A DNA stretch of 64,000 nt, taken from IMG/VR virus record IMGVR_UViG_3300029841_000003; one strand, 5' to 3'. This document shows positions 1 to 64,000 of the stretch, one piece after another. The first letter of the stretch is position 1; the number at the start of each line of letters is the position of its first letter. Origin of the DNA: a virus (Duplodnaviria; Heunggongvirae; Uroviricota; Caudoviricetes). The translations under genes and the position numbers were made by a program. The notes under the pieces were generated by a model that did no database searches, was not told the origin of the DNA, and saw nothing but the letters and a program-made list of their open reading frames with translations.

Positions 1-60
1 GAACTTTCTTGGACTGATTGTGAAACATATGCAGAATATGAACAGTTCTGGATTCAGAGG

Positions 61-447
61 ATGCAGGAAATCGGAGTTCATGCACCTTTTTATATAAGAG
101 ACTTTTCCTGCAATGATCCATATATTCCTCTTGATTTCAGTACACAAATGAGAGAGTGCTCAGGAGACAACGGCAATGGAATTGAATCTGATATCTTAGC
201 TTGGTATTTTCCTTGGATTGAAAATATAAAGTATGACTGCGATAGTTGCCCAGACAATGAATACTGCTATAAAGAGGAATGTCAGGAAACTAAACAACAA
301 TTCATGGGAAAAGAAATTCCAAGAGATCAAGCATGTTTGTATATCTTAGGAAAGATTTGTATTTGCTCAGAATGTGGCTATATACCAGATTTTATAGTTA
401 AAAAGTTAAGCGAAATGTCGGAATATTCATGTAACCATATGGGTTAA
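61..447 (+). CDS. hypothetical Cys-rich small protein (begins inside or just after the window edge)
   Basis: 128-aa ORF on the + strand consistent with flanking gene direction. It has multiple CxxC-like Cys pairs and no recognisable family. Confidence 0.3.
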   Translation: MQEIGVHAPFYIRDFSCNDPYIPLDFSTQMRECSGDNGNGIESDILAWYFPWIENIKYDCDSCPDNEYCYKEECQETKQQFMGKEIPRDQACLYILGKICICSECGYIPDFIVKKLSEMSEYSCNHMG

Positions 448-463
448 GAAAGAGAGGGTAGTT

Positions 464-1405
464 ATGATGAATTATGAAATGTTTGTAGAAGAACTTAAAA
501 ATAAAATAAGTGCAGCTATCAATATTCCTATTGAGAATATAGAATTTTCAAAAGATGGAGATAGATTTTCTCCGACAGGAGACAGACTGCTGGTGAAGTT
601 TGCAGAGCATGATGATGCCTATGAGATCTGTGGAATACATACAAAAGAGCTTTTTAGAGAATTCTTAAATGGAGCATCATTTGACACTATTCTTGATAGT
701 ACTGTAAGAGACATTAGACAGTTACAAGGACAAAATTCTTATGAAAAAACAAAGAAAATTTGGAACTATGAAACTGTTAAAGGCTCTCTTTTTATAAGGC
801 TGCTTAATTATGATGATAATTCTAAAGAATTGAGTAATGCTGTTTATAAAAGAATAGGTGATATTGCTCAGGTATTATATATGAAGGTGTCTGAATGTGA
901 TGGAAACATTATGAGCACTAAGATTTTTAAATCTGTAGTAGAGAAATGGAAGGAAGATGGTTTGACCTTAAGTGAAGACAATATTCTGGAAGAAGCATTA
1001 AGAAACACAGAACGTATGTATCCACCGAGAATTTACAGATGGGATCAGATGCTCTTTAATCCGGAATATGAAGGAGAAGAGTTTATGAGTCCTGGTACAG
1101 AAGAAGCAATTAGCCAAGATCTTATTGGAAATTGTCTAACTACAGCAAAGAAAACAAACGGTGCGGTAGCTATATTTTATCCCGGTGTGGCTGAACGCTT
1201 TGCTGATGTACTGGATTCAGATTTGTATTTAGTGTTTACCAGTGTACATGAGGTAATGGTACATAAAGCAGATGCTGTTGATGCGGTAGACTTATCAATA
1301 ATCTTACAGGATACGTTGGAAGAGGCGACACCTAAAGAAGATTTCCTCACAAGGAAAATATATAAGTATGAAAAAGATACTCATAGATTTCTTTGTGCCA
1401 TATAA
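464..1405 (+). CDS. hypothetical protein
   Basis: 313-aa ORF with an RBS-like GAGAGGG upstream. No recognisable motifs. Confidence 0.4.
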   Translation: MMNYEMFVEELKNKISAAINIPIENIEFSKDGDRFSPTGDRLLVKFAEHDDAYEICGIHTKELFREFLNGASFDTILDSTVRDIRQLQGQNSYEKTKKIWNYETVKGSLFIRLLNYDDNSKELSNAVYKRIGDIAQVLYMKVSECDGNIMSTKIFKSVVEKWKEDGLTLSEDNILEEALRNTERMYPPRIYRWDQMLFNPEYEGEEFMSPGTEEAISQDLIGNCLTTAKKTNGAVAIFYPGVAERFADVLDSDLYLVFTSVHEVMVHKADAVDAVDLSIILQDTLEEATPKEDFLTRKIYKYEKDTHRFLCAI

Positions 1406-1423
1406 AAAATAGCCTCTCTCTTC

Positions 1424-2008
1424 TTGAGAGGGGCTGATAGGAGGGTAGTTATGAGAGAATACCATATTTATATGCAGCGTACAAAGCGTACAGAATGGCA
1501 TTGCGACTATAGCATATATAAATGGCTTCCATGGGAATATGTAGGATATGTAGAGGGGACTAAAGAGCTGTATACATACTTTAAGTTGAAGTTCCCATAC
1601 AGCACAAGAAGTATTAATTTTTACCATTCATTCAACTATTTTGATAGTGAATATGTTAGAACGGATAACGATTGGGATTTTATGTATTACCCACACGAAT
1701 ATCACAGATATTTGATCATGGATGATTATGGTAATGTACGAGACTTTTATCAGCTTACTAAGAAATATAAAAAGAAATACTATCGTACATATCATAAACA
1801 TCATGGATGGAATATTCATTGGGCTTCAACAGTGCCGGATCAGCGTAAAAGTATTACACCAGAAGAGATTGTAGAAGTAAGAAATGAATATGGTATTACC
1901 CTCAAGCCTATAAAACCAAAAAGAAAAATAAATCCATGGGATTATGAGAAAGAATCCAAAGTGTCTGGTTGGAAGATGCAAAGTAAAAGAAGGAAACAGT
2001 GGAGGTGA
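1424..2008 (+). CDS. hypothetical Tyr/His-rich protein
   Basis: 194-aa ORF with aromatic-rich composition, tightly spaced after the previous gene. Confidence 0.35.
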   Translation: MRGADRRVVMREYHIYMQRTKRTEWHCDYSIYKWLPWEYVGYVEGTKELYTYFKLKFPYSTRSINFYHSFNYFDSEYVRTDNDWDFMYYPHEYHRYLIMDDYGNVRDFYQLTKKYKKKYYRTYHKHHGWNIHWASTVPDQRKSITPEEIVEVRNEYGITLKPIKPKRKINPWDYEKESKVSGWKMQSKRRKQWR

Positions 2009-2011
2009 AAA

Positions 2012-2854
2012 ATGAAGATATATTTACTATGTACATTGGATAGTGAACATTATAGAGAACCATATTTTTACTTTTTCAAAACTGCTTTTGCGGCTCATAA
2101 ATGGGTTATAGACAACTTAGTCAGTATTACAGAGGAAAGCCGAGAAGAAGTAATAAGTGAGCTTGAATATAAAAATGTAGACGGATCCGACGATCAGATC
2201 ATGCGAATTGATTATTCATACGGAGATGGAGAATTCTATGTTAACACTATTCATGAAATTGAAATAAAAGATGGAGATTATCTTTGTATTTATCATCATG
2301 CTTACGAAGGTGTTGGATTCTATGTAGAGAAGATTGGCACTTTGGAAGAATGTAAAAATCATATGTTAGATTCTACAGCTAAAATGGCTAATGATTATGA
2401 CATTGATATAACTAATGATGATATATTCGAAGTTAATTCATTTGATTCATGTATTGATGATGATTATCAGTGGCATATGAACAATATTATTCTGTTCAAG
2501 GCAGATGAAATTATTCAAGACGAAAAAAAAGAGTCTAAAGAAACTGAACCAGAAGAAACTGGAGCAACAATATTAACATCAGAGGAATCAAATAATAACG
2601 GTCATAAATACAGTGATGAAATTTATGAAGAGCTAAAAGATTATATGTATGGACCTATTCCTGGATATGGTGTTACTTCTGATTATGTTGAAACTTCGTT
2701 AGAAGAAATAATTGAAGATATTGATGCCAGACCAAAATATGAAGTATTTAAAGAATTGTGTAACTATCATGGAATTGCACCTAGTACGGTAGAGTATCTA
2801 TACGAATCTATTTGGGGAAAGCCAAAGGATAAAACAGTTGGATATTTCTTATAA
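2012..2854 (+). CDS. hypothetical acidic protein
   Basis: 280-aa ORF whose start codon lies 4 nt after the previous stop. Asp/Glu-rich. Confidence 0.4.
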   Translation: MKIYLLCTLDSEHYREPYFYFFKTAFAAHKWVIDNLVSITEESREEVISELEYKNVDGSDDQIMRIDYSYGDGEFYVNTIHEIEIKDGDYLCIYHHAYEGVGFYVEKIGTLEECKNHMLDSTAKMANDYDIDITNDDIFEVNSFDSCIDDDYQWHMNNIILFKADEIIQDEKKESKETEPEETGATILTSEESNNNGHKYSDEIYEELKDYMYGPIPGYGVTSDYVETSLEEIIEDIDARPKYEVFKELCNYHGIAPSTVEYLYESIWGKPKDKTVGYFL

Positions 2855-2952
2855 TACAAATAAAAATAAGGGGATAAAATTGCAGTATTTTTTAATAGGA
2901 GTTATAGCAAGAGTTATTATTGAATGGATATTTAAATGAAAGAAGGTGAAAT

Positions 2953-3141
2953 ATGAAAACTTATAACAGAAGAGAAGTTGAGAGAATCATTCTAAAGAAT
3001 GGCTGGGAACTAGATCATTGTACTGGTGGACATTCGATTTATAAGAAAGAAGGTGTAAAGAAAACATTGTCTATTGCTTATAAGAAATGTAACCGGATGG
3101 TTGTGCAGAGACTTATTAAAGAATTTGGGTTAGTTACATAG
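2953..3141 (+). CDS. hicA: HicA-family toxin (mRNA interferase, YcfA-like)
   Basis: 62-aa protein with the GWEL..GGHSIYKK pattern typical of the HicA/YcfA family (GW-x-GSH-x-h). RBS AGGTGAAAT upstream. Confidence 0.55.
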   Translation: MKTYNRREVERIILKNGWELDHCTGGHSIYKKEGVKKTLSIAYKKCNRMVVQRLIKEFGLVT

Positions 3142-3150
3142 GAGGGCGCT

Positions 3151-3351
3151 ATGGGTAAATACTTAGTAACAGTAAGAGAAATCTTCGAACATACTTATTT
3201 AGTTGAAGCAGATTCTAGTGGAGAAGCAGAGCGTATTTGTAATGCAGAATCAAATGGTTGTGATGTTGATGATTATGTAGATACTGAATATGATTCTGAA
3301 CTGGTAGAGGATGAAGAAGATTTGGAAAGTATTGATTATGATGAATTATAG
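3151..3351 (+). CDS. putative HicB-like antitoxin or acidic small protein
   Basis: Lies immediately downstream of hicA in the usual hicA-hicB order. The N-terminus KYLVTV..YLVEADSSGEAE loosely resembles the HicB N-domain. It has an acidic tail and no DNA-binding domain. Confidence 0.3.
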   Translation: MGKYLVTVREIFEHTYLVEADSSGEAERICNAESNGCDVDDYVDTEYDSELVEDEEDLESIDYDEL

Positions 3352-3643
3352 AAAGAACTTTGATGAAACAAGTGTTTTAACAGACGAACGGAGAGAAAAT
3401 ATTATGAAACTATCAGAATGGAATGAAATTATAAGCTATGCAAAAGAACTATGCCAAAAGCGTACCAGTAATATAAGGCCAATTACATATTCGATGTATG
3501 ATGGCAGAAAAGGAATTTATCTTGCATTATATGATAGTGAAGGCAAACTATACGATCGAATTGCAAGTGGGGTGCATGACACAGTAGATGAATATAAAAA
3601 AGCACTTGATTCTATATACAATATTATTTGTGAATTGATTTAA
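3311..3643 (+). CDS. hypothetical protein
   Basis: 110-aa ORF. The true start is probably at an internal Met (MMNYRKNF). Confidence 0.3.
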   Translation: MKKIWKVLIMMNYRKNFDETSVLTDERRENIMKLSEWNEIISYAKELCQKRTSNIRPITYSMYDGRKGIYLALYDSEGKLYDRIASGVHDTVDEYKKALDSIYNIICELI

Positions 3644-3905
3644 AAGGATAATTTCAGGTTAAGAAAGAAAGGTAAATATGAGTTGGCATACAAAATGGGG
3701 AGATTTTCCAGAACTATATAAAGAAGTAGAAATTCTTATGACTGATGGCAGCATCAAAAGAGATATAATGGTTAAAGGAAAATATGGAAATTATGAATGG
3801 AGGAATTGGACAGATAAGTGTGTTGTAGGATGGAGACCTATTGAAAAAACTACATAAATACTATAAACTGTAAATAGCCATCTTTTTGTATCAAGGAAAG
3901 GTAAG

Positions 3906-4622
3906 GTGAATTTGGGAAAGAAAGTTAAAGTAAGAGATATGAAGCCAGGTTGGACATATAGAGTACCTGGCAAAACATTGGAAGAAATTTATGAAAGTGC
4001 GCATGAATATGCTAAATGGCCTCCGGTACAAATGACAGACGCAAAGCAAAATACAGGTTTATTATTGCTCAAAGTTACTGAAGACAATAAAAACAATTGG
4101 GATGAAAAATACGGGTTCAATCTATATCCTATACATGAAGAAGTTGAGCTGACAGAAAAAGCACTGAGGCCCGGTCAGCAAGGAACTTTTCAAGTAGTAA
4201 GAACCGGGAATAAGGTTTGGAACTATCATCCCAATTGTACTGTCCGAGTAGAAGTAGACTCATTAGATTTTGAAATGGAAGAAGCTTATCCATTCCCTAT
4301 TGCTGTAGTGAGAGATGACTATGAGCCAATACCTTTGCCGAATCCATGGACATGGGGGGAAACAAGCGATCCTGATTCTAAGGCAGCAAAGCATGTAGAT
4401 GTTTGGGACGAGTCTGATGCAAAGACTATAGTTATATTAGGAATAATATCATTTGTACTGTTAATGGCTGGACTCTCTGGTTTGAGTCTACTGATAACAA
4501 TGTGGGCGGTAGCAGCAGCTTATTTTCATTCAAAGCATGAAAAAGTAAGAAAAGAAATCCTTGAACAAAGAAATAAACATGGAATTAGTGGAAGTGGATT
4601 AGACCACAAATTTAGATGGTGA
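3906..4622 (+). CDS. hypothetical membrane-anchored protein (C-terminal TM helix)
   Basis: 238-aa ORF with a GTG start and a hydrophobic segment IVILGIISFVLLMAGLSGLSLLITMWAVAAAYF near the C-terminus. Confidence 0.4.
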   Translation: MNLGKKVKVRDMKPGWTYRVPGKTLEEIYESAHEYAKWPPVQMTDAKQNTGLLLLKVTEDNKNNWDEKYGFNLYPIHEEVELTEKALRPGQQGTFQVVRTGNKVWNYHPNCTVRVEVDSLDFEMEEAYPFPIAVVRDDYEPIPLPNPWTWGETSDPDSKAAKHVDVWDESDAKTIVILGIISFVLLMAGLSGLSLLITMWAVAAAYFHSKHEKVRKEILEQRNKHGISGSGLDHKFRW

Positions 4623-4623
4623 G

Positions 4624-5631
4624 GTGAATTGCATGAAAGGAAGAGAAGAACATAAATATAAATCAGAAAGCAAGATGAGAGCATTGCTTAGGGATAAGCC
4701 ACAATATTTCACTGGTTATTATAATGGTCTATTCAATTCATGCGAATATCTTACTGCGCAAAATTATACTATGACGGCTGTTAGGTTTATGAACTATTTG
4801 AAAGAAAACGGGTTTATAGAGTCAATAGAAGATTGTAATGGAGCAATGACTATTGACAATGTAAACTCTTATCTCTCTTGCTTAAGAGGAAGAGATGGAG
4901 GATATAGTTCAGATAGTGCTAAAGCAACTACTTATACGGCATTAAAATCATTTGCTGATTATTTGTTAAGCAGAAAAATGATTTCAGAGAGCCCTTTTGA
5001 TTGTGGCATAAAAAGAGTTTCTGTAAAAGATCCGCTTAAACAGGTTGCAATGACAGCCGCAGAGTTAAAAAAAGTTGTTGAAAGAATAAATGATAATTCT
5101 ATTGGTACAAAAAGGGCCAACGCAAGAAGAGAAGCATGGAAGGAAAGAAACCTTGCTATATTTACTCTTCTTATGGTAACTGGTATTCGTGTTACTGCGC
5201 TTACAGAACTTAATATGGAAGATATATTCTGGGATCAGAAGATTATTAGGGTTACTGATAAGCGCAGAAACACTTATGAATGTGAACTTGATGATGATAG
5301 TATGGATATTTTAAGAAATTGGGTAATAAAACGTGCAGAACTTTTGAATAAAAGAGATTGTAATGCTCTTTTTATTTCTAACAGACGAACAAGAATCACT
5401 GACAAATCAGTGAGAGATTTAGTTAAGGCATATACCGCAGATTTTGAAAAACATATTACTCCTCATAAATTTAGAAGTACTTTTGCTACATTATTATATG
5501 ATCAGACAGGAGACATTGCATATGTACAGCAATTAATGAATCATTCTCGACCTGACACGACACAAAGATACATCGTTCGAAAGCCCATTAATGCTGAAGC
5601 TGCTAAATATGTAAATAGTTTATTGAAATAA
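4624..5631 (+). CDS. tyrosine site-specific recombinase (XerC/D-like)
   Basis: 335 aa. Catalytic-domain boxes are present: R in LMVTGIRVTALTELN, HKFRSTFATLL (HxxR) and HSRPDTTQRYI (terminal Tyr). Confidence 0.7.
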   Translation: MNCMKGREEHKYKSESKMRALLRDKPQYFTGYYNGLFNSCEYLTAQNYTMTAVRFMNYLKENGFIESIEDCNGAMTIDNVNSYLSCLRGRDGGYSSDSAKATTYTALKSFADYLLSRKMISESPFDCGIKRVSVKDPLKQVAMTAAELKKVVERINDNSIGTKRANARREAWKERNLAIFTLLMVTGIRVTALTELNMEDIFWDQKIIRVTDKRRNTYECELDDDSMDILRNWVIKRAELLNKRDCNALFISNRRTRITDKSVRDLVKAYTADFEKHITPHKFRSTFATLLYDQTGDIAYVQQLMNHSRPDTTQRYIVRKPINAEAAKYVNSLLK

Positions 5632-5671
5632 GTTCTAAACAATGATATAATACAAGAAAGGAGGTTGCAAA

Positions 5672-6880
5672 ATGTTAAGAAGTGAAAACCTGTATGAGAT
5701 ACTGGATAAGTATTTTTCTCAAATCCAGAAAAATTCATATTACAAGAGAGAAGTACAAAAATTTCTTATGAAAAAATATGAATACTCAGATATTGAATAT
5801 ATGCAGTATATCATTGGAGCAAAAAGCAAAGATGAAATTCCAGACAATGAAATGTATTGGCTTATTGATGCGTTTAATAATGTTTTTAGGACAAATATGG
5901 AAATGAAAACATATTTTTCTGATAAGGAAATAGTAAGATTTTCGAGCCTAAAGGCAGATTATTTAAAAACAGATATTTATCCAATAAGAATAAGTCCAGT
6001 GATAGAGATAGCTGAAGATCAATGGGTGACAAAAATAAGTATTGATTTACTAAAAGAGTTTTATGATAACCAGCTTATAATATACAATCCAAGGACTCAG
6101 CGTCAACTTAAACAGAGACGTAGAGGACAAGATGTATCATATACAATTGATATAGTTTCTTCATCAGTAAAAGCTATTGAAGGTTTAATGAGCAAGGGAG
6201 AATTTGTACCTAATGCTTTAACTCTTAATCTCAATGTTGATGATCCAGAGGTAGATTTTGATATTGTTGGATCAGAATTGATACTTAATTCTGGTAAATT
6301 TGATATCATTGATGGTTTTCACCGGTTTAGAGCTGCAATAAACACGAAAATTAAGAATCCTGATTTTCAGTTTAATTTTATTCTGAATATCATGAATTTT
6401 ACAGAAGACAAAGCATGTCAGTATATTGAGCAGGAAGATAAGAGAAATAAGATTTCTAAAAGTTACTTAGCTTCTATGGATAAGTCGTCTCCTACTAATA
6501 TAATTATTGACAAACTAAACAACACATTGGATAGTCCAGTAAGAGGTAAAATTGAAAGAGCACATAGAGGAGAAATAGACAGAGCTACTTTGTTTTCATT
6601 ATTGGAGTTTATTCTTAAAACTAAAAATATGAACCGGAGTCAGTGTATCAAAACTGCGGTATTTATCATAAATATTTTGAAGATAGTTCAAGAGAATAAT
6701 CCAGATGTTGTATTTGATGACACCACTATGCCAGTAGTGTTATATGGTTCATCTATCTCAAAGGATGCATATGAATGTGCAGAAAAAATAGAAAGTGCAT
6801 TAGGAAAAGATGTGCCGATTATTAATAGTGTTACAAACATGAAAGTAAATAAAATAAAAGCTTTATTTGAGGAGGTGTGA
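5672..6880 (+). CDS. ParB/Srx-superfamily (DGxHR / DUF262-DndB-like) domain protein
   Basis: 402 aa. The motif IIDGFHRFRAA resembles the ParB/sulfiredoxin DGxHR..AA catalytic motif (DGQHR/DGQQR families). Confidence 0.4.
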   Translation: MLRSENLYEILDKYFSQIQKNSYYKREVQKFLMKKYEYSDIEYMQYIIGAKSKDEIPDNEMYWLIDAFNNVFRTNMEMKTYFSDKEIVRFSSLKADYLKTDIYPIRISPVIEIAEDQWVTKISIDLLKEFYDNQLIIYNPRTQRQLKQRRRGQDVSYTIDIVSSSVKAIEGLMSKGEFVPNALTLNLNVDDPEVDFDIVGSELILNSGKFDIIDGFHRFRAAINTKIKNPDFQFNFILNIMNFTEDKACQYIEQEDKRNKISKSYLASMDKSSPTNIIIDKLNNTLDSPVRGKIERAHRGEIDRATLFSLLEFILKTKNMNRSQCIKTAVFIINILKIVQENNPDVVFDDTTMPVVLYGSSISKDAYECAEKIESALGKDVPIINSVTNMKVNKIKALFEEV

Positions 6881-7788
6881 TTATGTATAATGAAGAACGG
6901 AAGAAAGAATATCTGCGACATGTAGTAGAAGATCTCGGACAAACTCCACAAAGTGCGAAAGCTCTTTTTAACAAAACGGAAGACTATGAGGACTTACTTA
7001 ACAAGGACTTATGTGATTTTACTTTTTCTGAAATAGATAAATTGTTGTCTACATTTGCAGCCTCATCAATAAATGCCTTAAGGAAAAATATAAGTATTTT
7101 ACGGAAATATGCTGACTGGTGTTGTTCCTGCAACATATCTATAGACAACATAAATCACTATGATGAAATAAATATGGAAATTGAAAGTCTACAGAAATAT
7201 CTTAATAAGGAGAGAGCGGTGTGTCCCAGCAGAGAACAGGTTTTAAAGGATATTTCTAAAATTAGAAACTATTCTGATAAATTTTTAATTCTGGCTTTGT
7301 TTGAAGGAGTAAGAACAGAAGCCCCCGGTGAGCTTTTAAGAGCTAAAATAAGTAAGTTGAATGGTAATATCCTTACTTTCGAAAACGGAGAGGAAAAAAC
7401 TTTGTCAGAGACGCTGGTAGACTTGGCTAAAGTTAGTTCACAAGAGGAGGAGTATATATCTTTTACTGGAACTGCTTCTTTATTAAGTATGAAGGGGAAT
7501 ATTGTTAACTCCAGGAATAATACACGTAGTGATTCATTAGAAGCTTTAAATCTAAGACTGACAAATAGGTTAATTGCGCTTAGAAAAGAGCTTAATATTC
7601 CGTATCTGACTATTCCTCGACTCTATACAGCCGGAATTGTAGAGCAGTTTAGAGAAATAATGAAGAAATATAATGTTTCTAAGGAAGATATCTTTGAAAG
7701 CCAGTATGTTGAAATGGTTAGTTCAAATTATAATATAAGTTCTTATGGCAAAGGAACTCTTAAAAATAAATTTTATAGTTATTTATAA
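6877..7788 (+). CDS. degenerate tyrosine-recombinase-like protein
   Basis: 303 aa. It has an N-terminal SAM-like core-binding segment, an R box (LILALFEGVRTEAPGELL) and a possible Tyr (IPRLYTAG). The canonical HxxR box is absent (SRNNTRSD). The start overlaps the previous stop by 4 nt. Confidence 0.3.
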   Translation: MIMYNEERKKEYLRHVVEDLGQTPQSAKALFNKTEDYEDLLNKDLCDFTFSEIDKLLSTFAASSINALRKNISILRKYADWCCSCNISIDNINHYDEINMEIESLQKYLNKERAVCPSREQVLKDISKIRNYSDKFLILALFEGVRTEAPGELLRAKISKLNGNILTFENGEEKTLSETLVDLAKVSSQEEEYISFTGTASLLSMKGNIVNSRNNTRSDSLEALNLRLTNRLIALRKELNIPYLTIPRLYTAGIVEQFREIMKKYNVSKEDIFESQYVEMVSSNYNISSYGKGTLKNKFYSYL

Positions 7789-7795
7789 TAGATAA

Positions 7796-7837
7796 TACCA
7801 CACATAGATTGACTTAATTTGCTGTGTGTGGTAATAT
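7796..7837 (+). terminator. hairpin terminator overlapping a promoter-like TTGACT-N17-TAATAT
   Basis: Perfect inverted repeat TACCACACA ... TGTGTGGTA (7796-7833). Its loop contains TTGACT (7809-7814) and the TAATAT box lies 17 nt downstream. Confidence 0.45.
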
Positions 7838-7883
7838 TTAAACATAATAAGCGAACAAGCGTTCGAACATTGGAGGGATTGCA

Positions 7884-8150
7884 GTGTTAGAGAGACTTTA
7901 TGAATGTTTTGGAACTGAGGAGAGAATTGGATTAATTTGTCACATAAATGGCATGGAAATGGGGTGGATGAACTTTGTAATTGAAAATATATATGAAGAG
8001 GGAGATGTTGTAAGAGTAGAAACCGGAGATTCTTACATAAGACTGGAGCCGAAGCTTTATGAAGAGGTTCCAGTTGGAGAAGGGGAAAAATTTGTTCATG
8101 GTAAAGATTATGTTATATTGTATAAAATGGAGGAAGAAGAGTGCTTTTAA
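7884..8150 (+). CDS. hypothetical small protein
   Basis: 88-aa ORF overlapping the ligA start by 10 nt. Confidence 0.3.
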   Translation: MLERLYECFGTEERIGLICHINGMEMGWMNFVIENIYEEGDVVRVETGDSYIRLEPKLYEEVPVGEGEKFVHGKDYVILYKMEEEECF

Positions 8151-10186
8151 AAGAAATGCGTGAATTAGTGGAAGAATTAAATATATATGCTCATGCGTAT
8201 TATATGGAAGATACTTCTCTAATTTCTGATTATGAATATGATAAAAAATATGATCGACTTAAAGAACTTGAGAAAGTTACAGGTATTATTTTAGCCAACA
8301 GTCCCACTATCAATGTTGGCTCAGAAACAGTTAGTGAGTTAGAAAAAGTCGAACATGATCATCCAATGTTGTCCTTAGACAAAACAAAGGATATAAATGA
8401 AGTTGAAAGTTTTATGAATGGTTTGCCAGGATTAGCCATGCTAAAAATGGATGGGCTTACTATTTCAGTAAAATATATAGATGGTAAATTGGTTGCTGCA
8501 GAAACTAGAGGGAATGGAATCATCGGAGAGAATGTTTTACATACAGCAAACAGTTTTGTAAATCTTCCAAAGGAAATTCCTTATAAAGATGAAGTAGTAG
8601 TTGATGGAGAAGCTGTCATGGAAATCCATCATTATACTTATCTTAAAGAGCTAAAAGATATTGATCTGAAAAAAGATGGAGAAAGAAAGGGACTTTTTGG
8701 TGAAGAATTAGAAAAATATATTAAAGATAATGGTATTAAGAATATCAGAAATTTAACTGCTGGCTCTGTTAGACAGCTTGATAACTCCGTTACAAAAGAA
8801 AGAAAAATCAAGTTCATTGCTTGGAAGGCCGTTCGTGGAATAGATGGAAATAGTTTCATGAAAAGATTACAGATATTAGATCTGTTAGGATTTGAAGTGG
8901 TCCCTTGGGTAAAAGTTGATAATATTGAAGAGAATATTAAAGAACTTAGAAAAACCGCAAGAGAAAAAGATGTTCCTATTGATGGAATCGTATTTTCATA
9001 TGATGATATTGATTATAGTGAAAGCTTAGGAAACACATCACATCATGTTCGATCACAATTGGCATATAAATTTGCAGATGATAAGTTTGAAACAGTAATT
9101 AGAGATGTGGAATGGAGCATGGGAAAGACTGGACAGTTGACACCTGTGGCAGTTTTTGATCCGGTTGAAATAGATGATACTATTGTTGAAAGAGCTAGCT
9201 TACATAATGTGAGTATTTTCAAAAGTTATGAACTGTCAGTAGGAGATACGATTACGGTATATAAGGCAAACATGATCATTCCGCAGATCGCAGAGAATTT
9301 GACCAGAAACGGTGACAAATTGTTTACTGTGCCTGACAAGTGCCCTATTTGTGGTGGTCATGTAAAAATTACAGGTGAAAATGAGACAGAAGAGCTTCAG
9401 TGCATGAACCTTGAATGTAAAGGGAAACTTCTTGGTGAATTATGTACTTTTGTAAGCAAAGAAGCACATGATATTACAGGGCTTTCTAAATCTACTCTGA
9501 GTCTATTAATAGAGAAAGAATTTATTAAAGGGCCTTTAGACTTATTTTATCTAAAAGACTGCCGGGGAATGTTAGTGACATTACAAGGGCTAGGAGCAAA
9601 AAAGGTTGATAAAATCCTGGAATCAATAGAAAAATGCCGCAAGACAACTCTGCCTAAATTCCTTTATGGGCTGTCCATACCTTTAATCGGTCGAAGTGTT
9701 AGTAAGCAGCTAAACATTGTTGAAGAGAAGAGAGCAAGAGAAAAAGGGTTAAAAACAGCTTTTGATAGCTTTATTAAAGATATGGATTCTCAGTATGATT
9801 TTACATGTTTGGAAGACTTTGGTTTTGCGAAAGCTTCTTCTTTGAAAAATTATTTTGAAGAAAATCAAAGATACATAACTGAGCTTGCTGCGGAATTCCA
9901 GTTTGAAGAAATTTCTCAGGAGACGGTAAAAGATGTTTTGAATGGGGCAATATTCTGTATTACTGGGACACTCACCGAGTTTGCCAATAGAGCAGCTCTA
10001 GTAGAGAAAATAGAGTCTCTTGGAGGTAAAGTCACAGGATCAGTAACTAAAAAAACTAACTACCTTATTAATAATGATACATTGTCAAAGAGTAGCAAGA
10101 ATGTGAAAGCTATGCAGCTTGGTATCCCGATAATTTCAGAAAAAGAATTTTTAAACAAGTTTGTAAAAAAAGTGTTGACAAGGTAG
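8141..10186 (+). CDS. ligA: NAD+-dependent DNA ligase LigA
   Basis: 681 aa. N-terminal Ia domain (YAHAYYMEDTSLISDYEYD), KxDG adenylation motif (LAMLKMDGLTISVKY), Zn-finger Cys cluster (CPICGGH...C...C) and a C-terminal BRCT-like region (IFCITGTL). Confidence 0.9.
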   Translation: MLLKEMRELVEELNIYAHAYYMEDTSLISDYEYDKKYDRLKELEKVTGIILANSPTINVGSETVSELEKVEHDHPMLSLDKTKDINEVESFMNGLPGLAMLKMDGLTISVKYIDGKLVAAETRGNGIIGENVLHTANSFVNLPKEIPYKDEVVVDGEAVMEIHHYTYLKELKDIDLKKDGERKGLFGEELEKYIKDNGIKNIRNLTAGSVRQLDNSVTKERKIKFIAWKAVRGIDGNSFMKRLQILDLLGFEVVPWVKVDNIEENIKELRKTAREKDVPIDGIVFSYDDIDYSESLGNTSHHVRSQLAYKFADDKFETVIRDVEWSMGKTGQLTPVAVFDPVEIDDTIVERASLHNVSIFKSYELSVGDTITVYKANMIIPQIAENLTRNGDKLFTVPDKCPICGGHVKITGENETEELQCMNLECKGKLLGELCTFVSKEAHDITGLSKSTLSLLIEKEFIKGPLDLFYLKDCRGMLVTLQGLGAKKVDKILESIEKCRKTTLPKFLYGLSIPLIGRSVSKQLNIVEEKRAREKGLKTAFDSFIKDMDSQYDFTCLEDFGFAKASSLKNYFEENQRYITELAAEFQFEEISQETVKDVLNGAIFCITGTLTEFANRAALVEKIESLGGKVTGSVTKKTNYLINNDTLSKSSKNVKAMQLGIPIISEKEFLNKFVKKVLTR

Positions 10187-10203
10187 AATGACTATGGTAT
10201 ACT
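10175..10203 (+). promoter_or_regulatory. sigma-A type promoter TTGACA-N17-TATACT preceded by an operator-like palindrome
   Basis: TTGACA at 10175-10180, a 17-nt spacer and TATACT at 10198-10203. The upstream element AACAAGTTTGTAAAAAAAGTG is shared with the next promoter. Confidence 0.45.
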
Positions 10204-10245
10204 TAGAGCAAGTTAAGAGAAAGGAGAACAGTTTCAAGCAATAAA

Positions 10246-10293
10246 CAAGTTTGTAAAAAACTTGTTGACACAGAATACGGAGTATGTTATAAT
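10246..10293 (+). promoter_or_regulatory. consensus sigma-A promoter TTGACA-N17-TATAAT with an overlapping 7-bp inverted repeat (operator-like)
   Basis: TTGACA at 10265-10270, an exact 17-nt spacer and TATAAT at 10288-10293. The inverted repeat CAAGTTT-gtaaa-AAACTTG (10246-10264) abuts the -35 box. Confidence 0.6.
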
Positions 10294-10319
10294 ACATATA
10301 TCACAAAAGGAAGAGGAAA

Positions 10320-10955
10320 ATGAGATATGTTTTAGAAAGTGAAAAATATCCTGGAAATTATTTGGTGTTTAAACATGGAAGTCCTCCTCATGTGGTGGAT
10401 TTAAAATCTGCTCAGAAGTTTGACAATGTACCGAAAGCTTTAAACAGGATATCAACAATTCCTAAAAATTTAAGCATATACGCCCCTTGGAAAGTAACAT
10501 CAGTTGATGAGAGAGTTGGTTTTGTACAGCAGAATAAATCTCTTGTAGAGATTGGTGATTATAAAAAGAAAATAGATGACAGCATATTGCCTATTAAAGA
10601 AATATTAGGTAATAGAAAACCTTTAGAAAAACAGCTAAAGGAACTGGAGCTTATATCTCAGGATCTTGATCACTATATAGAATTTAATAAACTGAATGTT
10701 ACTTCTGGATATTGGGCCTATAAAATAAAAAAAGCAATTAGAGAGAAACGAAGAAGTATAAAAGAAGATCTATATTATATAGATTATCTTCAGACAGCTT
10801 CATTACCTCAAATTGTAAACGGGGAAGGGAGGCCTAATTTAGATAATCAAAAATATCGAATTAGATCAGATATTGGACAAGAGTTTTTTAATCAGAAGTA
10901 CATATCTAAAGAAATAGCAGAGAAGATTTGCAAAGAAATAGAGGAGATTACATAA
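10320..10955 (+). CDS. hypothetical protein
   Basis: 211-aa ORF, first gene downstream of the consensus promoter, with a strong RBS GGAAGAGGAAAA. Confidence 0.4.
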   Translation: MRYVLESEKYPGNYLVFKHGSPPHVVDLKSAQKFDNVPKALNRISTIPKNLSIYAPWKVTSVDERVGFVQQNKSLVEIGDYKKKIDDSILPIKEILGNRKPLEKQLKELELISQDLDHYIEFNKLNVTSGYWAYKIKKAIREKRRSIKEDLYYIDYLQTASLPQIVNGEGRPNLDNQKYRIRSDIGQEFFNQKYISKEIAEKICKEIEEIT

Positions 10956-10957
10956 TG

Positions 10958-11860
10958 AATGAATTAATTATGCTGGTAGGTTTACCTGCTTCCGGTAAAA
11001 GTACATGGGCTAAAGAGTATTCAGAAACTCATCCTGATTATATAGTGCACTCTTCTGATAAACTCAGAGAAGAAATGTATGGAGATAATTATGATGACGC
11101 AGACAACAGTAAAGTATTTGAAGAACTGCATCGTAGAATACTGGAAGATTTGAAAATGCATTCGGTTATTTATGATGCTACTAATTTGGTAAAGAAAAGA
11201 AGAGTGCATTTTTTAAAAGGAGTTCCTAAACATGTTTATAAAACATGTATTATGTTTTTGAAAACGTATGAAAAATGTTTAAAGGATAACTCAAAAAGGG
11301 AAAATTCAGTTCCAGACGAAGTGATTACAAGAATGAGGAAAGTATTTTCTCCACCAATGTACCATGAAGGGTTCAATGAAATTAGAGTTGTACAAGATGA
11401 TCATAAAGATATAAAAGAATTAATAGATATGGCTCGTGACTTCGATCAAGAGAATCCACATCATTCTCTTACTCTTTATGAACATCTGAAAAAGGTTTCA
11501 GAAGGAGTACCTAGAGAAGAAAAAAATTTATGGGTGGCGGCCTGTCTCCATGATATTGGAAAGCTTTTCACTAAATCAAGAATTAATGGAAAAGGTGAAG
11601 AGGATGATTACTGTCACTATTATCAACATCATTGTGTTGGAGCTTATGAATGTTTAACATGTTTTGATTTTTCCGGTGCACTTACAGGAAAAGATATATA
11701 TGATGCTTTTTATACAGCAAATTTGATTTATTATCATATGCATCCCTATTTATCATGGTCGCAATCAAACAAGGCAAAGAATAAAGATAAGTATTTAATT
11801 GGAAAACAGATGTTTTCAGATGTGATGTTATTACATGAAGCAGATGTTAAAGGGCATTGA
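10958..11860 (+). CDS. polynucleotide kinase-like P-loop kinase fused to an HD phosphohydrolase domain (Pnkp-like RNA/DNA end-healing enzyme)
   Basis: Walker A LVGLPASGKSTWAKEY at the N-terminus, as in T4 Pnk. The C-terminal half has HD-domain residues (HSLTLYEHL ... ACLHDIGK ... HH). The start was chosen at MNELIM, because the ORF-track start at 10928 overlaps the upstream gene. Confidence 0.55.
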   Translation, partial: NELIMLVGLPASGKSTWAKEYSETHPDYIVHSSDKLREEMYGDNYDDADNSKVFEELHRRILEDLKMHSVIYDATNLVKKRRVHFLKGVPKHVYKTCIMFLKTYEKCLKDNSKRENSVPDEVITRMRKVFSPPMYHEGFNEIRVVQDDHKDIKELIDMARDFDQENPHHSLTLYEHLKKVSEGVPREEKNLWVAACLHDIGKLFTKSRINGKGEEDDYCHYYQHHCVGAYECLTCFDFSGALTGKDIYDAFYTANLIYYHMHPYLSWSQSNKAKNKDKYLIGKQMFSDVMLLHEADVKGH

Positions 11861-11900
11861 TTTTCGATATAAACAATGATATAAAACAGGAGAATAAAAA

Positions 11901-13001
11901 ATGAGAATTATTAAGGTAGGAAACACATTTAGAACTTACGACGATTCATTAGAAACTTTCGACAAGCTTCCGGCTCAGAATTATGTCGTGAGGTTTCAAA
12001 AGAATTCTGGTTTCTTTTTAGAAAAATATGCAGACATAGAAATCAAAGAAAAAACCTACGGAGTACATATGAGTAAGGTTGAAAAAGTTCTTAAAGCTTT
12101 CCCAAAAGCAGAAAAGAACCTTGGCGTTATCCTGTCAGGCAATAAAGGAATCGGCAAATCATTGTTTGCAAAGACATTGGCTGTGGAAGCAACAAAAGTT
12201 GGTTTACCAGTTATCATTGTAGACACGTATATTCCTGGAATTGCAAGTTTCATAGAAGAAATTGAACAGGAAGTAATGGTACTGTTTGATGAATTTGATA
12301 AAACATTTGGCAGTATTAAAGCTGCTGATGGCATGGCAGATCCTCAAACAGAAATGCTTACATTGTTTGATGGATTGTCTCAAGGGAAGAAAATGTTTGT
12401 GATTACTTGTAATGACCTCAACTCGTTAAATAGTTATTTAGTAAACAGACCTGGAAGATTCCACTATCATTTTAGATTTGAGTATCCGTCAGATGCTGAA
12501 ATTACAGAGTACTTAGAAGATAAGTTAGATAAACAGTATTACAGTGAAATTGAAAAAGTAATTTCTTTCGCTCACAAAGTAGATTTAAACTATGACTGCC
12601 TGAGAGCAATTGCATTCGAGTTGAATTTTGGAGAGCCTTTTGAGATAGCAATCAAAGATTTGAACATTATTAATCTGAATAGTGTTATATATGAAGTCAC
12701 TCTACATCTTGAAGATGGTTCTGAGGCAACCACAAAATTGACCATTGATTTCTTTGATAAAAGTGCAAGGATTGAACCGGAATTCTGCTTTAAAGGAACT
12801 TATGTAGATGCTTCTTGTAAGGTTCTTGATTGTGAGTTTGATCATAAGAAAGGCATCATTTATGTATCTGGAAATGATATTAAATTAGAAAGTGATAATT
12901 ACTATAATAATGAAGAAGATGAAAAGATCATCAAAGAAATGAAACCAGCATATATGACTTTTATAAGAGCAAAAAGTAGAGAATTGCATTATGCAGTATA
13001 A
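11901..13001 (+). CDS. AAA+ family ATPase
   Basis: 366 aa with Walker A GVILSGNKGIGKS and Walker B VLFDEFDK. Confidence 0.5.
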   Translation: MRIIKVGNTFRTYDDSLETFDKLPAQNYVVRFQKNSGFFLEKYADIEIKEKTYGVHMSKVEKVLKAFPKAEKNLGVILSGNKGIGKSLFAKTLAVEATKVGLPVIIVDTYIPGIASFIEEIEQEVMVLFDEFDKTFGSIKAADGMADPQTEMLTLFDGLSQGKKMFVITCNDLNSLNSYLVNRPGRFHYHFRFEYPSDAEITEYLEDKLDKQYYSEIEKVISFAHKVDLNYDCLRAIAFELNFGEPFEIAIKDLNIINLNSVIYEVTLHLEDGSEATTKLTIDFFDKSARIEPEFCFKGTYVDASCKVLDCEFDHKKGIIYVSGNDIKLESDNYYNNEEDEKIIKEMKPAYMTFIRAKSRELHYAV

Positions 13002-13038
13002 ATAATCTGTATATAGATACCTTCATAGGTATCTATAG

Positions 13039-13111
13039 AGGGTAGTGGCCAAGCGGTAAGGCACAGCACTTTGACTGCTGCATTCATGGGTTCGAATCCC
13101 ATCTACCCCGT
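13039..13111 (+). tRNA. tRNA-Gln (anticodon TTG)
   Basis: Cloverleaf by eye: D-arm GCC-AAGCGGTAA-GGC, anticodon stem CAGCA/TGCTG, loop CTTTGAC, T-arm ATGGG-TTCGAAT-CCCAT and acceptor AGGGTAG/CTACCCC. The 1:72 pair is an A:C mismatch. No CCA is encoded. Confidence 0.6.
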
Positions 13112-13478
13112 AGTTCTAAGTTAGCTCTGAAGGCCAAAGAGGTAACCAATAGAACTAAGGTATACCTACTTATGTTCATGGCGAACATAGATAAAACTTA
13201 AGTGAAATTTTGGATGGTTTAATAACTGGAACCTGTTCAAAAAAGGGAACACAGTACATTGGTAGCAATGGTTTGAATGTACAAAACATTTATATAGATG
13301 TGCTTTGTGCTAATGAGTAATTAGTATAAGGCGAAAAAAGTAATTGAGTCAGTGAGGTAGAGGTGAGTGATGGGGCAACGGAATGGTGACGACTGTTCGT
13401 GTAGCTGACATGATTACAAATCAATCATTATAGTTGTTACGTTTTTATATGTGGGTGTTTTCAAAGTTCACCCACTAT

Positions 13479-13552
13479 GGAAACTTAGCTCAGTTGGTTA
13501 GAGCAACCGGCTCATAACCGGTCGGTCCTGGGTTCGAGTCCCAGAGTTTCCA
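13479..13552 (+). tRNA. tRNA with CAT anticodon (elongator Met, or Ile2 if lysidinylated)
   Basis: Acceptor GGAAACT/AGTTTCC, D-arm GCTC-AGTTGGTTAG-AGC, anticodon stem ACCGG/CCGGT, loop CTCATAA and T-arm CCTGG-GTTCGAG-TCCCAG. G1-C72 argues against an initiator tRNA. Confidence 0.75.
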
Positions 13553-13783
13553 CTTCTCCTGACGAAGGAGTGACTTTTGAGAGCTCTAATTTTCAATAGT
13601 AAAGAGCCGTTGCTGATTTGGTAGTGAGAATCAGATGGCGCTGGAAAGACAGATAGTTTTTGAGATGTTTTGTAAAGTAATAAATGTCCCAGCTTTAGAG
13701 AAAATGTAGGGAATTGAGCTGATCAAAGAACACATAATCCTGTTGTGACTGCAGCACGACAGGTCATGCATGAAAATTTAGTA

Positions 13784-13856
<73 letters not shown>

Positions 13857-14099
13857 ATTTGTGATCCTGAGATGGTAACAAAATTGGTTTAAAATCCAAT
13901 TGTCCCCAAAATATATAAAAACGTGAATAGTAGTAAAGCGATTGTACTGCGAAAGCAACTGATTCATCAGTTATGAGGGATGATCTTATCAGAAATGAAT
14001 GATAAGAAGTTCATAAGAGAACTGACAGTAAAGTAGCGTTTACTGTTGAACAAAAGAAAATAGTAACTATTAAAGTTTAAAATTCAGGAGGTATTTATT

Positions 14100-14738
14100 A
14101 TGACAACAGAAAAAATGAATGTACATAAAGCATTAGCGGAACTGAAGATCTTAGATGATCGCATCGTAAAAGCAATCAACAGTGTAGAAGCTTGTATTTC
14201 AAATAAGCATTCTAACACAAAAGTCAAAGGTGTAGATATCAAAGTTTACACAGGGGTTATGAAATCTTCTTATGATAAAGCAACTGATTTAATCAAGAGA
14301 AGAGAAGCTATTAAAAGAGCTGTAGTTCTTTCAAATGCAGTAACTAAAGTCACTGTTGCTGATAAAGAGTATACAGTAGCTGAAGCTATTGAAATGAAAA
14401 ATCATGGAATGGACTTCAAGAAACTTTTAAAACAGAAAATCAAAAAACAGTATGATGCTGCTATGGCTCAGATCATAACTGAGAATGGTAAATTGGAAGA
14501 TAAAGCTGAAAATTATGTTGTAGGGCTCTATGGCAGTAAAGAAGGTAAAACCTCTACTGAAGAGTTTACAAAAACTAGAGAAGCTTATATAGAAGCTCAG
14601 ACAATGGAACTTGTTGATCCAATTGGTGTTCTTAAAGAAATGGAGGATTTAGAAACAGAGATTGCAGAATTTACTGCTGAAGTAGATGCGGCACTTTCAG
14701 TAAGTAATTCTCTGACAGAAATAGAAATTACATACTAA
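14100..14738 (+). CDS. hypothetical protein with predicted coiled coil
   Basis: 212-aa ORF with a strong RBS AGGAGGT, followed by a hairpin TATATGTCT...AGACATATA. Confidence 0.4.
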   Translation: MTTEKMNVHKALAELKILDDRIVKAINSVEACISNKHSNTKVKGVDIKVYTGVMKSSYDKATDLIKRREAIKRAVVLSNAVTKVTVADKEYTVAEAIEMKNHGMDFKKLLKQKIKKQYDAAMAQIITENGKLEDKAENYVVGLYGSKEGKTSTEEFTKTREAYIEAQTMELVDPIGVLKEMEDLETEIAEFTAEVDAALSVSNSLTEIEITY

Positions 14739-14929
14739 GATATATTCACTGCTTATCGAAAACTTTAAACTATAATCTATATGTCTTTTTAGCTGGGTTA
14801 GACATATATAAAACAATAAAGAAACCACAGCATTACTTATACAGTAGATAATAGTATAAACTACAAAATGGATTAGGATTACGTGGTCGTATAGGACCTG
14901 TAAGCTTAATATATTATATTATTGGATGA

Positions 14930-15060
14930 GGCAGATAGCCATAGTACTGTAAAGTTCAAAGATTAAAACTCAAATCTTAAAATTCAAAATTCAAAGTTTA
15001 TCCCAGTTTAAAGATTAAAGAATAAAGCATAAAGAATAAAGATTTATCAAATCCTTGGTA
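14930..15060. repeat. A-rich short direct repeats (AAAGATTAAA x2, AATTCAAA x2, ATAAAG x3)
   Basis: The repeats are visible in the intergenic sequence between 14739 and 15180. Their function is unknown; they could be iterons or regulatory. Confidence 0.3.
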
Positions 15061-15180
15061 AAAGTTTATGAGCATGATTATACTTGGCTCTTAGTTTGTA
15101 CAAGGCTGGTAAGTAGTGAATAAGTAAATATAATAGTCGCTTTCATTATTAACAATTGGCAGTTCAACTGCCAGTTGTAC

Positions 15181-15262
15181 CCACCCATGGTGGAATTGGC
15201 AGACACGTTAGATTTAGGTTCTAATGCTTAATAGCGTGAGAGTTCGAGTCTCTCTGGGTGGA
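15181..15262 (+). tRNA. tRNA-Leu (anticodon TAG), class II with long variable arm
   Basis: Acceptor CCACCCA/TGGGTGG, anticodon stem TTAGA/TCTAA, loop TTTAGGT, a 13-nt variable arm and T-arm GAGAG-TTCGAGT-CTCTC. A palindrome GGCAGTTcAACTGCC sits just upstream. Confidence 0.7.
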
Positions 15263-15286
15263 TTAATAAATAGAAAGGAGTAAAAA

Positions 15287-15787
15287 ATGTTTCAAGTAGG
15301 AGATATAGTACAAGTAATAATAGTGCCTAAAAAATATAAACAATATGATATTACAGGTGCTACAGGTATTGTAAAAACAGTTTATTCTAACAATATAAGA
15401 ATACATATCTCTAGTTATTACAACGAAAAATCAGAAGAAGGAGATTTTTATTTTAAAGAAAATGAGCTAGATAATTTTGCAAGAAAGGAAAATGATATGT
15501 CAATTATAGAACTTTGGGAGAAAAGAAGTATTGAAAAGATTGATAAGGAAACTGAAATTAAATTAATGGAATTACTTGCAGAAGATGAATATACCCATGA
15601 TTTAATTTTACATATGAATGATCTAAAAGATGCTAGGTTTAAAGTTGAAATGCCAAATAACATTTATGATATGACTTCTGATTATACCAGAGGAATGAGA
15701 ACTATTACTTTAAGTTCAGCAGAAGAGAAAAAAGTTGAAATTAAAAAAAGTAGCAGAAGAAGTTGGTGTCTTATTAGAGATGTGTAA
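15287..15787 (+). CDS. hypothetical protein
   Basis: 166-aa ORF with RBS AAAGGAG. Confidence 0.35.
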   Translation: MFQVGDIVQVIIVPKKYKQYDITGATGIVKTVYSNNIRIHISSYYNEKSEEGDFYFKENELDNFARKENDMSIIELWEKRSIEKIDKETEIKLMELLAEDEYTHDLILHMNDLKDARFKVEMPNNIYDMTSDYTRGMRTITLSSAEEKKVEIKKSSRRSWCLIRDV

Positions 15788-15861
15788 AGGAGACGTTGTT
15801 AAAGAAATGGAGATTCTTTGTAGCTATAGAGTTGTAGAGTACCCATTCGGGAGAATGACTG

Positions 15862-16437
15862 TTGGAGGTAATGCTTGTGGGAAATAAAAAGAAAGTTCTG
15901 ATTGTAGTTGATGTGCAGAATGATTTTGTAACTGGCTCACTAGGTACGCCGGAAGCTCAAGCTATTGTACCTAAAATTAAAGAAAAGTTTGAAGAATATA
16001 AAAATAATGGGGATTATGTAGTGTATACAATGGATACACATAATTCAGATTATTTGAATACTTCTGAGGGTAAAAAACTTCCTGTTGAACATTGTATATA
16101 TCGAACTTCAGGGTGGGAGGTTATAGATGAAATTCATCCTGTAAAAAATAATTATAACAATTTTATGGTATGTAAAAAGTCAACTTTTGGTTATGAAGGC
16201 TGGGATTGGGAAGAAATATTTGGGACAGACAGTGATATAGACAATTTAAACATTGAAATCATAGGTGTGTGTACAGACATCTGCGTTATCACAAATGCTC
16301 TTCTTATCAAAACTTATTATCCGGAGGCAGAGATCACAGTAGATGCGTCATGTTGCGCTGGAACTACACCGGAGAAGCATAAAGCAGCTTTAGAGGTGAT
16401 GAAAAGTTGTCAGATTAATGTGATAGGAGAGAAATAA
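15862..16437 (+). CDS. pncA: nicotinamidase / isochorismatase-family hydrolase (PncA-like)
   Basis: The N-terminus VLIVVDVQNDFVTGSLG carries the isochorismatase-family Asp. The conserved catalytic Cys context IIGVCTDICV is present. Confidence 0.7.
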   Translation: MEVMLVGNKKKVLIVVDVQNDFVTGSLGTPEAQAIVPKIKEKFEEYKNNGDYVVYTMDTHNSDYLNTSEGKKLPVEHCIYRTSGWEVIDEIHPVKNNYNNFMVCKKSTFGYEGWDWEEIFGTDSDIDNLNIEIIGVCTDICVITNALLIKTYYPEAEITVDASCCAGTTPEKHKAALEVMKSCQINVIGEK

Positions 16438-16438
16438 G

Positions 16439-16900
16439 ATGGTAGGAGAAAATACTGTGGAAATGAAGAAATTAGAAGAAATTACATTAGAGGATATTCA
16501 GAACTACTTACGTAAATATGACTGTGATGGAGTGATCACTACAAAACTTGTTGAAAAAAACAATACAGAAACCTTACAAGTATTTGAGTTTGATGGGCTT
16601 TATGACGATACTATTTGGGTGTGCTCAATTTATAAAAATGAGGATAATGATTTTTATATAAAAACAGCTGACGCAACCTCACCGTTTAATCATGCAGATG
16701 GCGTTGAATACGATGATAAAGAAAATGAACTGTTTAAGATTAGTACAATTGTCGCAGAATTATTAAGTTATGTAAAAGTTTCACTATGTGATTCTATTGA
16801 TTATCTCCAAAGACAGGTGGATTTTATCAATAATTTCTGTAATGGCAATCATTTGAATAATCCGTCTGTAATAACTACCTGTGATATTGAGCATAAGTAA
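16439..16900 (+). CDS. hypothetical protein
   Basis: 153-aa ORF. Confidence 0.3.
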   Translation: MVGENTVEMKKLEEITLEDIQNYLRKYDCDGVITTKLVEKNNTETLQVFEFDGLYDDTIWVCSIYKNEDNDFYIKTADATSPFNHADGVEYDDKENELFKISTIVAELLSYVKVSLCDSIDYLQRQVDFINNFCNGNHLNNPSVITTCDIEHK

Positions 16901-16953
16901 AAGTTAAGTAAGGATTATTAAACAGTAAGAAATAAATTATAAGGAGATTTGGA

Positions 16954-17757
16954 ATGATTAAATTAAACGGTGTAGAAATCAAACTTGATAAATATCCGGA
17001 TGGAACATTCTTATTTAAGGATATTCCTCCTATTGGAGGATGGTGCAGAGATAATATTGAATGGTTCTTTGAATCAATGGAAGAGTTAACAGCAGTTGAA
17101 TATATTACTAGATATTGTTGGGACCATAGAGTAGTGCCTAATTTATATATGCCTTATATCCCAGATGCACGTATGGACCGAGTTAAGCATGAGAACGAAT
17201 TATTTACTTTAAAATATTTTGCTCAGACTATTAATTCATTACATTTTGGAAAAGTAGAAGTTTTAGATCCACATTCTGATGTATCTGCTGCATTATTTAA
17301 TAAAGTACATGTAGGATCCCCGAATCGAATGATTGAGGATACTGTCAAGAAGATTGCTAGTGATAATCTTATGATGTTTTATCCGGATGCAGGATCTATG
17401 AAAAGATATTCTTCAGCAGTACATCTTCCATATGCTTTCGGTATTAAGAATAGAGATTGGGAGACCGGAGAAATTAAAGGTTTAGATTTATCAGGTGAAA
17501 TTGATCAATTACCAGGTAAAGACATTCTTATTGTAGATGACATTTGCAGCAGAGGTGGTACTTTTTATTATAGTGCTAAAAAGCTGAAAGAGGCCGGTGT
17601 AGGTAAGATTTATCTTTATATTACTCATTGTGAGAATACTATTTATGAAGGAGAACTTCTGAAAAACAATGGACTGATAGAGAAGATTTATACGACAGAT
17701 ACGATTTTGACAAATCTGGAAAGTCCTAAGATTGAATTGGTTGAGAGATTTAGATGA
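16954..17757 (+). CDS. prs: ribose-phosphate pyrophosphokinase (PRPP synthetase)
   Basis: Shows Prs hallmarks: YPDGTF (FsDGE-like), MPYIPDARMDR (PYfgYaRqDr), VEVLDPHS (DlHa), FYPDAGSMKR and the PRPP-binding loop DILIVDDICSRGGTF. Confidence 0.85.
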   Translation: MIKLNGVEIKLDKYPDGTFLFKDIPPIGGWCRDNIEWFFESMEELTAVEYITRYCWDHRVVPNLYMPYIPDARMDRVKHENELFTLKYFAQTINSLHFGKVEVLDPHSDVSAALFNKVHVGSPNRMIEDTVKKIASDNLMMFYPDAGSMKRYSSAVHLPYAFGIKNRDWETGEIKGLDLSGEIDQLPGKDILIVDDICSRGGTFYYSAKKLKEAGVGKIYLYITHCENTIYEGELLKNNGLIEKIYTTDTILTNLESPKIELVERFR

Positions 17758-17809
17758 ATCAGTCCTGTACACACGCAGCATTCTTGCAGAAAAGAGGTAA
17801 GAGAAGAAA

Positions 17810-18097
17810 ATGAGTAAATCAGTATTAGTGATTGATACGCCAGAGAAATGTATACGTTGTCCGCTATTAAACGATGCAGATGAATGCACAGTACAAGATG
17901 CTAATGCAAATTTCAATGCTGGTGATTCGTGGGATGAGTTAATGAAAGGATGTCCTTTGAATCCATTGCCGGATAAAATGAAATTAACAGGAGTGTACGG
18001 AAGAGAGTATTTTCAAAGCAATGGAAAAATGCCTAGCTACAAGATTGGTTGGAATGATTGTTTGAGAGAAATTACAGGAGAAGATAATAATGAGTAA
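17810..18097 (+). CDS. small CxxC zinc-ribbon-like protein (paralog of the next gene)
   Basis: MSKSVLVIDTPEKCIRCPLL is similar to the N-terminus of 18090-18458 (MSKVMLSIEEPNSCDECPF). Confidence 0.35.
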   Translation: MSKSVLVIDTPEKCIRCPLLNDADECTVQDANANFNAGDSWDELMKGCPLNPLPDKMKLTGVYGREYFQSNGKMPSYKIGWNDCLREITGEDNNE

Positions 18098-18458
18098 AGT
18101 TATGTTATCTATAGAAGAACCTAATTCATGTGACGAATGCCCATTTTCAGAATTAGAAACGTATGGATATTATTGCCAATTATTAAATAAATACATTAAT
18201 TCCTTAAAAAGGAAAGAACATTCAACGATTCCTAAATTATGTCCATTAAGAGAATTACCAGATTACCGTACAGAAACATACAAATGGGAAGATAGACTTC
18301 TAAGCTTACAAGACGTGATTGAATCAATGGCTTATGAAATTGCTACATATAGACACTCTAATAGATATTCTCATATAGAAGATGTGGATGATATTTTAAG
18401 AGAATATGAAGTTGATAAAATTATAAAGGAGATGAGAAAGTATGGAACCAATTATTAG
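18090..18458 (+). CDS. small CxxC zinc-ribbon-like protein (paralog)
   Basis: Shares its N-terminal motif with the previous ORF. Confidence 0.35.
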   Translation: MSKVMLSIEEPNSCDECPFSELETYGYYCQLLNKYINSLKRKEHSTIPKLCPLRELPDYRTETYKWEDRLLSLQDVIESMAYEIATYRHSNRYSHIEDVDDILREYEVDKIIKEMRKYGTNY

Positions 18459-18783
18459 TCCTTGGTTGATTTATTTTGCAAGTAGAGCAGATGCAGTGGG
18501 GACTTTATTTCTGATTGTTGCAGTAGCTGCATTTGCAATATGTTTGATAGGATTTGATGATTTAACAAAGAATGGATTCAAGTTATTTATTTCAATTGGG
18601 ATTATTTCTGTAATTTTAACAGTTCTTACACCAACTACCGAAACCGTTTATACAATGATGGTTGCAAATGAACTAACATCGGACAATGTTCAAGCAATTG
18701 GGAAAACCGGCAAGGATGTTATTGATTACATTACTGATCAGATTGATAAAGTTGTAAACGACAAAGAGGAGAATAAAAAATAA
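18442..18783 (+). CDS. small membrane protein (2 predicted TM helices)
   Basis: Hydrophobic stretches LFLIVAVAAFAICLIGF and LFISIGIISVILTVL. Confidence 0.35.
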   Translation: MEPIISPWLIYFASRADAVGTLFLIVAVAAFAICLIGFDDLTKNGFKLFISIGIISVILTVLTPTTETVYTMMVANELTSDNVQAIGKTGKDVIDYITDQIDKVVNDKEENKK

Positions 18784-20255
18784 TGAATACAATGGCAATT
18801 TTACTCTCAGACACATATAAACAGATACATAATAAAATCTATCCAAAAGGACTGACGAAATTAGTATCTTACTGGACCCCACGAAGATCAATGCTTAAGA
18901 ATCAGAACAAAATGGTATTCTTTGGTCTACAGGCATTTATTGAAGAGTATCTGGTCGATTATTTTAATAAAAACTTTTTTGAATTAACAGCAGCAGAAGT
19001 TGAGCATACATATAAATACAGTATGGATATACAGTTAGGAAATAGTTATGACCTAAAGCCTATTATGAAACTTCATAAATTAGGTTATCTTCCAATTCAG
19101 ATACGTGCTATCCCGGAGGGAACATTAGTACCAATGGGCATCCCATGCATCGAAATTACAAACACACATCCAGATTTTGCTTGGGTAGTACAGTGGATCG
19201 AATGTATCCTGCAGGTTGAACTCTGGAAACCATGTGCTCATGCAACAATTGGTCATATGTATAGAGAACTTGCAAATGACTACTATAAAATGACCTGTGA
19301 TGACTTTTTAAGACCTGAAATGGCATGCTCAGATTTTGGTATGAGAGGAATGTCTTGTATGGAAGAGGCAGTAAGATGTTCATCTGCTTGGTTATTATCA
19401 TTTGATAAGACAAGCACAATTCCAGCCATTGATTATATAGATACGTATTATGATGCTTGCTGCTGGACTGAAAAGATTGGAATTGGGGCTGTATCAACAG
19501 AGCATAGCTGCATGGCTTCAAACTTTGCAGTAGACGGTGATGAAATCACATTTGTAAAAAGACTACTTACAGAACTATATCCTAATGCATCTTTTAGTAT
19601 GGTATCTGATACATATGATTACTGGAACATGATTGATAATATCCTTCCGGCTTGTAAAAAAGAAATCATGCAGCATAATGGTAAACTTCTGGTTCGCCCA
19701 GATTCCGGAGATATGGTAGAAATTGCTGTAGAGACAATTGAAAAGCTTTGGAATACATTTGGCGGAACAGTAAATAACAAGGGATATAAAGTGCTTGACC
19801 CGCACATTGGAATTATCTATGGGGACGGATGTACTCTCAACAATGTAGAACAGGTATGGGAAGAACTTAAAGAAAAAGGATTTGCTGCAAACAATATTGT
19901 ATTCGGAGTCGGAGCATTTTGCTTCTCAGCAGTTATAGAACCCGATGGACATATAGTTGTTGTAACTAGGGATATGTTTGGTATTGCTATGAAAGCTACA
20001 TATGGAATTGTTAATGGCGAGCCAATTATGATTTATAAAGATCCAAAAACCGACACGAGTCATTTGAAAAAGTCTCATAAAGGGTGTTGTTGTATATATC
20101 ACGATGACAATGGAGAGTTGCAATGCATGGATGGATTTAATGATGTATTTCGTGACGGAGTATTAAGAACTGTATTTAAAGACGGTGAAATGTATCATAA
20201 AGAAACATTTGAAGACATTAGAGAAAGACTAAACGGAAGAAACAAAGATGAGTAA
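18783..20255 (+). CDS. nadV: nicotinamide phosphoribosyltransferase (NAMPT/NadV)
   Basis: 490 aa, aligned by eye along the full length of NAMPT: ILLSDTYK, AIPEGTLVP, DFGMRGMSCMEEA, VSDTYDYWN, LVRPDSGD, GYKVLDPHIGIIYGDG and VFGVGAF. Confidence 0.85.
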   Translation: MNTMAILLSDTYKQIHNKIYPKGLTKLVSYWTPRRSMLKNQNKMVFFGLQAFIEEYLVDYFNKNFFELTAAEVEHTYKYSMDIQLGNSYDLKPIMKLHKLGYLPIQIRAIPEGTLVPMGIPCIEITNTHPDFAWVVQWIECILQVELWKPCAHATIGHMYRELANDYYKMTCDDFLRPEMACSDFGMRGMSCMEEAVRCSSAWLLSFDKTSTIPAIDYIDTYYDACCWTEKIGIGAVSTEHSCMASNFAVDGDEITFVKRLLTELYPNASFSMVSDTYDYWNMIDNILPACKKEIMQHNGKLLVRPDSGDMVEIAVETIEKLWNTFGGTVNNKGYKVLDPHIGIIYGDGCTLNNVEQVWEELKEKGFAANNIVFGVGAFCFSAVIEPDGHIVVVTRDMFGIAMKATYGIVNGEPIMIYKDPKTDTSHLKKSHKGCCCIYHDDNGELQCMDGFNDVFRDGVLRTVFKDGEMYHKETFEDIRERLNGRNKDE

Positions 20256-20721
20256 AATTACAGATTATTTATTAAAAGATGATGTGATTGTAGTAATGGA
20301 TGTAGATGGAGTACTTGCTCCGTATGAGTTTTCTGAATTAAGTCATAGTATGACTGACGATGAATGGGACAGACTTGTAGCTTCCGGTGAGAATCCGTAT
20401 AAAGATGTGCGTCCGATCAAATTAATACAGGAGTTTATTCAGAAGAAAGGCGTGAATAAAGTATATACCTGTTCAAAGAGTCCTTTAAATGAAATTCCTG
20501 GTAAAAGAGCTTTTATAAAAGACAATTATGATCTGCCAGATGATAATATCTATTTCACTTTAGAAAAGACAGAAAAACTTACTGTGCTTCAAACGCTGCA
20601 ACAAAAGCTCGGACTTAAGCCATCTCAGATTGCAATTGTAGAAGATACAGTTAAAACTTTGGATTATATTCGTGCACATAGCGATTTTGTAACTGTACAT
20701 GTTTCATCATTTATGGAGTAG
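20248..20721 (+). CDS. HAD-superfamily hydrolase (phosphatase/nucleotidase-like)
   Basis: HAD motif I VVMDVDGVLA near the N-terminus. Confidence 0.45.
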   Translation: MSKITDYLLKDDVIVVMDVDGVLAPYEFSELSHSMTDDEWDRLVASGENPYKDVRPIKLIQEFIQKKGVNKVYTCSKSPLNEIPGKRAFIKDNYDLPDDNIYFTLEKTEKLTVLQTLQQKLGLKPSQIAIVEDTVKTLDYIRAHSDFVTVHVSSFME

Positions 20722-21142
20722 ATATAGGGAGGTATTAAAAATGAGTTATTTTACTGATTCAGTTTCAGATCTTTGTCAGGGGATTATTGATAAAGTAGAT
20801 ACTTATGAAAAACGAATCAAATACTTAGAAGAAGAAAACAAAAAGTTCAAAGATGAGCATTATAAAGACTCTGAAATGCAGAGAATGAAAACAGAGTTGG
20901 AAAAAGCAAAAGATGATTTACATAGAGGATTTCCAATTTCTAAAGAAGAAGAGGAGAAAATCAAAGAGTGGCAGTTAAAACATGACGCTGAGAAACATGG
21001 TTTGAAAACTATGGAACAGAGATTGAGAGCTGGCGGATGTTGTGGCGGGAGATATACATATCAATTTGTTCCCACAAGCATTGGAACTATTGGAGAAGTG
21101 ATTTGCTCCTGTGGCGAGAAGTTTACATTTCAGGATTTATAG
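20699..21142 (+). CDS. hypothetical coiled-coil protein with C-terminal Cys cluster
   Basis: 147-aa ORF with C-terminal GGCCGG...CSCGEKF. Confidence 0.3.
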   Translation: MFHHLWSRYREVLKMSYFTDSVSDLCQGIIDKVDTYEKRIKYLEEENKKFKDEHYKDSEMQRMKTELEKAKDDLHRGFPISKEEEEKIKEWQLKHDAEKHGLKTMEQRLRAGGCCGGRYTYQFVPTSIGTIGEVICSCGEKFTFQDL

Positions 21143-21152
21143 GAAAAGATTT

Positions 21153-21653
21153 ATGATTAAAATTATTGAAGGTAACATTGTAGATGCACAGACCGATTAT
21201 ATAATTCATCAAGTTAATTGCCAAGGAGAAATGAATACTGGAGTCGCTAAAGCATTAAGAGATTATGACGAAGGTATTTATATACATTATAGAAACGTCT
21301 GTAAATTACGTGAGTTTAATCCAGAATTACTTCTTGGAACATATGACGAGTACTTTATCAGAAGGAAAAATCAAGAGATATTGTCCTTATTTGCACAAGA
21401 CAAGTATGGATATGATGGAAAACAGTATACTGATGTTAAAGCTTTTCGAGAAGGATTAAATTTTATTCGACAACAAATACCTGTTTATTGGTTTGATGCT
21501 GATAACAGACCTCACAAGACAACCATTGCACTCCCATATAAAATAGGCTGCGGAAGAGGAGGAGCAGACTGGGAAGTGGTTTATAAGATTATAGAAGAAG
21601 AATTAAGTAGTTTTGAAGTAGAATTGTGGAAATTGGAGGAGCAGAATGTTTAA
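21153..21653 (+). CDS. macro-domain-like protein (ADP-ribose binding/processing)
   Basis: The N-terminus MIKIIEGNIVDAQTDYIIHQVNCQGEMNTGVAKALRD parallels the macro-domain pattern (GDIT...DAIVNAAN..GGGGVDGAIHRAAG). The start was chosen at the internal ATG, because the track start at 21111 overlaps the previous gene. Confidence 0.45.
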   Translation: MIKIIEGNIVDAQTDYIIHQVNCQGEMNTGVAKALRDYDEGIYIHYRNVCKLREFNPELLLGTYDEYFIRRKNQEILSLFAQDKYGYDGKQYTDVKAFREGLNFIRQQIPVYWFDADNRPHKTTIALPYKIGCGRGGADWEVVYKIIEEELSSFEVELWKLEEQNV

Positions 21654-22791
21654 TGTAGAAAAAGCAACAAATGATTGTATTCAGTGGATTAGAGATTGGA
21701 GAGAAGAGAATGGTCCTGGATGTAATCTCATAGTAGGTATTTCCGGTGGCGTTGACTCTTTAGTAGCTGCTAAGCTATGTGTGGAAGCCGTTGGAGCTGA
21801 CAAAGTTCTCGGAGTAATCATGCCGAACTATAAACAGGATGATATTGATGTGGCTTATGATATTTGCCAGCATGTATTAAACATTGATTATCTTACTATT
21901 AATATTGGATCAGCTTATGATGATATTATTGATCAAATTGATGCTGCATTTAATGTAACAGATCAGACATTAATTAATCTCGCTCCTAGACTAAGAATGA
22001 CCACTCTATACGGGGTGTCACAGTCACACAATGGAAGAGTGGTTAATACATGTAATCTTTCTGAGGATTACATCGGATACTCCACTAGATATGGTGACGC
22101 AGCAGGGGACTTTTCACCGTTGGCTCAGTTCACAAAGAGTGAAGTAAAAAGAATCGGTTATTATTTAGGACTACCTAAAAAATATATAGAGAAAACACCA
22201 TCAGATGGGTTATGCGGTAAATCAGATGAAGATAGCTTCGGATTTACCTATGCAGTATTAGATAGATATATTCGTACAGGTATTTGCGATGATCCGGAAA
22301 TTAAAAGACGGATTGATCGTTTACATACAAAAAATAAGTTTAAACTGAAACCAATGCAGTATTTTAATTATAAAGAGGAGAAAACAGATATGAATATGTC
22401 ACCAGATGAGATTTTAAAAGCACTTGAAAAAGCAGTAGCGAAAAAAGAAAAAGAGCATACTATTGGAGAAGAGCTTAGAAGCTGTGAGCGTCAGATTAAA
22501 GATGCTTTAGGCATTGATGTATATATTGTACCTAAAAATAAAACTGATAAACAGGTTTGTAAAACACTTTCGAAAGATGATATCACATTTGTAGGAAGAA
22601 CAAAAGATATTGCTACAGGAAAAATTAGAACTACTGTAGGGTTCAAAGATGGAACACAGACTTCTGTAGTCTTAAATGATTGGGAAGACGAAGATGATAC
22701 TGAAAAAGCCATTATGTGGTGTTTGCTTAAGAAGTGTTTCAAATCAAAAAGAAGCTTAGAAAAAGTAATTTATTCAATGGAGGACATGTAA
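21646..22791 (+). CDS. nadE: NH3-dependent NAD+ synthetase (NadE) with ~130-aa C-terminal extension
   Basis: PP-loop SGGxDS (GISGGVDSLVAAKLC) plus NadE-type downstream blocks (RMTTLYGV, GDFSPLA). Residues ~250-381 form an extra domain of unknown function. Confidence 0.8.
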   Translation: MFNVEKATNDCIQWIRDWREENGPGCNLIVGISGGVDSLVAAKLCVEAVGADKVLGVIMPNYKQDDIDVAYDICQHVLNIDYLTINIGSAYDDIIDQIDAAFNVTDQTLINLAPRLRMTTLYGVSQSHNGRVVNTCNLSEDYIGYSTRYGDAAGDFSPLAQFTKSEVKRIGYYLGLPKKYIEKTPSDGLCGKSDEDSFGFTYAVLDRYIRTGICDDPEIKRRIDRLHTKNKFKLKPMQYFNYKEEKTDMNMSPDEILKALEKAVAKKEKEHTIGEELRSCERQIKDALGIDVYIVPKNKTDKQVCKTLSKDDITFVGRTKDIATGKIRTTVGFKDGTQTSVVLNDWEDEDDTEKAIMWCLLKKCFKSKRSLEKVIYSMEDM

Positions 22792-22792
22792 T

Positions 22793-22981
22793 ATGAGATC
22801 AAAGAATTCCTGGAACAAAGAGTATGAGACAAAAGTAGATAAAAACGGAAAGAAACATACTAGAATGGTTAAACATGGGATGAAGCAGTCTAAGAAGTCA
22901 CTTGCTTTTTCTAAACATGTAAATAAAATGAAAACTGATAAACCTAAGTGGAATAAGAAATCTAGTGGCGAGAGCCACTAG
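22793..22981 (+). CDS. small basic Lys-rich protein
   Basis: 62-aa ORF following an RBS. Confidence 0.3.
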   Translation: MRSKNSWNKEYETKVDKNGKKHTRMVKHGMKQSKKSLAFSKHVNKMKTDKPKWNKKSSGESH

Positions 22982-22993
22982 AAAGGAGGGCTC

Positions 22994-23389
22994 ATGAAAA
23001 TACGGAAAGGATTTGTTACTAATTCAAGCTCTAGCAGTTTCATTATTTGCTTTGCAAGGATTGCTGACAAAGAAAAAGCTCAGAAGATAATTGATCAGTT
23101 CAATCTTGATGTATTAGATGTTACTGGTGTAAATGATGAAAAAAACTGGTCTGGTGAGCTTGGTGCTAGTTGGTGCGGAGCGGTCATTTATGGGGTTGAT
23201 GACATTTTAGAAAAGCACCCTGATGGAGAATATATCGTAATTGAGGACAGGAACGATGCTTATTATGATGAATGGGGTGATGCTGTATATGATTATGATT
23301 TCTCTATGAATGAAGCAATAGATGCTATTACGGAAGTAAATGGATTTGCTGATATAGAAGTTGCTGAAGGAGAAGGGAGAGATGGTTAA
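22994..23389 (+). CDS. hypothetical protein, GFVTNSSSSS-motif family (paralog 1)
   Basis: Its N-terminus MKIRKGFVTNSSSSSFII is nearly identical to that of the next gene. RBS GAAAGGAGGG. Confidence 0.45.
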   Translation: MKIRKGFVTNSSSSSFIICFARIADKEKAQKIIDQFNLDVLDVTGVNDEKNWSGELGASWCGAVIYGVDDILEKHPDGEYIVIEDRNDAYYDEWGDAVYDYDFSMNEAIDAITEVNGFADIEVAEGEGRDG

Positions 23390-23772
23390 TGAAAATAAGA
23401 AGAGGATTTGTTACTAATAGTTCGTCTTCAAGTTATATCATTGCAAAAAAGAAAGATGCAACATTAGCAGACATTAAAAATTCACTGTTGAAAGTAAGAG
23501 ACAACGCTAAATCTTTTTTGATTGAACAGCATAAATGGATTGATCTTGAGCCGGATGTAGAAGAGTCAATAAGAAAAGAAGATTATGATAAGGCTGTGGA
23601 TGCGTTTTTAGAACACACAGCAGATTATTTATACGGTAACTTTAATGATGGAACATTAGGTGATTGGGAAGTTGGATCAGATGAATTCTGGAGTGAAAAC
23701 GGGGATCCATATGAAAATTTTATTTTAGATTCTGCATGGCTTATTGGTGATGAAAACTTACAGATTATCTGA
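23389..23772 (+). CDS. hypothetical protein, GFVTNSSSSS-motif family (paralog 2)
   Basis: N-terminus MKIRRGFVTNSSSSSYII. It is a tandem duplicate of the previous gene. Confidence 0.45.
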   Translation: MKIRRGFVTNSSSSSYIIAKKKDATLADIKNSLLKVRDNAKSFLIEQHKWIDLEPDVEESIRKEDYDKAVDAFLEHTADYLYGNFNDGTLGDWEVGSDEFWSENGDPYENFILDSAWLIGDENLQII

Positions 23773-23781
23773 GGAGTAAAC

Positions 23782-24300
23782 ATGAAAATAAAAGCAAAGC
23801 AAATAATTGTAGATGGGAGCACATCTTATAAATATTATAAACCTAAATTCTGTTGCAAAGCATTGGAAGAGAATCCTAGGATAGTTATTTCTAATGAATA
23901 TCCTGATAACTACTTATGTAGAACTTGTGAAACTATAGAATGCCATGGTTGTGACTATAAAACTGATGAAACTTTTGGAATTTTCTTTTACATAAGCGAA
24001 GAAGTCCAAGACTGGGAAGATACATGGCCTGAAGACTATTATTACCCTCTTAAATTCTGTCCATTTTGCGGAGAACCAATTGAAGTTGATGTCATAGAAA
24101 CCATTGATAAAACAGAAGAAGCAGAAAAGGTATCTGAGGTTGCAACGAAGCTACGAAAACAGTTATGGACATGTGATAGCAAGAAAAAGTGTGCAGAGTT
24201 AGAAAAAGAGATAAGGAACTTAGACGATATAGTAAATTATTATTATTCAACAGGAGAAATTGATGAAAATAGAGAAAATCAAAAAATTGTTGAAAAGTGA
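23782..24300 (+). CDS. Cys-rich zinc-finger-like protein
   Basis: 172 aa with CC..C, CRTCETIECHGC and CPFCGEP motifs. Confidence 0.35.
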   Translation: MKIKAKQIIVDGSTSYKYYKPKFCCKALEENPRIVISNEYPDNYLCRTCETIECHGCDYKTDETFGIFFYISEEVQDWEDTWPEDYYYPLKFCPFCGEPIEVDVIETIDKTEEAEKVSEVATKLRKQLWTCDSKKKCAELEKEIRNLDDIVNYYYSTGEIDENRENQKIVEK

Positions 24301-25294
24301 ACACTATGATTTCTTAAGAGCGAACGAGCACCTGGGGAGTAACATAATTCTATTAGGCTTAGGTGGGTCTCATGCTTATGGTACAGATACAGAAAACTCC
24401 GATCTGGATATTAGGGGTTGTGCTTTAAATAAAAGAGAAGAAATCCTGATTCCTACACATAATTTTGATCAGGTAACGGAAGAAACAACAGATACAACAA
24501 TCTATTCTTTTAATAAATTGATAACTCTATTGTCAAACTGCAACCCAAACACAATTGAGCTGATAGGATTGAAGCCAGAACATTATCTTTATATTCATCC
24601 AATTGGTCAAGAACTTCTTGATAATGCTGAAATGTTTTTATCTAAGAAAGCGATCTATTCTTTTGGAGGCTATGCTACAAGCCAGCTAAGAAGGCTCGAT
24701 AATAAATCTGCCAGGAAATTGGGACAAGAAGAAAGAATGCAGCATGTTCTTAATAGTATTATGAATGCTTTTTATACTTTCCCTGAAAAGTATTTCAATT
24801 TTCCAGAAGATGCAATAAAGCTTTATGTAGATAAAGGTATTCAGGAAGATTATGAAACAGAAGTATTTATGGATATCCAGTTGAAGCATTACCCTTTGAA
24901 TGATTATCAGGGGATGTGGGCCGAAATGAAAAACATTGTTAGGGATTATTCCAAAATTGGGAAGAGAAATAAGCATGCCATAGAACATAATAAGTTAGGA
25001 AAGCATATGTGCCATTTAGTGAGATTGTATCTTATGTGTTTTGATATTCTTGAAAAAGGCAAAATTATTACATATAGAGAAGATGATCATGAGCTTCTTA
25101 TGGCTCTACGTAATGGAGAATATTTGGATGCAAACAGTCAGCCTATCCCAGAATTTTTTGAAATGGTAAACGAGTTAGAGAAAAGACTTGAGTATGATTC
25201 AAAGAATACCTCATTGCCTGATAAACCAAATTATAAAGCTATAGAAGAATTTGTAATGTCTGTCAATGAAAGAATTGTATTAGGAGAGATTTAA
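24260..25294 (+). CDS. Pol-beta-superfamily nucleotidyltransferase (minimal NTase fold, PF10127-like)
   Basis: NTase signature GLGGSHAYGTDTENSDLDIRG (GS...D.D). 344 aa. The substrate is unknown. Confidence 0.5.
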   Translation: MMKIEKIKKLLKSEHYDFLRANEHLGSNIILLGLGGSHAYGTDTENSDLDIRGCALNKREEILIPTHNFDQVTEETTDTTIYSFNKLITLLSNCNPNTIELIGLKPEHYLYIHPIGQELLDNAEMFLSKKAIYSFGGYATSQLRRLDNKSARKLGQEERMQHVLNSIMNAFYTFPEKYFNFPEDAIKLYVDKGIQEDYETEVFMDIQLKHYPLNDYQGMWAEMKNIVRDYSKIGKRNKHAIEHNKLGKHMCHLVRLYLMCFDILEKGKIITYREDDHELLMALRNGEYLDANSQPIPEFFEMVNELEKRLEYDSKNTSLPDKPNYKAIEEFVMSVNERIVLGEI

Positions 25295-25296
25295 GA

Positions 25297-27918
25297 ATGA
25301 ATTTTAATGGATTAAAAAGTAGCGAAGTAGAGGTTAGTAGGACTACATATGGAAGTAATAAGCTTCCGGAACCTGAATTGAAAAAATGGTATCATTTTGC
25401 TAAGGAAGCATTAACTGAACCAATTACTATGATTCTAATAATAATTGCTTTGTTTCAGTTGGTTTTAGGCGCTATGGGAGTAATGTCTCTTTCTGAACCT
25501 GTAATGATTATAGTGGTTTTAGCTATTGTTACTGGAATTGCTATTAAGACAGGTCTAGGCGTACAGAAATCTGCAGCAGAGCTAAGAGCAAAAACGGCAG
25601 TTAGATATTGTGATGTTGTCCGAGATGGAAACGTACAGACAATTAATAAAGATGATCTGGTAGTAGGTGATTTAGTTCTATTGAGAACTGGACAAGAGAT
25701 TTTTGCAGATGGATTTATTGTTGATGGAGAAATTTCTGTTAATAACGCCGCTATCAATGGAGAGACAAAAGAATGTAGAAAAATTCCTAGTGCTAATTAT
25801 AAGCATGTTAAAACAACATCAACTACTGCATATACGGATCAGTGTTCTCTCTTTGCAGGAACAGTTATCATGTCTGGTGAAGGAAAAATGATTGTTACAG
25901 ATGTTGGTGTTAATACAGTTAATGGTGATACTCTTGTCAAAATGCAGACTTTAGAGCCTCCTAAGACAGCTCTTGATATTGCTCTGGATCATTTGTGTGA
26001 TTTTATTTCAAAATGGGGAACAATTGCGGCAGCATTAGCATTTGTAATTATGACAATTACAGGTATCTTAAATGCTGGAAGCTTAAGTCAGTATTTCTTA
26101 GGAAGTATTCTTGAAAGTATTCAGAAGGTAGCACAGAATGTCTCAAATGCATTGACAATTATTGTTGCGGCTGTACCGGAAGGTCTGCCACTCATTGTAA
26201 AACTTGTAACTAAACAGAATGTATCGACAATGGAAAAATTCAATATTCTTGCGAAGAATACTGGTAAAATTCCTGAATTGGCGTATGTTAATTTAATTTG
26301 TACGGATAAGACAGGAACTCTCACAACAGGTGAAATGACCTCTACAGTTATGATTAACGGTAACTGTCAGGATATTTTTAATAAGGAAAGTTCGCTCAAC
26401 GAGCTAATTGATTTAAACATTTGCATGAACAATAGCGCAGTGTTTGACTCTAATGGAAACATCACTGGTGGTAATTCGATTGATCGAGCAGTGCTTGATA
26501 TGCTTTCTCCTGAAGATGCACAAAAAATACAGAATAAAGCTATCATAAAGAAACGTGTTCCATTTAGTAGTGAAAATAAATTCTCTGCAATTACTTTAAG
26601 TAATGGAGCAAATGATTTTACTGTTTATAAGGGTGCACCAGAAAAACTGATTGAGAAATGCAAAACTTATCTCGATAATGATGGCAATGTAACTGAGCTA
26701 ACAGAAGAAAAACGAAAAGCTTTGAAAAGTCATATTAAGGGATTAACAGAGAAAGCAATGAGGTGTATTGCATTGACTATCTCAGATAAAGCTGATGATG
26801 GTCTCCCTGATGAAATGAATTTCCTTGGAGTCATTGGAGTTGTTGACCCGGTTAGGAATGAAGTTCCAGAAGCAGTAAAAATTGCTCATAAAGCTGGAAT
26901 TCAGGTAATTGAAATTACTGGTGATTGCATGGAGACGGCTAAGGCTGTTGCTATGGAAGCTGGCATTTATAAGCCTGGAGACTTAGCAGTTACTAATGAT
27001 GAGTTTGAGGCAATGTCAGATGTAAAAGTAAAAGAAATTATTCCACAGTTAAGAGTAATTTCCAGATGCTCACCGAATACGAAACTTCGTCTTGTAACAT
27101 TAGCGCAAGAAATTGGAATGTCTGTAGCAATGACAGGTGATGGTGTGAACGATGCTCCTGCATTAAAGAAAGCAGATGTAGGCTTTGGAATGCAAGACGG
27201 ATCTGATGTAGCAAAAGAAGCAGCAGACATTGTTTTGACGGACAATAATTTTGCAAGTGTAGTAAAAGCAGTCGAACTTGGTAGAACATTTATGCATAAC
27301 ATTATGATGTTCCTTGAATTCCAGCTGCCTATCAATATTTCGTTGTTGATCTTAAGTATGGTATTTCCAATTATTTCTGGTGGCTCTGCTCTATTAGCAG
27401 CAGTTCAGATCCTTATTGTAAATATCATCATGGATTCACTTAACTCATTAAGCTTTGGTGGAGAACCGCCAAAAGAAGAATATATGAATGAAGAGCCTAT
27501 CATGAAAGGATCCGGATTATTTATCCGTGGAGCGAAAGGGAGAATTGCATTAAGTTCAATTGTATTTATTGCTTTATTTGGTGTAATTACATTTGGTCCA
27601 GTTGGGAATATGTTTACAACAAAACTTTCGGCTATGACAGCGAGATTCGCTTTATTGTGTTTAATGGCAGTATTTAATGGATTCACTATTAGAACAGATA
27701 GTATGAATCTTTTCAAAGGAATTAAAAATAATAAATTATTTGTGTATATCGCATTAGGTATTTTTGCAATGACTGTAGTTTTGTGTAATTTTGTAGGAAA
27801 TTTAGTACAGACAACTCCAATGGATGTTAAACAGTGGATTGTAGTCTTAGTGACAGCTTTTATGATTGTGCCTGTAGATTGGATTAGGAAAGCAATTTGT
27901 AAGAAAGGAAGTAAATAA
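25297..27918 (+). CDS. P-type cation-transporting ATPase
   Basis: 873 aa with the phosphorylation motif ICTDKTGTLT, a TGD motif (ITGDCMETA), the hinge MTGDGVNDAPALKKADVGFGM and multiple TM segments at both ends. Confidence 0.85.
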   Translation: MNFNGLKSSEVEVSRTTYGSNKLPEPELKKWYHFAKEALTEPITMILIIIALFQLVLGAMGVMSLSEPVMIIVVLAIVTGIAIKTGLGVQKSAAELRAKTAVRYCDVVRDGNVQTINKDDLVVGDLVLLRTGQEIFADGFIVDGEISVNNAAINGETKECRKIPSANYKHVKTTSTTAYTDQCSLFAGTVIMSGEGKMIVTDVGVNTVNGDTLVKMQTLEPPKTALDIALDHLCDFISKWGTIAAALAFVIMTITGILNAGSLSQYFLGSILESIQKVAQNVSNALTIIVAAVPEGLPLIVKLVTKQNVSTMEKFNILAKNTGKIPELAYVNLICTDKTGTLTTGEMTSTVMINGNCQDIFNKESSLNELIDLNICMNNSAVFDSNGNITGGNSIDRAVLDMLSPEDAQKIQNKAIIKKRVPFSSENKFSAITLSNGANDFTVYKGAPEKLIEKCKTYLDNDGNVTELTEEKRKALKSHIKGLTEKAMRCIALTISDKADDGLPDEMNFLGVIGVVDPVRNEVPEAVKIAHKAGIQVIEITGDCMETAKAVAMEAGIYKPGDLAVTNDEFEAMSDVKVKEIIPQLRVISRCSPNTKLRLVTLAQEIGMSVAMTGDGVNDAPALKKADVGFGMQDGSDVAKEAADIVLTDNNFASVVKAVELGRTFMHNIMMFLEFQLPINISLLILSMVFPIISGGSALLAAVQILIVNIIMDSLNSLSFGGEPPKEEYMNEEPIMKGSGLFIRGAKGRIALSSIVFIALFGVITFGPVGNMFTTKLSAMTARFALLCLMAVFNGFTIRTDSMNLFKGIKNNKLFVYIALGIFAMTVVLCNFVGNLVQTTPMDVKQWIVVLVTAFMIVPVDWIRKAICKKGSK

Positions 27919-27919
27919 A

Positions 27920-28687
27920 ATGGGATTTTTTGATAAGTTATTTGGGAAAAAAGATGAGGAAGCAGCAGTAGAGTTATCTTCTGCTGTAACTCAGCAACCT
28001 GTATATGAAGAAAAGTTACAGACAATTGATATGTCTAAGCACAGTGAAAATCTTGGCAAAGTACTTATTGATATGTCTAAGGGAAGCAAGATTGATATGA
28101 CAAAACATACAGCTAGAGTAGCTCTTGCAATGGATTATTCAGGAAGTATGGATTGGCTGTATGATAATGGATCTGTACAGGAAACCATTTCTCGTTTGTT
28201 GCCTATTGCTCTAAGATTTGACGATAATGGAGAACTTGAGAGTTGGTTGTTCTCAAATGGAGCGGAGCGCTTAAAAGCTGCTAACGCTGATAATTATAGT
28301 AGTTATGTTAAAAATGTTATGAAAAAAGCTCATATGTATATGGGTGGTACTAATTATGCTCCTGTATTGAAAGAAATGGTTACATATTATAAAGATATTG
28401 AGCCAAGTGAGATTCCAGCATTTATCATCTTTATTACAGATGGTGAGAACAGTGACACTTCTGCCACCAATGCAGTTATTAAAGAGCTTTCAGAGTACAA
28501 CATCTTTGTACAGTTCATAGGAATTGGGGATGAAGATTTTGGTTATTTAAAATCCCTTGACAATATGAAAGGTAGAAAACATGATAACACCGGTTTTACA
28601 GCAGTAAAAGACATGAATAAAATGTCTGATGAACAGTTATATACAGAGATTCTTCGTCAGTATAAAGACTGGCTGAATAATAAATAA
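27920..28687 (+). CDS. von Willebrand factor A (vWA) domain protein, TerY-like
   Basis: MIDAS motif DYSGSM, then GGTNYAP and IFITDG, which are typical vWA blocks. Confidence 0.6.
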   Translation: MGFFDKLFGKKDEEAAVELSSAVTQQPVYEEKLQTIDMSKHSENLGKVLIDMSKGSKIDMTKHTARVALAMDYSGSMDWLYDNGSVQETISRLLPIALRFDDNGELESWLFSNGAERLKAANADNYSSYVKNVMKKAHMYMGGTNYAPVLKEMVTYYKDIEPSEIPAFIIFITDGENSDTSATNAVIKELSEYNIFVQFIGIGDEDFGYLKSLDNMKGRKHDNTGFTAVKDMNKMSDEQLYTEILRQYKDWLNNK

Positions 28688-28704
28688 AAAGGAGATAAAG
28701 AGAT

Positions 28705-29343
28705 ATGGCAGTAATCAACATGAGCAAAAATCAGAAAATTAGTATGGTAAAAGAGGATGGTACAGGTATTAAGAACTTCTTCATTGGAGTCAATTGGGAT
28801 CAGAACCGTTATGCTGGTGAAGCAGATATTGACTTTGATATCAATGGATTTTTAACAGATTCAAGTCGCAAAGTAGTATACCCAGAAGATTTAGTAAACT
28901 ATAAAACCTATGAAGATGGGTCTGCATATCCTTGGGTAGATTATTCAGGAGACAATAAAACTGGTGATGATTCTCAGGGAATGATTTTTAATGGAAAGCA
29001 TTATGACGAATATTTTATTGTACATGCTGACACATTCCCGAAAGATAAAACAGAATTTACTATCTGCTTAACAATTTTTAGGGCATTACAGCGTATGCAG
29101 AACTTTGGAATGGTCTCCAATGCAGTTATGACAATTTGTGATTACGACAATCCAGATGGTGATAAGTATGAATATGATCTGTCTGAGAATGAGAACTTTG
29201 AAAAATTGAATGCAGTAGAAATGGGTAAATTATACCGTTACGGAGATGGATTCAAATTCCAGGCATTAGGTTCCGGTTATGTGGGAGGTATGACAGAACT
29301 GTTTAAAAACTTTGGGCTTGATATTGATGAGGGGAGAGACTAA
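28705..29343 (+). CDS. terD: TerD-domain protein (tellurium-resistance/stress TerD family)
   Basis: Blocks align by eye to TerD: ISMVK, GVNWD, SGDNKTGDDSQG, FGMVSNAVMTI, GKLYRYGDGFKFQALGSGYVGGMTELFKNFG. Confidence 0.8.
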   Translation: MAVINMSKNQKISMVKEDGTGIKNFFIGVNWDQNRYAGEADIDFDINGFLTDSSRKVVYPEDLVNYKTYEDGSAYPWVDYSGDNKTGDDSQGMIFNGKHYDEYFIVHADTFPKDKTEFTICLTIFRALQRMQNFGMVSNAVMTICDYDNPDGDKYEYDLSENENFEKLNAVEMGKLYRYGDGFKFQALGSGYVGGMTELFKNFGLDIDEGRD

Positions 29344-30089
29344 TGAACTTATTTGAAATTGTGGTCCTAATAGCTGTAGTAATTAGTATTGTGTTATTTA
29401 TTGCACGTACAACTCAAATTGGTAAGAGAGTGTCACTTAGAGTTGCTGGTACAGCAGACGAAGCAATTCAAAAAGATGCAGCCACCCCTGAGGGAGCTAA
29501 AGCTTATTATAACGCTGCTATTGAAAAGAAAGAAGATGAACTTCAGCAGGAAAATGTAAGATATCAACAGATGCTTGGTAAGATTTCCAATTATGAAGAT
29601 GACCTGTTCCATTTGAAGAAAGATGCCATGAAAGCAGATGTAAATGTAAATGCTTGTGTGGATCGAGGAGATGACGAAGCAGCAAAAGTCTACTTAAAAG
29701 AACAACAGGAGCTGAATGATAAGATTGATTTTATTAAGAGTACATTAAAAGAATGGAAAGAGAATGCTGACGTACAGAAAGAAAAAGTAGAAGTATTACA
29801 GCAACAGCTTAATGATTTAAAAGCAGAAAAAGAAAGTGCTGTTTTAACTTTGGAAACAGCTCAGGCATCAAAAGCTTTTAATGTAACACCGGGAGTATCT
29901 TCTAGTGAAGAGGAAAAGATGCTAGAGAAAGTACGTGACGGAGTTAAAAAGCAAAAAGAGGCTGCTGATGGAGCTAGGATCGTTTATGAAAGTTCTACTA
30001 TTGTGCAAAAACAGCGTCTGGATAAGAAAATGAAAGATGATGAAATTAATAAAAAGTTGCAGGAACTGAAAACAAAGAAAGGCAAATAA
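29343..30089 (+). CDS. PspA/IM30-like coiled-coil protein with N-terminal TM helix
   Basis: N-terminal hydrophobic segment followed by a long coiled coil. Stretches such as DRGDDEAAKVYLKEQQEL resemble PspA (KDREDLARAALIEKQKL). Confidence 0.4.
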   Translation: MNLFEIVVLIAVVISIVLFIARTTQIGKRVSLRVAGTADEAIQKDAATPEGAKAYYNAAIEKKEDELQQENVRYQQMLGKISNYEDDLFHLKKDAMKADVNVNACVDRGDDEAAKVYLKEQQELNDKIDFIKSTLKEWKENADVQKEKVEVLQQQLNDLKAEKESAVLTLETAQASKAFNVTPGVSSSEEEKMLEKVRDGVKKQKEAADGARIVYESSTIVQKQRLDKKMKDDEINKKLQELKTKKGK

Positions 30090-30322
30090 AATGATAGTGT
30101 TAAATATAGGCGTGTTTGTAGTATGCTTATTAACCTGTTTCTTAGTTGGATTCTTTGTAGGGAAGAGAAAATAAGTGTAGTAACAAAAGGTTAAGGTGGG
30201 GTTCAATTCCTCACCTACACTTAAGGAGGTTAAACAATGAAATAAAATATGGAGGTGATATTACGCAAAGAGGAAAACGAATATTAAATAAACCAATTGA
30301 TGACGCATGTGAAAAGGAAATT

Positions 30323-30505
30323 TTGGCACCAACAAAAAGAGTGATCACTGTAGAAGCTGAATACGACTTGACTGATCCTAAATTAATTGGAGCAAAAATA
30401 ACTGACAGAGATATAGTAGAAGAATTGGTAAAAGATGAGTTTATTACATCTTTTGAGCAAAATGATGGATTTGTAAGTTTGACAGTAACTTGTAGTGATT
30501 ATTAG
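30323..30505 (+). CDS. hypothetical small protein
   Basis: 60-aa ORF. Confidence 0.25.
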   Translation: MAPTKRVITVEAEYDLTDPKLIGAKITDRDIVEELVKDEFITSFEQNDGFVSLTVTCSDY

Positions 30506-30516
30506 GAAGGAGAAAA

Positions 30517-30939
30517 ATGATTAATAGTTTTACTGGAGATTATTACTTTTTAAGTAACTTTTATATGGCCCCGGTAAGTTATAACGGATGGGACTATACA
30601 AATAATGAAGCAGCTTTTCAAGCACAGAAAACAAAAAATCGTAGACTAAAATTTCAGTTATTCTCTCAAGCTAGCCCATCAGAAGCAAAGGCAGCAGGTA
30701 GAAAGATTGATTTGAGATCAGATTGGGAAGAAGTGAAAGATAAAGTAATGTATGAAATCGTACTGGCTAAATTCACTCAGAATCCAGACCTTAAGGAAAA
30801 ATTACTTGCTACAGGAGATGAATATTTGGAAGAGGGTAATACTTGGGGAGATACTATTTGGGGAACTGTAGATGGAGTTGGAGAAAATAGGCTTGGGAAG
30901 ATACTTATGAGAGTGAGAGATGAATTAAATGAAACTTAA
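30517..30939 (+). CDS. NADAR (YbiA/DUF1768) domain protein
   Basis: FTGDYYFLSNFY...AFQAQK...W..VK..VMYEIVLAKFTQNPDLKEKLLATGDEYLEEGNTWGDTIWG matches the NADAR family pattern (F.G....LSNF...Eh.fqA.K...W......M...l.KF.q...l...Ll.Tg...L.E....D..WG). Confidence 0.65.
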   Translation: MINSFTGDYYFLSNFYMAPVSYNGWDYTNNEAAFQAQKTKNRRLKFQLFSQASPSEAKAAGRKIDLRSDWEEVKDKVMYEIVLAKFTQNPDLKEKLLATGDEYLEEGNTWGDTIWGTVDGVGENRLGKILMRVRDELNET

Positions 30940-31055
30940 CATATTTTTTATCATTCTTGATGCTATTTTTATAGCAGTATCATTGGTAGACCTTATTACT
31001 TATAAAAATTTATTTAGTTTAATGCTAGTAGCTTTTTTCGCTTGGACATTTGTAA

Positions 31056-31340
31056 TTGATATTAAAGAATATAAAGGAGACAAATAACATGGTAAAAACA
31101 TTAAAAGAAACAACAGAAATGATGGTTAGCCCAGATTATAAAGAAAGATTCAAAGCTGAATATTACCAGTTAATGCTTAGATTCAGAGGTTTACAGTCTA
31201 TGCTCTTTAAATGGGACAATGGAACTCTTAGTTTTGAACCAACATGCCCAAGAAGTACTTATAATATTCAGATTGATGCTATGGCAAGCTATTTAGCTAT
31301 CTTAGAAGCTAGGGCTGTTATGGAAGGTATTGAATTATAA
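31056..31340 (+). CDS. hypothetical protein
   Basis: 94-aa ORF. Confidence 0.3.
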   Translation: MILKNIKETNNMVKTLKETTEMMVSPDYKERFKAEYYQLMLRFRGLQSMLFKWDNGTLSFEPTCPRSTYNIQIDAMASYLAILEARAVMEGIEL

Positions 31341-31518
31341 AGGAGAGAGTATGAATCCAGTATTTGTATTTTTAATATTGGTTGGAGCTGTAGTTTTATG
31401 GTTCCTATTATCTGCATTGTTTTATCCATTCGGACGATTCTTGCATAGAATTTGGAAAGATGCAGTAGACGAAATAAACAGAGAAGAAAATAAAGAAAAA
31501 GATAAGGAGAATGAGTAA
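31330..31518 (+). CDS. small membrane protein
   Basis: 62 aa with a TM helix (VFVFLILVGAVVLWFLLSALFYPF). Confidence 0.3.
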   Translation: MNYKGESMNPVFVFLILVGAVVLWFLLSALFYPFGRFLHRIWKDAVDEINREENKEKDKENE

Positions 31519-32489
31519 TGAAAAAGAAAAAAGGTTTTTTAGGTGGGGTTGGATTAGCAGTAATAATTGCAGCAGGATTAATTTGTGTAGCAAAGTGCAC
31601 AGTAAGAGTTCCTGCTGGTTATGTAGCTGTAGAATACAAGATGAACGGTGGAATTTCAAAAGATACTCTTTCACAGGGATGGAATTTGATTTCACCTACA
31701 GTAAAAACATCACTGTATTCAATTGGTATTGAACAGTCTTATCTGACTTCAGAAGATAAAGGTGATTCACCAAAAGATGAGAGTTTTAAAACTCCTACCG
31801 CAGATGGGAAACAGCTTCTTGTTGATTTGGAATTCTCTTATAAATTCGATCAGGATCAAGTTGCTGATGTATTTACAAGATTTAAAGGTCAGTCCGGAGA
31901 AAGTGTAAAAAATACTTTCATTAAACCAAAGATGAAAGCGTGGACACAGGAAGTAACTGCTAAGTATCCGGTAACAGATGTATTTGGTGATAAACGCCAG
32001 GAACTGAATGAAGCACTTGACAAATACTTGAAAAAGAAATTTGAGCCATATGGAATCATCATTGATACTGTAAACTTTACTTCAATTTCTACAGATGATG
32101 AAACTCAGGCTGCTATTCAGAAGAAGGTAAATGCACAGCAGGAACTGGAACTTGCAAATATTGAAGCTAAGACTGCAAAGGTACAGGCAGATAAAGATAA
32201 GGAAGTTGCTCTCATCGCAGCGGAGCAGGATAAAGAGAAAGCCGCTATTGAAGCTGAACAGGCGAAAATCACTGCGGAAGGTAAAGCTGAAGCTACAAGA
32301 ATTAAAGCGGATGCTGAAGCAGAAGCAAATAAAAAGATCGCTGAGTCACTTACTCCAGAACTTATTGAGAAACAGAAGATTGATAAGTGGAATGGTGATG
32401 TGCCGAAGGTACAAGGTGGAAATGCTGCAACAATTGTTGACGCAGGAGAATTAACATCAGGCAATGTAGCAACTGTTGAAAATAAATAA
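31518..32489 (+). CDS. SPFH/band-7 (prohibitin/HflC-like) domain membrane protein
   Basis: N-terminal TM helix, an SPFH-like core (VPAGYVAVEYKMNGG ... TVNFTSIS) and a C-terminal Ala/Glu/Lys-rich coiled coil. Confidence 0.65.
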   Translation: MKKKKGFLGGVGLAVIIAAGLICVAKCTVRVPAGYVAVEYKMNGGISKDTLSQGWNLISPTVKTSLYSIGIEQSYLTSEDKGDSPKDESFKTPTADGKQLLVDLEFSYKFDQDQVADVFTRFKGQSGESVKNTFIKPKMKAWTQEVTAKYPVTDVFGDKRQELNEALDKYLKKKFEPYGIIIDTVNFTSISTDDETQAAIQKKVNAQQELELANIEAKTAKVQADKDKEVALIAAEQDKEKAAIEAEQAKITAEGKAEATRIKADAEAEANKKIAESLTPELIEKQKIDKWNGDVPKVQGGNAATIVDAGELTSGNVATVENK

Positions 32490-32509
32490 TTAATAATGAG
32501 GGTAACGTA

Positions 32510-32770
32510 TAGTGAGAACTGTGGACATATACCACACTGACGGTAGTGTAGGGATTTTGCGTCAGTATAAAGAGGTGGCTGCGTAGGGTGAGGATAACGT
32601 TAACAACTACGAATTGTAATGTTGGCCCAAAGCAAGTAAGTATAGTTATGATATCTGCTGCCATAGGCAACACCTCCTTCAAAAATAATGTGTGATACAA
32701 TCCCATATCACATTACCCATTCAGAAGATCCTCACCCGGTACAGACCTGGGATCAATAGTATTGTACTTT
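32510..32770. ncRNA. candidate structured ncRNA or regulatory leader (GC-enriched intergenic island)
   Basis: ~290 nt with no ORF. GC is visibly higher than in flanking phage DNA. Several inverted repeats are present, including CTGACGgtagtgtagggattttgCGTCAG and CCTCACC...GGTGAGG. Confidence 0.2.
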
Positions 32771-32777
32771 AGGTGAG

Positions 32778-32981
32778 GTGGTTTGTCAATATAAGGAGAG
32801 TACAATGATAAAAACTACGATTACGGAGACAACTAAAAAATATGATAAAGAAGGCCATCTTATTGAGGAGACAACTAGAACTGAAACTACTGAGGATAAT
32901 ACTATAACATTTAGTTCTTACCCCTATGGGACAACTCAGAAGGATTGGACCTTAACTACAAATGTAGGAGAGAGTTTATGA
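32778..32981 (+). CDS. hypothetical Thr-rich small protein
   Basis: 67-aa ORF with RBS AAGGAGAG. Confidence 0.3.
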   Translation: MVCQYKESTMIKTTITETTKKYDKEGHLIEETTRTETTEDNTITFSSYPYGTTQKDWTLTTNVGESL

Positions 32982-33343
32982 AAAAGAAAGTATTAAGTAT
33001 TTTAGGAGTTCTATTGATAAGTATTTCAACATTAACTGGTTGCGCTAAATGCATTGATAAAAAAGAGGAAAGTGTGAAGGTCACAGTTGTAAATGAATAT
33101 TATAAACCTAAAGAAACCCGTTTTACAGGTATGGTTAATCATGTTCCGCAATTTCGAACTGATTATGCTGAATATGAAATTACGGTAAATTATAACGGAA
33201 CTGAATATTCACTTAATGATGAAAGTACATATCGTAAATATCATGGAAGAATAGGGCAAACAGTGTCTGCCGTATTGATTACAAAAACATACGATAATGG
33301 CAAGGTAAAACAATGGATTGATAGTTTAGGAGGAATTAAGTGA
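32945..33343 (+). CDS. putative lipoprotein
   Basis: Signal peptide followed by a lipobox (LISISTLTGC). Confidence 0.45.
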   Translation: MDLNYKCRREFMKKKVLSILGVLLISISTLTGCAKCIDKKEESVKVTVVNEYYKPKETRFTGMVNHVPQFRTDYAEYEITVNYNGTEYSLNDESTYRKYHGRIGQTVSAVLITKTYDNGKVKQWIDSLGGIK

Positions 33344-33582
33344 TTAAGCAAACCATGGGATGGATTTCTGCTATATGTGGAGTAATTGGAGCTGTATGTA
33401 GTGGTTGGAAGTTAATGCTTTTGCCAGTAGTAACAATATTAAACATGATTGCAGATAAAAAATTAAACCTGTGTATTTTACTAATTTCAATTATGAAAAT
33501 GTTTTTTGCGATACCCATAGCATATTTCATGATTCTTATAGGATTTTCAATCGCTACATATTGTTGGAGGTGGTGGAAATAA
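33340..33582 (+). CDS. small membrane protein (2 TM)
   Basis: Hydrophobic 80-aa ORF. Confidence 0.3.
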   Translation: MIKQTMGWISAICGVIGAVCSGWKLMLLPVVTILNMIADKKLNLCILLISIMKMFFAIPIAYFMILIGFSIATYCWRWWK

Positions 33583-35270
33583 TTTGGATTACGGGTGATA
33601 CACATGGGGGTTGGATCCATAGATTAAATATGGACTCGTTCCCGGAGCAAAGAGAGATGACTAAAGATGACTATGTAATTGTTCTTGGAGATTTTGGGAT
33701 ATGGAGAGATTCACCTCAGCAAAGGTGGTATCTGAATTGGCTTGAAGAGAAGCATTTCACAACACTCTTTATTGATGGAAATCATGAATGTTTTCACAAA
33801 GATACAGATATTTTAACAATTAATGGTTGGATGAATATAAAAGATGTTGTTGAGAGTAAGGAAAATATTCTTGTAGCTTCAGTAAACATGGAAAATCACA
33901 ATATTTCATATTCGAAACCATTAAAAAAAGTTGTAAATTATTGTGATAAATTAATTGAAATTACAAGCTCTAATTTTAAGCAATGTGTTACTTTGAATCA
34001 TGATATTATAGTAAATAACAAAAAAATTAAAGCGAATGAATTATTAAAAAATAAATTTCGTATTGAAGACTTTAGATTTCATATAAATAATATAAATCCA
34101 GGAATTAATATAAGAAATGAGATTATTGAATTAATAACATCTGTTATCATGGACGGAACAATCGTTGATTATAGTCAAATAGATAGCAATTCAAAAAAAA
34201 TGAGAGTGCAATTCCATTTAAAAAAGCTTAGAAAAATAGCATACATAAAAAGTATCCTTGATAGATGCAAGATAAAATATACTGAGAGATATATGGGACA
34301 AAGTGAATGTTATTTGAATATTTATGGAGATGATGCAAGATATATAAATTCATTTTTAACAGGAATAAAGCAAATACCTTGTGAGTGGAGAAATATGTCA
34401 GATATTCAATTTATGTACTTTCTTAATGCTATAGTTAATACAGATGGAACATCATCTGGGAACAATATCGTATGGAGGACCACATCAAAGCATAACGTTG
34501 ATATTGTAACCGAGCTATGCATTAAAAATAATTATGATATCAATGTGATTACTTTAGATAATGCATCAGGCTACACTAATGATGGCTTAGTTCAATATCA
34601 AATTTCTATAGGGAAAAATAAGCGACTTGATGAAAAAATTAAATATGAAATTATTGAGTACAACGATAATGTATACTGTTTGACAATGGATAATGGTACT
34701 TTAATAACACGATACAAAATGTGTCCTGTAGTGAGCGGTAATTGTTACGATATATTAGATTCTTATCCAGTAGAAGAATGGCATGGAGGTAAGGTGCATT
34801 TTATTAAACCATCAGTAATTCATCTCATGAGAGGACAAGTATTTGATATAGACGATTTAAAATTTTTTACTTTTGGCGGAGCTGCAAGTCATGATATTTC
34901 AGATGGAGTATTAGAGATTGACGATCCAAGAATAAAGGAATGGAGGTATGATCCAGATAAGATGTATCGAATCAATCATATTTCATGGTGGGAGCGAGAA
35001 ATGCCAAATCAAGAAGAGATGGATGAAGGTATAAAGAACCTGGCAGAACATGACAATAAAGTAGATTTTATCCTGACACATTGTACAGCTTCTTCTACAG
35101 CAGCATTATTATCACATGGATTATATAAACCGGATAAGCTAACTGATTATTTGGAAGAGATCAGATGTAATGTTGACTATGGACGTTGGCTGTGTGGGCA
35201 TTACCACGACAATAAAGCAATAACGACAAAAGATATAGTTCTATATGAACAGATTGTGAGGATCGCATAA
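33573..35270 (+). CDS. calcineurin-like metallophosphoesterase interrupted by an intein
   Basis: GTG start after RBS GGAGGTGG. Metallophosphoesterase motifs GDTHGG, GDFG and GNHE. The intein (33789-34742) is inserted immediately after GNHE. The extein resumes with CYDIL...GGKVHF...GHYHD. Confidence 0.6.
   Translation: MEIIWITGDTHGGWIHRLNMDSFPEQREMTKDDYVIVLGDFGIWRDSPQQRWYLNWLEEKHFTTLFIDGNHECFHKDTDILTINGWMNIKDVVESKENILVASVNMENHNISYSKPLKKVVNYCDKLIEITSSNFKQCVTLNHDIIVNNKKIKANELLKNKFRIEDFRFHINNINPGINIRNEIIELITSVIMDGTIVDYSQIDSNSKKMRVQFHLKKLRKIAYIKSILDRCKIKYTERYMGQSECYLNIYGDDARYINSFLTGIKQIPCEWRNMSDIQFMYFLNAIVNTDGTSSGNNIVWRTTSKHNVDIVTELCIKNNYDINVITLDNASGYTNDGLVQYQISIGKNKRLDEKIKYEIIEYNDNVYCLTMDNGTLITRYKMCPVVSGNCYDILDSYPVEEWHGGKVHFIKPSVIHLMRGQVFDIDDLKFFTFGGAASHDISDGVLEIDDPRIKEWRYDPDKMYRINHISWWEREMPNQEEMDEGIKNLAEHDNKVDFILTHCTASSTAALLSHGLYKPDKLTDYLEEIRCNVDYGRWLCGHYHDNKAITTKDIVLYEQIVRIA
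33789..34742 (+). mobile_element. intein with LAGLIDADG homing-endonuclease domain
   Basis: Begins with block A CFHKDTDILTINGWMNIKDV (C..DT.I....G). Two LAGLIDADG-like motifs are present (LITSVIMDGTIV and FLNAIVNTDGTSS). Ends VVSGN, followed by the extein Cys (+1 C at 34743). 318 aa in frame. Confidence 0.6.
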
Positions 35271-35482
35271 TGGCAGAGCTTACAGAAAACGCTAAAGATT
35301 ATATTGAATGTCTAAAAGATATATTACAAAGAAAATATCTACTGTCAGGTGAGAAAGCTTTAGATATGATTGCAACTTCTTATATTATGGAGTCTCTTAT
35401 TGATTACCCAGAAGAGACATTACATGATGATATTGAAGCACATGCAGATAATATTTATGAAGATTGGATAGGTGAGCTATGA
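35270..35482 (+). CDS. hypothetical small acidic protein
   Basis: 70-aa ORF whose start overlaps the upstream stop. Confidence 0.3.
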   Translation: MAELTENAKDYIECLKDILQRKYLLSGEKALDMIATSYIMESLIDYPEETLHDDIEAHADNIYEDWIGEL

Positions 35483-35627
35483 AAACATTTTTATCAATTT
35501 TGAATATTCTATGCTGGGGTATTCTAGGAGCCTATTGTTCATCAATAGGGATACATGGAACAAGATTTTATATAATATTACTAATTGTTGGCGTTATTGA
35601 TATACTTAGTGTTGTGGTGAGTAGCTT

Positions 35628-36185
35628 ATGAATTATTATATTTCAGACTTACATATTGGTCACACAAATGCATTGGCATTCGATGCTAGACCATTTAAGA
35701 CAATAGAAGAGAACGATGAAACTATTAAAAATAATTGGAATTCAGTAGTTGGCTTAGATGATGATGTTTATCTTTTGGGAGATATTAGTTGGTATGGCTC
35801 AACTAAAACATTGGAGTATTATAGCCAGTTAAATGGTAGGATTCATTTAATAAAAGGAAATCATGATAATAAGATTCTGAAAAACAAAGATTTACAGAAT
35901 TTATTTGTAGAAATAGTTGATTATAAAGAACTATACCTTAATCCAAAAGAGAGTATTATTCTTTGTCATTATCCGATTCCTTGTTTTAAGAATCATTACT
36001 ATGGTTGGTATCATTTATATGGACATGTACATACAGGTTTTGAAAATAATATGATGCAAAGAACAAAGTATGAAATGGAAAATCTATATAATACACCATG
36101 TAAAATGTATAATGTCGGAGCAATGCTGCTGAATTATACTCCTAGAACTTTAGAAGAAATAACAGGGGGAGCTACGTGTTTATAA
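35628..36185 (+). CDS. metallophosphoesterase (calcineurin-like)
   Basis: Motifs DLHIGH, LLGDI, GNHD, CHYP and GHVH. Confidence 0.6.
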   Translation: MNYYISDLHIGHTNALAFDARPFKTIEENDETIKNNWNSVVGLDDDVYLLGDISWYGSTKTLEYYSQLNGRIHLIKGNHDNKILKNKDLQNLFVEIVDYKELYLNPKESIILCHYPIPCFKNHYYGWYHLYGHVHTGFENNMMQRTKYEMENLYNTPCKMYNVGAMLLNYTPRTLEEITGGATCL

Positions 36186-36351
36186 CTAGAAAAAAGATGA
36201 AAAAGAAAATTACTGATACATATAACAAAGGATTCCATATAGGAAAACTTTATGGTGTTACTAAAATATATAACGAAGTAAAAGGAGGCAACACAGATGT
36301 AATTGATCTGTGCAAGAGAATTATGAGTGAGAAAGAGGTATTCAATACTTA

Positions 36352-37650
36352 ATGTATTGTGCTTACATTACTGAGCTTAAGCAACTTCGTAAACACAGCA
36401 ATGCTGATAGGCTCCAGCTTGGTACCGTTTTTGGAAATACGGTTATTGTTGATTTAAGTTATTACGAAGGGCAGAAAGTTGTATTTTTCCCGGTTGATGG
36501 TCAGCTAGGAGAAGAATTTGCAAAAGAAAACAATTTACTGCGTATTAAAAATGAAGATGGAACAACTACAGGTGGATATCTTGATCCTGTAAAACGAAAC
36601 ATTAAAGCTATGAGACTGCGAGGTGAAAAATCAGAAGGATTGGTTTTACCAGTAGAATCTCTTAGTAAATGGACTGATATAAATAAATTATCTTTAGGAG
36701 ATCAAATTACTGTACTTGATGGGACAGTTATCTGTAAAAAATATATTCCAAGATCAAATCATAAAAAATCTAACAATGGTCCGAAAGTAAAAACTCCAAA
36801 TTTAAAAAACAAATTTCCTTATTTTAAAGAACATGCTGATACAGAACAGTTAGCATATAACTTAAATGCCTTTAAACCAGGAGATACTTGTTACATTACT
36901 TTGAAAATGCATGGCACATCTGGTCGAACAGCAAATGCAATAGAAGTAACTACTAAGAAAAAGACTCTACTACAGAAACTTTTTTGTAGACCGGCTCCTG
37001 TTATCAAAGAATGGAAAATAGTTACTGGAACAAGAAGAGTTGTACTCAATACATTTGAAGGCGGTTACTATGGGAATGATAAATTTAGACAGAAATATCA
37101 TGACTACTTTATTGACAAACTGCCAAAAGGAATGGAAGTGTTTTATGAAATCGTAGGGTGGGTTGATGGTACAGAGCAGACCATTATGGGAACCTGTTCC
37201 AACACTAAAATTAAAGATAAAGAAGTTAAGAAGCTTTACGGTGATGAAACAGTGTTCTCTTATGGGTGTACTCCTGGTACTTCTGATATTTATGTTTATA
37301 GAATGACTATGACCAATGAAGATGGGATTATTACAGAGATTCCATGGGAAGAAGTAAAGAATTGGTGTGATCGTTTAGGAGTTAAACATGTACCTGAATT
37401 TGATAAATTCCTGTTTACTACTAAAGAAGATCTTATGGAGCGTGTAGAAAAATACTATGATGGGCCTGATCCAATAGGGGCGACACATGTTAGAGAAGGT
37501 GTAGTTGTAAGAATTGATAATAGAAGTAGCTTTAAGGCTTATAAACACAAGAATTTCACTTTCAAGGTCCTTGAAGGATTGATAAAAGATTCCTCTGATA
37601 CACCGGATATGGAAGAGGCACAAGAAATTATTGAGGAGGAAACTGTATGA
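36352..37650 (+). CDS. ATP-dependent RNA ligase (Rnl2-like nucleotidyltransferase)
   Basis: The motif I variant LKMHGTS (K-x-H-G, as in T4 Rnl2 KIHGTN) sits within a 432-aa protein. It is neighboured by phosphoesterases and an HD phosphohydrolase. Confidence 0.5.
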   Translation: MYCAYITELKQLRKHSNADRLQLGTVFGNTVIVDLSYYEGQKVVFFPVDGQLGEEFAKENNLLRIKNEDGTTTGGYLDPVKRNIKAMRLRGEKSEGLVLPVESLSKWTDINKLSLGDQITVLDGTVICKKYIPRSNHKKSNNGPKVKTPNLKNKFPYFKEHADTEQLAYNLNAFKPGDTCYITLKMHGTSGRTANAIEVTTKKKTLLQKLFCRPAPVIKEWKIVTGTRRVVLNTFEGGYYGNDKFRQKYHDYFIDKLPKGMEVFYEIVGWVDGTEQTIMGTCSNTKIKDKEVKKLYGDETVFSYGCTPGTSDIYVYRMTMTNEDGIITEIPWEEVKNWCDRLGVKHVPEFDKFLFTTKEDLMERVEKYYDGPDPIGATHVREGVVVRIDNRSSFKAYKHKNFTFKVLEGLIKDSSDTPDMEEAQEIIEEETV

Positions 37651-38417
37651 CATTAGCAGAGAGATTTTTTAAGGAAGAATTAGAAGTATTTGAAAATGAT
37701 GATATTCAGGAATTTTGTATTGAATTACTAGATACTGCGCCTACATATTTCTGGCAAGTGTCTGCTTCAAGTACTAACAAGTATCACCCTGATTATACAG
37801 TTGGTTTTATGGGACTTGCTAAACATGTAAAAGGAGCAACTAGATTCTTAAATCATATGCTGTCAATTGATTGTATCAAGAGTCAGTTTACATCAAGAGA
37901 AAGAGATATGCTACGAACAGCTATTATGAACCATGATGATGAAAAACTTGGGCGTAATGGCAGTCAATATACTCTTTTTAAACACCCGTTACTTATAGCT
38001 GAGAGAATAAAATCCTATAAAGGATTTGAATGGTTGCCGGATGAAGAATTGGATTATATTGCAGACTGTTGCGCCTCACATATGGGTGAATGGAACACAG
38101 ATAAAAGAAGTAAAGATGAGCTGCCATTACCAGAAACAAAAGGTCAGATGATAGTTCACTTAGCAGATTATTTAGCATCAAGAAAAGATTTAACAGTATC
38201 TTTTGATGAAACTGAAGTAGATGAACTGATGAAAGAATTCAAACCTACACCAGAAACATATCTTATGCCATTCGGCAAACATAAGGGAGAACCACTCTCT
38301 GAAATTCCAGATAGTTATTTAGGATGGTTGAATGATCAGAATCCATCAGAACCTCTGAAAACACTACTTGCTGAAGCTTTAGGCATTAGCGGAAGCATCT
38401 TTGAAGAGGAGGAATGA
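37647..38417 (+). CDS. HD-domain phosphohydrolase
   Basis: H...HD...H...H...D pattern (KYHPDY, AKH, MNHDDEK, ASHMGEW, HLADYL). Confidence 0.5.
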   Translation: MTLAERFFKEELEVFENDDIQEFCIELLDTAPTYFWQVSASSTNKYHPDYTVGFMGLAKHVKGATRFLNHMLSIDCIKSQFTSRERDMLRTAIMNHDDEKLGRNGSQYTLFKHPLLIAERIKSYKGFEWLPDEELDYIADCCASHMGEWNTDKRSKDELPLPETKGQMIVHLADYLASRKDLTVSFDETEVDELMKEFKPTPETYLMPFGKHKGEPLSEIPDSYLGWLNDQNPSEPLKTLLAEALGISGSIFEEEE

Positions 38418-38592
38418 GATGGAAACACGAACAACATTATGCCAGTGCACTCGTTGTGCTTCAGTGTTTGAATGGAATGAAAGAAAAAATAATAGATGTC
38501 CAGAATGCAAAGGCATATATACAGTTATTAGATTCGCTAACCCGTCAGATGAAGAATATTTAGATAGAGTTAGCATGAGATTTAGTGAATAA
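38401..38592 (+). CDS. zinc-ribbon small protein
   Basis: CQCTRC ... CPEC (two CxxC pairs) in 63 aa. Confidence 0.35.
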   Translation: MKRRNEMETRTTLCQCTRCASVFEWNERKNNRCPECKGIYTVIRFANPSDEEYLDRVSMRFSE

Positions 38593-38657
38593 GTCGTTCA
38601 ATCATGAACGCTTATCAATATACCAAACAATATTATTTATAAGAGGAGACAATATTC

Positions 38658-39578
38658 ATGAGTGAAAAAACAAATTTAAGACAGGCAGACACAAAAGTAG
38701 AAGTAGTTGGTATTGTAAGCGAAAACACACTGGAAGAGTCAGTAAGAGATGGTAAAAAAGTTATTAGCGGTGACATTACAGTACAGACAGGAGACATTAA
38801 CTTTGTAACATTTAGAGTGTATATCAATGAGAAAAAGAATGACGGCACAGATAATGGCTATTATGTAGGCATTGAAACTGTAATGAGAGAATATCAGTCT
38901 ATTGCTAAAGTTGGTAAAGACGCAGCTACAAGAGTAACTGTTACAGATGGTCAAATCAGACCTCGTTCTTACGTTGGAAAAGATAAACAGGTACATGTAG
39001 GTATTTCTTATCAGACAATGATTTTTAAGCGTTATGATGGAGCCCCAGAGAAATTCGAGCCTCGTGCTTGGTTTGAAGTAGAAATGGCAATTGCTTCTAT
39101 TACTCCAGAACTTTATACATCTGGTGAGAATAAAGGTGAAGAAACAGGCCGAGCTATCGTAAAAGGATGGGTGCCTACATACGCAGGAATTGAGCCAATG
39201 ACCTTATATGCTCCAGCAGAAGATGGAATTGCAGAAGCAATTTTAGATGATTATGCACCAAATCAGACTGTTAAGTTCTATGGTGATATTGTAAATAGTC
39301 GTGCAGAAATCACAAAAGAAATTCCTGTAAAAATTGGTAAACCAAGATTTGAGAAGAAAACGATCTATAAAAATGAAATGATTATTACAAATGCTTCTGA
39401 TGCTTACGGTGAGGATAGTGAAACACCAACTCCAGAACCATATGACATTGGTGCAATTTCTCAGGCAATTACTGATAGAGAAGTTCGCTTAGAGGAAGAG
39501 AAAGCAAAAGCTAAACAGCCAGAGACAGCAACTTCTGCCGCAACAACTAAAGCTAGACCAAAACTTCCTAATTTTTAA
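38658..39578 (+). CDS. putative phage ssDNA-binding protein (DUF2815-like)
   Basis: Sits in the typical module position upstream of the AAA_24 ATPase, with a strong RBS and a C-terminal tail ending PKLPNF. The assignment rests on context and is weak. Confidence 0.35.
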   Translation: MSEKTNLRQADTKVEVVGIVSENTLEESVRDGKKVISGDITVQTGDINFVTFRVYINEKKNDGTDNGYYVGIETVMREYQSIAKVGKDAATRVTVTDGQIRPRSYVGKDKQVHVGISYQTMIFKRYDGAPEKFEPRAWFEVEMAIASITPELYTSGENKGEETGRAIVKGWVPTYAGIEPMTLYAPAEDGIAEAILDDYAPNQTVKFYGDIVNSRAEITKEIPVKIGKPRFEKKTIYKNEMIITNASDAYGEDSETPTPEPYDIGAISQAITDREVRLEEEKAKAKQPETATSAATTKARPKLPNF

Positions 39579-39630
39579 TCTATAAACAAGTTTGTAAAAA
39601 TATAAATAGTAAAATTAAAGGAGATTACAT

Positions 39631-40629
39631 ATGACAGATAGTATTTTTGAACCAGAAGTAAGCGTTGTAGCACATGGCCTTGAAGGAAAAGTAATTATGC
39701 TTTATGGCACAAACAATACGGGAAAAACTTATAATTGCGCAAAGATGAAGAATGCTTTGTTCTTCATGTGTGAGAATGGTTTAGGTGCTCAGGCAGGAGT
39801 TAAACATAAAATGATTAACAACTGGAGAATGTTCACTAAGTACATCAAAGAACTTACTGATCCTAAAACAGTAGAAAGAGCTAAAGAGATTTATTCCACT
39901 ATTGTTATTGATGAAGTATATGCTTCCTCTCTGTTTTGCCAGAAATTCGTATGTGACACATATGGTGGAGGATGCATTTCTCTTGGAGCCAATGAAAACA
40001 GCAAAGTAAATCTTTATCAGATTTATGAACGTATTTATTGGGAACAGATTCAGAAATTAGTAACTTCCGGGTATACAGTGGTATTCGTTGCACATGCAGA
40101 CGAAAAAGATGGCTTTATTCAGCCTAAGGGAGACAAGCGCTGTATTAAACCAATTGTAGATAATTGTGACGTAGTGGCTTACCTTGAGCCAAATGGCGTA
40201 GATGAAGATGGACATGTAATTAAATCTTCTGCTTATTTTGCACAGACAGATAAGTTCTTCGCTCGTTCAAGATATGATTTCATGGTAACTAAAATTGAAG
40301 AGTTTACAGCAGATAATTTAGAGAAAGCAATTTCTGATGCAATCACTAAACAGGAAGAAGCTGACGGTATTAAATCAGTATCCTATGATGAGCAGCAGTC
40401 TATGTATGAAGAAAAAGAAACAATGTCCTTTGAACAGCTTCAGGAAGAGATTGCCCTTTGGGGAGGTAAACTAGCTGCCTCAGATCATATGGAAACATTG
40501 ACAGATATTGTAGAGCAGACTCTTGGTGTCGGGAAGAAAGTATCTCAGTGTACTAAAAAGCAGACTGAGGCTATGAGTATTATTCTCGAAGACATTAAGG
40601 ATGCTTGTGCTGAATTAGGAGTGGCGTAA
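39631..40629 (+). CDS. AAA_24/Sak4-like RecA-fold ATPase (phage nucleotide-binding protein)
   Basis: Walker A VIMLYGTNNTGKTY with a RecA-like core, preceding the helicase/primase genes. Confidence 0.5.
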   Translation: MTDSIFEPEVSVVAHGLEGKVIMLYGTNNTGKTYNCAKMKNALFFMCENGLGAQAGVKHKMINNWRMFTKYIKELTDPKTVERAKEIYSTIVIDEVYASSLFCQKFVCDTYGGGCISLGANENSKVNLYQIYERIYWEQIQKLVTSGYTVVFVAHADEKDGFIQPKGDKRCIKPIVDNCDVVAYLEPNGVDEDGHVIKSSAYFAQTDKFFARSRYDFMVTKIEEFTADNLEKAISDAITKQEEADGIKSVSYDEQQSMYEEKETMSFEQLQEEIALWGGKLAASDHMETLTDIVEQTLGVGKKVSQCTKKQTEAMSIILEDIKDACAELGVA

Positions 40630-41222
40630 TGCCAAGGGCAATGTACATTTGCCCGGTATGTCATAAAAATGTACTTGCTTCGAAAGCTATTCATATAAAA
40701 ACCAGATACTATCATAAAGCTTGTCTTGATAAAAAAATCAAGAAAGAAAAAGAAAAGATTGACAATGATAAACTGACGAAGAAGCAAAGGGAACAATATG
40801 AGAGAGCGCTGAAACAAAGTGCTCTCCCTGAAATCCCTGAAGCAGTTCCAGAAAGTGAAGCCCAGGCAGCAGAAAAATTCTTTAGCAAAGTGGAGCAAAT
40901 ACAGGGTAAATGCACAGCGAAAAGTTCAGCAATGGCTTATAAATACAAAAAAATGTATGAAGGATTTACTTGGGAAGGAATGGAACAGACTTTAGAATAT
41001 TGTTTTTCTATAGTTGGATTAGAAGCCAGGAAAGATGAAGATAGTGACATTGTTGGATTAATTCCTTGGTATTATGACCAAGCTCAGGCATTTTATGCAC
41101 AGCTAGACAGTATAGAACCTTCAAAAGTAGATTTGGATAAGATTTATAAAAAGAAGCATATAAAAGTATCGCCTAAAAAGAAAAATGTAGATTTGATTGA
41201 TATAAGCAAAATAGGGGAGTGA
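40629..41222 (+). CDS. zinc-finger and coiled-coil protein (possible helicase-loader/replication accessory)
   Basis: N-terminal CPVCHK...HKAC, Lys-rich coiled coil, immediately upstream of the dnaB-like gene. Confidence 0.3.
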   Translation: MPRAMYICPVCHKNVLASKAIHIKTRYYHKACLDKKIKKEKEKIDNDKLTKKQREQYERALKQSALPEIPEAVPESEAQAAEKFFSKVEQIQGKCTAKSSAMAYKYKKMYEGFTWEGMEQTLEYCFSIVGLEARKDEDSDIVGLIPWYYDQAQAFYAQLDSIEPSKVDLDKIYKKKHIKVSPKKKNVDLIDISKIGE

Positions 41223-42835
41223 ATATGTTAATTGACAAACACGCCACTCTTCAATGTTTAGGATGTATTATGAAGAAACCTTCCCTTTTGGAAGAATACA
41301 CACTTACACAGTATGACTTTGAAGAAGAACAATTTTACGCAATATTATTTTCATGTGTGTATAATCTCTACAACCAAGGGGTAGAGATTATAGATACATT
41401 TGCTATAGATAGTTTTCTTTCAAGATATGAGAAACAATATAAAATTTTCAACGATAATCAAGGAATTGATTATTGTGACGATGCCATTCGTTTGGCTGAA
41501 TTGGAAAATTTTAGTTACTACCTGGAACGCTTGAAGAAATTTAGTCTTTTAAGATATTGGGATTCATGTGGAGTAGACATAAGGAACATCTATGATCAAA
41601 CAATCATTGATCCTAGCAGACAAGAACAGCAAGCAGCTAAATTAGATGCAACTTCAATAAATGATATGATTCTGGAAGAAGAGGATCTGCTCATTACGAA
41701 AGCAAAAATGCTCTATGGAATGGATTCTTCGAGAAGGGGTCAGCTTGCCGGTAAGGGAATGAAAGAACTGAAAGAAAGATTGAAAGAAGAACCAGAGTTT
41801 GGAATACCTTTACAGAGCCCTATGATGACTACTATTGCTAGAGGGGCGAGACTTAAAAAGGTCTATCTTCGTTCTGCTGATTCTGGTGGAGGAAAGACAA
41901 GGACTGCATTGGCAGATATCTGTAATATTTCAATCCCTTATTTCTATGATACAGATAAAAAAGAATGGATTTACACTGGGTGTGAGGAACCATCTCTATT
42001 CATCTCTACTGAGTTAGAGGAAGACGAAGTACAGACTATCATTATGGCATACGTTTCCGGAGTACCAGAGAACAAGATTCTTGATGGAGACTATGAAGGA
42101 GATGAGGAAGAACGAGTAGATAAAGCTATTGAATATATTGCTACTTATCCTTTATATATAGAAATTATTAATGATTTTGGTATAGAAGATATATCAAATA
42201 TCATTAAAACTTATAAGAGAGAAAAAGGATGTCATTATTTCGTATTCGATTATATACATATGTCAGCTAAATTAATTGCTGAAGTTGCTTCTATGAGTAA
42301 AGGAATGAAATTGAGAGAAGATCAGACTTTGTTCTTATTCATGGACACTCTTAAGAATTTGGCTATGAAATTGGATATCTTTATTCTAACAATGACTCAG
42401 TTAAATGGTACATACAAAGATAGTCAGATTAAAGACGAAACAATGTTAAGAGGTGCAAAATCTCTAGCAGATAGAATTGACTTAGGTGAAATTTCACTGA
42501 GGCCAACAAGTGCAGAGTTAGAGTGTGTAAAGAAACTTATGCACAATATGTATGGAGTGCCAATACCCAATCTTGTAAGACACATATATAAAGTACGAAG
42601 AGGAAAACTGACAAAAATCCGTTTATGGCAATATGCTGATCTCTCTACTGGTAGAACTAAAGATTTATTTATTACAGACAACTATTATAACCTGATCGAA
42701 ACTGAAGTGGCTGTAGCTCAAATTGAGAAAGTAATTGAGGAACATTCTGAGAGCCTTGATGATATCCAGATTACTGATGATGAGCAACAAGAAGCTACGA
42801 GTACTTTATTGGGATCAATGCCATTTGATTTTTAG
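41219..42835 (+). CDS. DnaB-like replicative DNA helicase
   Basis: DnaB N-terminal domain-like start, Walker A (LRSADSGGGKTRTALA) and a RecA-like C-terminal domain. 538 aa. Confidence 0.7.
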   Translation: MNMLIDKHATLQCLGCIMKKPSLLEEYTLTQYDFEEEQFYAILFSCVYNLYNQGVEIIDTFAIDSFLSRYEKQYKIFNDNQGIDYCDDAIRLAELENFSYYLERLKKFSLLRYWDSCGVDIRNIYDQTIIDPSRQEQQAAKLDATSINDMILEEEDLLITKAKMLYGMDSSRRGQLAGKGMKELKERLKEEPEFGIPLQSPMMTTIARGARLKKVYLRSADSGGGKTRTALADICNISIPYFYDTDKKEWIYTGCEEPSLFISTELEEDEVQTIIMAYVSGVPENKILDGDYEGDEEERVDKAIEYIATYPLYIEIINDFGIEDISNIIKTYKREKGCHYFVFDYIHMSAKLIAEVASMSKGMKLREDQTLFLFMDTLKNLAMKLDIFILTMTQLNGTYKDSQIKDETMLRGAKSLADRIDLGEISLRPTSAELECVKKLMHNMYGVPIPNLVRHIYKVRRGKLTKIRLWQYADLSTGRTKDLFITDNYYNLIETEVAVAQIEKVIEEHSESLDDIQITDDEQQEATSTLLGSMPFDF

Positions 42836-42843
42836 GTGTACTG

Positions 42844-43980
42844 ATGCCTTACTATGATAAAAATGCAATATTAAAGGCTCTTACAAAGGAACAGGTAATC
42901 AAGATAGTTACCGATTTAGGATCAAAAGGATATAGAACAGACTCATCTGGGAATCTTATCTTTCAAACAATCTGTCATGGTGGCGATAGTTATAAGCTTT
43001 ATTACTATCATGAACCTACAGATCAGTATTCTGGAAGAACATTTCATTGCTACACCTCATGTAGCGAATCATTCTCTATTTTTGAATTAGTAATCAGAGC
43101 TAAAAGAGTACAAGGGATTACTTATACTTGGTATCAGGCGGTATCTTATATTGCTAATCAAATAGATATGAAAGCTGTTGAACATATTGAGAGACCAAAA
43201 CATATATGTGATATGTCGTGGCTCAAGAAGTTTGGGAAAAACAAATCTACAGACATTATAGACTGTGAACCTATAGATGAGCATGTATTAGAAATGTTTG
43301 AATATACTCCTCATGAAGTGTTTTTAAACGACCATATTTCCAGAGAGACGTTATCTACATTTGAAATATCTTATTGGGGTAATACAAATCAAATAGTTAT
43401 TCCTCATAGAGATAGACATCAAAATCTTATTGGTATAAGAGGAAGATATCTCGATGAAGAAGACGTAGAGAACATTGGAAAATATGTACCTCTTAATATA
43501 GAAGGAAAATTTCTAAGCCACAAGTTATCACATAATCTTTATGGTATTCATATTAACCAGAATAAGATTAAGACTTGTAGGAAATGTTTACTACTTGAGT
43601 CTGAGAAAGGAGTTATGCAAAATCATTCGTATTTTGGTGATGATGACTTTTCTTTAGCTGTATGTGGCAGTGAAATTTCAGATGAACAAATCAAATTGCT
43701 ACTCGATTATTTGAAGATAGAAGAATTAATTCTTGGTTTTGACAAAGAATATAAGGATCCGTATGGATGGGACGGTGAGCTGTACAAAAATAAATTATTT
43801 AAGAAAATACGTCCGATTATTCCATATTGTAAAGTATCAATCTTATGGGATAAAGATGGGGTGTTAGATTATAAGGATGCGCCTACAGATAAAGGCAAAG
43901 AAACATTATTAAAACTGCTTGATGACAAAGTAGAAATAACTATGGAAGATATCACGTTGGAGGGAACGTATTATGTATAG
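42844..43980 (+). CDS. DNA primase (DnaG/TOPRIM-like)
   Basis: N-terminal Zn-binding region (CHGGDS...HCYTSC), a TOPRIM-like acidic cluster (LLLESEKG ... GFDKEY) and its position between helicase and nuclease. Confidence 0.45.
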   Translation: MPYYDKNAILKALTKEQVIKIVTDLGSKGYRTDSSGNLIFQTICHGGDSYKLYYYHEPTDQYSGRTFHCYTSCSESFSIFELVIRAKRVQGITYTWYQAVSYIANQIDMKAVEHIERPKHICDMSWLKKFGKNKSTDIIDCEPIDEHVLEMFEYTPHEVFLNDHISRETLSTFEISYWGNTNQIVIPHRDRHQNLIGIRGRYLDEEDVENIGKYVPLNIEGKFLSHKLSHNLYGIHINQNKIKTCRKCLLLESEKGVMQNHSYFGDDDFSLAVCGSEISDEQIKLLLDYLKIEELILGFDKEYKDPYGWDGELYKNKLFKKIRPIIPYCKVSILWDKDGVLDYKDAPTDKGKETLLKLLDDKVEITMEDITLEGTYYV

Positions 43981-43991
43981 AAAGGCATTAA

Positions 43992-44978
43992 TTGACTGAA
44001 ATCAGTCAGAAAATCCGACAAGTAACTGAGGAGGATAAGGGGTTACCTTATCTCTCCTACAGTAAAGAGAGTAACTTTGATCACTGTCCACTGAGCCACA
44101 AATTAAAGTATATAGACAAAAACTTTTCAAAGAAATCGTCTCTTCCTATGGAAATTGGTTCTATTTTACATAAGGCATTAGAGCTTAAAGGAAGAATGAT
44201 AATGGAAGGTAAGACAGTAGATTATGACTATCTTAAAAGCATTACAGAAGAGGGCTATTTAGAGACTGATGAGAAGTCGGATAATCACATTCTTGGTATA
44301 AAAGACCTCAAAAAGAAATATTTTGATGAGTTTTTTACTGCTGATAGTAAGTCAGGTATGAACTATTCAGAAAAGATGGATATCTTTTATAACAAAGTAT
44401 TACCATCTAGGATTGATAGTAAAGAGTGGACTCCCGTAGCAGTAGAACAGAGATTTGAATTTGTATATGACGACAGAGTTATTATACATGGTTTTATTGA
44501 TAGAGTGGATAAGAATGCAAAAGAGCAGCTAAGGATTACTGACTATAAATCCTCAAAGGCCGTGTTTAGAGATGCAGATATAAAAACACCTATGCAACAT
44601 GTAATTTATGATCTGGCATGTATTCATTTATATGGACAGCCTGCAACAGACCATGTGTATGATTTTATTCTTATAGATGCTATTCAAGGAGCTGACGAAG
44701 GTGTATGTACCAAAGGCTATCTTAACAGAGGAATTAAGAAACTGGACAAGGTGTTAAATGAAATGGATGAAATGGAAATTAAAGGCGAGTATCCTCCCAA
44801 ACCAACTCCATTATGCTACTGGTGTCCATTCCACAGCACTTCCCCAAATGCTGATCCTAAGTTTTCTGGTCTATGTCAGTATCATAGCTTATGGACACCT
44901 GAGAAAAAATCATTTGCAGTACTTAATCCTTATGGACAAGAAATAAAGAAAGAAACTAAGAGAAAGTTGGTGTTCTAG
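43992..44978 (+). CDS. PD-(D/E)xK nuclease, Cas4/RecB-like with C-terminal Cys cluster
   Basis: IHGFIDRVD...ITDYKSSK motifs (D...D/ExK) and C-terminal CYWCPF...C (Fe-S/Zn cluster), typical of the DUF2800/Cas4 family. Confidence 0.55.
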   Translation: MTEISQKIRQVTEEDKGLPYLSYSKESNFDHCPLSHKLKYIDKNFSKKSSLPMEIGSILHKALELKGRMIMEGKTVDYDYLKSITEEGYLETDEKSDNHILGIKDLKKKYFDEFFTADSKSGMNYSEKMDIFYNKVLPSRIDSKEWTPVAVEQRFEFVYDDRVIIHGFIDRVDKNAKEQLRITDYKSSKAVFRDADIKTPMQHVIYDLACIHLYGQPATDHVYDFILIDAIQGADEGVCTKGYLNRGIKKLDKVLNEMDEMEIKGEYPPKPTPLCYWCPFHSTSPNADPKFSGLCQYHSLWTPEKKSFAVLNPYGQEIKKETKRKLVF

Positions 44979-47462
44979 TGAGAATAGAGACACATGCGCA
45001 TACAGAATTTAGTCAGCTTCGTATGTTGGACTGCATCGTAAAAGTACCTCAATTAATAAAACAAGCTGCATCTCTTGGACTTTCAGGAGTTGCTATCACT
45101 GACCATGAGTCTGTATCTGGTCATGTGAGATTTATTCAAACAATTAAATCCATGAAGTCTTCCGGTGAACTGCCGGAAGATTTCAAAGGAATACTTGGTA
45201 ATGAAATATATTTAGTTGACAAATTAAATATATCAGAAGATGGAAAGAAGTCTTGTGATTCTCCATTTTATCATTATATTCTTCTGGCTAAAGATGAAAT
45301 AGGGCATAAGCAGTTAAGAGAACTTAGTTCATTAGCATGGGACAACAGTTTTTATACAGGAAGGATGGAACGTGTTCCTACATTGAAAAGTGATCTGGAA
45401 CATGTAGTTAAATCTAATCCTGGACATCTGATTTCAACGACAGCATGTTTAGGAGGAGAATTAGGCAAGTCTCTATTAGCAGGAGAAAATTATATGGATT
45501 TTCTTCTCTGGAACCAGCAGTTATTTGGTAAAGATTTTTACTTGGAAATGCAACCGGGACTGTCAGAAGAACAGATAAAGTTGAATCGAGAGATTGTAAA
45601 ATTAAAGCATCAATTAGGAATAAAAGCTACTATTGCCTGTGATGTCCACTATTTGAAACAAGAGGATAGAGAAATTCATGCTGCTTATCTTAATAGTCGC
45701 GATGATGAAGAAAGAGAGTTAGGTGATTTCTATGAATCAACTTGGATGATGACCAATGAGCAAATTCATCAGAGGATGGATTATCTTGGGTATGAAGAAG
45801 TGGAAGATGCATTGAAGTGTTCTCTGGAGATTGGTGAGAAGGTTGAAGAGTATGATTTGTATTGTCCAACTATTGTTCCTGGAGCTGACATCCCTGATTT
45901 TGAGTTAAGTGATTTCTTTGGCAATTATTATGATCGCTATGAATACATATCTAAATTCGCTCATAGTGATAATGTTTATGATAGATATTTATTAAAACTG
46001 ATAGAAGATGGATATTATGAAAAGATTCCTTATACTACTTTCGGTAAAGTAAAATTTTTTGAGACTTTAGATAGAATTGAAGTTGAATTAAAAGAAATGT
46101 GGCTTGTTACTGAAAAGCTTGGTACAAGTATTTCTTCCTATTATATATCAACACTTGAGTTGGTTAATATTATGTGGGAAGAAGGAGATTCTTTAGTGGG
46201 TGTAGCCAGAGGTTCAGTAACAGGAATGTTTACAATGTATCTCATTGGCATTACTCAGATGAATCCTTTACAGTGGGGACTGCCTCATTGGAGACATATT
46301 TCCCATGAAAAAGTTGAACTCAGTGACGTAGATATCGACACACAGCAAGATAGAAGACTAAAAATCATTGAAGCTGTGAAACGTCGCAGAGGTGAAAGAA
46401 AAGTACTTAATTGTAGTACTTTTAAAACAGAGGGTAGTAAATCAGCTATTATTACTGCTGGTAGAGGATTAGGATTAGATTCAGATATCACTCAGTATTT
46501 ATCTAATCTTATCCCTGTTACCAGAGGTCAAACTTGGAGTTTGCATGATTGTCTTTATGGGAACGAAGAGAAAGAACGTCAGAGACAAACTGAATTTGCA
46601 AATGAAGTCAAAAAATACGACAAACTTTTAGAAACGGCTATGACTATTGAAGGGCTTATATGTGGAAGAAGTATACATGCTTCAGCAGTATATTTGTTTA
46701 ATGAAGATTTTTTGGCTCACAATGCTAGGATGAAAGCTCCAAACGGTATTTATATCACTCAATTTAATATGAAAGATTCTGATTATTGTTCTGGTCTTAA
46801 AATGGATTTCTTAACCATTCAGGCATTAGATAAGATTAGAACTTGTATGAATTTGCTAATTGATGCGGGATATATGAAATGGCAAGGATCACTGAGAGCT
46901 ACATATAATAAATATTTACATCCAGATGTACTTGATTATGATACTAAAGAAATGTGGGATATGGTTGCAAAGAATGATGTGACAGATCTCTTTCAGTTTG
47001 ATACTGCAGTTGGGCTCCAGGCAGCTAAACGAATCAAACCCCATTCCTTAGTAGAGCTTGCAACTGCGAACTCAATTATGAGACTTATGGTATCAGGAGA
47101 AGGCGCTGAACAGCCCATTGACACTTATATTAGGTATAAGAATGATATTAATGAATGGTACAAATGCATGAGAGATGAGTACCGTTTGACAGAAAGTGAA
47201 ATAAAAATATTAGAGAAATATCTATTACCTGTATATGGAGTAGGAGATACACAGGAAATTGTAATGGAAATTTCTATGGATGATCATATTTCAGGATTCA
47301 ATGTTACACAGAGTAATAAGTTAAGAAAAGGTATTGCTAAAAAAGATGAAAAACTGCAGGAAGCTATGAAAAAGATGTTCTTTGAACATGGCAAAGAGAT
47401 TGGAACTTCAGAGAATCTGCTGAACTATATCTGGAAAGAAGTTATAGGAAAGCAGCTTGGGT
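44978..47462 (+). CDS. dnaE: DNA polymerase III alpha subunit (DnaE-type), exon 1
   Basis: PHP domain N-terminus (ETHAHTEFS...ITDHESV) and the polymerase core. The exon ends ...KQLG-Y. The ORF-track read-through tail (LNTAQVKPCERMQ...) is intron sequence. Confidence 0.75.
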
Positions 47463-58376: not shown

Positions 58377-58432
58377 CATGAACTTATCAATAAAAGAATC
58401 ACAATATTACATACACAAAGGAGATTATTAAT

Positions 58433-58951
58433 ATGGCAAAAAGAGTTGCAAAATTTGAAAAAGTATCTTATGAACAGTTTGAAACAGCATGGAAAGATTC
58501 ATTCAGTAAGCCGTCAATGATTACTGATAAAACAATTAAAGATGCATATTACCCTATTGAACTTCCTCAGAGAGCAACTAAAGGTAGTGCTGGCTATGAC
58601 TTCTATTCACCGTTGTCATTTGTGTTAGAGCCGGGAGAAACAATTAAGATTCCAACTGGTATTCGTTGCGGAATGAACAATGATTGGGTACTAATGTTGT
58701 TTCCAAGAAGTGGTTTAGGTTTTAAATATAGAATAAGACTTGAGAACACAGTTGGCATCATTGACAGTGATTATTTCTATTCAGATAACGAAGGGCATAT
58801 TATGGTTAAAATTACCAATGAAGGGGTTAAAACTATGAAAGTAGCTAAAGGTGATGGCTTCTGTCAGGGGATTTTCTTACCTTATGGAATTACAGAAGAT
58901 GATAAAACTGAGGGTACTCGTAATGGTGGATTTGGAAGTACAGATAAATAA
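58433..58951 (+). CDS. dut: dUTP diphosphatase (trimeric dUTPase)
   Basis: dUTPase motifs ATKGSAGYDF, PRSGLGFKYRI and GIIDSDY. Confidence 0.8.
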   Translation: MAKRVAKFEKVSYEQFETAWKDSFSKPSMITDKTIKDAYYPIELPQRATKGSAGYDFYSPLSFVLEPGETIKIPTGIRCGMNNDWVLMLFPRSGLGFKYRIRLENTVGIIDSDYFYSDNEGHIMVKITNEGVKTMKVAKGDGFCQGIFLPYGITEDDKTEGTRNGGFGSTDK

Positions 58952-59071
58952 AAAATAGAGGCGCTGAATAGAGTGCCTCTAAAAAAAATGTGTGTTGGTT
59001 GTGTACAAGTGAAGTGTATAAAACAACCATCTACACTATATCATACTATTTAACAAAAAGAAAGGATAAAG

Positions 59072-59299
59072 ATGAAAATTCGACTAAATGATTCGACAGA
59101 TGCTACAGAAATTGTCAGTATTGCCAATAGATTTAAAAATTGTGATATTGATGCACAGTTCGGAAGATATGTTATTGATTTAAAGTCTATTCTGGGAGTC
59201 TTATCTTTTGGATTACCAAAAGATATTGACATAAATATTATGGGTCCAGAAATAGATATAGAAATTTTTAATAAAGCTATTAAAAAGTGGAGGGTTTAA
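59072..59299 (+). CDS. small protein with HPr-like pattern (lacks the phosphorylatable His)
   Basis: The layout resembles HPr (..KSILGVLSFGL..DIDINIMGPE..) but no GLHARPA-type His is present. The assignment is weak. Confidence 0.25.
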   Translation: MKIRLNDSTDATEIVSIANRFKNCDIDAQFGRYVIDLKSILGVLSFGLPKDIDINIMGPEIDIEIFNKAIKKWRV

Positions 59300-59982
59300 C
59301 TATGAAATTTGAAAGAACACATGTATATAACTTTGAAGAAGCACTTTATGGAATGAGACTGCCGTTAATGTCTCATAGTAAGAGTGATAGTGTTTCTTGT
59401 GTGCTTGCCGAATGTGGTGAATGCCCATTTGATGATGGACCTTACGACCAGTGTGGAATGACGGATTATATTATTGGTCCAAACGATATGGATTTATGTC
59501 AGAGACTTATCAGTGCCGGACCAGAGCATAGAAAATTTTTAAGACAGATTTCTGTAGCTGTTACTATTACCGCACCGCTTTATTGGTGGAAAGAGTACGA
59601 TACATACAAAGTAGGAACAGTAGCTAATAGTTCCAGTACAATGCACAAACTTGCTAGTACACCTATTACTTTGGAATGTTTTGAAACAGACGATTTCGAT
59701 TCAGAGATTGAAGACCCAGCAGTTATTATTAATCAGTGTGAGCATTATAGACAGAAATATCTTGAGACTAAAGACAAACGCTATTGGAAAGCTTTAGTAC
59801 GTTGGTTGCCTAATGGATGGCTTCAGACAAGAACTCTCAGTTTGAATTATGAGAATCTTCGTTCTATGTATTTTCAGAGGAAGTCTCATAAATTAACTGA
59901 ATGGCATCAGTTCTGTGACTGGATTTTAACTCTTCCTTATGCTAAGGAGTTAATTACTTATACAAAGGAGACTAAAGAATGA
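59287..59982 (+). CDS. divergent ThyX-like (flavin-dependent thymidylate synthase fold) protein lacking canonical dUMP-binding Arg/Ser residues
   Basis: By-eye alignment to T. maritima ThyX gives GPEHRKFLRQISVAVTITAPLYWWKEY ~ [25 protein letters not shown] and QTRTLSLNYENLRSMYFQRKSHKLTEWHQF ~ [30 protein letters not shown]. The RHR...S...SxRY segment is replaced by YDTYKVGTVANSSSTMHK. An extra N-terminal Cys cluster is present. Confidence 0.4.
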   Translation: MEGLTMKFERTHVYNFEEALYGMRLPLMSHSKSDSVSCVLAECGECPFDDGPYDQCGMTDYIIGPNDMDLCQRLISAGPEHRKFLRQISVAVTITAPLYWWKEYDTYKVGTVANSSSTMHKLASTPITLECFETDDFDSEIEDPAVIINQCEHYRQKYLETKDKRYWKALVRWLPNGWLQTRTLSLNYENLRSMYFQRKSHKLTEWHQFCDWILTLPYAKELITYTKETKE

Positions 59983-60512
59983 TAGTACTTGTAGGAGAAT
60001 CAGCATCAGGTAAAAGTTCTATTGAAAGAGAGCTTATTGCTTTAGGTTTTAATAAAATAGTTACATATACTACTAGACCTATGAGAAAAGAAGATGTAGA
60101 TGGAGAAACATATCATTTTATTACAGAAGAGCAATTTAATGATATGATAGAAAAAGATCTTTTTGCTGAACATGCTTCTTACAATGGTTGGCAATATGGA
60201 ACAGCCAAAGAAGACTGTACAGATGATAAAGTAGTTGTCTTGACTCCTCATGGGCTCAGACAATTAAAGAAGAACAAAGATTTGCATATTATATCTTTCT
60301 ATATTGATGTTCCTCGAAGGGATAGATTAATTAAAATTCTGGAACGTGGTGACGACATAGAAGAAGCCTATAGGAGAAATCTATCTGATGTGGGTCAATT
60401 TGATGGTATTAAGGATGAAGTAGATTATGTAATTTCAAATAAAGGCTATTCATGGAGTCCTTTAAATATGGCTCATATAATCAAAAGGAGTATGGAATGG
60501 ATGAAATGTTAA
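59979..60512 (+). CDS. guanylate kinase-like (d)NMP kinase
   Basis: P-loop VLVGESASGKSS and guanylate-kinase signature TTRPMRKEDVDGETYHFI. Confidence 0.7.
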   Translation: MIVLVGESASGKSSIERELIALGFNKIVTYTTRPMRKEDVDGETYHFITEEQFNDMIEKDLFAEHASYNGWQYGTAKEDCTDDKVVVLTPHGLRQLKKNKDLHIISFYIDVPRRDRLIKILERGDDIEEAYRRNLSDVGQFDGIKDEVDYVISNKGYSWSPLNMAHIIKRSMEWMKC

Positions 60513-60679
60513 CTCCAACAGATATACAAAAACATCTTAAAATAGGACGCAACAAAACATATCAGCTTATTCAATTAAGTTCTTTTCCTAAAATAAAAAT
60601 AGGAAATACATACAGGATTCCTAAAGAAAAGTATCTTAAATGGATATCTGATAATATACGTAAAACAATATTTTTATAG
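60497..60679 (+). CDS. xis: excisionase / DNA-binding (Xis-family HTH) protein
   Basis: LTPTDIQKHLKIGRNKTYQLIQ...IKIGNTYRIPKEKYLKWI matches the excisionase-family HTH pattern. It is adjacent and convergent to the integrase. Confidence 0.55.
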   Translation: MDEMLTPTDIQKHLKIGRNKTYQLIQLSSFPKIKIGNTYRIPKEKYLKWISDNIRKTIFL

Positions 60680-60687
60680 TAAAAAAA

Positions 60688-60718
60688 TGGGAGCTATATC
60701 GAAATGATATAACTCCCT
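60688..60718. terminator. bidirectional hairpin terminator between xis and int
   Basis: GGGAGCTATATCgaaatGATATAACTCCC followed by TTATTTTT. Confidence 0.5.
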
Positions 60719-60723
60719 TATTT

Positions 60724-61917
60724 TTAATCAAGTAAATTTATGACTTCTGATTTATGTTTATTCATGATATGCATATATATGTTATAAGTTGTGGAAACAT
60801 CTTCATGTCCAAGTATCTCTGATATTACCTTGATATCTACAGGTTGGTTCTGTTCCCATCCTTTCTGCAGCAGCATGGACCCAAATGAATGTCTGAGATC
60901 ATGTAAGCCGAAACCGTCAGATTCAATATCAGCTCTCTTGAGGATTGCTTTAAGCGTCCTGGTAAGAGTTGACTGTGATGGTGGAATATTGTTCTTAGTT
61001 ACGAATATATGGTCATCTCCGGATGCTTCCAGTCCAGGAGACACAGTTTTAAGCCAGAGCAACTGTTCCTTTGCACGATTTGCCAGAGGAATGACTCTGA
61101 TTGACTTAGGACGCTTTGGTGTATCTATGAGCCACTGATATTTGCTATCTACTTTGATACGCTCCATTGTCTTATCTATGTTAATGGTATTATTCTTAAA
61201 ATCTATATCTTTCCATGTGAGAGCATAAGCTTCTCCTATACGCATACCAGTATAAAGAACTAACAGACAGAACCTAGCATTACGTCCATAGATGTAATCA
61301 CCTGTCTTTACGCCTGGCAAAGCAGAATCTGCTTTCATAAGAGCCGTCTTATAAAACTTCTCAGCTTCTTCTAAAGATAAGAAAGAGTGCTCTTTCTTCT
61401 GTACTGCATATTTTGACTTATGCGGCATCTTAATCCCTTTTGCAGGATTCTCTGTGATGATGTTACAGGATACAAGATAGTCGAAAACAATATTGAAAAG
61501 AGTGCGTGTCTTTTTAACAGTACTCTCAGAATATTTCTTCGACATATTTGTATAGTATGTTTGAATGACAATCTTGTCTATAGCAGCCATCTGGACATCA
61601 GCAATCGGATTAGTTTTAATATAGCAGCGATTTGTAGACTGAAGAGTAGCATAGTTATTTGTCTTGAAAGTCGGCTCCAACGTCTGCAGGATATTATCTA
61701 TACATTCCCCAAGAGTCATCTTACGATAATCTTTTTGGTTAACCCTCATACTCTTAGCTTCAAATTCTTGTATCTTGCGTTTTACATCAGCTTTTGTCCT
61801 TCCTACAAATTCTTTCCGGCTTGTCATACCATCATATTTCTTACGGTACCTATAGTATGTAATGTCATTCTTTGTTACAGTATCCCATGATCCTGAACCT
61901 TTTTCCCTTCTTGCCAT
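60724..61917 (-). CDS. int: tyrosine integrase (phage integrase family)
   Basis: R box (YTGMRIGEAYALTWKDI), HDLRHSFGSML (HxLRH) and GHEDVSTTYNIYMH (catalytic Tyr). The start was chosen at MARREKG, after RBS GGAGGG. The track start at 61986 is upstream. Confidence 0.85.
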   Translation of the reverse strand: MARREKGSGSWDTVTKNDITYYRYRKKYDGMTSRKEFVGRTKADVKRKIQEFEAKSMRVNQKDYRKMTLGECIDNILQTLEPTFKTNNYATLQSTNRCYIKTNPIADVQMAAIDKIVIQTYYTNMSKKYSESTVKKTRTLFNIVFDYLVSCNIITENPAKGIKMPHKSKYAVQKKEHSFLSLEEAEKFYKTALMKADSALPGVKTGDYIYGRNARFCLLVLYTGMRIGEAYALTWKDIDFKNNTINIDKTMERIKVDSKYQWLIDTPKRPKSIRVIPLANRAKEQLLWLKTVSPGLEASGDDHIFVTKNNIPPSQSTLTRTLKAILKRADIESDGFGLHDLRHSFGSMLLQKGWEQNQPVDIKVISEILGHEDVSTTYNIYMHIMNKHKSEVINLLD

Positions 61918-62039
61918 ATACATCCCTCCGTTGTGCAAATTTACACTAATTTTACTTACAAAATAAAAAACTTTACTTTTTCCCAAAATTATGATAATAT
62001 GAATTATGTGTTAAGTAAATTATAGCATACGGATAAGGA

Positions 62040-62100
62040 CGAAGCAATAATTATTTCCCCCCTATCAATGCGGGAAATGAAATATTCCCCCTTATTTCCC
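62040..62100. repeat. C-tract direct repeats ATTTCCCCC(C)TA x3 with an inverted partner GGGAAAT (candidate integrase arm sites or att-region repeats)
   Basis: ttatttcccccctatcaatgcgggaaatgaaatattcccccttatttcccccttatg lies between the int start and tRNA-Arg. Confidence 0.4.
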
Positions 62101-62259
62101 CCTTATGAATTAAATTTAATAGGGTGAAAAGGGTATAAACTAACACGACTAGGTATCAAGTTTTACAACTGAATATCTCTTGCAAAGTGGCTTTAAAGCC
62201 AGTAAAATCAATGCTTTTCAGTATTTACAAAGGTTTAAAAAGATTGATTTTCAAGATAC

Positions 62260-62331
62260 GCGCCTGTAGCTCAGTGGATAGAGCAGTGGTTTCCGGTACC
62301 ATGTGCGGGGGTTCGATTCCCTTCAGGCGTG
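62260..62331 (+). tRNA. tRNA-Arg (anticodon CCG), host-type GC-rich
   Basis: Acceptor GCGCCTG/CAGGCGT (G1.U72), D-arm GCTC-AGTGGATAG-AGC, anticodon stem GTGGT/ACCAT, loop TTCCGGT and T-loop TTCGATT. GC content switches to ~50% from here on. Confidence 0.65.
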
Positions 62332-62455
62332 CTGCCTGGGACGTATGTACAGTTCCGGTGCGTTGTATCACAGGAGTTATCAGAATCGGGAACTGTCAGA
62401 AATCGTATGGCGGCAGTGAACGGAGCAAACGGTAACTCATAAGGAGGACAAGAAC

Positions 62456-63361
62456 TTGGATGATTTTAGAGAATGGTTATCAGATAATCTCCGGTATTTT
62501 ATGCTGGGTGGAGCTATTCTGATAATTGTGGTTGTCCTGTTTTGCGGCATTCGAGCCTGTTCCGGAAGTAATAAGGGGAATTCCGGAGATGAACAGAAAA
62601 CCACATCCGAAGACCAGGGAAATGTTCCTTCTTCTCCGATAAGTGAAGGGGAGTCTGACGAGAAGAAAGAAGACGCCAATCCCATGGAAACAGCAGATGC
62701 AGACGTTACTGCATTGATCACGAGCTATTATCAGGCTCTGGGGGAAAAAGATATTGCAACGCTGAAGACTCTGGAAGATGATTTCACACCGTCTGATGAG
62801 TCAAAAGTCACAAATTTGAAAGATTATATCGAAGGGTATGAAGTAGGCGATGTGTACACGAAGAAAGGTATGACAGATGATTCTTACGTGGTTTACGCCT
62901 GTTTCTCGTATATCTGTCAGGGCGTTGAGACCAAGGCCCCTGCACTGACTCAGTTCTATGTATATAAGAACAGCGAAGGAAACTGGGTGATCAATAACGG
63001 AGCTTTACAGGATTCTGAGATTTCCGCATATATGGAAAAACAGTTATCAGACAGTGATGTTTCAGCTCTTATAAAGAAGGTGCAGAATGAACTGGATCAG
63101 GCACAGCAATCTGATCCGTCTCTTGAAGAATTCCTGAATGGTCTTGGGGAGGAAGCAGGTGTGTCAACAGAGGCAGAAGATGGCACGATGCTTACTGCTT
63201 CGGAGGAATGTAATGTACGCGCAGAAGCCAGCACAGATGCTGATATCCTTGGCGTGATCTCAGCAGGTGATCAGGTTCAGAAGACAGGTACTGATGGTGA
63301 ATGGGTTCAGATCGACTACGACGGTCAGACCGGATACATCAGAGGAGATTTACTTGAATAA
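62456..63361 (+). CDS. host membrane-anchored protein with C-terminal bacterial SH3 (SH3b) domain
   Basis: N-terminal TM helix, an acidic low-complexity linker and a C-terminal domain NVRAEASTDADILGVISAGDQVQKTG..GEWVQIDYDGQTGYIRGDLL (SH3_3-like). GC-rich codon usage unlike the phage genes. Confidence 0.55.
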   Translation: MDDFREWLSDNLRYFMLGGAILIIVVVLFCGIRACSGSNKGNSGDEQKTTSEDQGNVPSSPISEGESDEKKEDANPMETADADVTALITSYYQALGEKDIATLKTLEDDFTPSDESKVTNLKDYIEGYEVGDVYTKKGMTDDSYVVYACFSYICQGVETKAPALTQFYVYKNSEGNWVINNGALQDSEISAYMEKQLSDSDVSALIKKVQNELDQAQQSDPSLEEFLNGLGEEAGVSTEAEDGTMLTASEECNVRAEASTDADILGVISAGDQVQKTGTDGEWVQIDYDGQTGYIRGDLLE

Positions 63362-63376
63362 AATTGAATATGGAAC

Positions 63377-63430
63377 GTAAAAAATACAGGCGGTTATCCT
63401 TGTGGTAACTGCCTGTATTTTTTACGTTCC
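63377..63430. terminator. bidirectional rho-independent terminator between convergent host genes
   Basis: Long inverted repeat AACGTAAAAAATACAGGCGGTTA...TAACTGCCTGTATTTTTTACGTT. Confidence 0.6.
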
Positions 63431-63509
63431 GTTTTTCTGACATTGTTCTTGTCAGCTTCTGCTGGAGATTTTGCTGTTCTTATTACTTTTCGCAACTTCC
63501 GCAAGGGAC

Positions 63510-64000
63510 TTACTTGATTCGATTAAATTCACCGTATGTAACTCCTGTCGATAATTCTGTCTGATGCAGGGAAGCCAGTTCGTGCACTGTTACAAGCTGA
63601 TAGCCTTCTTCGATAAGCTGCGGGATCAGGATCTCGGCTGCATCTACAGAGGTGCTGAAAATGTCATGCATCAGAATAATGGAACCATCTTTTACGTTAT
63701 TCATGACTTCCTCAACCGTAGATTCCACATCCTGCGTTTTCCAGTCCAGGGTGTCAATGGACCACAGAATCATCGGGGTTCCCACAGTTGATTTTACAGT
63801 ATCATTAACAGATCCATATGGCGGGCGGACCACCGAAGCTCCCTCACCTGTAAGATTTACAAGCTGTTCATCCACTCTTGCAATTTCTGAACTGATCTCA
63901 TCCGAAGAAAGAGTCGCCAGATCCTTATGGTCATAAGTGTGGTTTCCAAGTTCACAGCCCAGTTTCTTCATGCGTTTTACTTCGTCCGGAAAACTGGCAA
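63510..64000 (-). CDS. polysaccharide deacetylase (NodB-homology domain), 3' part; gene continues beyond the window
   Basis: NodB motifs are present: the ORF-track Met codon at 63969-63971 followed by HTYDH (motif 1), RPPYGSVN (motif 2) and LMHD (motif 3). The reading frame is open to the window edge. Confidence 0.6.
   Translation of the reverse strand, partial: ASFPDEVKRMKKLGCELGNHTYDHKDLATLSSDEISSEIARVDEQLVNLTGEGASVVRPPYGSVNDTVKSTVGTPMILWSIDTLDWKTQDVESTVEEVMNNVKDGSIILMHDIFSTSVDAAEILIPQLIEEGYQLVTVHELASLHQTELSTGVTYGEFNRIK

Follow-up and report, generated by a model that had tools for sequence, protein, structure and literature searches.

By which route would the phage genes at positions 15862-22791 of the window rebuild NAD+, and would the intermediates be amidated or deamidated? 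The window, i.e., the whole stretch of DNA analysed here (64,000 nt, one strand), belongs to the virus IMGVR_UViG_3300029841_000003, and gut Clostridia are the hosts of the large temperate phage (prophage) that carries the NAD+ segment. The first-pass annotation described the segment as a set of phage genes for NAD+ reconstitution, of the type directed against NAD+-depleting defences, and this description holds; its calls of PncA, a NAMPT-family enzyme, HAD, macro, NadE and LigA proteins were borne out by profile or structure matches. The NAD+ genes were found at or very near the positions given in that annotation, all on the + strand, tightly packed and co-directional. The features are as follows:

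15862..16437, + strand: PncA-type nicotinamidase (PF00857, 1IM5 alignment)
16439..16900, + strand: ORF of 153 aa between PncA and Adps, a lineage-specific insert
16954..17757, + strand: Adps, PRPS-like (similarity to SPbetaL1 Adps)
17810..18458, + strand: pair of Cys-rich paralogues, small ORFs of 95 and 122 aa with a common CxxCP...CPL pattern
18442..18783, + strand: small membrane protein of 113 aa (phrog_3878)
18783..20255, + strand: Namat-family transferase with an altered base pocket (PF04095, NAMPT_N, 9W5X)
20248..20721, + strand: capless HAD-superfamily phosphatase (AlphaFold2/Foldseek)
20741..21142, + strand: conserved hypothetical protein, coiled coil and small beta domain, with homologues in 52 related loci
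21153..21653 (21111-21653 with the upstream start), + strand: macro-domain protein (PHROG 335)
21646..22791, + strand: NadE, NH3-dependent NAD synthetase (PF02540, TIGR00552)
8141..10186, + strand: LigA, NAD-dependent DNA ligase (PF01653, PF03120, BRCT)

The same gene set was seen again in dozens of related loci; thus, its clustering is not a matter of chance. The ATG at 21153 is the likely true start of the macro gene. LigA, with its adenylation, OB and BRCT domains, is a phage NAD+ consumer that provides context and lies outside the operon.

NARP2 consists of Nampt and Nmnat, while NARP1 consists of Adps and Namat and joins the base directly to ADPR-PP, with no need for an NMN adenylyltransferase (bioRxiv 10.1101/2024.02.11.579819). 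NARP1 phages include Bacillus phage SPbetaL1, Fado, Bas63 and ICP1 (Osterman et al., bioRxiv 10.1101/2024.02.11.579819; PMC12774641; PMC13586617). The segment had been labelled NARP2-type; instead, the two window proteins concerned are much closer to SPbetaL1 Adps and Namat than to Prs and NAMPT, and the operon contains a NARP1-type core (Adps and Namat), not a NARP2 one. The Prs-like protein (16954-17757) shows 42% identity to SPbetaL1 Adps (E=1e-56), compared with only about 1e-13 for true Prs structures; it scores under the Prs cut-offs of Pfam and NCBIfam, and it matches PHROG 619 (1e-66). The Adps residues R87, D89, R90, H121, D161, K185, D212 and D213 (ICP1 numbering) are invariant, the substrate and catalytic residues are invariant in both the canonical and the window-type loci, and every substrate-contact residue checked is present in the window protein. 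Additionally, all loci examined have Adps adjoining a Namat homologue. These characteristics identify the protein as an Adps (ADP-ribose pyrophosphate synthetase family) with intact catalytic residues. Of the NadV, Prs and NadE assignments that the first-pass annotation had named for confirmation by profile search, NadE and the NAMPT family were recovered, while Prs fell below its cut-offs and gave way to Adps.

The transferase matches PF04095 (E=1e-29) and NAMPT_N in Pfam, scores 394 bits against SPbetaL1 Namat (PDB 9W5X; 41% identity) versus about 203 bits against human NAMPT, and groups with Namat, not with Nampt; the protein first called NadV is thus a Namat homologue. Its catalytic core (F189, R192, H245, R306 and D308) is intact, and its gene follows adps at a distance of 1 kb in the same-strand array. 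As initially remarked, no HxGH-type adenylyltransferase is obvious: the 64-kb window showed neither an NMNAT/NadD homologue nor an HxGH motif, and tblastn matches at E<=10 were noise only, a result that covers the window part of the prophage. This absence does not constitute a gap, because the base is attached straight to ADPR-PP in NARP1. The earlier proposal that the unassigned ORFs or the nucleotidyltransferase at 24260 supply this step found no such homologue or motif to rest upon; the latter belongs to the pol-beta nucleotidyltransferases (RlaP-type), and most related modules lack it.

In the crystal structure of SPbetaL1 Namat, Asp215 hydrogen-bonds nicotinamide, and the D215A mutation decreases the activity about 8-fold (PMC12774641). 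This nicotinamide-contacting Asp (SPbetaL1 numbering) is not kept in the window protein, in which Ser211 occupies its position; Ala242 is likewise replaced by Ser238, and Gly213 by Lys209. The substitutions extend beyond the window: position 215 is Ser or Ala throughout an altered subfamily (Ala in about half of the altered clade), position 213 gains Lys, Arg or Asn, and position 242 gains Ser. Complete separation of the two Namat groups is seen at alignment columns 97, 185, 187, 213, 215, 242 and 304, most of which are located in strands bearing base-pocket residues, and the motif SF[DNS]KTSTIP is common to all 120 closest database relatives of the window Namat. The altered subfamily, mostly from gut Clostridia phages, accounts for about 50 of the 149 nearest representatives of 50%-identity clusters, and its Ser/Ala215 forms split into two deep clades. 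In the window protein, the pocket changes remove one negative charge and add one positive charge beside the pyridine-ring substituent.

Ser211 occupies the same pocket position as Asp219 of human NAMPT. Asp219 mutants of the human enzyme were reportedly described by Khan et al. in 2006, with D219S as a preference switch and D219A inactive. D219S is listed as a substrate-preference switch and D219A as inactive with nicotinamide (PMC4919578). D219S has also been reported to broaden, not abolish, nicotinamide use; therefore, a Ser-type Namat could be dual-specific. The human mutants are engineered and use PRPP, whereas the Ser and Ala forms are natural and conserved in a large Adps-linked subfamily. 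Regarding the adenine side, the SCH motif of the window Namat reads GAFCFS, followed by a 10-aa insertion and VVTRD. Phe is kept at SCH position 3, Val stands at position 7 (the Tyr396 position), and Met replaces SCL Arg40; the clamp residue Phe/Tyr392 is kept. Since the window clade retains only part of the published adenine clamp, selectivity for ADPR-PP is not assured.

The substitution at position 215 coincides with a strict gene linkage, which we counted in fetched Namat-homologue loci flanked by 6 kb or more in both directions. In the Ser/Ala215-type loci (n=62), Adps and NadE were each present in 62/62 and PncA in 61/62, the macro phosphatase gene was present in 43/62, and NMNAT/NadD was found in the flanks of 0/62. 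The Asp215-type loci (n=20) all carried Adps (20/20), with NadE in 0/20 and PncA in 0/20. The linkage persists across clades that are 38-50% identical and have varied gene orders, is kept in compact four-gene operons (e.g., L052, L059, L118, L121 and Phass-1), and also occurs in Ruminococcus, Lachnospiraceae and archaeal genome contigs. Considering the two deep clades, it may represent only one or two evolutionary events, long maintained. Both NadE and PncA are rare among GenBank phage records, with 43 and 16 records, respectively, versus 2045 for a Namat/Nampt homologue. In gut phage contigs, PncA and NadE also appear singly or in other contexts.

The window PncA matches PF00857 (E=5e-24), and its best PDB match is the P. 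horikoshii nicotinamidase 1IM5, relative to which both the catalytic triad (Asp17, Lys, Cys150) and the metal site (Asp58 and His60 as Asp-x-His, plus His77) are conserved; it scores far under the cut-off of the E. coli PncA model of NCBIfam. We propose that it converts nicotinamide to nicotinate. NadE matches PF02540 (E=2e-48, 165 bits) and TIGR00552 (163 bits, cut-off 63.65), and consists of an N-type ATP pyrophosphatase domain with the SGGxDS loop (GISGGVDS), without a glutaminase domain. The last 135 aa or so form a lineage-specific C-terminal extension, which gave no match in a family search. Its proposed reaction is the conversion of deamido-NAD to NAD+. NadE scores equally well against the Francisella NMN synthetase 3FIU and the ordinary NadE 2E18 (both about 1e-33), an observation that counts against a deamidated reading. 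The macro protein matches PHROG 335, annotated as "phosphatase" (7e-37), has weak DarG and Appr-1-p matches (DarG-type macro, 5e-13), and does not reach the Pfam macro families at E<=0.01 in hmmscan. It shows 31% identity (2e-18) to the product of the macro gene in the Adps-macro-Namat operon of Vibrio phage K408, and is a probable Adpp-like ADPR-1''-phosphate phosphatase.

From the sequences and the gene linkage, we infer a substrate switch and a deamido-NAD intermediate. Given the loss of Asp215 and the constant linkage to PncA and NadE, NAD+ would probably be rebuilt through nicotinic acid. Cleavage of NAD+ by a host NADase effector would yield ADPR and nicotinamide; with aRES-type effectors, the product would be ADPR-1''-phosphate, and conversion of this to ADPR would fall to the macro protein. 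Adps would then pyrophosphorylate ADPR to ADPR-PP, and PncA would deamidate nicotinamide to nicotinate. The altered Namat (Ser211, Ser238, Lys209) would join nicotinate and ADPR-PP into nicotinic acid adenine dinucleotide (deamido-NAD), which NadE would finally amidate to NAD+. A canonical Namat would lose its substrate to PncA, which supports the deamidated reading. The selective gain of a four-step over a two-step route is not obvious, and this counts against it. On balance, we regard an extended NARP1-type operon that rebuilds NAD+ via deamidated intermediates as more probable than not. The wider proposal, that a large phage Namat subfamily switched from nicotinamide to nicotinate within a four-enzyme "deamidated NARP1" (PncA, Adps, altered Namat and NadE, often with Adpp and HAD), has in our judgement a little better than an even chance of being correct. 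If true, it would imply a new enzyme activity, a nicotinate:ADPR-PP transferase making deamido-NAD, and a further, undescribed NAD+ reconstitution pathway against NAD+-depleting immunity. We found no paper in the literature describing a PncA-Adps-altered Namat-NadE pathway, and this altered form of NARP1 is apparently undescribed so far.

Compared with NARP1, the window shares an Adps homologue with all catalytic and ADPR-contact residues, a Namat homologue with its catalytic core in the same co-directional cluster, and the expected role of countering NAD+-depleting defences. It differs in the three pocket substitutions, the SCH insertion, the loss of SCL Arg40, the three small ORFs that separate adps and namat, and the obligatory linkage to PncA and NadE, never seen in the canonical loci. 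NARP1-AP (Adps-Adpp-Namat) is known from Vibrio phage Gary, and the search for Adpp in that study covered genes within two of the system (Osterman et al., bioRxiv 10.64898/2026.01.28.702374). The window macro protein resembles the Adpp phosphatase of this system; however, its gene is located downstream of Namat, two ORFs apart (HAD and 20741..21142), and the set is also combined with PncA and NadE. As in the Preiss-Handler clusters of Bacillus phage G (gp275-gp283) and Sinorhizobium phage Phosso, PncA and an NH3-dependent NadE frame a pathway via deamidated intermediates, but those phages carry their own PncB-type NAPRT and NadD/NMNAT for the classical deamidated route, which Adps and a Namat-family enzyme replace in the window; phage G and Phosso queries found no PncB-type NAPRT or NadD in the 64-kb window or related loci. 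The NARP2 system of Vibrio phage KVP40 (Nampt and bifunctional Nmnat) likewise uses a NAMPT-family enzyme for phage NAD+ restoration, but it is without Adps and needs Nmnat, whereas the window has Adps and no Nmnat. The first-pass view that both the NMN and the Preiss-Handler routes would be available is not supported, with neither NAPRT nor NadD present and the nicotinamide-specific Asp of Namat lost; the specific association of PncA and NadE with the altered Namat points to one deamidated ADPR-based route.

Another arrangement would be an ordinary NARP1-AP, making NAD+ from nicotinamide and ADPR-PP, beside an independent PncA and NadE that boost the first and last steps of host Preiss-Handler salvage (host PncB and NadD). 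Phages with isolated PncA, PncA-PncB pairs or isolated NadE exist, as such independence would allow, but it also predicts mixed pairings, and the counts given above separate the Asp215-type from the Ser/Ala215-type loci. The common catalytic core is intact, and Ser at the human D219 position need not abolish nicotinamide use (PMC4919578); however, Ala215 is the state in about half of the altered clade, SPbetaL1 D215A is strongly impaired with nicotinamide (PMC12774641), and the pocket has also changed at positions 213 and 242. PncA would, moreover, compete with Namat for nicotinamide. We consider this arrangement unlikely.

Still less likely is a PRPP-using nicotinate phosphoribosyltransferase with no ADPR chemistry, for which the Prs-like protein would supply PRPP, host NadD would adenylylate NaMN, and the phage NadE would act last. 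Namat is able to use PRPP in vitro (PMC12774641), and the NCBIfam family name for the window transferase is "nicotinate phosphoribosyltransferase", although this name also covers NadV/NAMPT generally. The degraded adenine clamp of the window clade would fit as well, but its Phe/Tyr392 is kept, and the Prs-like protein, under all Prs cut-offs and with the Adps substrate contacts present, falls in the Adps group. The frequent ADPR-handling macro phosphatase and the lack of NadD/NMNAT in the 62 loci also argue against this route, and phages truly encoding it bring a PncB-type NAPRT and their own NadD. Finally, it is very improbable that NadE is a Francisella-type NMN synthetase (NaMN to NMN) whose product is completed by a host NMN adenylyltransferase, as its near-equal scores for 3FIU and 2E18 represent similarity at the family level only, the required NMNAT is absent from the 64-kb window and related loci, and Adps and the macro protein would be left without a role.

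Regarding the remaining genes around the proposed deamidated pathway, the AlphaFold2 model of the HAD protein (pLDDT 92) matches MDP-1 and KdsC-type HAD phosphatases in Foldseek, and D18, D20, K110, E132 and D133 (DxD and ED motifs) are invariant. HAD is fused to Namat in many relatives (646-aa Namat-HAD fusions), and P0029 has a different HAD fused. Our guess is that it removes pyrophosphate or trims a phosphorylated ADPR derivative. The 20741..21142 protein was modelled with a pLDDT of 78 (AlphaFold2), and the model had no fold match in the PDB. The 16439..16900 ORF had no match in Pfam, PHROG or NCBIfam, with homologues in only 7 related loci, and the Cys-rich pair, found in only 2 other loci, had no family match in Pfam or PHROG. 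The 113-aa membrane protein matches PHROG 3878 (E=3e-11) and has homologues in 43 related loci; its gene is usually located just upstream of the Namat gene.

Depletion of NAD+ is among the commonest defences of bacteria against phages, which most commonly answer it with NARP1. Positions 15862-22791 of the window form an unbroken co-directional ORF array on the plus strand, in which neighbouring ORFs overlap or are separated by no more than ~50 nt. Profile searches upheld the PncA, Prs-like protein, NAMPT-family protein, NadE and LigA of the first-pass annotation; its macro gene was supported by family matches and its HAD gene by a predicted fold and invariant motifs.

15862-16437, plus strand, PncA-like isochorismatase (PF00857)
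16954-17757, plus strand, PRPP-synthetase-like protein (Adps)
18783-20255, plus strand, NAMPT-family protein (Namat; PF04095 and NAMPT_N)
20248-20721, plus strand, capless HAD phosphatase, 157 aa (predicted fold)
21111-21653, plus strand, macro-domain protein (PHROG 335 'phosphatase'; DarG and Appr-1-p type macro matches)
21646-22791, plus strand, NH3-type NAD synthetase NadE (PF02540; TIGR00552 above cut-off)
8141-10186, NAD-dependent DNA ligase (profile search)

In PncA, both the Asp-Lys-Cys triad and the Asp/His/His metal site known from the P. horikoshii nicotinamidase are conserved. NadE carries a C-terminal extension of ~135 aa (window 22390-22791) that has no family match and is present only in 13 close relatives; the NadE proteins of other sublineages are only 56% identical and lack it.

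NARP1 consists of Adps and Namat, and NARP2 of Nampt and Nmnat; the PRPS-like Adps converts ADPR to ADPR-PP, from which the NAMPT-like Namat forms NAD+ with nicotinamide (bioRxiv 10.1101/2024.02.11.579819). The 'Prs' of the window fell under the Pfam and NCBIfam Prs cut-offs and matched solved Prs structures at only ~1e-13, while its full-length alignment with SPbetaL1 Adps showed 42% identity (1e-56). Residues R87, H121, D161, K185, D212 and D213, which serve ADPR binding and transfer catalysis in ICP1 Adps (PMC13586617), are invariant in the window Adps and in all related loci. The 'NadV' scored 394 bits against SPbetaL1 Namat (PDB 9W5X/9W5W; 41% identity) and ~203 bits against human NAMPT. 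Judged by these relationships, the system is NARP1 and not NARP2: an Adps-clade enzyme adjoins a Namat homologue, the module fits the definition of neither NARP2 nor classical Preiss-Handler salvage, and the earlier label 'NARP2-type' has to be given up. Taking 'Prs + NadV' for PRPP-based salvage, as corrected here, is likely a common annotation error.

The macro protein is 31% identical (2e-18) to that encoded in the Adps-macro-Namat operon of Vibrio phage K408, a gene order that corresponds to NARP1-AP, in which the macro phosphatase Adpp turns aRES-made ADPR-1''-phosphate into ADPR (bioRxiv 10.64898/2026.01.28.702374). The ADPR end of the module would work like NARP1 or NARP1-AP, and its pyridine end like Preiss-Handler salvage.

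The residues that hold nicotinamide in the SPbetaL1 Namat structures are Phe189, Arg192, Asp215, Ala242, Arg306, Asp13' and Tyr15'; Asp215 hydrogen-bonds the amide, and the D215A mutation lowers NAD+ synthesis ~8-fold (PMC12774641). The window Namat keeps the catalytic core but has, in the SPbetaL1 numbering, Ser at 215 (SFDKTSTIP versus SFTGTDTIP), Ser at 242 and Lys at 213. The nicotinamide-binding Asp of NARP1 is absent, and the clamp motif fits only in part: in the window's clade, the adenine clamp is partly degraded (Met in place of Arg40, and an SCH motif interrupted by 10 extra residues), with the clamp aromatic at position 392 retained. All 120 closest database relatives (67-94% identical) have the same pocket changes. 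The 213/215/242 triplet reads G-D-A in the canonical group and K-S-S, N-A-S or R-A-S in the altered group, and an unbiased scan showed that columns 97, 185, 187, 213, 215, 242 and 304 fully separate the two, most of them falling in strands that bear base-pocket residues. In a library of 1.8 billion proteins, ~50 of the 149 nearest 50%-identity cluster representatives have Ser/Ala215; the altered subfamily is therefore large.

From the human sequence and the Namat structure paper, we take Asp215 to be the equivalent of Asp219 of human NAMPT; a PDB search with a short stretch of the pocket gave no hit to human NAMPT at E<=0.001. Khan et al. are said to have described in 2006 a switched base preference for human NAMPT D219S and an inactive D219A. 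Asp219 is the recognised specificity determinant, the same two phenotypes are tabulated (PMC4919578 Table 2), and these mutants are a precedent for the proposed change of base. If the pocket has the meaning proposed below, residues 213, 215 and 242, or two of them, would be a simple marker for annotating Namat homologues.

No GenBank phage matched the 7-kb segment in megablast, and protein-level searches were therefore used. We retrieved 131 loci around Namat homologues from IMG/VR (queried with window, SPbetaL1 and Phass-1 proteins) and from GenBank, and read their pocket residues and neighbouring genes.

Genes linked to Namat, counted only in loci flanked by 6 kb or more on each side
Asp215/Ala242 Namat (n=20): Adps 20, NadE 0, PncA 0, macro 1, NMNAT/NadD 0
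Ser/Ala215 Namat (n=62): Adps 62, NadE 62, PncA 61, macro 43, NMNAT/NadD 0

In a distance tree, canonical Namat formed one clade and altered Namat two deep clades, with identities down to 38-50% and a variable gene order in which PncA comes first or last; the linkage may go back to only one or two evolutionary origins. Many altered loci are compact four-gene operons, such as PncA-Adps-Namat-x-NadE in gut phage Phass-1 and those of loci L052, L059 and L118. The module is also found in bacterial and archaeal MAG contigs, and related modules in Ruminococcus and Lachnospiraceae genome contigs. Some GenBank gut-phage contigs carry PncA or NadE alone, or PncA-PncB, without the module, so the linkage is one-directional: altered Namat implies NadE and PncA. 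An apparent PncA-Namat fusion (protein P0025), taken from precomputed Pfam domains, is truncated and chimeric, with PncA 1-112 running into Namat at ~113, and was therefore not used as Rosetta-stone evidence.

Two neighbouring arrangements were observed. In a gut phage contig (MT835572.1, 7001-8965 of locus L146), PncA directly precedes a PncB-type NAPRT (51% to phage G gp277), and NadE, NadD and Adps are absent within 5.5-7 kb, a different and partial phage Preiss-Handler arrangement. A gene for a Nudix hydrolase, with 29-34% identity to gp273 of phage G, directly adjoins the PncA-Adps-Namat-NadE module in several genome-derived loci, including an archaeal MAG contig (Methanomassiliicoccaceae):

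L135, 10249-11061, Nudix hydrolase
L137, 2720-3538, Nudix hydrolase
L138, 3377-4081, Nudix hydrolase
L140, 10284-11096, Nudix hydrolase

The first-pass annotation had also seen a missing NMN adenylyltransferase. Over the whole window, tblastn returned only noise when the queries were the NadD of phage G and the NMNAT of Phosso, and a scan found no HxGH motif; there is no gap to fill, because NARP1 needs no NMNAT. The ORFs offered for this step, 16439-16900 and 20699-21142, had no family match in Pfam, PHROG or NCBIfam. The nucleotidyltransferase at 24260, also offered, was rejected, being RlaP-type, present in only part of the Ser215 clade and outside the conserved core.

The product of PncA is nicotinate, and the only substrate class established for NadE is the deamidated dinucleotide. 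In the classical deamidated route of Bacillus phage G and Sinorhizobium phage Phosso, a PncB-type NAPRT and the phage's own NadD occupy the slot between PncA and NadE; the module would fill it with Adps and the altered Namat, which has lost the amide-binding Asp and gained a basic or polar pocket residue. The simplest self-sufficient reading, and the most likely on grounds of sequence and gene linkage, is that NAD+ is rebuilt via nicotinate and deamido-NAD. PncA would convert nicotinamide to nicotinate, Adps would convert ADPR to ADPR-PP, the altered Namat would join the two into deamido-NAD, and NadE would amidate this to NAD+, with the macro protein bringing ADPR-1''-phosphate into the pathway. 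Alongside the observed family assignments, pocket substitutions and gene linkage, we infer the substrate switch from nicotinamide to nicotinate and the deamido-NAD intermediate. The direct joining of nicotinate to ADPR-PP is not known from any NAD pathway. Weak points of this reading are the partly degraded adenine clamp, the few origins that the linkage may have, and an advantage of four steps over two that has no clear explanation.

It is plausible in principle that the module is an ordinary NARP1-AP, with PncA and NadE independently boosting the host's Preiss-Handler salvage, as the isolated PncA, isolated NadE and PncA-PncB pairs of gut phage contigs might suggest. However, this would leave the exclusive and complete linkage to the altered pocket unexplained, and PncA would vie with Namat for nicotinamide. 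An altered Namat acting as a PRPP-using NAPRT supplied by Prs is argued against by the identity and residues that make the Prs-like protein an Adps, by the presumed ADPR specificity of the partner macro protein and by the retained clamp aromatic. A Francisella-type NMN synthetase route through NadE would require the absent NMNAT.

The literature found, whose coverage was incomplete, describes NARP1, NARP1-AP, NARP2, NARP3 and RyDEP; none of it describes this variant or connects NadE, PncA, nicotinate or deamido-NAD to Namat or NARP1, and the paper on the Phass-1 genome goes no further than annotating the genes. If true, rebuilding NAD+ through deamido-NAD would be a second chemical solution to NAD+ depletion in phages on the same scaffold, and would explain why gut phages have nicotinamidase and NAD synthetase, two enzymes that phages otherwise rarely encode. 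It would also raise the question of why the deamidated route is preferred in phages that infect gut anaerobes; the base might be trapped as an anion, the host's PncA activity might matter, or a counter-measure might be evaded.

The 157-aa HAD ORF has no significant sequence-family match; its predicted fold (pLDDT 92) is that of a capless HAD phosphatase, for which Foldseek gave MDP-1 and KdsC as matches, and the DxD and ED motifs are invariant. Many relatives carry it fused to Namat, as proteins of 646 aa, and another lineage has a fusion with a different HAD, which suggests a phosphatase partner for Namat; removal of PPi or trimming of phosphorylated ADPR species would be a guess at its role. 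In the bacterial context of a family member (P0204), no NAD genes were found nearby. Between the HAD and macro genes, orf147 (20741-21142) encodes a conserved hypothetical protein that has homologues in 52 related loci; its structure model (pLDDT 78) pairs a long coiled coil with a small domain of three strands that contains Cys, and had no fold match in the PDB.

Two small Cys-rich paralogous ORFs (CxxCP...CPL; 17810-18458) lie between adps and namat, here and in two other loci only. The same insertion point holds the RyDEP cADPR glycosidase in the NARP1 operon of mycobacteriophage DyoEdafos, and these ORFs are candidates for further anti-defence accessories. Downstream of NadE, tandem paralogues of 131 and 127 aa (22994-23772; N-terminus MKIR(K/R)GFVTNSSSSS(F/Y)II), without a family match, are kept in 13-14 close loci.

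The window's family comprises viral contigs of ~100-180 kb from human gut metagenomes. Over 60724-64000, GC rises from 0.34 to 0.44 and GC skew is lost; together with the integrase and tRNA-Arg, this indicates that the window probably runs past the end of an integrated prophage and into host DNA. Three further genes, the last three listed, look like an RNA-repair set, possibly directed against anticodon nucleases.

60724-61986, minus strand, tyrosine-type integrase
62260-62332, tRNA-Arg
24260-25294, RlaP-type pol-beta nucleotidyltransferase
33471-35270, metallophosphoesterase
36352-37650, RNA ligase

The nucleotidyltransferase directly follows the Namat gene in some relatives (L040, L041, L043 and L046). 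A cluster of four tRNAs (Gln, Met, Phe and Leu; 13039-15262) lies just upstream of the NAD module, and an 873-aa P-type cation-transporting ATPase (25297-27918; E1-E2 ATPase, Cation_ATPase_N/C), unusual as phage cargo, is kept in 17 related loci.

Follow-up and report, generated by a model that had tools for sequence, protein, structure and literature searches.

A His/Gln-type macro-domain gene in a phage NARP1 operon is a candidate ADP-ribose-1''-phosphate phosphatase

Introduction

What does a small macro-domain gene do within a cluster of NAD genes on a phage genome? The gene in question lies on the plus strand of a 64,000-nt stretch (the window) of a Caudoviricetes virus, IMG/VR record IMGVR_UViG_3300029841_000003. 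A first-pass annotation, made from the letters alone, described it as macro-domain-like, placed it beside NadV and NadE, and proposed that it handles ADP-ribose (ADPR) or ADP-ribosylated targets, either by detoxifying ADPR signals made by host defence or by reversing ADP-ribosylation of the DarT kind.

The background is the NARP1 operon, which reconstitutes NAD+ with Adps and Namat. Osterman et al. 2026 report that 15% of NARP1 operons contain a macro gene. They name this pathway NARP1 with associated phosphatase, or NARP1-AP, and define it operationally by a macro gene within two genes of the operon (10.64898/2026.01.28.702374). According to the same preprint, the macro protein of Vibrio phage Gary, KNV71_gp137 (Adpp), converts ADPR-1''-phosphate (ADPR-1P) to ADPR, works as a catalyst with enzyme and substrate at 1:100, and is needed to overcome the aRES defence. 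The function of Adpp was first described there, and the gene reported here would be a new example of it and not a new idea.

Results

The macro gene and its neighbours

The macro ORF is genuine, well beyond chance. It runs from an ATG at 21153 to a TAA at 21651-21653, giving 166 amino acids. A ribosome binding site, AGGA (21141-21144), is found 8 bases 5' of the ATG, and the stop codon of the preceding gene occupies 21140-21142. The Met at 21153 is the start in all 40 aligned homologues, and the upstream GTG at 21111 is not used as one. Searches with the protein returned 624 homologous protein clusters (best E 2e-108), with matches in 609 phage genome records. The gene and its neighbours are the following:

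15862..16437, plus strand: nicotinamidase, a PncA-type isochorismatase-family hydrolase (191 aa; PF00857, 5e-24)
16954..17757, plus strand: Adps (ADP-ribose diphosphokinase), PRPP-synthetase-like (267 aa; 42% identity to SPbetaL1 Adps over the full length, 1e-56)
17810..18783, plus strand: intervening stretch between Adps and Namat with small ORFs of 95, 122 and 113 aa, the last one a predicted membrane protein; no family matches
18783..20255, plus strand: Namat-like nicotinamide ADP-ribose transferase (490 aa; PDB 9W5X and 9W5W, 5.5e-117)
20248..20721, plus strand: HAD-family phosphatase-like protein with a DVDGV motif (157 aa; TIGR01509, 1.6e-5, below cut-off)
20741..21142, plus strand: coiled-coil, Cys-rich protein (133 aa from ATG 20741; no significant family match)
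21153..21653, plus strand: macro-domain gene of Adpp type (His19/Gln82 signature), candidate ADP-ribose-1''-phosphate phosphatase (166 aa; ORF, fold, signature, tree and synteny)
21646..22791, plus strand: NadE, NAD+ synthetase without a glutaminase domain (PF02540, 1.7e-48; TIGR00552, 7e-48; C-terminal extension of about 135 aa)

The macro gene is thus a real one, and it is embedded in a NAD cluster as the first-pass annotation had it, with Adps, Namat and NadE around it on the same strand. Its stop overlaps the start of NadE by 8 nt (ATGTTTAA, 21646-21653), and a GGAGGAG is found shortly 5' of the NadE start.

The neighbour called "NadV" in that annotation is closer to Namat than to true Nampt: it scores 394 bits with the SPbetaL1 Namat crystal 9W5X but 203 with human Nampt. 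The two SPbetaL1 Namat crystal structures are its top PDB matches, with Nampt at about 1e-59, and its identity to KVP40 Nampt is 29%. A conserved 10-aa insertion is present in its adenine-clamp (SCH) motif, interrupting the signature GSxPhixPhixPhiTRD. The PRPP-synthetase-like gene, unused in the first reading, was judged against the sequences in Table S4 of 10.64898/2026.01.28.702374. Besides its match to SPbetaL1 Adps, it has 39% identity to Gary Adps, falls below the NCBIfam cut-off for true PRPP synthetases (88.6 vs 113 bits), and reaches only 54.7 bits with the best true PRPP synthetase in the PDB. The partners of the macro gene therefore read, at the sequence level, as true Adps and Namat and not as a PRPP synthetase and a Nampt, with the Namat insertion as a caveat. 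Because the supposed NadV matches Namat and the PRPP-synthetase-like gene matches Adps, the NAD cluster is identified from its sequence as a NARP1 NAD+ reconstitution operon.

As for the other neighbours, the best PDB match of the 191-aa protein is the P. horikoshii nicotinamidase 1ILW (2e-16). It keeps the Asp, Lys, Cys and Asp/His/His positions, which we take to be catalytic and metal-binding. The stretch between Adps and Namat is variable, its ORFs being poorly conserved or replaced among relatives. No match to the HAD-like protein was found in the PDB or PHROG searches; its gene is a lineage-specific insert between Namat and macro, present in 33 of 69 viral loci and absent from compact operons. 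The coiled-coil gene is also lineage-variable and confined to closer relatives. A scan for promoters and terminators over 14-26 kb gave sites no commoner than in shuffled sequence, so the operon boundaries were taken from gene packing.

Conservation of the gene order

We counted 69 related viral loci that had 4.5 kb or more of sequence before the macro gene, representing 46 distinct macro sequences down to 45% identity. Namat is upstream of macro in 69/69 and Adps in 68/69, always on the same strand, and NadE is downstream in all 64 viral loci with sufficient flank. The order Adps, Namat, macro, NadE is therefore maintained among related viral contigs down to 45% macro identity. A nicotinamidase lies directly 5' of Adps in 42 of the 69. 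In the window, macro is the third gene after Namat, with the two lineage-specific inserts between them. In compact relatives it directly adjoins Namat, with a gap of -4 to 9 nt. The window gene thus lies in the Adps and Namat operon, the placement by which NARP1-AP is recognised.

Among 80 loci taken from gut-bacterial genomes and MAGs, 30 have the same arrangement, with macro identities as low as 34%, and one relative of the operon (L089) is in a Ruminococcus sp. isolate assembly. The remaining 50 genomic homologues stand alone, and the His/Gln-type macro family is therefore wider than NARP1. In phiM12, a macro copy of this type sits near a NARP2.

Fold and glycine-rich loops

The AlphaFold2 model of the macro protein has a mean pLDDT of 92.5 and a pTM of 0.88. 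Foldseek gave 207 PDB matches at E <= 0.001, and the model, a three-layer alpha/beta/alpha fold around a central mixed sheet, superimposes on solved macro domains with probability 1.00 and TM 0.71-0.76 (DarG 5M31, BT1257 2FG1, Poa1p 6LFR, TARG1 4J5Q). From this model we assign the protein with confidence to the macro domains of the TARG1/DarG/Poa1p class. Fold alone cannot assign the subfamily, because the E-values of DarG, BT1257, Poa1p and TARG1 are all within about 35-fold of each other.

The macro pattern that had been noticed in the N-terminal 40 residues is present, with G7, N22, G25 and G30-V31-A32 matching the pattern of loop 1, which follows strand 2. The second glycine loop, ahead of the last helix, reads P128-Y-K-I-G132-C-G134-R-G136-G137, then x-x-W140. 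Across 40 homologues, N22, G25, G30-V31-A32 and the P128...W140 loop show little or no variation, and in alignment they fall on the corresponding loops of DarG and Poa1p. Furthermore, H19, N22, Q82 and a YGYDG..YT loop, all around the distal-ribose site, are invariant across wide divergence. The first-pass annotation had made its reading depend on a macro fold, the glycine-rich loop and the catalytic residues; the fold matches and the loops are found, while the catalytic Lys of DarG is absent.

The Pfam search it had suggested gave a mixed picture. Macro PF01661 scores only 13.2 bits on the window protein, against a cut-off of 22 (E = 0.086, sub-threshold). The same family is precomputed on many homologues at 41-48% identity to it, so we consider this miss an issue of sensitivity and not evidence against the fold. 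The best PHROG match is phrog_335, "phosphatase" (1.5e-36). The macrodomain of Taq DarG matches phrog_335 equally well (5.8e-41), and this PHROG was dropped as functional evidence since it does not discriminate.

Signature residues and tree

The residues that do separate the subfamilies are at positions 19 and 82. The window protein, 5 relatives and 9/9 aligned Adpps from NARP1 operons (Table S1, Gary included) all carry His19 together with Gln82. This signature was derived in the present analysis and was not taken from 10.64898/2026.01.28.702374. Gln82 is invariant in 40/40 homologues, and the profile alignment and the MAFFT alignment agree in placing it in the column of DarG K80. At 82, Lys is found in DarG (Taq, Mtb) and AdfM (Goslar, Asesino), the validated DNA glycohydrolases, and none of these has His at 19. 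His19 aligns, by the same two methods, to H23 of Poa1p (Poa1p-like, cd02901). Poa1p S30 and F152 are not conserved in the window protein; H23A, S30A and F152A are the Poa1p mutants deposited in the PDB. Asn22 is invariant too but is also found in Poa1p and all Adpps, so it is non-discriminating for the DarG type.

In the neighbour-joining tree, DarG and AdfM form a separate clade (99% bootstrap), and BT1257 groups with the NARP1-associated Adpps (100%). The window clade is sister to the Bacillus phage homologues Kirov and FADO, which are not adjacent to NARP1, and it is not nested in the Gary Adpp clade, the deep nodes having 7-31% support. In pairwise comparison, the window protein has 30% identity to the Adpp of Vibrio phage RYC (4e-24) and 26% to that of Gary (4e-9).

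Discussion

Proposed function

Taken together, the window macro protein is probably a phosphatase of the Adpp type, supplying NARP1 with ADP-ribose and thereby countering NAD+ phosphorolysis of the RES type. The fold, the signature, the identity of Adps and Namat and the synteny come from this analysis; the reactions of aRES, Adpp, Adps and Namat come from the literature. Both the phosphatase activity of the window protein and the presence of an aRES-type defence in its hosts we infer.

In the proposed scheme, aRES, a RES-domain defence, would use phosphate to split NAD+ into nicotinamide and ADP-ribose-1''-phosphate, a form that NARP1 cannot use. The macro protein would bind the ADP-ribose moiety with its two glycine-rich loops and hydrolyse the 1''-phosphate, giving free ADP-ribose. 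Adps (16954-17757) would then pyrophosphorylate ADP-ribose to ADPR-PP, and Namat (18783-20255) would combine ADPR-PP with nicotinamide to give NAD+. This would serve the NAD+ demand of the phage, e.g. that of its own NAD-dependent DNA ligase.

The idea that the protein handles an ADP-ribose derivative made by defence is likely to hold, with ADPR-1''-phosphate better supported than ADP-ribosylated targets. As for detoxification of defence signals, the defence-made derivative stands but the signal does not, since ADPR-1''-phosphate is a breakdown product of NAD+ (10.64898/2026.01.28.702374).

In favour of the Adpp-type assignment, aRES is predicted in Ruminococcus flavefaciens, Butyrivibrio and Eubacterium (Table S2, 10.64898/2026.01.28.702374), a plausible host clade. 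Several observations speak against it. The identity to Gary Adpp, the sole validated one, is low, and the function is predicted. Kirov and FADO, the sisters in the tree, are not next to NARP1, and the genomic homologues mostly stand alone. The gene order differs from that in Gary, two of the Poa1p residues are not kept, and neither the fold nor the PHROG family separates Adpp-like from DarG-like proteins. Furthermore, the HAD-type protein of the cluster could be the phosphatase in this lineage, though it is absent from compact operons, and details of the pathway may be different, given the unexplained insertion in Namat.

Alternative explanations

The protein might be a feeder hydrolase for NARP1 that frees ADP-ribose for Adps from some other ADP-ribose derivative substituted at 1'' or 2'' (2'cADPR or 3'cADPR of Thoeris, O-acetyl-ADP-ribose or ADPR-2''-phosphate), or might proofread ADPR-PP. 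The synteny fits a feeder without identifying what it acts on, NARP1 operons do recruit such enzymes, e.g. RyDEP, an RyR-domain glycosidase inside the operon that converts 2'/3'cADPR to ADPR (PMC13232231), and macro domains act on a variety of 1''/2''-linked ADPR derivatives (PMC9503650). We consider this unlikely, as the sole tested His/Gln-type macro linked to NARP1 is an ADPR-1P phosphatase, Poa1p, the closest characterised cellular relative with the His, is one too, and no NARP1-linked member of this type is known to use cADPR isomers. The same chemistry could also serve another source, namely ADPR-1''-phosphate left by RNA repair in which NAD+ accepts a 2'-phosphate through Tpt1/KptA, the yeast route in which Poa1p acts. 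The window does carry an RNA ligase (36352-37650), a PNK-like kinase-HD protein (10928-11860) and an RlaP nucleotidyltransferase (24260-25294). An RlaP homologue is found between Namat and macro at three loci (L049, L050, L089) and directly 5' of a stand-alone macro gene at another (L151). Against this, a Pfam sweep of the larger ORFs of the 64-kb window found no Tpt1/KptA and no 2H phosphoesterase, repair by the T4-type PNK and Rnl route leaves no 2'-phosphate, and the constant neighbours are Namat, Adps and NadE and not RNA-repair genes. This origin of the substrate seems very unlikely.

Removal of DarT2-added ADP-ribose from phage DNA by a mimic of the DarG/AdfM antitoxins, close to what the first-pass annotation had in mind, is hardly probable. 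AdfM macro proteins of phages do reverse this DNA modification (PMC13309987), the DarG macrodomains 5M31 and 5M3I are among the best PDB matches in both sequence and fold, and Asn22, which positions the ADP-ribosylated base, is conserved. The DarG models of PADLOC (6e-15) and NCBIfam (3.7e-13) also match. We rejected these model matches as evidence of membership, since NCBIfam NF048014 reaches 49.5 bits against a cut-off of 250, with only the macro half matched, and the catalytic Lys is absent. Mutation of this Lys80 (K80A) inactivates DarG (PMC5179494) and PhiKZ AdfM retains it as K78 (PMC13309987). Because it is replaced by an invariant Gln and the NCBIfam score is so low, reversal of ADP-ribosylation by the window protein is unlikely. 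DarG and AdfM also stand apart in the tree, the conserved neighbours are NAD-salvage enzymes and not DarT or DNA-metabolism genes, and the phage has a separate NADAR gene (30517-30939). No DarT gene was found among the larger ORFs of the window. The least probable case is a non-catalytic binder, acting as a sponge or sensor for ADPR-derived signals or handing ADPR over to Adps. Some macro domains, e.g. macroH2A, bind their ligand only (PMC9503650), and phages are known to encode sponges for ADPR-derived signals (cited within PMC13232231). The invariance of H19, N22, Q82 and the YGYDG..YT loop goes beyond the needs of binding, and the homologous Gary protein turns over its substrate.

Significance of the module

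The Adpp-type assignment, if correct, would widen the range of NARP1-AP from phages of Vibrio, Pseudomonas and Acinetobacter to large phages, as yet uncultured, of Clostridia from the human and animal gut. This suggests that NAD+ phosphorolysis of the RES type may matter as a defence in the gut microbiome. The assignment would also provide a sequence rule, with His19 plus Gln82 marking Adpp-like proteins and Lys at 82 marking DarG/AdfM-like ones. Current labels (phrog_335 "phosphatase", "Appr-1-p processing", "RNase III inhibitor") lump the two together.

The nicotinamidase, NadE and the Namat variant hint at a possibly new branch of phage NAD+ reconstitution. Our literature search found no paper on the combination of PncA, Adps, Namat variant, macro and NadE, nor on NadE or nicotinamidase coupled to NARP. 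Tentatively, and with more doubt than for the macro protein itself, the macro gene may belong to a conserved five-gene operon of gut phages (PncA, Adps, insertion-bearing Namat, macro and ammonia-type NadE). This operon, provided that it acts as a single unit, could be a new variant of NAD+ reconstitution. NARP1-AP would then be coupled to a deamidated branch that turns nicotinamide into nicotinate and ends with amidation of nicotinate adenine dinucleotide to NAD+. Either the variant Namat would take nicotinate directly, or the host Preiss-Handler route would receive its first and last steps from the phage. The overlap of 8 nt between macro and NadE suggests a stoichiometric link of the macro step to this branch.

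Comparison with known systems

BT1257 of Bacteroides thetaiotaomicron (2FG1/2AFC) is a macro protein of the His/Gln type, like the window protein; unlike it, BT1257 is cellular and uncharacterised, and adds no functional information. Human TARG1/C6orf130, a terminal ADP-ribose glycohydrolase (4J5Q), is of the same macro subclass (Foldseek E = 2e-9). Its identity to the window protein is 17-18%, and the column of its catalytic Lys84, the counterpart of DarG K80 (PMC5179494), holds Gln in the window protein.

DarG (T. aquaticus 5M31, M. tuberculosis 5M3I) and AdfM (PhiKZ gp104 family) share with the window protein Asn22 and both glycine loops. Unlike them, it has Gln for the catalytic Lys80 and no His-to-Asn change at position 19, and it has no DarT-binding domain.

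Poa1p of S. cerevisiae (6LFQ/6LFR) is of the same macro subclass (Foldseek E = 6.5e-10, TM 0.74), its His23 corresponds to His19, and it is an ADP-ribose 1''-phosphate phosphatase, the chemistry proposed for the window protein. The differences are an identity of 19%, a Ser or gap in Poa1p at the Gln82 column, a long insertion in Poa1p before the second loop, and S30 and F152, which are not conserved in the window protein. The role of Poa1p is in tRNA splicing, unlike the phage counter-defence proposed here.

Finally, Gary Adpp is the type example of the phosphatase of NARP1-AP. The window protein, whose activity is predicted, belongs to another subclade at 26% identity, and its gene follows Namat, whereas the Gary gene lies between Adps and Namat. 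The window operon adds a nicotinamidase and NadE, and its Namat has the insertion. Like Gary Adpp, the window protein consists of a macro domain alone, at about 160 aa, and its gene shares an operon and a strand with Adps and Namat. The two proteins have in common the H-Q-x-N-C...G-[VI]-A loop, Gln in the column of DarG K80 and the P-x-I-G-C-G-x-x-G-G-x-W loop.

The macro-domain gene and its fold

The macro-domain reading frame is real and conserved. It lies among the following genes of the window:

15862-16437, +, nicotinamidase-like isochorismatase-family protein, 191 aa (PF00857, 5e-24)
16954-17757, +, Adps, PRPP-synthetase-like, 267 aa (42% identity to SPbetaL1 Adps, full length, 1e-56)
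18783-20255, +, Namat, 490 aa (5.5e-117, 394 bits, to SPbetaL1 Namat crystals 9W5X and 9W5W)
20248-20721, +, small HAD-type phosphatase-like protein with a DVDGV motif, between Namat and macro
20741-21142, +, coiled-coil, Cys-rich protein, between Namat and macro
21153-21653, +, macro-domain ORF, 166 codons, ATG start, TAA stop
21646-22791, +, NadE without glutaminase domain, its start overlapping the macro stop

The gene 5' of the macro ORF has its stop codon at 21140-21142, and AGGA stands 8 bases before the macro ATG. A mechanical ORF list stretched the frame to an upstream GTG at 21111. We place the true start at 21153, because all 40 aligned homologues begin at the Met of 'MIKII'. At the other end, the macro TAA overlaps the NadE ATG by 8 nt within ATGTTTAA (21646-21653), with GGAGGAG just 5'. 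This arrangement is typical of translational coupling, and from it NadE is predicted to be coupled to the macro gene. In a large protein collection the macro protein has 624 homologous clusters, the closest of which (99% identity) represents 641 member sequences, and it is matched in 609 phage genome records.

In terms of fold, direct scoring against Pfam PF01661 gave a sub-threshold 13.2 bits (cut-off 22), but all other evidence agrees on a macro domain. The protein matches by sequence the solved macro domains of DarG (5M31 and 5M3I), Thermosipho DarTG (7OMU) and BT1257. A profile of the 40 homologues reaches DarG at 7e-12, BT1257 at 1.5e-10, Poa1p at 2.6e-8 and TARG1 at 6e-6. The AlphaFold2 model (mean pLDDT 92.5, pTM 0.88) gives Foldseek probability 1.00 and TM 0.71-0.76 against the same four. 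These results bear out the first-pass annotation, which had proposed a macro-domain gene here. Two glycine-rich ADP-ribose-binding loops are found, both near-invariant in the 40-homologue alignment.

Partner genes and conservation of the cluster

The protein at 18783-20255 had been named NadV. Its place as an enzyme of the NAD cluster holds; the NadV/Nampt identity does not, as human or bacterial Nampt reaches only 203 bits (~1e-59) against 394 for Namat. Sequence comparison puts it much closer to SPbetaL1 Namat than to true Nampt, and its identity to the Nampt of KVP40 NARP2 is 29%. As for Adps, identity to the protein of Vibrio phage Gary is 39%. With these two identities, the cluster is a NARP1 operon for NAD+ reconstitution, in which Adps converts ADP-ribose (ADPR) to ADPR-PP, and Namat converts ADPR-PP and nicotinamide to NAD+ (PMC12774641; PMC13586617). 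A true PRPP synthetase at 16954-17757 was considered and rejected: the protein scores at most 54.7 bits to solved ones, and its NCBIfam PRPP-synthetase matches fall short of the cut-offs.

A scan of IMG/VR covered 80 related loci, among which 46 different macro sequences occur, at identities from 100% down to 45%. Where 4.5 kb or more of upstream sequence is available, Namat is present in 69/69 viral loci and Adps in 68/69; NadE is present in all 64 that extend 3 kb or more downstream of the macro gene. All of these genes lie on the macro strand. The most distant viral group (45-46% identity, 29 loci) has the compact order nicotinamidase, Adps, Namat, macro, NadE; in compact operons Namat and macro are separated by -4 to 9 nt. 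The HAD-like and coiled-coil genes, for which no PDB or PHROG matches were found, are lineage-specific insertions present in closer lineages only. The HAD protein (20248-20721) could supply the pathway with another phosphatase.

Scanning a single genome for each GTDB species gave 80 loci, of which 30 have the module; these are mostly from MAGs of gut Clostridia and Bacteroidales, together with the isolate assembly of Ruminococcus sp. AM36-2AA. All five genes occur in 14 loci, with macro identities of 34-50%. The macro gene stands alone in 50 loci, mainly on chromosomes of Paenibacillus and other Bacillota. In the Ruminococcus isolate (locus L089; QTYB01000001.1, 292134-304625) the operon lies on a 499-kb contig, with identities to the window of 86% for Adps, 77% for Namat, 54% for macro and 55% for NadE. 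This operon hints that relatives of the phage infect Ruminococcus and related Clostridia, or live in them.

Macro subclass

Fold and family libraries do not settle the macro subclass; the active-site columns decide it. Foldseek ranks DarG, BT1257, Poa1p and TARG1 close to one another, and phrog_335 'phosphatase' is matched by the window protein (1.5e-36) and no less strongly by the DarG macrodomain of T. aquaticus (5.8e-41). That family mixes Lys-type (DarG/AdfM-like) with His/Gln-type proteins, the latter resembling Adpp, the macro-domain phosphatase of phage Gary. Database names for the macro family include 'phosphatase', 'Appr-1-p processing', 'RNase III inhibitor', 'DNA repair protein' and 'ADP-ribosyltransferase'.

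In a profile alignment, F-P-T-K80-K-H-W of DarG (M. tuberculosis and T. aquaticus) lies opposite L-F-A-Q82-D-K-Y, and Gln82 is invariant (40/40 homologues). DarG relies on K80 as its catalytic lysine, equivalent to TARG1 K84, and the K80A enzyme is inactive (PMC5179494). AdfM, a phage anti-DarT2 macro protein, retains this lysine as K78 (PMC13309987).

A 25-sequence MAFFT panel, also used for the tree, splits into two clean signatures. His19 with Gln82 is carried by the window protein, five relatives, Bacillus phage homologues, phiM12 and BT1257, and by 9/9 macro proteins that Osterman et al. list in their Table S1 as NARP1-associated, the one of Gary among them. The macro proteins of the other signature, with no His at position 19 and Lys at 82, are those of phage SU10, DarG (Taq, Mtb) and AdfM (Goslar, Asesino), and they form one clade with 99% bootstrap. 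Position 82 (Lys or Gln) separates DarG/AdfM-like from Adpp-like macro proteins. His23 of Poa1p aligns with His19, and mutant structures are deposited for His23 among other residues.

Membership among the DarG/AdfM/TARG1 glycohydrolases fails on the change from Lys80 to Gln82, on the separate clade and on the NCBIfam DarG equivalog, which scores 49.5 bits (cut-off 250). Of the first-pass interpretation, a macro domain within an NAD cluster stands, and DarG-like reversal of ADP-ribosylation has to be given up.

In the tree the window protein belongs to a clade (99% support) whose sister is the Bacillus phage group (80%); this clade is not nested with Gary, and the deep nodes are unsupported. 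Identity is 26% to Gary Adpp (4e-9) and 30% to the NARP1-linked macro of Vibrio phage RYC (4e-24). The closest homologues among annotated phages are in Bacillus phages Kirov and FADO, away from NARP1, and in phiM12, 2.5 kb from NARP2, so the His/Gln-type family is broader than NARP1.

Proposed function and alternatives

A precedent was described by Osterman et al. (January 2026, bioRxiv 10.64898/2026.01.28.702374). Defence proteins with a RES domain (aRES) convert NAD+ and phosphate to nicotinamide and ADPR-1''-phosphate, the latter of no use to NARP1. A macro-domain gene occurs in 15% of phage NARP1 operons; the Gary protein, which they call Adpp, turns ADPR-1P into ADPR in vitro, and for the operon of three genes (NARP1-AP) to overcome aRES, each of the three must be intact.

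The window macro gene is probably an Adpp-type ADPR-1''-phosphate phosphatase: its product would turn ADPR-1''-phosphate into ADP-ribose and so supply the adjacent Adps-Namat pair. This analysis supplies the fold, the signature, the identities of the partner genes and their conserved synteny, and the literature supplies the chemistry; we infer the phosphatase activity of the window protein and the use of aRES by its hosts. Plausibility is added by the predicted aRES genes that Table S2 of that preprint gives for Ruminococcus flavefaciens, Butyrivibrio and Eubacterium, and by the phage's NAD-dependent DNA ligase, which implies a direct replication-linked need for NAD+. The genes relevant here are:

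8141-10186, +, NAD-dependent DNA ligase, LigA-type with BRCT domain
10928-11860, +, PNK-like protein (AAA_33 kinase and HD)
24260-25294, +, RlaP nucleotidyltransferase (PF10127)
30517-30939, +, stand-alone NADAR-domain protein (PF08719, 1.3e-29)
36352-37650, +, RNA ligase (PF09414)

The protein might instead feed NARP1 from another substrate, such as cADPR isomers or OAADPr. RyDEP is a precedent (PMC13232231), but no tested relative is active on such compounds, and we consider this unlikely. Clearance of ADPR-1''P from Tpt1-dependent RNA repair would fit the RNA ligase, PNK-like protein and RlaP of the window, and at several loci (L049, L050, L089, L151) the macro gene again has an RlaP homologue nearby. 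It is nevertheless very improbable: no Tpt1/KptA or 2H genes were seen among the window's larger ORFs, and the invariant neighbours of the macro gene are NAD enzymes.

Less probable still is DNA de-ADP-ribosylation of the DarG/AdfM kind, given the missing catalytic lysine and the separate NADAR gene, a domain that phages use against DarT1 as an orphan antitoxin (PMC11825919). Lastly, a non-catalytic binder is the least credible, since the residues that surround the distal-ribose site are invariant. Read as an Adpp-type phosphatase, the macro gene is a divergent new example of a phage counter-defence enzyme kind described in 2026, and not a DarG-like eraser.

Other features of the window

The phage carries two ADP-ribose-processing domains, macro and NADAR. 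A stress and membrane gene block, unusual for a phage, and two recombinase genes near the left end were also found:

4624-5631 and 6877-7788, +, phage integrase and protein with MrpR N-terminal domain
25297-32489, +, 873-aa P-type cation ATPase, TerF-like vWA, TerD, PspA/IM30-like and SPFH/Band 7 proteins

There is a third integrase-family match among the right-hand ORFs (60000-64000). The coding strand switches at ~60.7 kb, and the final 2 kb have a GC content of 0.44, up from ~0.33; this may mark the end of a genome or the edge of an insertion.

The larger module

The five-gene module around the macro gene is the part worth follow-up, the macro gene alone being of moderate interest. The best solved relative of the 15862-16437 protein is P. 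horikoshii nicotinamidase (PncA) 1ILW (2e-16), and the alignment of the two shows every conserved position (Asp, Lys, Cys and Asp/His/His) retained. We take D10, K94 and C133 to be catalytic and D52, H54 and H71 to bind zinc. Homologues stand immediately 5' of Adps in 42/69 of the related viral loci and in 17 or more genomic ones. It is unexpected to find a nicotinamidase near the nicotinamide-consuming Namat.

NadE occurs in just 37/50,697 phage records. Among these, the human-gut phage phAss-1 has consecutive nicotinamidase, Adps-like, Namat-like, 139-aa unknown and NadE genes. At its C terminus the window NadE is extended by ~135 aa that match no family and are missing from more distant relatives.

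The window Namat has a conserved insertion of 9-10 aa at residues ~375-400, GAFCFS[AVIEPDGHIV]VVTRD, within the published adenine-clamp signature GSxPhixPhixPhiTRD, and [SA]DFGMRG at the position of HDF in Namat and Nampt. Both are common to distant members of the five-gene module and missing from the SPbetaL1, Gary and phAss-1 proteins, and they make an altered substrate specificity possible. Nicotinamide is arguably still the substrate, because the Asp of the DFG motif, presumably the counterpart of Nampt D219, is retained.

One possibility for the extended module is that Namat produces the deamido dinucleotide; another is that the phage reinforces Preiss-Handler salvage of the host at its first and last steps. 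No literature linking NARP1 with NadE or a nicotinamidase was found. Compared with the published NARP1-AP, the module of the window is larger, adding a nicotinamidase, NadE and a Namat variant.

Follow-up and report, generated by a model that had tools for sequence, protein, structure and literature searches.

A four-gene operon (positions 25297 to 30089), encoding a P-type ATPase, a stand-alone vWA protein, a TerD-domain protein, and a membrane-anchored PspA-like protein, is the real unit of conservation in the region analyzed here, and it probably protects the membrane and the calcium balance of the infected cell. The operon lies in the window, i.e., the whole 64,000-nucleotide stretch under study, which is an integrated prophage, as indicated by an integrase, a tRNA-Arg, and a flank encoding a Blautia SH3 protein; its host is Blautia wexlerae. 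The relatives of the element are IMG/VR viral contigs and the window contains an SPbeta-like replication module, which bears out the phage origin proposed from the sequence alone. The carrier prophage is very common in the human gut bacterium Blautia, the exact TerD protein of the window being present in thousands of gut assemblies. The sequence-only reading had described positions 24260 to 32489 as one cluster of eight co-directional, tightly packed genes. The interval holds 11 open reading frames (ORFs), those missing from that reading including a Sequestin gene (31056-31340) and three small ORFs; all 11 are indeed on the plus strand, but tight packing extends only from the nucleotidyltransferase (NTase) gene to the PspA-like gene (gaps of 2, 1, 17, and -1 nt) and is followed by a gap of 233 nt (30090-30322). 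The features referred to below are as follows.

24260-25294, plus strand: RlaP-family (Pol-beta) NTase (PF10127, 4e-16; phrog_388)
25297-27918, plus strand: predicted PMCA-type (IIB) Ca2+-translocating P-type ATPase, 873 aa (Pfam, NCBIfam TIGR01517, PDB relatives)
27920-28687, plus strand: stand-alone vWA protein of the TerF C-terminal (copine-like) type, 255 aa (PF10138)
28705-29343, plus strand: TerD-domain protein, 212 aa (PF02342)
29343-30089, plus strand: transmembrane (TM)-anchored PspA/IM30 (ESCRT-III superfamily)-like protein, 248 aa (PF04012, AF2/Foldseek)
30517-30939, plus strand: NADAR (YbiA-like) domain protein (PF08719, 1.3e-29)
31056-31340, plus strand: Sequestin-family protein (PF21825, 3e-17; 62.7 bits, cut-off 24.8)
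31330-31518, plus strand: single-TM protein, 62 aa, overlapping the start of the SPFH gene
31518-32489, plus strand: TM-anchored SPFH/Band_7 protein, 323 aa (PF01145, 3.3e-23; phrog_200)
60724-61986: integrase
62260: tRNA-Arg

The ATPase, vWA, TerD, and PspA-like genes were found together and in the same order in 70/70 related viral loci, a count that is conditional on the loci having been collected by means of vWA homologues sharing 66% identity or more; stand-alone vWA homologues that are more distant (L092, L094, L098, and L099) lack the cassette partners. The anticipated co-occurrence of TerD, vWA, and P-type ATPase in phages is thus upheld by the neighborhood comparison, whereas the genes around them vary, with the NTase present in 37/70 loci, NADAR and Sequestin in 15/70, and SPFH in 12/70. 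The conservation spans considerable divergence, the lowest identities across the loci being 46% for the ATPase, 66% for vWA, 31% for TerD, and 30% for the PspA-like protein, and the cassette is flanked by 15 different upstream and 19 different downstream neighbor families. All four core genes are under purifying selection (dN/dS of 0.04-0.43). Sub-blocks have recombined, with a breakpoint between vWA and TerD in L023, yet the content is always restored; the ATPases fall into 2 lineages, marked by VDPVR and RDDVR. None of the four core proteins matched a defense model in PADLOC-DB v2.

Domain assignments made from the sequence alone for the NTase, P-type ATPase, vWA, TerD, NADAR, and SPFH proteins were all supported by Pfam profile searches. 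In the ATPase, the Cation_ATPase_N, E1-E2, Hydrolase, and Cation_ATPase_C domains all score above their cut-offs, and the protein narrowly passes the NCBIfam equivalog model TIGR01517 (509.9 bits against 507.05), while falling far under the cut-offs of the PMR1 and SERCA models. Its best relatives in the PDB are Ca2+ pumps, namely ACA8 (4.5e-106), followed by SPCA1 and LMCA1. The motifs DKTGT, PEGL (with the M4 Glu), M6 N..D, KGAPE, TGD, and GDGxND(xPAL) are kept in 12 phage copies, and the residues of Ca2+ site II are retained (AVPEGLP with the M4 Glu; VNIIMD with the M6 Asn...Asp); in M5 the N is present and the E absent (INIS), a single-site arrangement that PMCA and LMCA1 share. In place of TGES, the A domain carries NGE[ST] in every phage copy as well as in the homologue from the bacterial cluster L096; the catalytic Gly-Glu is retained and the Thr replaced. 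The ATPase is accordingly a predicted Ca2+ exporter, a preference for Ca2+ over Mn2+ being putative in view of the marginal model score and the NGE[ST] motif; the proposed link between TerD and a Ca2+ pump, earlier tentative, is borne out by the equivalog match and the site II residues.

Of the four cassette proteins, the vWA protein shows the strongest conservation (66-99% identity). It matches PF10138 (vWA-TerF-like) at 2.7e-60 (204.4 bits, threshold 29.4), as well as Copine (2.2e-10) and VWA PF00092 (2.6e-08), and its MIDAS is intact, with D72-x-S74-x-S76, T144, and D174 invariant in 12 diverse copies. The MIDAS-containing vWA domain had been recognized correctly from the sequence, but as TerY-like; a TerY-type vWA is ruled out by the far better score against PF10138 than against PF00092 and by the lack of a match to TerY-P in PADLOC, and the protein is of the TerF type. 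A conserved N-terminal motif, MGFFDKLFGKK, is followed by a variable linker. The N-terminal TerD fusion of TerF proper is absent, TerD being encoded by the separate downstream gene. This TerD matches PF02342 at 2.1e-34 (119.1 bits, gathering threshold 25.3) and aligns over its full length with the solved Klebsiella TerD (2kxt, 1.2e-22) and with 3ibz (6.5e-21). Residues D43, D45, D62, D83, N84, G87, D101, and E102 are invariant in 14 TerD sequences (DxD, GDNxTG, and DE), and we take the DxD and GDNxTG...DDE motifs to be Ca2+ ligands, as in the Klebsiella TerD structure. The cassette TerD clade carries a specific insert of 8-9 residues inside the Ca2+ loop, and relatives encode either one TerD or three in tandem.

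The PspA-like protein falls under the gathering score of PspA_IM30 (PF04012; 5.9e-07, 29.7 bits against 33.9), but the assignment is backed by three further lines of evidence: PF04012 is matched by 14/14 diverse family members (best 2.7e-10), the family profile matches Vipp1/PspA in the PDB (Vipp1 8qbr, 2e-4, register 54->30), and Foldseek ranks 1-16 in the PDB for the AF2 model are all Vipp1/PspA (4whe, TMt 0.78, rmsd 1.6 A). The model (pLDDT 74.8) comprises a helix at residues 3-33 followed by a long helical hairpin, with helices 49-108 and 111-179 at pLDDT 80-95, and as modeled the protein has the ESCRT-III-like helical hairpin fold (alpha1-alpha2/3, then alpha4-alpha5). The amphipathic helix alpha0 is absent, the Vipp1 alignment beginning at Vipp1 residue 30, and its place is taken by a hydrophobic TM helix at residues 3-25, with basic residues after it. 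The protein thus shares the fold and register of PspA, Vipp1, and LiaH from helix alpha1 on, and by analogy the likeness may extend to a presumed membrane-stabilizing polymer that may assemble into rings or rods and remodel membranes; it differs from those systems in that a TM anchor replaces alpha0 and that there are no PspBC/PspF, LiaIF, or Toastrack partners. Its own partners (TerD, vWA, and the Ca2+ pump) go unmentioned in work comparing PSP systems (PMC11237479). With 151 clusters among 1.84e9 representatives, the family of the PspA-like protein is a small one, and the TerD-PspA-like pair recurs at 28-30% identity in L141 and L147.

The closest example that we found among the Ter/yce clusters (terZABCDEF of IncHI2 plasmids; yceCDEFGH of B. 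subtilis) is in a Lachnospiraceae metagenome-assembled genome, L096, which combines YceG-TelA-TerD, TerF (a true TerD-vWA fusion), and HAD-x-ATPase-TerD-TerD. Its ATPase is related to that of the phage (36% identity, the same NGE motif, RDDVR variant). Such clusters and the cassette alike encode TerD paralogues and a vWA of the TerF type, together with an exporter of cations in the membrane and a coiled-coil protein beneath it; TerC proteins are reported to export metal (PMC10550928). The cassette differs in having its vWA and TerD domains encoded by separate genes, and its four genes, packed closely and all in one direction, are conserved in phages. None of TerC, TerB, TelA, YceG, HAD, or PRTase was found in or around it, the check for the first four covering the Pfam annotations of the genes of the window and of near-identical loci within +/-10 kb. 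The PspA-like protein was considered as a TelA and rejected (hhalign probability 1%). Because the chromosomal Lachnospiraceae yce/Ter cluster already combines TerD, TerF, and TelA with a related ATPase, we consider the cassette of the phage most likely to be a shortened and rebuilt Ter-type system. The concern that the genes might be a standard host ter operon captured by the prophage is therefore justified for the parts, which match the host cluster, but not for the arrangement, which is a rebuilt version conserved specifically in phages.

Parts of the cassette have been described in other phages. Ter genes in phages were published in 2021 (Iyer, Anantharaman, Krishnan, Burroughs, and Aravind; PMC7824862), in jumbo phages that carry subsets of TerD, TerF-vWA, and TelA/TerC, for which an action against superinfection, exerted at the membrane, was proposed; those sets include TerC and TelA, lack the P-type ATPase and the PspA-like protein, and belong to proteobacterial and actinobacterial phages, whereas the cassette belongs to gut Lachnospiraceae prophages. 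Reports of Ca2+ ATPases and of TerD-pspA pairs in jumbo phages of the gut followed in 2025/26: the Jug phages of Bacteroides/Phocaeicola (360-402 kb; Sci Adv 2026, PMC12880540) encode a Ca2+-translocating P-type ATPase and a TerD gene beside a pspA-like gene, all highly transcribed in active infection, and the same paper names a further 85 gut phages, including Bacillota-like ones, with ATPases of this kind. The Jug-phage pump shares its operon with a small ORF upstream of it, the TerD-pspA-like pair forms a separate operon, no vWA is mentioned, and the paper draws no connection between the pump and TerD/PspA; the cassette, by comparison, unites all parts in one operon and adds the TerF-type vWA. 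The statement in the sequence-only reading that no such phage system had been described thus holds for the fused four-gene operon, of which we found no description in the literature, but not for its components.

Judging from the domains encoded together, the best explanation, about which we are evenly poised, is that the cassette is an abbreviated Ter-type system acting at the cytoplasmic face of the membrane in Ca2+-linked membrane protection. A lesion or leak arising in the gut lumen would let Ca2+ enter; TerD would bind the incoming Ca2+ and, through the MIDAS vWA as an adaptor, engage the membrane-anchored PspA-like polymer; the polymer would stabilize or seal the bilayer; and the pump would return cytosolic Ca2+ to its resting level. 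The infected Blautia cell would thereby be kept energized and alive until progeny are made, and could survive membrane-disrupting abortive-infection effectors and bacteriocins. Since the cassette lies co-directionally inside a long early/replication gene array, among counter-defense genes (NAD+ salvage, RNA repair, Sequestin, and NADAR), keeping the infected cell alive is its most likely role. The functions first suggested for the region, namely envelope or ion homeostasis, superinfection exclusion, and protection from abortive infection, are all plausible predictions.

Given the prophage nature of the element, it is equally possible that the cassette is expressed in the lysogen and benefits the host. 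It would then shield the lysogenic Blautia cell against bacteriocins and superinfecting phages, much as plasmid ter operons are linked to phage inhibition and to resistance against pore-forming colicins, and would serve superinfection exclusion or host fitness instead of the lytic cycle, an explanation that we regard as a possible one, if well short of probable. It accords with the integrated state of the element (integrase, tRNA-Arg, and Blautia SH3 flank), with its extreme prevalence, which fits a host benefit, with the very use of Ter genes proposed for jumbo phages by Iyer and Aravind (PMC7824862), and with the implication of ter operons in phage inhibition and colicin resistance (PMC8123226). 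It accords less well with the embedding of the cassette in the early/replication array, where no promoter or terminator signal above chance was found at the cassette, unlike in typical morons, with the high transcription of the Jug-phage analogues during active infection, and with the lack of PADLOC matches for the core proteins.

A more ambitious version of the preferred reading, that of a Ca2+-linked protective Ter-type system, is that the cassette is a self-contained viral machine for Ca2+-triggered membrane repair, in which TerD senses, the copine-like vWA couples, the ESCRT-III (PspA) protein seals, and the PMCA-type pump resets; we consider this doubtful. It draws on an analogy with eukaryotic membrane repair, which leads from Ca2+ sensors to ESCRT-III (PMC7618577, PMC13486606), and with copines (C2-C2-vWA): a Ca2+-binding beta-sandwich sensor, a copine-type vWA, an ESCRT-III polymer, and a PMCA-type pump may correspond on both sides, although TerD is not a C2 domain and the cassette has no ESCRT-I/II, ALIX, or Vps4. 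If true, the cassette would be a prokaryotic and viral counterpart of eukaryotic Ca2+-dependent ESCRT-III wound repair and a counter-defense of large gut phages against membrane-disrupting abortive-infection effectors, and would offer a first way into the mechanism of Ter systems.

Pure ion homeostasis, without damage sensing or repair, is unlikely. Here the pump would lower cytosolic Ca2+ for replication and packaging, as hypothesized for the Jug phages (PMC12880540), TerD would buffer Ca2+ or regulate the pump, and the vWA and PspA-like proteins would do no more than help to insert this large pump into the membrane or stabilize it there. The Jug-phage Ca2+ ATPase is highly transcribed by itself, ATPase and TerD are linked without vWA in L138 and L096, and in L142-L146, L149, and L150 distant members of the TM-PspA-like family adjoin another phage transporter, namely an ABC permease/ATPase accompanied by an NMT1/OmpA protein, an arrangement that suggests a general role as a transporter helper. 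Against this, the Jug phages and L147 have the TerD-PspA-like pair apart from the pump, and the pair therefore has a function of its own; moreover, a mere assembly helper would not be expected to be the best-conserved protein of the cassette, as the vWA is.

A role in lysis timing, in which the anchored PspA-like protein and its partners would oppose premature holin-induced collapse of the proton motive force (PMF) and set the latent period, could build on the membrane anchor and on the classical response of PspA to PMF-dissipating insults, but is very improbable, given that no lysis genes adjoin the cassette, which lies in the replication/accessory region, and that it offers no reason for a Ca2+ pump, TerD, or vWA.

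That all eight genes first noted form one integrated envelope-stress system has as little probability and is largely refuted by synteny. The genes are co-directional and close together, the NTase immediately precedes the pump in 23/70 loci, L142 has a Band_7 gene two genes away from its distant PspA-like gene, and SPFH proteins can tether PspA in B. subtilis (PMC8581546). However, the NTase lies elsewhere in the locus in 14 cases and is absent from 33, the loci with NADAR, Sequestin, or SPFH are all but one close relatives, and L007, L014, and L017 encode an identical TerD protein while wholly lacking these three genes. NTase, NADAR, Sequestin, and SPFH are variable neighbors in an accessory region rich in counter-defense genes, and NADAR and Sequestin belong to other, known (counter-)defense themes. 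The NADAR protein, whose loci are all close relatives, scores 82.5 against TIGR02464 (cut-off 73.7), matches a NADAR anti-phage model weakly, and matches PADLOC PDC-M42C (1.3e-15). The Sequestin family is a 3'cADPR sponge with anti-Thoeris activity (bioRxiv 10.1101/2025.07.12.664507), and the neighbor encoded here is predicted to act likewise against Thoeris. The SPFH gene and the adjoining 62-aa TM ORF make up a separate unit of two genes and co-vary, both being present or both absent in most loci; no NfeD partner of SPFH was found, the 62-aa ORF being too short and without a Pfam or PHROG match. Two starts can be refined: the NTase probably begins at the ATG at 24263, and the Sequestin gene likely at 31089, giving 83 aa, in line with the 83-aa "Sequestin" call in near-identical loci. 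The R-x3-E...Q...R spacing in this Sequestin, as read from the sequence, appears to resemble the published pocket residues.

The interval 24260-32489 contains 11 ORFs, all on the + strand, among which the following were considered here:

24260-25294, +, RlaP/Pol-beta NTase
25297-27918, +, P-type ATPase
27920-28687, +, vWA protein
28705-29343, +, TerD protein
29343-30089, +, PspA-like protein
30517-30939, +, NADAR protein
31056-31340, +, Sequestin
31518-32489, +, SPFH/Band_7 protein

Pfam searches of these ORFs confirmed all domains named in the sequence-only reading. The first ORF matched RlaP/Pol-beta NTase, and the ATPase matched Cation_ATPase_N, E1-E2, Hydrolase and Cation_ATPase_C. The vWA protein, which had been labeled TerY-like, proved to be of the TerF type (PF10138, TerF C-terminal type, 2.7e-60) and also matched Copine. 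The TerD domain was recovered at 2.1e-34, the PspA_IM30 match of the PspA-like protein was weak (29.7 bits, below the 33.9 cut-off), and NADAR and Band_7 were matched in the neighboring ORFs. A gene that had been left unnamed encodes a PF21825 protein of the family since called Sequestin, which was found experimentally to sequester 3'cADPR and to cancel type I Thoeris defense (bioRxiv 10.1101/2025.07.12.664507). The NTase, ATPase, vWA, TerD, and PspA-like genes are separated by 2, 1, 17, and -1 nt in turn, and a gap of 233 nt comes next. The boundaries of the operon could not be set by a signal scan of the 21-34 kb region, because promoter-like (53 vs 53.5 expected) and terminator-like (7 vs 5.3 expected) sites were close to the expected number. 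Rfam returned no riboswitch or other RNA close to the cassette, PADLOC had 0 matches for the 4 core proteins, and the 8.2-kb region had no megablast match among 50,697 phage records.

To analyze conservation, we retrieved 80 viral loci with the vWA protein (66-99% identity) and 6 with the exact TerD sequence, located counterparts of all 11 proteins of the window in them, and counted the 70 loci extending at least 4 kb on both sides of the vWA gene. The ATPase, vWA, TerD, and PspA-like genes were all present, in the same order and orientation, in 70/70 loci, a figure conditional on retrieval of the loci through vWA homologues. The NTase was found in 37 of the 70 loci (directly upstream of the ATPase in 23), NADAR and Sequestin in 15, and SPFH in 12; the last 3 are restricted to close relatives, with the exception of SPFH in one locus (L059). 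The sequence-only reading had treated 8 genes as one membrane/stress cluster with a link to Ca2+. The Ca2+ link stands, but the cluster boundaries do not, since only the four-gene block was kept throughout and the other genes vary. Three loci with a TerD 100% identical to that of the window (L007, L014, and L017) contain the four-gene block alone in a different neighborhood, and 15 different gene families flank the block upstream and 19 downstream. Distant stand-alone vWA homologues (39-59% identity; L092, L094, L095, L098, and L099) occur without the partner genes.

Identities within the block descend to 46% for the ATPase, 66% for the vWA protein, 31% for TerD, and 30% for the PspA-like protein, and TerD is present in one copy or as three in tandem (L046 and L080). 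The dN/dS ratios, where dS was unsaturated, range from 0.04 to 0.43; the cassette is a conserved operon of phages and is subject to purifying selection. Its sub-blocks have different histories: in one locus (L023), dS is 0.16-0.35 for the ATPase and vWA genes and saturated for the TerD and PspA-like genes, and the ATPases form two lineages, with a VDPVR or an RDDVR motif. In every case the same gene content was restored, an argument that selection acts on the combination. In locus L040 (5583-9828), the ATPase gene is split into 232-aa and 642-aa parts by an insertion of ~1.6 kb, which could be a mobile element, an intron, or a sign of a pseudogene.

The closest solved relatives of the ATPase are Ca2+ pumps, namely Arabidopsis ACA8 (4.5e-106), then SPCA1 and Listeria LMCA1, and the protein marginally passes the NCBIfam equivalog “calcium-translocating P-type ATPase, PMCA-type” (509.9 vs 507.05). 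It keeps DKTGT, KGAPE, TGD, GDGxNDxPAL, the M4 PEGL glutamate, and the M6 Asn...Asp, with M5 devoid of the second-site glutamate; judged by sequence, this is the predicted single-Ca2+-site pattern of PMCA and LMCA1. The A-domain TGES, otherwise universally conserved in P-type ATPases, is replaced by NGE[ST] (25750-25770; ATPase residues 153-159) in all phage homologues and in the bacterial ATPase of L096, a Lachnospiraceae metagenome-assembled genome (MAG) locus, and is a trait of the whole ATPase lineage. Matches of the ATPase to “Listeria/Enterococcus phage” records were set aside as unannotated short contigs of 24-31% identity, probably host DNA.

The vWA protein is stand-alone and has an invariant MIDAS (D72, S74, S76, T144, and D174), and its N-terminus carries a conserved MGFFDKLFGKK motif ahead of a variable linker; its profile had no match among PDB sequences at E ≤ 0.01. 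Cultured-phage records with TerF-type vWA homologues (~30-35% identity) number 339; most annotate the protein as hypothetical, and they include Escherichia Phapecoctavirus-type, Streptomyces, Gordonia, Pseudomonas, and Caulobacter phages. The stand-alone vWA is therefore a widespread, uncharacterized phage gene. A scan of genome contigs with two peptide patterns yielded 49 loci, an undercount that gives no basis for frequencies in bacteria. The N-terminal motif (27920-27955) resembles an internal GFFGKLFGNAKK motif of TelA in L096 (12381, - strand), and GF[LI]SRLFGG-like candidate motifs, frame unverified, were seen in Burkholderia loci retrieved by vWA homologues (L100, L117, and L132), with a similar motif in a TerD protein of the Bacillus phage YungSlug; it may be a short membrane-binding or partner-binding element common to Ter proteins.

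TerD aligns over its full length with the solved Klebsiella TerD (1.2e-22), has invariant DxD, GDNxTG, and DE positions (putative Ca2+ ligands), and carries a clade-specific insert of 8-9 residues. PF04012 was matched in 14/14 diverse members of the PspA-like family, the profile of which has Vipp1/PspA as its best PDB matches (2e-4). The alignment begins at Vipp1 residue 30, so that helix alpha0 is missing, with a transmembrane (TM) helix in its place. The AF2 model (pLDDT 74.8) consists of an N-terminal helix (3-33) and a long hairpin, and its top 16 Foldseek matches in the PDB are all Vipp1/PspA. That the protein is a divergent TelA, the usual coiled-coil partner in Ter systems, was ruled out (hhalign probability 1%). 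An exhaustive search of 1.84 billion representatives recovered only 151 clusters, nearly all of ~245 aa and aligned from the N-terminus. Adjacency to TerD is kept at 28-30% PspA identity, in a full cassette after NAMPT and NAD synthase (L141) and in a TerD-TerD-PspA-like arrangement with the ATPase 5.5 kb upstream (L147). Members with 21-26% identity (L142, L143, L144, L145, L146, L149, and L150) belong to another phage-like cassette, composed of an ABC permease (BPD_transp_1), an ABC ATPase, a ~180-200-aa ORF, the PspA-like gene (L142, 6821-7561; L145, 5557-6309), and a ~525-aa NMT1/OmpA-domain protein, which in L145 is located among NAMPT, NAD synthase, and CinA genes. In 7 of the 8 clusters whose context was looked up, phage-encoded genes for transport or ion binding are next to the PspA-like gene or close to it; the eighth (P0208) is on a 1.7-kb contig too short for context. 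The TM-anchored PspA proteins apparently constitute a small, phage-associated family. A 650-aa Band_7 gene is found two genes downstream in L142.

Ter/TerD systems are widespread and have been linked to phage, colicin, and tellurite resistance, with a role that has been unclear for decades. Two Lachnospiraceae MAG loci (L096 and L097) encode a P-type ATPase of 36% identity next to TerD genes and a TerF-type vWA. In L096, YceG-TelA-TerD is accompanied by a true TerF, in which TerD and vWA are fused, and by HAD-x-ATPase-TerD-TerD. The arrangement is a Ter cluster of the B. subtilis yceCDEFGH type with a P-type pump in the usual place of TerC, a metal exporter (PMC10550928). The phage cassette therefore has one representative per functional class of Ter system, as these classes are summarized in PMC7824862.

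Functional classes of Ter systems and their representatives (class; phage cassette; usual Ter system)
Metal/ligand sensor; TerD; TerD
Membrane transporter; P-type ATPase; TerC
Sub-membrane element; vWA; TerF
Sub-membrane element; PspA-like protein; TelA

The cassette is most likely a shortened Ter system that was rebuilt with a Ca2+ pump and an ESCRT-III-like protein at its center. Jumbo phages are known to carry subsets of TerD, TerC, TerF, and TelA, for which superinfection exclusion was proposed (Iyer et al. 2021, PMC7824862). Ca2+ P-type ATPases in phages were reported as new for the Jug phages, jumbo gut phages of Bacteroides/Phocaeicola, and were listed for another 85 gut phages, of which some are Bacillota-like; in the Jug phages, a TerD gene beside a pspA-like gene forms a separate, highly transcribed operon; no vWA is mentioned, and the pump is not linked to TerD or PspA (preprint 2025, Sci Adv 2026; PMC12880540). 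A comparative study of PSP systems mentions neither TerD, vWA, calcium, and P-type ATPases nor phage-encoded PspA (PMC11237479). PHROGs families exist for all 4 proteins, the pump as “ATPase” and the other three as “unknown function.” In the literature, we came across no account of the four genes as a fused operon; this operon unites the phage Ca2+ pumps and the phage TerD-pspA pairs of these recent, separate reports. A faecal virome contig (L138) carries the ATPase followed by three TerD genes, without vWA. An 857-aa “ATPase domain protein” beside TerD genes in YungSlug and the Lysinibacillus phage LysYB1 was suspected to be the same pump; by tblastn, only TerD is shared.

The window is a portion of a large SPbeta-like prophage, with a low GC content (~33%) and coding nearly all on the + strand. 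It encodes an NAD-dependent ligase, NAMPT, NAD synthase, RNA ligase, DnaB-like and RecD-like helicases, primase, DNA polymerase, RNR, and five tRNAs, and near-identical loci have annotated homologues of YorF and YorH. Positions in the window are as follows:

14745-14832, +, RAGATH-27 RNA motif (Rfam 91.3 bits vs gathering score 76.1)
18783-20255, NAMPT
21646-22791, NAD synthase
36352-37650, RNA ligase
60724-61986, -, tyrosine-type integrase (phrog_1), then tRNA-Arg(CCG) and a GC shift from 33% to 44%

The segment 60724-62332 probably represents the right-hand end of the prophage and its attachment site in Blautia; Blautia and Blautia wexlerae have annotated copies of the flanking SH3 protein and of the TerD protein. 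In the assembly collection, 8,421 index blocks contain the exact TerD sequence, on contigs of up to 0.2-1 Mb, and the relatives are viral contigs from IMG/VR with lengths of 90-250 kb; the element is therefore a prophage that is very common in the human gut. The carrier is among the most prevalent prophages of B. wexlerae, an abundant human gut commensal, and for this reason any influence on the membrane physiology or phage resistance of the host would matter ecologically.

We infer that the 4 proteins act jointly at the inner membrane face as a Ca2+-linked membrane-protection module, in which TerD would sense Ca2+ influx, the vWA protein would be the adaptor, a polymer of the PspA-like protein would be the effector, and the ATPase would pump Ca2+ to reset the system. 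This logic would be analogous to the eukaryotic repair pathway leading from Ca2+ sensor to ESCRT-III, and to copines (C2-C2-vWA). The minimal, strictly conserved four-gene version has interpretable parts (predicted pump, Ca2+ sensor, MIDAS adaptor, and ESCRT-III-like scaffold), which makes the Ca2+/membrane hypothesis directly testable. A role in the lytic cycle, keeping the cell alive (counter-Abi), is somewhat more likely than defense of the lysogen, because the cassette is placed in the early/replication array among counter-defense genes (NAD+ salvage, Tpt1/RlaP/RNA ligase, Sequestin, and NADAR) and Jug phages transcribe its analogues at high levels. Lysogenic defense stays a serious rival, since Ter operons have been linked to phage inhibition and colicin resistance (PMC8123226) and the element is an integrated prophage. 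Pure Ca2+ homeostasis, the reading of the Jug-phage paper (PMC12880540), is a third option.

Several other features of the window deserve mention. The stretches 16954-22791 and 36352-37650 likely hold a dense set of counter-defense/repair genes, including one for a PRPP-synthetase-like protein, and a Tpt1 (PTS_2-RNA) gene was seen in near-identical loci; the gene set resembles a phage NAD+ reconstitution pathway together with an RNA-repair set. The RAGATH-27 motif lies just past the ORF 14100-14738, inside a tRNA-rich region. The 599-aa metallophosphoesterase encoded at 33471-35270 matches Pfam and PHROG profiles only over residues 38-113 and 419-592, its homologues in near-identical phages measure 219-281 aa (L003 and L005) or 537 aa (L006), and the gene looks to be interrupted by an intein-like insert. 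Tandem paralogous small proteins (22994-23389 and 23389-23772), with no Pfam match, share an N-terminal R-x-G-F-(V/E)-T-N-S-S-S motif, and small proteins of the same R-x-G-F type are encoded upstream of the stand-alone vWA in mouse-/rodent-gut relatives (L092, 7299-8917; L094, 7747-8693).

What the first reader, a model, noticed from the sequence alone, without database searches (positions are those of the whole stretch)
25297..27918. Full-length P-type ATPase encoded inside a phage genome
DKTGTLT, TGD and GDGVNDAP motifs are all intact and TM bundles lie at both ends, so this looks like a functional ion pump. Ion pumps are rarely phage-encoded. Its substrate (Ca2+ versus Mg2+ or another ion) would define what the adjacent TerD and vWA proteins sense.
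Basis: seen in the sequence. Interest (0 to 1): 0.6.

Follow-up and report, generated by a model that had tools for sequence, protein, structure and literature searches.

The report
Prophage calcium pump in TerD–PspA operon
A large SPβ-like prophage of the gut bacterium Blautia carries an intact, selection-maintained calcium-export pump as the first gene of a phage-specific five-gene block that also encodes calcium-binding TerD/vWA proteins, a membrane-anchored PspA-like protein and a tiny membrane peptide; phage calcium pumps were first reported in 2025-26, but I did not find this linkage described.

Summary
Window 25297-27918 (+) is one intact 873-aa ORF with every P-type ATPase motif, a confident 10-helix model (pLDDT 88.9) and best matches to Ca2+ pumps (ACA8, PMCA, SPCA1). 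The ion site is PMCA-like: site II is kept (E295, N709, D713) and site I is absent. It just passes the curated PMCA-type model and lacks calmodulin-type autoinhibitory tails. The unusual NGET loop (for TGES) is common in the subfamily and is not decay. All 104 complete homologues are intact, with dN/dS of 0.08-0.2.

The element is an SPβ-like temperate prophage of about 160 kb. It sits next to tRNA-Arg in a Blautia chromosome.

The pump heads a tightly packed operon: pump, vWA-TerF, TerD (or three TerD genes), a TM-anchored PspA-like gene, and a conserved 27-aa micropeptide at 30091-30174. This operon is present in more than 150 viral contigs. It is absent next to the Ruminococcus/Oscillospiraceae chromosomal orthologues (63-65% identity).

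"Rarely phage-encoded" is out of date: a 2026 Science Advances paper reports Ca2+ P-type ATPases in gut phages, including a few Bacillota phages of 159-197 kb.

Most likely function (inferred): Ca2+ extrusion coupled to Ca2+ buffering or sensing and membrane maintenance in the host cell. Interest is moderate.

The parts
25297..27918 (+). P2B-like (PMCA-type) single-site Ca2+ P-type ATPase, 873 aa, without calmodulin-type autoinhibitory extensions
   Evidence: (TIGR01517 509.9 bits against a cut-off of 507.05). Intact in 104/104 complete homologues. dN/dS is 0.08-0.2.
27920..28687 (+). vWA-TerF-like protein with an intact MIDAS motif (D-Y-S-G-S ... T ... D); its ATG lies 1 nt after the pump's stop codon
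   Evidence: PF10138, 204 bits; phrog_5359; junction and Shine-Dalgarno sequence. Present in 35/80 viral loci, and replaced by extra TerD copies in the others.
28705..29343 (+). Divergent TerD-domain protein. It keeps GDNKTGD and DxDxD but has an 8-aa insertion, and GKHYDE in place of GDGDDE, in the Ca2+-binding loop
   Evidence: PF02342, 119 bits; alignment to K. pneumoniae TerD 2KXT. A TerD gene is present in 77/80 loci.
29343..30089 (+). PspA/IM30-like coiled-coil protein with an N-terminal TM helix in place of the amphipathic helix; its start overlaps the TerD stop (TAATG)
   Evidence: PF04012, 29.7 bits, below the cut-off. 14/18 diverse homologues hit PspA_IM30, best E 1.8e-10, profile positions 25-216. 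The only PDB hits are weak ones to Vipp1/PspA. Present in 76/80 loci. Reciprocal linkage to the pump is 61/62.
30091..30174 (+). Conserved 27-aa single-pass TM micropeptide (MIVLNIGVFVVCLLTCFLVGFFVGKRK); not called by the gene callers
   Evidence: Found in 148-150 of 165 loci, abutting the PspA-like stop. There are 51 nucleotide versions encoding 40 peptides, some differing only by synonymous changes, and pooled pN/pS is 0.34. Absent near the chromosomal orthologues.
24260..25294 (+). RlaP-type nucleotidyltransferase immediately upstream (stop 2 nt before the pump's ATG). It is loosely linked: present within 10 kb in 41/80 loci, at variable positions
31518..32489 (+). SPFH/Band-7 membrane protein, a variable companion (15/80 loci)
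60724..61986 (-). Tyrosine integrase at the prophage end
   Evidence: PF00589, 101.5 bits.
62260..62332 (+). tRNA-Arg(CCG) at the prophage/host junction. Beyond it, GC rises to 0.44 and the genes are from Blautia

Best explanation
The gene encodes a working P2B-like (PMCA-type) pump that exports one Ca2+ per ATP from the cytoplasm. It is carried by an SPβ-like temperate phage of about 160 kb that is integrated at tRNA-Arg in Blautia. The pump belongs to a tight clade shared with chromosomal genes of Ruminococcus/Oscillospiraceae, so it was exchanged with Clostridia hosts.

In the phage lineage it is the first gene of a translationally coupled operon: pump, then vWA-TerF plus TerD (or three TerD genes), then a TM-anchored PspA/IM30-like gene, then a 27-aa TM micropeptide.

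The most likely role is a Ca2+ and envelope homeostasis module. The pump removes Ca2+ that leaks into the cell. The cytosolic TerD and vWA proteins bind, buffer or sense the Ca2+. The PspA-like protein stabilises damaged membrane. The micropeptide may partner the pump or the PspA-like protein. Together these would keep the host cell viable, probably during the long lytic programme.

Shown here: the gene is intact, carries catalytic and ion-site residues of the PMCA/ACA8 type, is under purifying selection, lies in a prophage, and has conserved, phage-specific operon linkage.

Inferred: Ca2+ as the substrate, the direction of transport, co-expression of the genes, functional coupling between the proteins, and the benefit to the phage.
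For: Identity of the pump:
- Pfam and NCBIfam assignments.
- Best PDB sequence matches are ACA8 (359 bits), then SPCA1, LMCA1 and PMCA1.
- Foldseek TM-scores of 0.76-0.82 to SPCA1, ACA8 and PMCA.

Ion site:
- E295 corresponds to SERCA E309.
- TM6 reads VNIIMDS, against PMCA/ACA8 VNLIMDT.
- The TM5 position of SERCA E771 is Leu and the TM8 position of SERCA E908 is Ala.
- The TM5-10 region scores ACA8 3.5e-27, PMCA 1e-20, SPCA1 3e-12 and SERCA/LMCA1 about 1e-8.
- All key residues are invariant in 94 family members.

Not a pseudogene:
- 104/104 complete copies are intact.
- dN/dS is 0.08-0.2.
- NGE[ST] occurs in about 45% of the 134 nearest cluster representatives.

Phage identity:
- PHROG replication genes.
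- The YorL polymerase is 48% identical to that of SPβ/phi3T.
- YorF and YorH Pfam families lie downstream.
- 156 IMG/VR contigs carry the family.
- Integrase, tRNA-Arg and a Blautia flank mark the junction.

Operon:
- Gene junctions of -1 to +17 nt, each with a Shine-Dalgarno sequence.
- Gene order is conserved in 76-77/80 loci despite unrelated flanks.
- Reciprocal linkage from the PspA-like gene to the pump is 61/62.
- The micropeptide is in 148-150/165 loci.
- No TerD, vWA or PspA gene lies next to the 11 chromosomal orthologues or the more distant relatives.

Precedent: the Jug-phage Ca2+-ATPase is highly transcribed in gut metatranscriptomes, and Jug phages also have a terD gene next to a pspA-like gene (PMC12880540).

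From established knowledge: TerD domains bind Ca2+ (K. pneumoniae TerD, PDB 2KXT/2KXV), and small TM peptides regulate P-type pumps (sarcolipin and phospholamban for SERCA, KdpF, MgtS and MgtR).
Against: - No functional or expression data exist for this lineage.
- The TIGR01517 score exceeds the cut-off by only 2.9 bits, and the CaM-binding domain that defines eukaryotic P2B pumps is absent.
- SPCA-type pumps with the same E/N/D site also carry Mn2+, so ion selectivity cannot be read with certainty from the sequence.
- The window's TerD has a disrupted second Ca2+ loop.
- The PspA-like assignment is below the Pfam threshold for the window's protein.
- The promoter and terminator scans showed no signal above background, so the transcription unit and its timing (lytic or lysogenic) are unknown.
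- The NJ tree cannot tell the direction of transfer: the chromosomal clade nests inside the phage diversity.
- One locus (L143) has the PspA-like gene without the pump, so the pump is dispensable in at least one relative.
Confidence: 0.7

Rival explanations
1. Lysogenic-conversion cargo. The operon is expressed from the resident prophage and benefits the Blautia lysogen by improving tolerance of the millimolar Ca2+ in the gut, of membrane-damaging bacteriocins, or of other stress. It would not serve the lytic cycle.
For: The element is an integrated temperate prophage. Close orthologues are ordinary chromosomal genes in Ruminococcus/Oscillospiraceae, so the pump is useful to cells as such. Plasmid ter operons are classic accessory stress cassettes that confer colicin and oxidative-stress resistance (PMC12054061, citing Whelan 1995).
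Against: The block is packed co-directionally, without a detectable promoter or terminator of its own, inside a long run of early-type genes for replication, NAD salvage and RNA repair. The analogous pump of Jug phages is highly transcribed in active phage populations (PMC12880540). None of this is decisive.
Confidence: 0.2
2. Superinfection exclusion or defence module. Like plasmid ter operons, which inhibit phages, the TerD/vWA/PspA/pump block would protect the lysogen or infected cell against competing phages.
For: In ter operons, terC, terD and terZ are needed for phage inhibition (PMC12054061). Prophages commonly carry defence genes.
Against: No PADLOC model matches the pump, vWA, TerD or PspA-like protein. 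TerB, TerC and TelA of the canonical ter system were not found among the annotated neighbours. The neighbouring genes look like counter-defence or homeostasis functions (NAD salvage, RNA repair) rather than defence.
Confidence: 0.07
3. The pump transports a different ion (Mn2+, as SPCA/PMR1 does, or Mg2+ or H+), so the module concerns metal supply rather than Ca2+.
For: SPCA1 is the second-best sequence match and the top Foldseek match. SPCA also has TGET, matching the query at three of the four positions of its NGET loop. TerC-type partners of TerD have been linked to Mn and Zn (PMC12054061).
Against: PMR1-type, SERCA-type, H+-type and MgtA-type NCBIfam models all score far below their cut-offs (414 against 798, 317 against 703, 272 against 616, 204 against 611). 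TM5 keeps the Asn of PMCA and SERCA where SPCA1 has Ser. The TM5-10 region scores about 1e-27 and 1e-20 against P2B pumps but 3e-12 against SPCA1.
Confidence: 0.1
4. Decaying passenger gene or pseudo-ATPase with no function in the phage.
For: The TGES loop is non-canonical (NGET). One related locus lacks the pump.
Against: All catalytic residues are invariant in 94 members. 104/104 complete copies are intact. dN/dS is 0.08-0.2. NGE[ST] is widespread in the bacterial subfamily.
Confidence: 0.02

Closest known systems
Calcium-translocating P-type ATPases of Jug and other gut phages (PMC12880540, Sci Adv 2026; preprint 2025)
   Same: A full-length Ca2+ P-type ATPase encoded by gut phages, with 10 TM helices and intact DKTGT and Ca-site residues. 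It is host-derived by phylogeny. The phages also carry terD genes and a pspA-like gene. The paper lists four phages of 159-197 kb and ATPases similar to those of Bacillota, which may include this lineage.
   Different: Jug phages are 360-402 kb and infect Bacteroides/Phocaeicola. Their pump is Bacteroidaceae-like and is co-transcribed with an upstream gene for a 77-91-aa protein. Their terD and pspA-like genes are described as separate operons. Here the phage is an SPβ-like temperate prophage of Blautia. The pump is PMCA-like and of Clostridia type. It is fused into one operon with vWA/TerD, a PspA-like gene and a downstream 27-aa micropeptide, and the upstream gene is a 344-aa RlaP nucleotidyltransferase.
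PMCA / plant ACA8 (P2B Ca2+-ATPases)
   Same: Best sequence match (ACA8, 359 bits). It passes TIGR01517. Site II has the PEGLP Glu and the N-x-x-M-D motif of TM6. Site I is absent (the E771 and E908 positions are non-acidic). The fold TM-score is 0.77-0.79.
   Different: There is no N- or C-terminal calmodulin-binding autoinhibitory domain (873 aa against 1050-1270). NGET replaces TGES. The TM8 position is Ala rather than Gln. Identity is only about 28%.
Listeria LMCA1, B. subtilis YloB and S. pneumoniae CaxP (bacterial Ca2+ exporters)
   Same: Short bacterial single-site Ca2+ pumps of Bacillota, of similar length and with no regulatory tails. LMCA1 matches at 304 bits.
   Different: LMCA1 is SERCA-like (P2A). 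The query scores well below the SERCA-type cut-off, and its TM5-10 region is much closer to P2B pumps. A Streptococcus oralis homologue is only 27% identical (L107). None of these is known to sit in a TerD/PspA operon (from memory; not tested here).
Chlorovirus Ca2+-transporting ATPase
   Same: A virus-encoded, functional P-type Ca2+ pump (cited in PMC6163359 and PMC12880540).
   Different: It belongs to a eukaryotic giant virus, has an unrelated acquisition history and has no Ter/PspA partners.
Ter (tellurite-resistance) stress clusters, e.g. terZABCDEF of IncHI2 plasmids and B. subtilis yceCDEFGH
   Same: Several TerD-domain paralogues, a vWA-TerF-type protein, a membrane ion-handling component and a coiled-coil membrane-stress protein. 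The clusters are linked to membrane damage and phage phenotypes.
   Different: TerB, TerC and TelA were not found here. The membrane-transporter position is taken by a P-type ATPase and the coiled-coil position by a TM-anchored PspA/IM30-like protein. There is also a micropeptide.
Small TM regulators of P-type pumps (sarcolipin, phospholamban, KdpF, MgtS, MgtR)
   Same: A single-pass peptide of 27-39 aa with a basic tail, encoded in the same operon as a P-type ATPase.
   Different: There is no sequence similarity and no evidence of interaction. The peptide lies after the PspA-like gene, not next to the pump. This is analogy only.

Membership tests
P-type (E1-E2) ATPase superfamily | Phosphorylation motif DKTGT with the catalytic Asp | tested here: met
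   D337-K-T-G-T341. D337, K338, T339 and T341 are invariant in all 94 family members; G340 is Gly in 93 of 94.
P-type (E1-E2) ATPase superfamily | A-domain TGES dephosphorylation loop | tested here: inconclusive
   The loop reads N154-G-E-T157. The Gly and the catalytic Glu are kept and Thr is replaced by Asn. NGES or NGET occurs in 55 of the 134 nearest representatives, so the change is a subfamily variant. Its kinetic effect has not been tested.
P-type (E1-E2) ATPase superfamily | Hinge and nucleotide motifs TGD, GDGxNDxP and KGAPE | tested here: met
   T541-G-D, G614-DGVNDAP and K445-GAPE. The residues tested (K445; T541, G542, D543; D615, N618, D619) are each invariant in all 94 family members.
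P-type (E1-E2) ATPase superfamily | A, P and N domains plus a 10-TM fold | tested here: met
   Model with pLDDT 88.9; Foldseek TM-scores of 0.76-0.82 to SPCA1, ACA8 and PMCA.
P2B (PMCA-type) Ca2+-ATPase | Score above the curated TIGR01517 cut-off | tested here: met
   509.9 bits against 507.05, a marginal pass.
P2B (PMCA-type) Ca2+-ATPase | Single Ca2+ site II (TM4 Glu, TM6 Asn and Asp) with site I acidic residues absent | tested here: met
   E295, N709 and D713 are present. The SERCA E771 position is L683, the E908 position is A791 and the T799 position is M712.
P2B (PMCA-type) Ca2+-ATPase | Calmodulin-binding autoinhibitory N- or C-terminal domain | tested here: not met
   The query aligns to ACA8 residues 144-1017 and PMCA1 residues 358-1043 only. 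It has no extension at either end.
P2B (PMCA-type) Ca2+-ATPase | ATP-driven Ca2+ extrusion | not testable with these tools
   Needs transport or ATPase assays.
P2A SERCA/LMCA1-type | Score above the TIGR01116 cut-off, and two-site residues (E771, E908) or the LMCA1 pattern | tested here: not met
   316.7 bits against 703.4; site I residues are absent.
P2A2 SPCA/PMR1-type | Score above the TIGR01522 cut-off | tested here: not met
   413.9 bits against 798.3. TM5 has Asn where SPCA1 has Ser.
P3B MgtA, P3A H+, P1B heavy-metal and KdpB types | Score above the respective NCBIfam cut-offs | tested here: not met
   204.5 against 610.75, 271.6 against 615.5, 169.6 against 346.25 and 99.8 against 527.9.
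Phage-encoded Ca2+ P-type ATPase (auxiliary gene as in PMC12880540) | Encoded within a bona fide phage genome from a gut microbiome | tested here: met
   SPβ-like gene content; IMG/VR contigs; human-gut metagenome contigs; prophage junction. No structural genes lie inside the window or in the 10 kb to its left.
Phage-encoded Ca2+ P-type ATPase (auxiliary gene as in PMC12880540) | Co-transcribed upstream gene for a small (77-91 aa) protein | tested here: not met
   The upstream gene is a 344-aa RlaP nucleotidyltransferase here and a 182-aa ORF in L032 and L053.
Phage-encoded Ca2+ P-type ATPase (auxiliary gene as in PMC12880540) | High transcription during infection | not testable with these tools
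   No transcriptome data are available.
Ter stress-response cluster | TerD-domain protein or proteins plus a vWA-TerF-type protein | tested here: met
   PF02342 and PF10138.
Ter stress-response cluster | TerB, TerC or TelA components | tested here: not met
   None appear in the Pfam annotation of the ORFs scanned between 21.6 and 32.5 kb or in the precomputed Pfam annotation of genes within ±10 kb in close relatives.

The most novel reading that the evidence does not exclude
The five-gene block is a self-contained Ca2+-signalling and repair device assembled by the phage lineage. TerD and vWA proteins would act as the Ca2+ sensors that take the place of the missing calmodulin-type control of a PMCA-like pump. 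The 27-aa micropeptide would be a bacterial 'regulin' for that pump, or a partner of the TM-anchored PspA. The module would neutralise Ca2+ influx and membrane lesions, for example from abortive-infection pores, bacteriocins or premature holin leakage. If true, this would give the long-enigmatic TerD family a concrete, testable biochemical role.
Probability: 0.2. Interest if true: 0.75.

Novelty: new variant of a known kind. Interest (0 to 1): 0.5.

Why it matters
This lineage is very common in human-gut metagenomes: there are hundreds of near-identical protein clusters, and single clusters are seen on up to 178 contigs. Its host, Blautia, is a dominant commensal.

Phage-encoded Ca2+ pumps are a very recent discovery with no experimental follow-up. 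This lineage is temperate and integrated in Blautia, and a related copy sits in a Ruminococcus isolate genome (L081). That makes it a more tractable system than the uncultured Jug phages.

The fixed, phage-specific coupling of a Ca2+ pump to TerD/vWA proteins, a PspA-like protein and a micropeptide is independent genomic evidence that TerD proteins work in Ca2+ handling at the membrane. It offers a compact operon with which to test that long-open question.

Tried and rejected
- Megablast of 12 kb around the gene against cultured phages gave no match.
- tblastn of the pump against the same collection gave only hits below 35% identity. These lay in multi-contig 'phage' records or bacterial WGS records that look like host contamination, so I did not take them as phage pumps.
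- PADLOC had no model for any operon protein. Only the NADAR gene hit a candidate system.
- The sigma-70 promoter and intrinsic-terminator scans were at background level, so the transcription unit could not be defined.
- I first assumed the orthologues L086-L096 shared the housekeeping synteny of L092. They do not. Separate annotation showed varied but cellular contexts.
I used per-member Pfam scans instead.
- The supplementary tables of PMC12880540 are not held, so I could not check whether this lineage is one of its four 'smaller' phages.
- A scan from the RNA ligase to ask whether the module is core or accessory was informative only for close relatives. More distant phages have a different gene order.
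- The NJ tree could not resolve the direction of transfer.
- The pseudo-ATPase reading suggested by NGET was rejected.
Full report
**1. The observation**

Window 25297-27918 (+) is a single 873-codon ORF with an ATG start. [quoted passage not shown]

- DKTGTLT at residues 337-343
- TGD at 541-543
- GDGVNDAP at 614-621
- PEGLP at 294-298

An AlphaFold2 model built on 61 diverse homologues is confident (pLDDT 88.9, pTM 0.85). It shows the A, P and N domains and ten TM helices, with TM4 broken at PEGLP. Foldseek places the model with SPCA1, ACA8 and PMCA at TM-scores of 0.76-0.82.

**2. Which pump**

NCBIfam ranks the PMCA-type model TIGR01517 first. It scores 509.9 bits, just above the 507.05 cut-off. 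The PMR1, SERCA, H+, MgtA, heavy-metal and Kdp models all fall far below theirs.

Among solved structures the best sequence match is plant ACA8 (P2B), followed by SPCA1, LMCA1 and PMCA1.

Residue-level alignments give this picture:
- E295 corresponds to SERCA E309.
- TM6 reads VNIIMDS, against VNLIMDT in PMCA and ACA8. This supplies N709 and D713 of site II.
- The site I positions are non-acidic: the E771 position is L683, the E908 position is A791 and the T799 position is M712.

The protein is therefore a single-site, PMCA-like Ca2+ pump. It aligns only to the core of ACA8 (residues 144-1017) and PMCA1, so it lacks the calmodulin-binding autoinhibitory tails.

One deviation is that the TGES loop reads NGET. 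This is not decay. NGES or NGET occurs in 55 of the 134 nearest 50%-cluster representatives. N154, G155 and E156 are invariant in 94 family members, as are the other catalytic and ion-site residues tested; the only exceptions are G340 (Gly in 93 of 94) and T157 (Thr or Ser).

**3. Is it maintained?**

All 104 homologous copies not cut by a contig end are intact single ORFs. Pairs with unsaturated dS give dN/dS of 0.08-0.2.

**4. What carries it**

The window is almost entirely co-directional, with GC of about 0.33. It encodes the following phage-type functions:
- NAD-dependent ligase
- NAMPT
- RNA ligase
- DnaB-like helicase
- a split DNA polymerase
- an ExoV/Dda-like helicase
- ribonucleotide reductase

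The polymerase is 48% identical over 97% of its length to YorL of Bacillus phages SPβ and phi3T. Relatives carry the Pfam families YorF and Phage_SPbeta_YorH downstream.

The right end of the window is a prophage junction. It holds a tyrosine integrase (60724-61986, minus strand) and a complete tRNA-Arg(CCG) (62260-62332). Beyond these, GC is 0.44. The first gene beyond the junction is identical to a 'MULTISPECIES [Blautia]' SH3 protein found on a 4.64-Mb contig.

Contigs carrying the same genes are about 110-226 kb long. One of 162.6 kb places the pump about 33 kb from one end.

I saw no structural genes in the window or in the 10 kb to its left. Phage identity therefore rests on the SPβ-like gene content, IMG/VR membership and the integration junction.

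**5. Neighbourhood**

From 23782 to 30174 the genes are packed with junctions of -41 to +17 nt. From the pump to the PspA-like gene, each has its own Shine-Dalgarno sequence. The order is:
- an ORF of unknown function
- an RlaP nucleotidyltransferase
- the pump
- a vWA-TerF-like gene, whose MIDAS motif (DxSxS/T/D) can be read directly from the sequence
- a divergent TerD gene
- a PspA/IM30-like gene with an N-terminal TM helix
- a 27-codon ORF

Across 80 IMG/VR loci with pumps 65-99% identical, the order pump, TerD-type gene or genes, PspA-like gene is kept in 76-77 loci, even where the flanks are unrelated. Two architectures exist: vWA-TerF plus one divergent TerD (as in this window), or three canonical TerD genes.

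Starting instead from the PspA-like gene, 61 of the 62 loci with enough upstream sequence carry the pump.

The PspA assignment is below threshold for the window's own protein. It is supported by 14 of 18 diverse homologues, with a best E-value of 1.8e-10 over profile positions 25-216 of 220.

**6. A conserved micropeptide**

Directly after the PspA-like stop lies 30091-30174, which encodes MIVLNIGVFVVCLLTCFLVGFFVGKRK.
- An equivalent ORF abuts the PspA-like stop in 148-150 of 165 loci.
- There are 51 nucleotide versions encoding 40 peptides of 27-39 aa.
- All versions keep the MIVLN-G-F start, one hydrophobic helix and a basic tail.
- Several versions differ only by synonymous changes.
- Pooled pN/pS is 0.34.

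The ORF is absent near the chromosomal orthologues, and the gene callers did not call it.

**7. Origin**

In one genome per GTDB species, copies 63-65% identical lie in Ruminococcus, Oscillospiraceae and Clostridia assemblies at GC 0.38-0.46. I annotated five of them. Their contexts are cellular but variable: RF2, gpmI, DnaB/DnaI and leuABC in one; AsnA, dockerin and pilin genes, Lon, GH3 and a CDF transporter in the others. No TerD, vWA, PspA or SPFH gene lies within 8 kb of any of the 11.

Copies that do carry the module, such as the one in the Ruminococcus sp. AM36-2AA isolate, have phage-like GC and gene content.

Outside this clade, the next relatives are at most 48% identical. In an NJ tree the chromosomal clade nests within the phage diversity. 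Exchange between phages and hosts is clear; its direction is not.

**8. Comparison with what is known**

A 2018 survey of viral transporters found P-type ATPases only in chloroviruses and giant viruses (PMC6163359). My tblastn against cultured phages found only hits that look like contamination.

PMC12880540 (Sci Adv 2026; preprint August 2025) changes this picture. [quoted passage not shown] Those ATPases resemble the pumps of Bacteroidaceae or Bacillota. The Jug pump is highly transcribed and co-transcribed with an upstream small gene. Jug terD genes, one of them next to a pspA-like gene, are described as separately transcribed operons.

PHROGs also already contains a matching family, phrog_12316.

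A phage Ca2+ pump is therefore no longer new, and this lineage may be among the four 'smaller' phages. That could not be checked because the supplements are not held. I did not find a description of the fixed operon joining the pump to vWA/TerD, a TM-anchored PspA-like protein and a micropeptide, nor of its phage specificity.

**9. Mechanism**

Shown: an intact PMCA-like single-site pump under purifying selection, in a conserved and translationally coupled phage operon.

Inferred:
- The pump extrudes cytosolic Ca2+, as all characterised P2 Ca2+-ATPases do.
- TerD proteins (a Ca2+-binding fold, PDB 2KXT) and the MIDAS-bearing vWA protein buffer or sense Ca2+.
- The PspA/IM30-like protein protects damaged membrane.
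- The micropeptide partners the pump or the PspA-like protein, by analogy with sarcolipin, KdpF and MgtS.

The surrounding genes concern NAD salvage and RNA repair: an isochorismatase-family protein, NAMPT, NadE and NADAR on one side, and a kinase-HD protein, RlaP, RNA ligase and phosphoesterases on the other. This fits a region devoted to keeping the infected cell alive.

Whether the block acts in the lytic cycle or as lysogenic cargo is open. I give about 0.2 to the lysogenic-conversion rival.

**10. Verdict**

The finding is real. The substrate question is largely answered: Ca2+, through a P2B-like single site. The rarity claim is out of date. The added value is the phage-specific operon and the micropeptide. 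Interest is moderate (0.5), and the novelty class is a new variant of a known kind.

Noticed in passing
window 30091-30174 (+): An uncalled 27-aa single-TM micropeptide gene directly after the PspA-like stop. It is conserved in about 90% of 165 related loci, with 40 peptide variants and pN/pS of 0.34.
   Followed up: yes
window 25756-25767 (ATPase residues 154-157): The A-domain TGES loop reads NGET. This is invariant in the family, and NGES/NGET is common (55 of 134) among the nearest bacterial PMCA-like representatives. It may mark a kinetically distinct subfamily.
   Followed up: yes
window 44978-47542, 47651-48295, 48374-49762 (+): The SPβ YorL-type DNA polymerase is split into two ORFs (phrog_405 positions 45-783 and 804-1094). 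A 214-aa ORF with a NUMOD4 domain (homing-endonuclease type) lies between them. This suggests an intron or a free-standing endonuclease insertion.
   Followed up: partly
window 15862-22791 and 30517-30939 (+): A cluster of NAD+ salvage or reconstitution genes: an isochorismatase-family protein (possible nicotinamidase), a PRPP-synthetase-like protein, NAMPT, NAD synthase and a NADAR domain protein (the last hits PADLOC candidate PDC-M42C). This may be a countermeasure to NAD-depleting defences.
   Followed up: partly
window 10928-11860, 24260-25294, 33471-36185, 36352-37650 (+): An RNA-repair-like gene set: a kinase-HD protein, an RlaP nucleotidyltransferase, two metallophosphoesterases and an RNA ligase.
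   Followed up: no
window 60724-62332 and 62456-64000: A prophage/host junction: a tyrosine integrase, a complete tRNA-Arg(CCG), then Blautia genes at GC 0.44 (an SH3-domain protein and a polysaccharide deacetylase).
   Followed up: yes
window 13039-15262 (+): Four phage-borne tRNA genes: Gln-TTG, Met-CAT, Phe-GAA and Leu-TAG.
   Followed up: no
window 4624-5631 and 6877-7788 (+): Two further tyrosine-recombinase-type genes (Phage_integrase and MrpR-like) lie inside the prophage, far from the attachment site.
   Followed up: no
window 28705-29343 (TerD residues ~80-100): The window's TerD has an 8-aa insertion and loses two Asp residues of the GDGDDE Ca2+-binding loop, relative to K. pneumoniae TerD. 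The sister architecture instead has three canonical TerD genes.
   Followed up: partly
L143 1-8000: One related viral locus has the TerD genes and the PspA-like gene but no pump. A 473-aa ORF lies in the region instead. This is a natural pump-less variant.
   Followed up: partly
L005 and L019 (IMGVR_UViG_3300029402_000234, 250 kb): A single IMG/VR record holds two pump modules (98% and 72% identical to the window's pump) about 190 kb apart. The record may be a chimeric bin, two prophages on one host contig, or a concatenation of two phage genomes.
   Followed up: no
L100-L103, L106, L108 (GTDB contigs, GC 0.24-0.27): Pumps 32-34% identical that share the AINGE[TS]KE or TFMHNIM signature lie on very AT-rich contigs binned as Bacilli, Muribaculaceae or Bacteroidaceae MAGs. 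These may be mis-binned huge phages, perhaps Jug-like.
   Followed up: no
L111-L115, L117 (about 15798-16049); window equivalent about 30940-31520: Close relatives carry an 83-aa gene with the Pfam 'Sequestin' family between the NADAR and SPFH genes. I did not verify it in the window itself.
   Followed up: no
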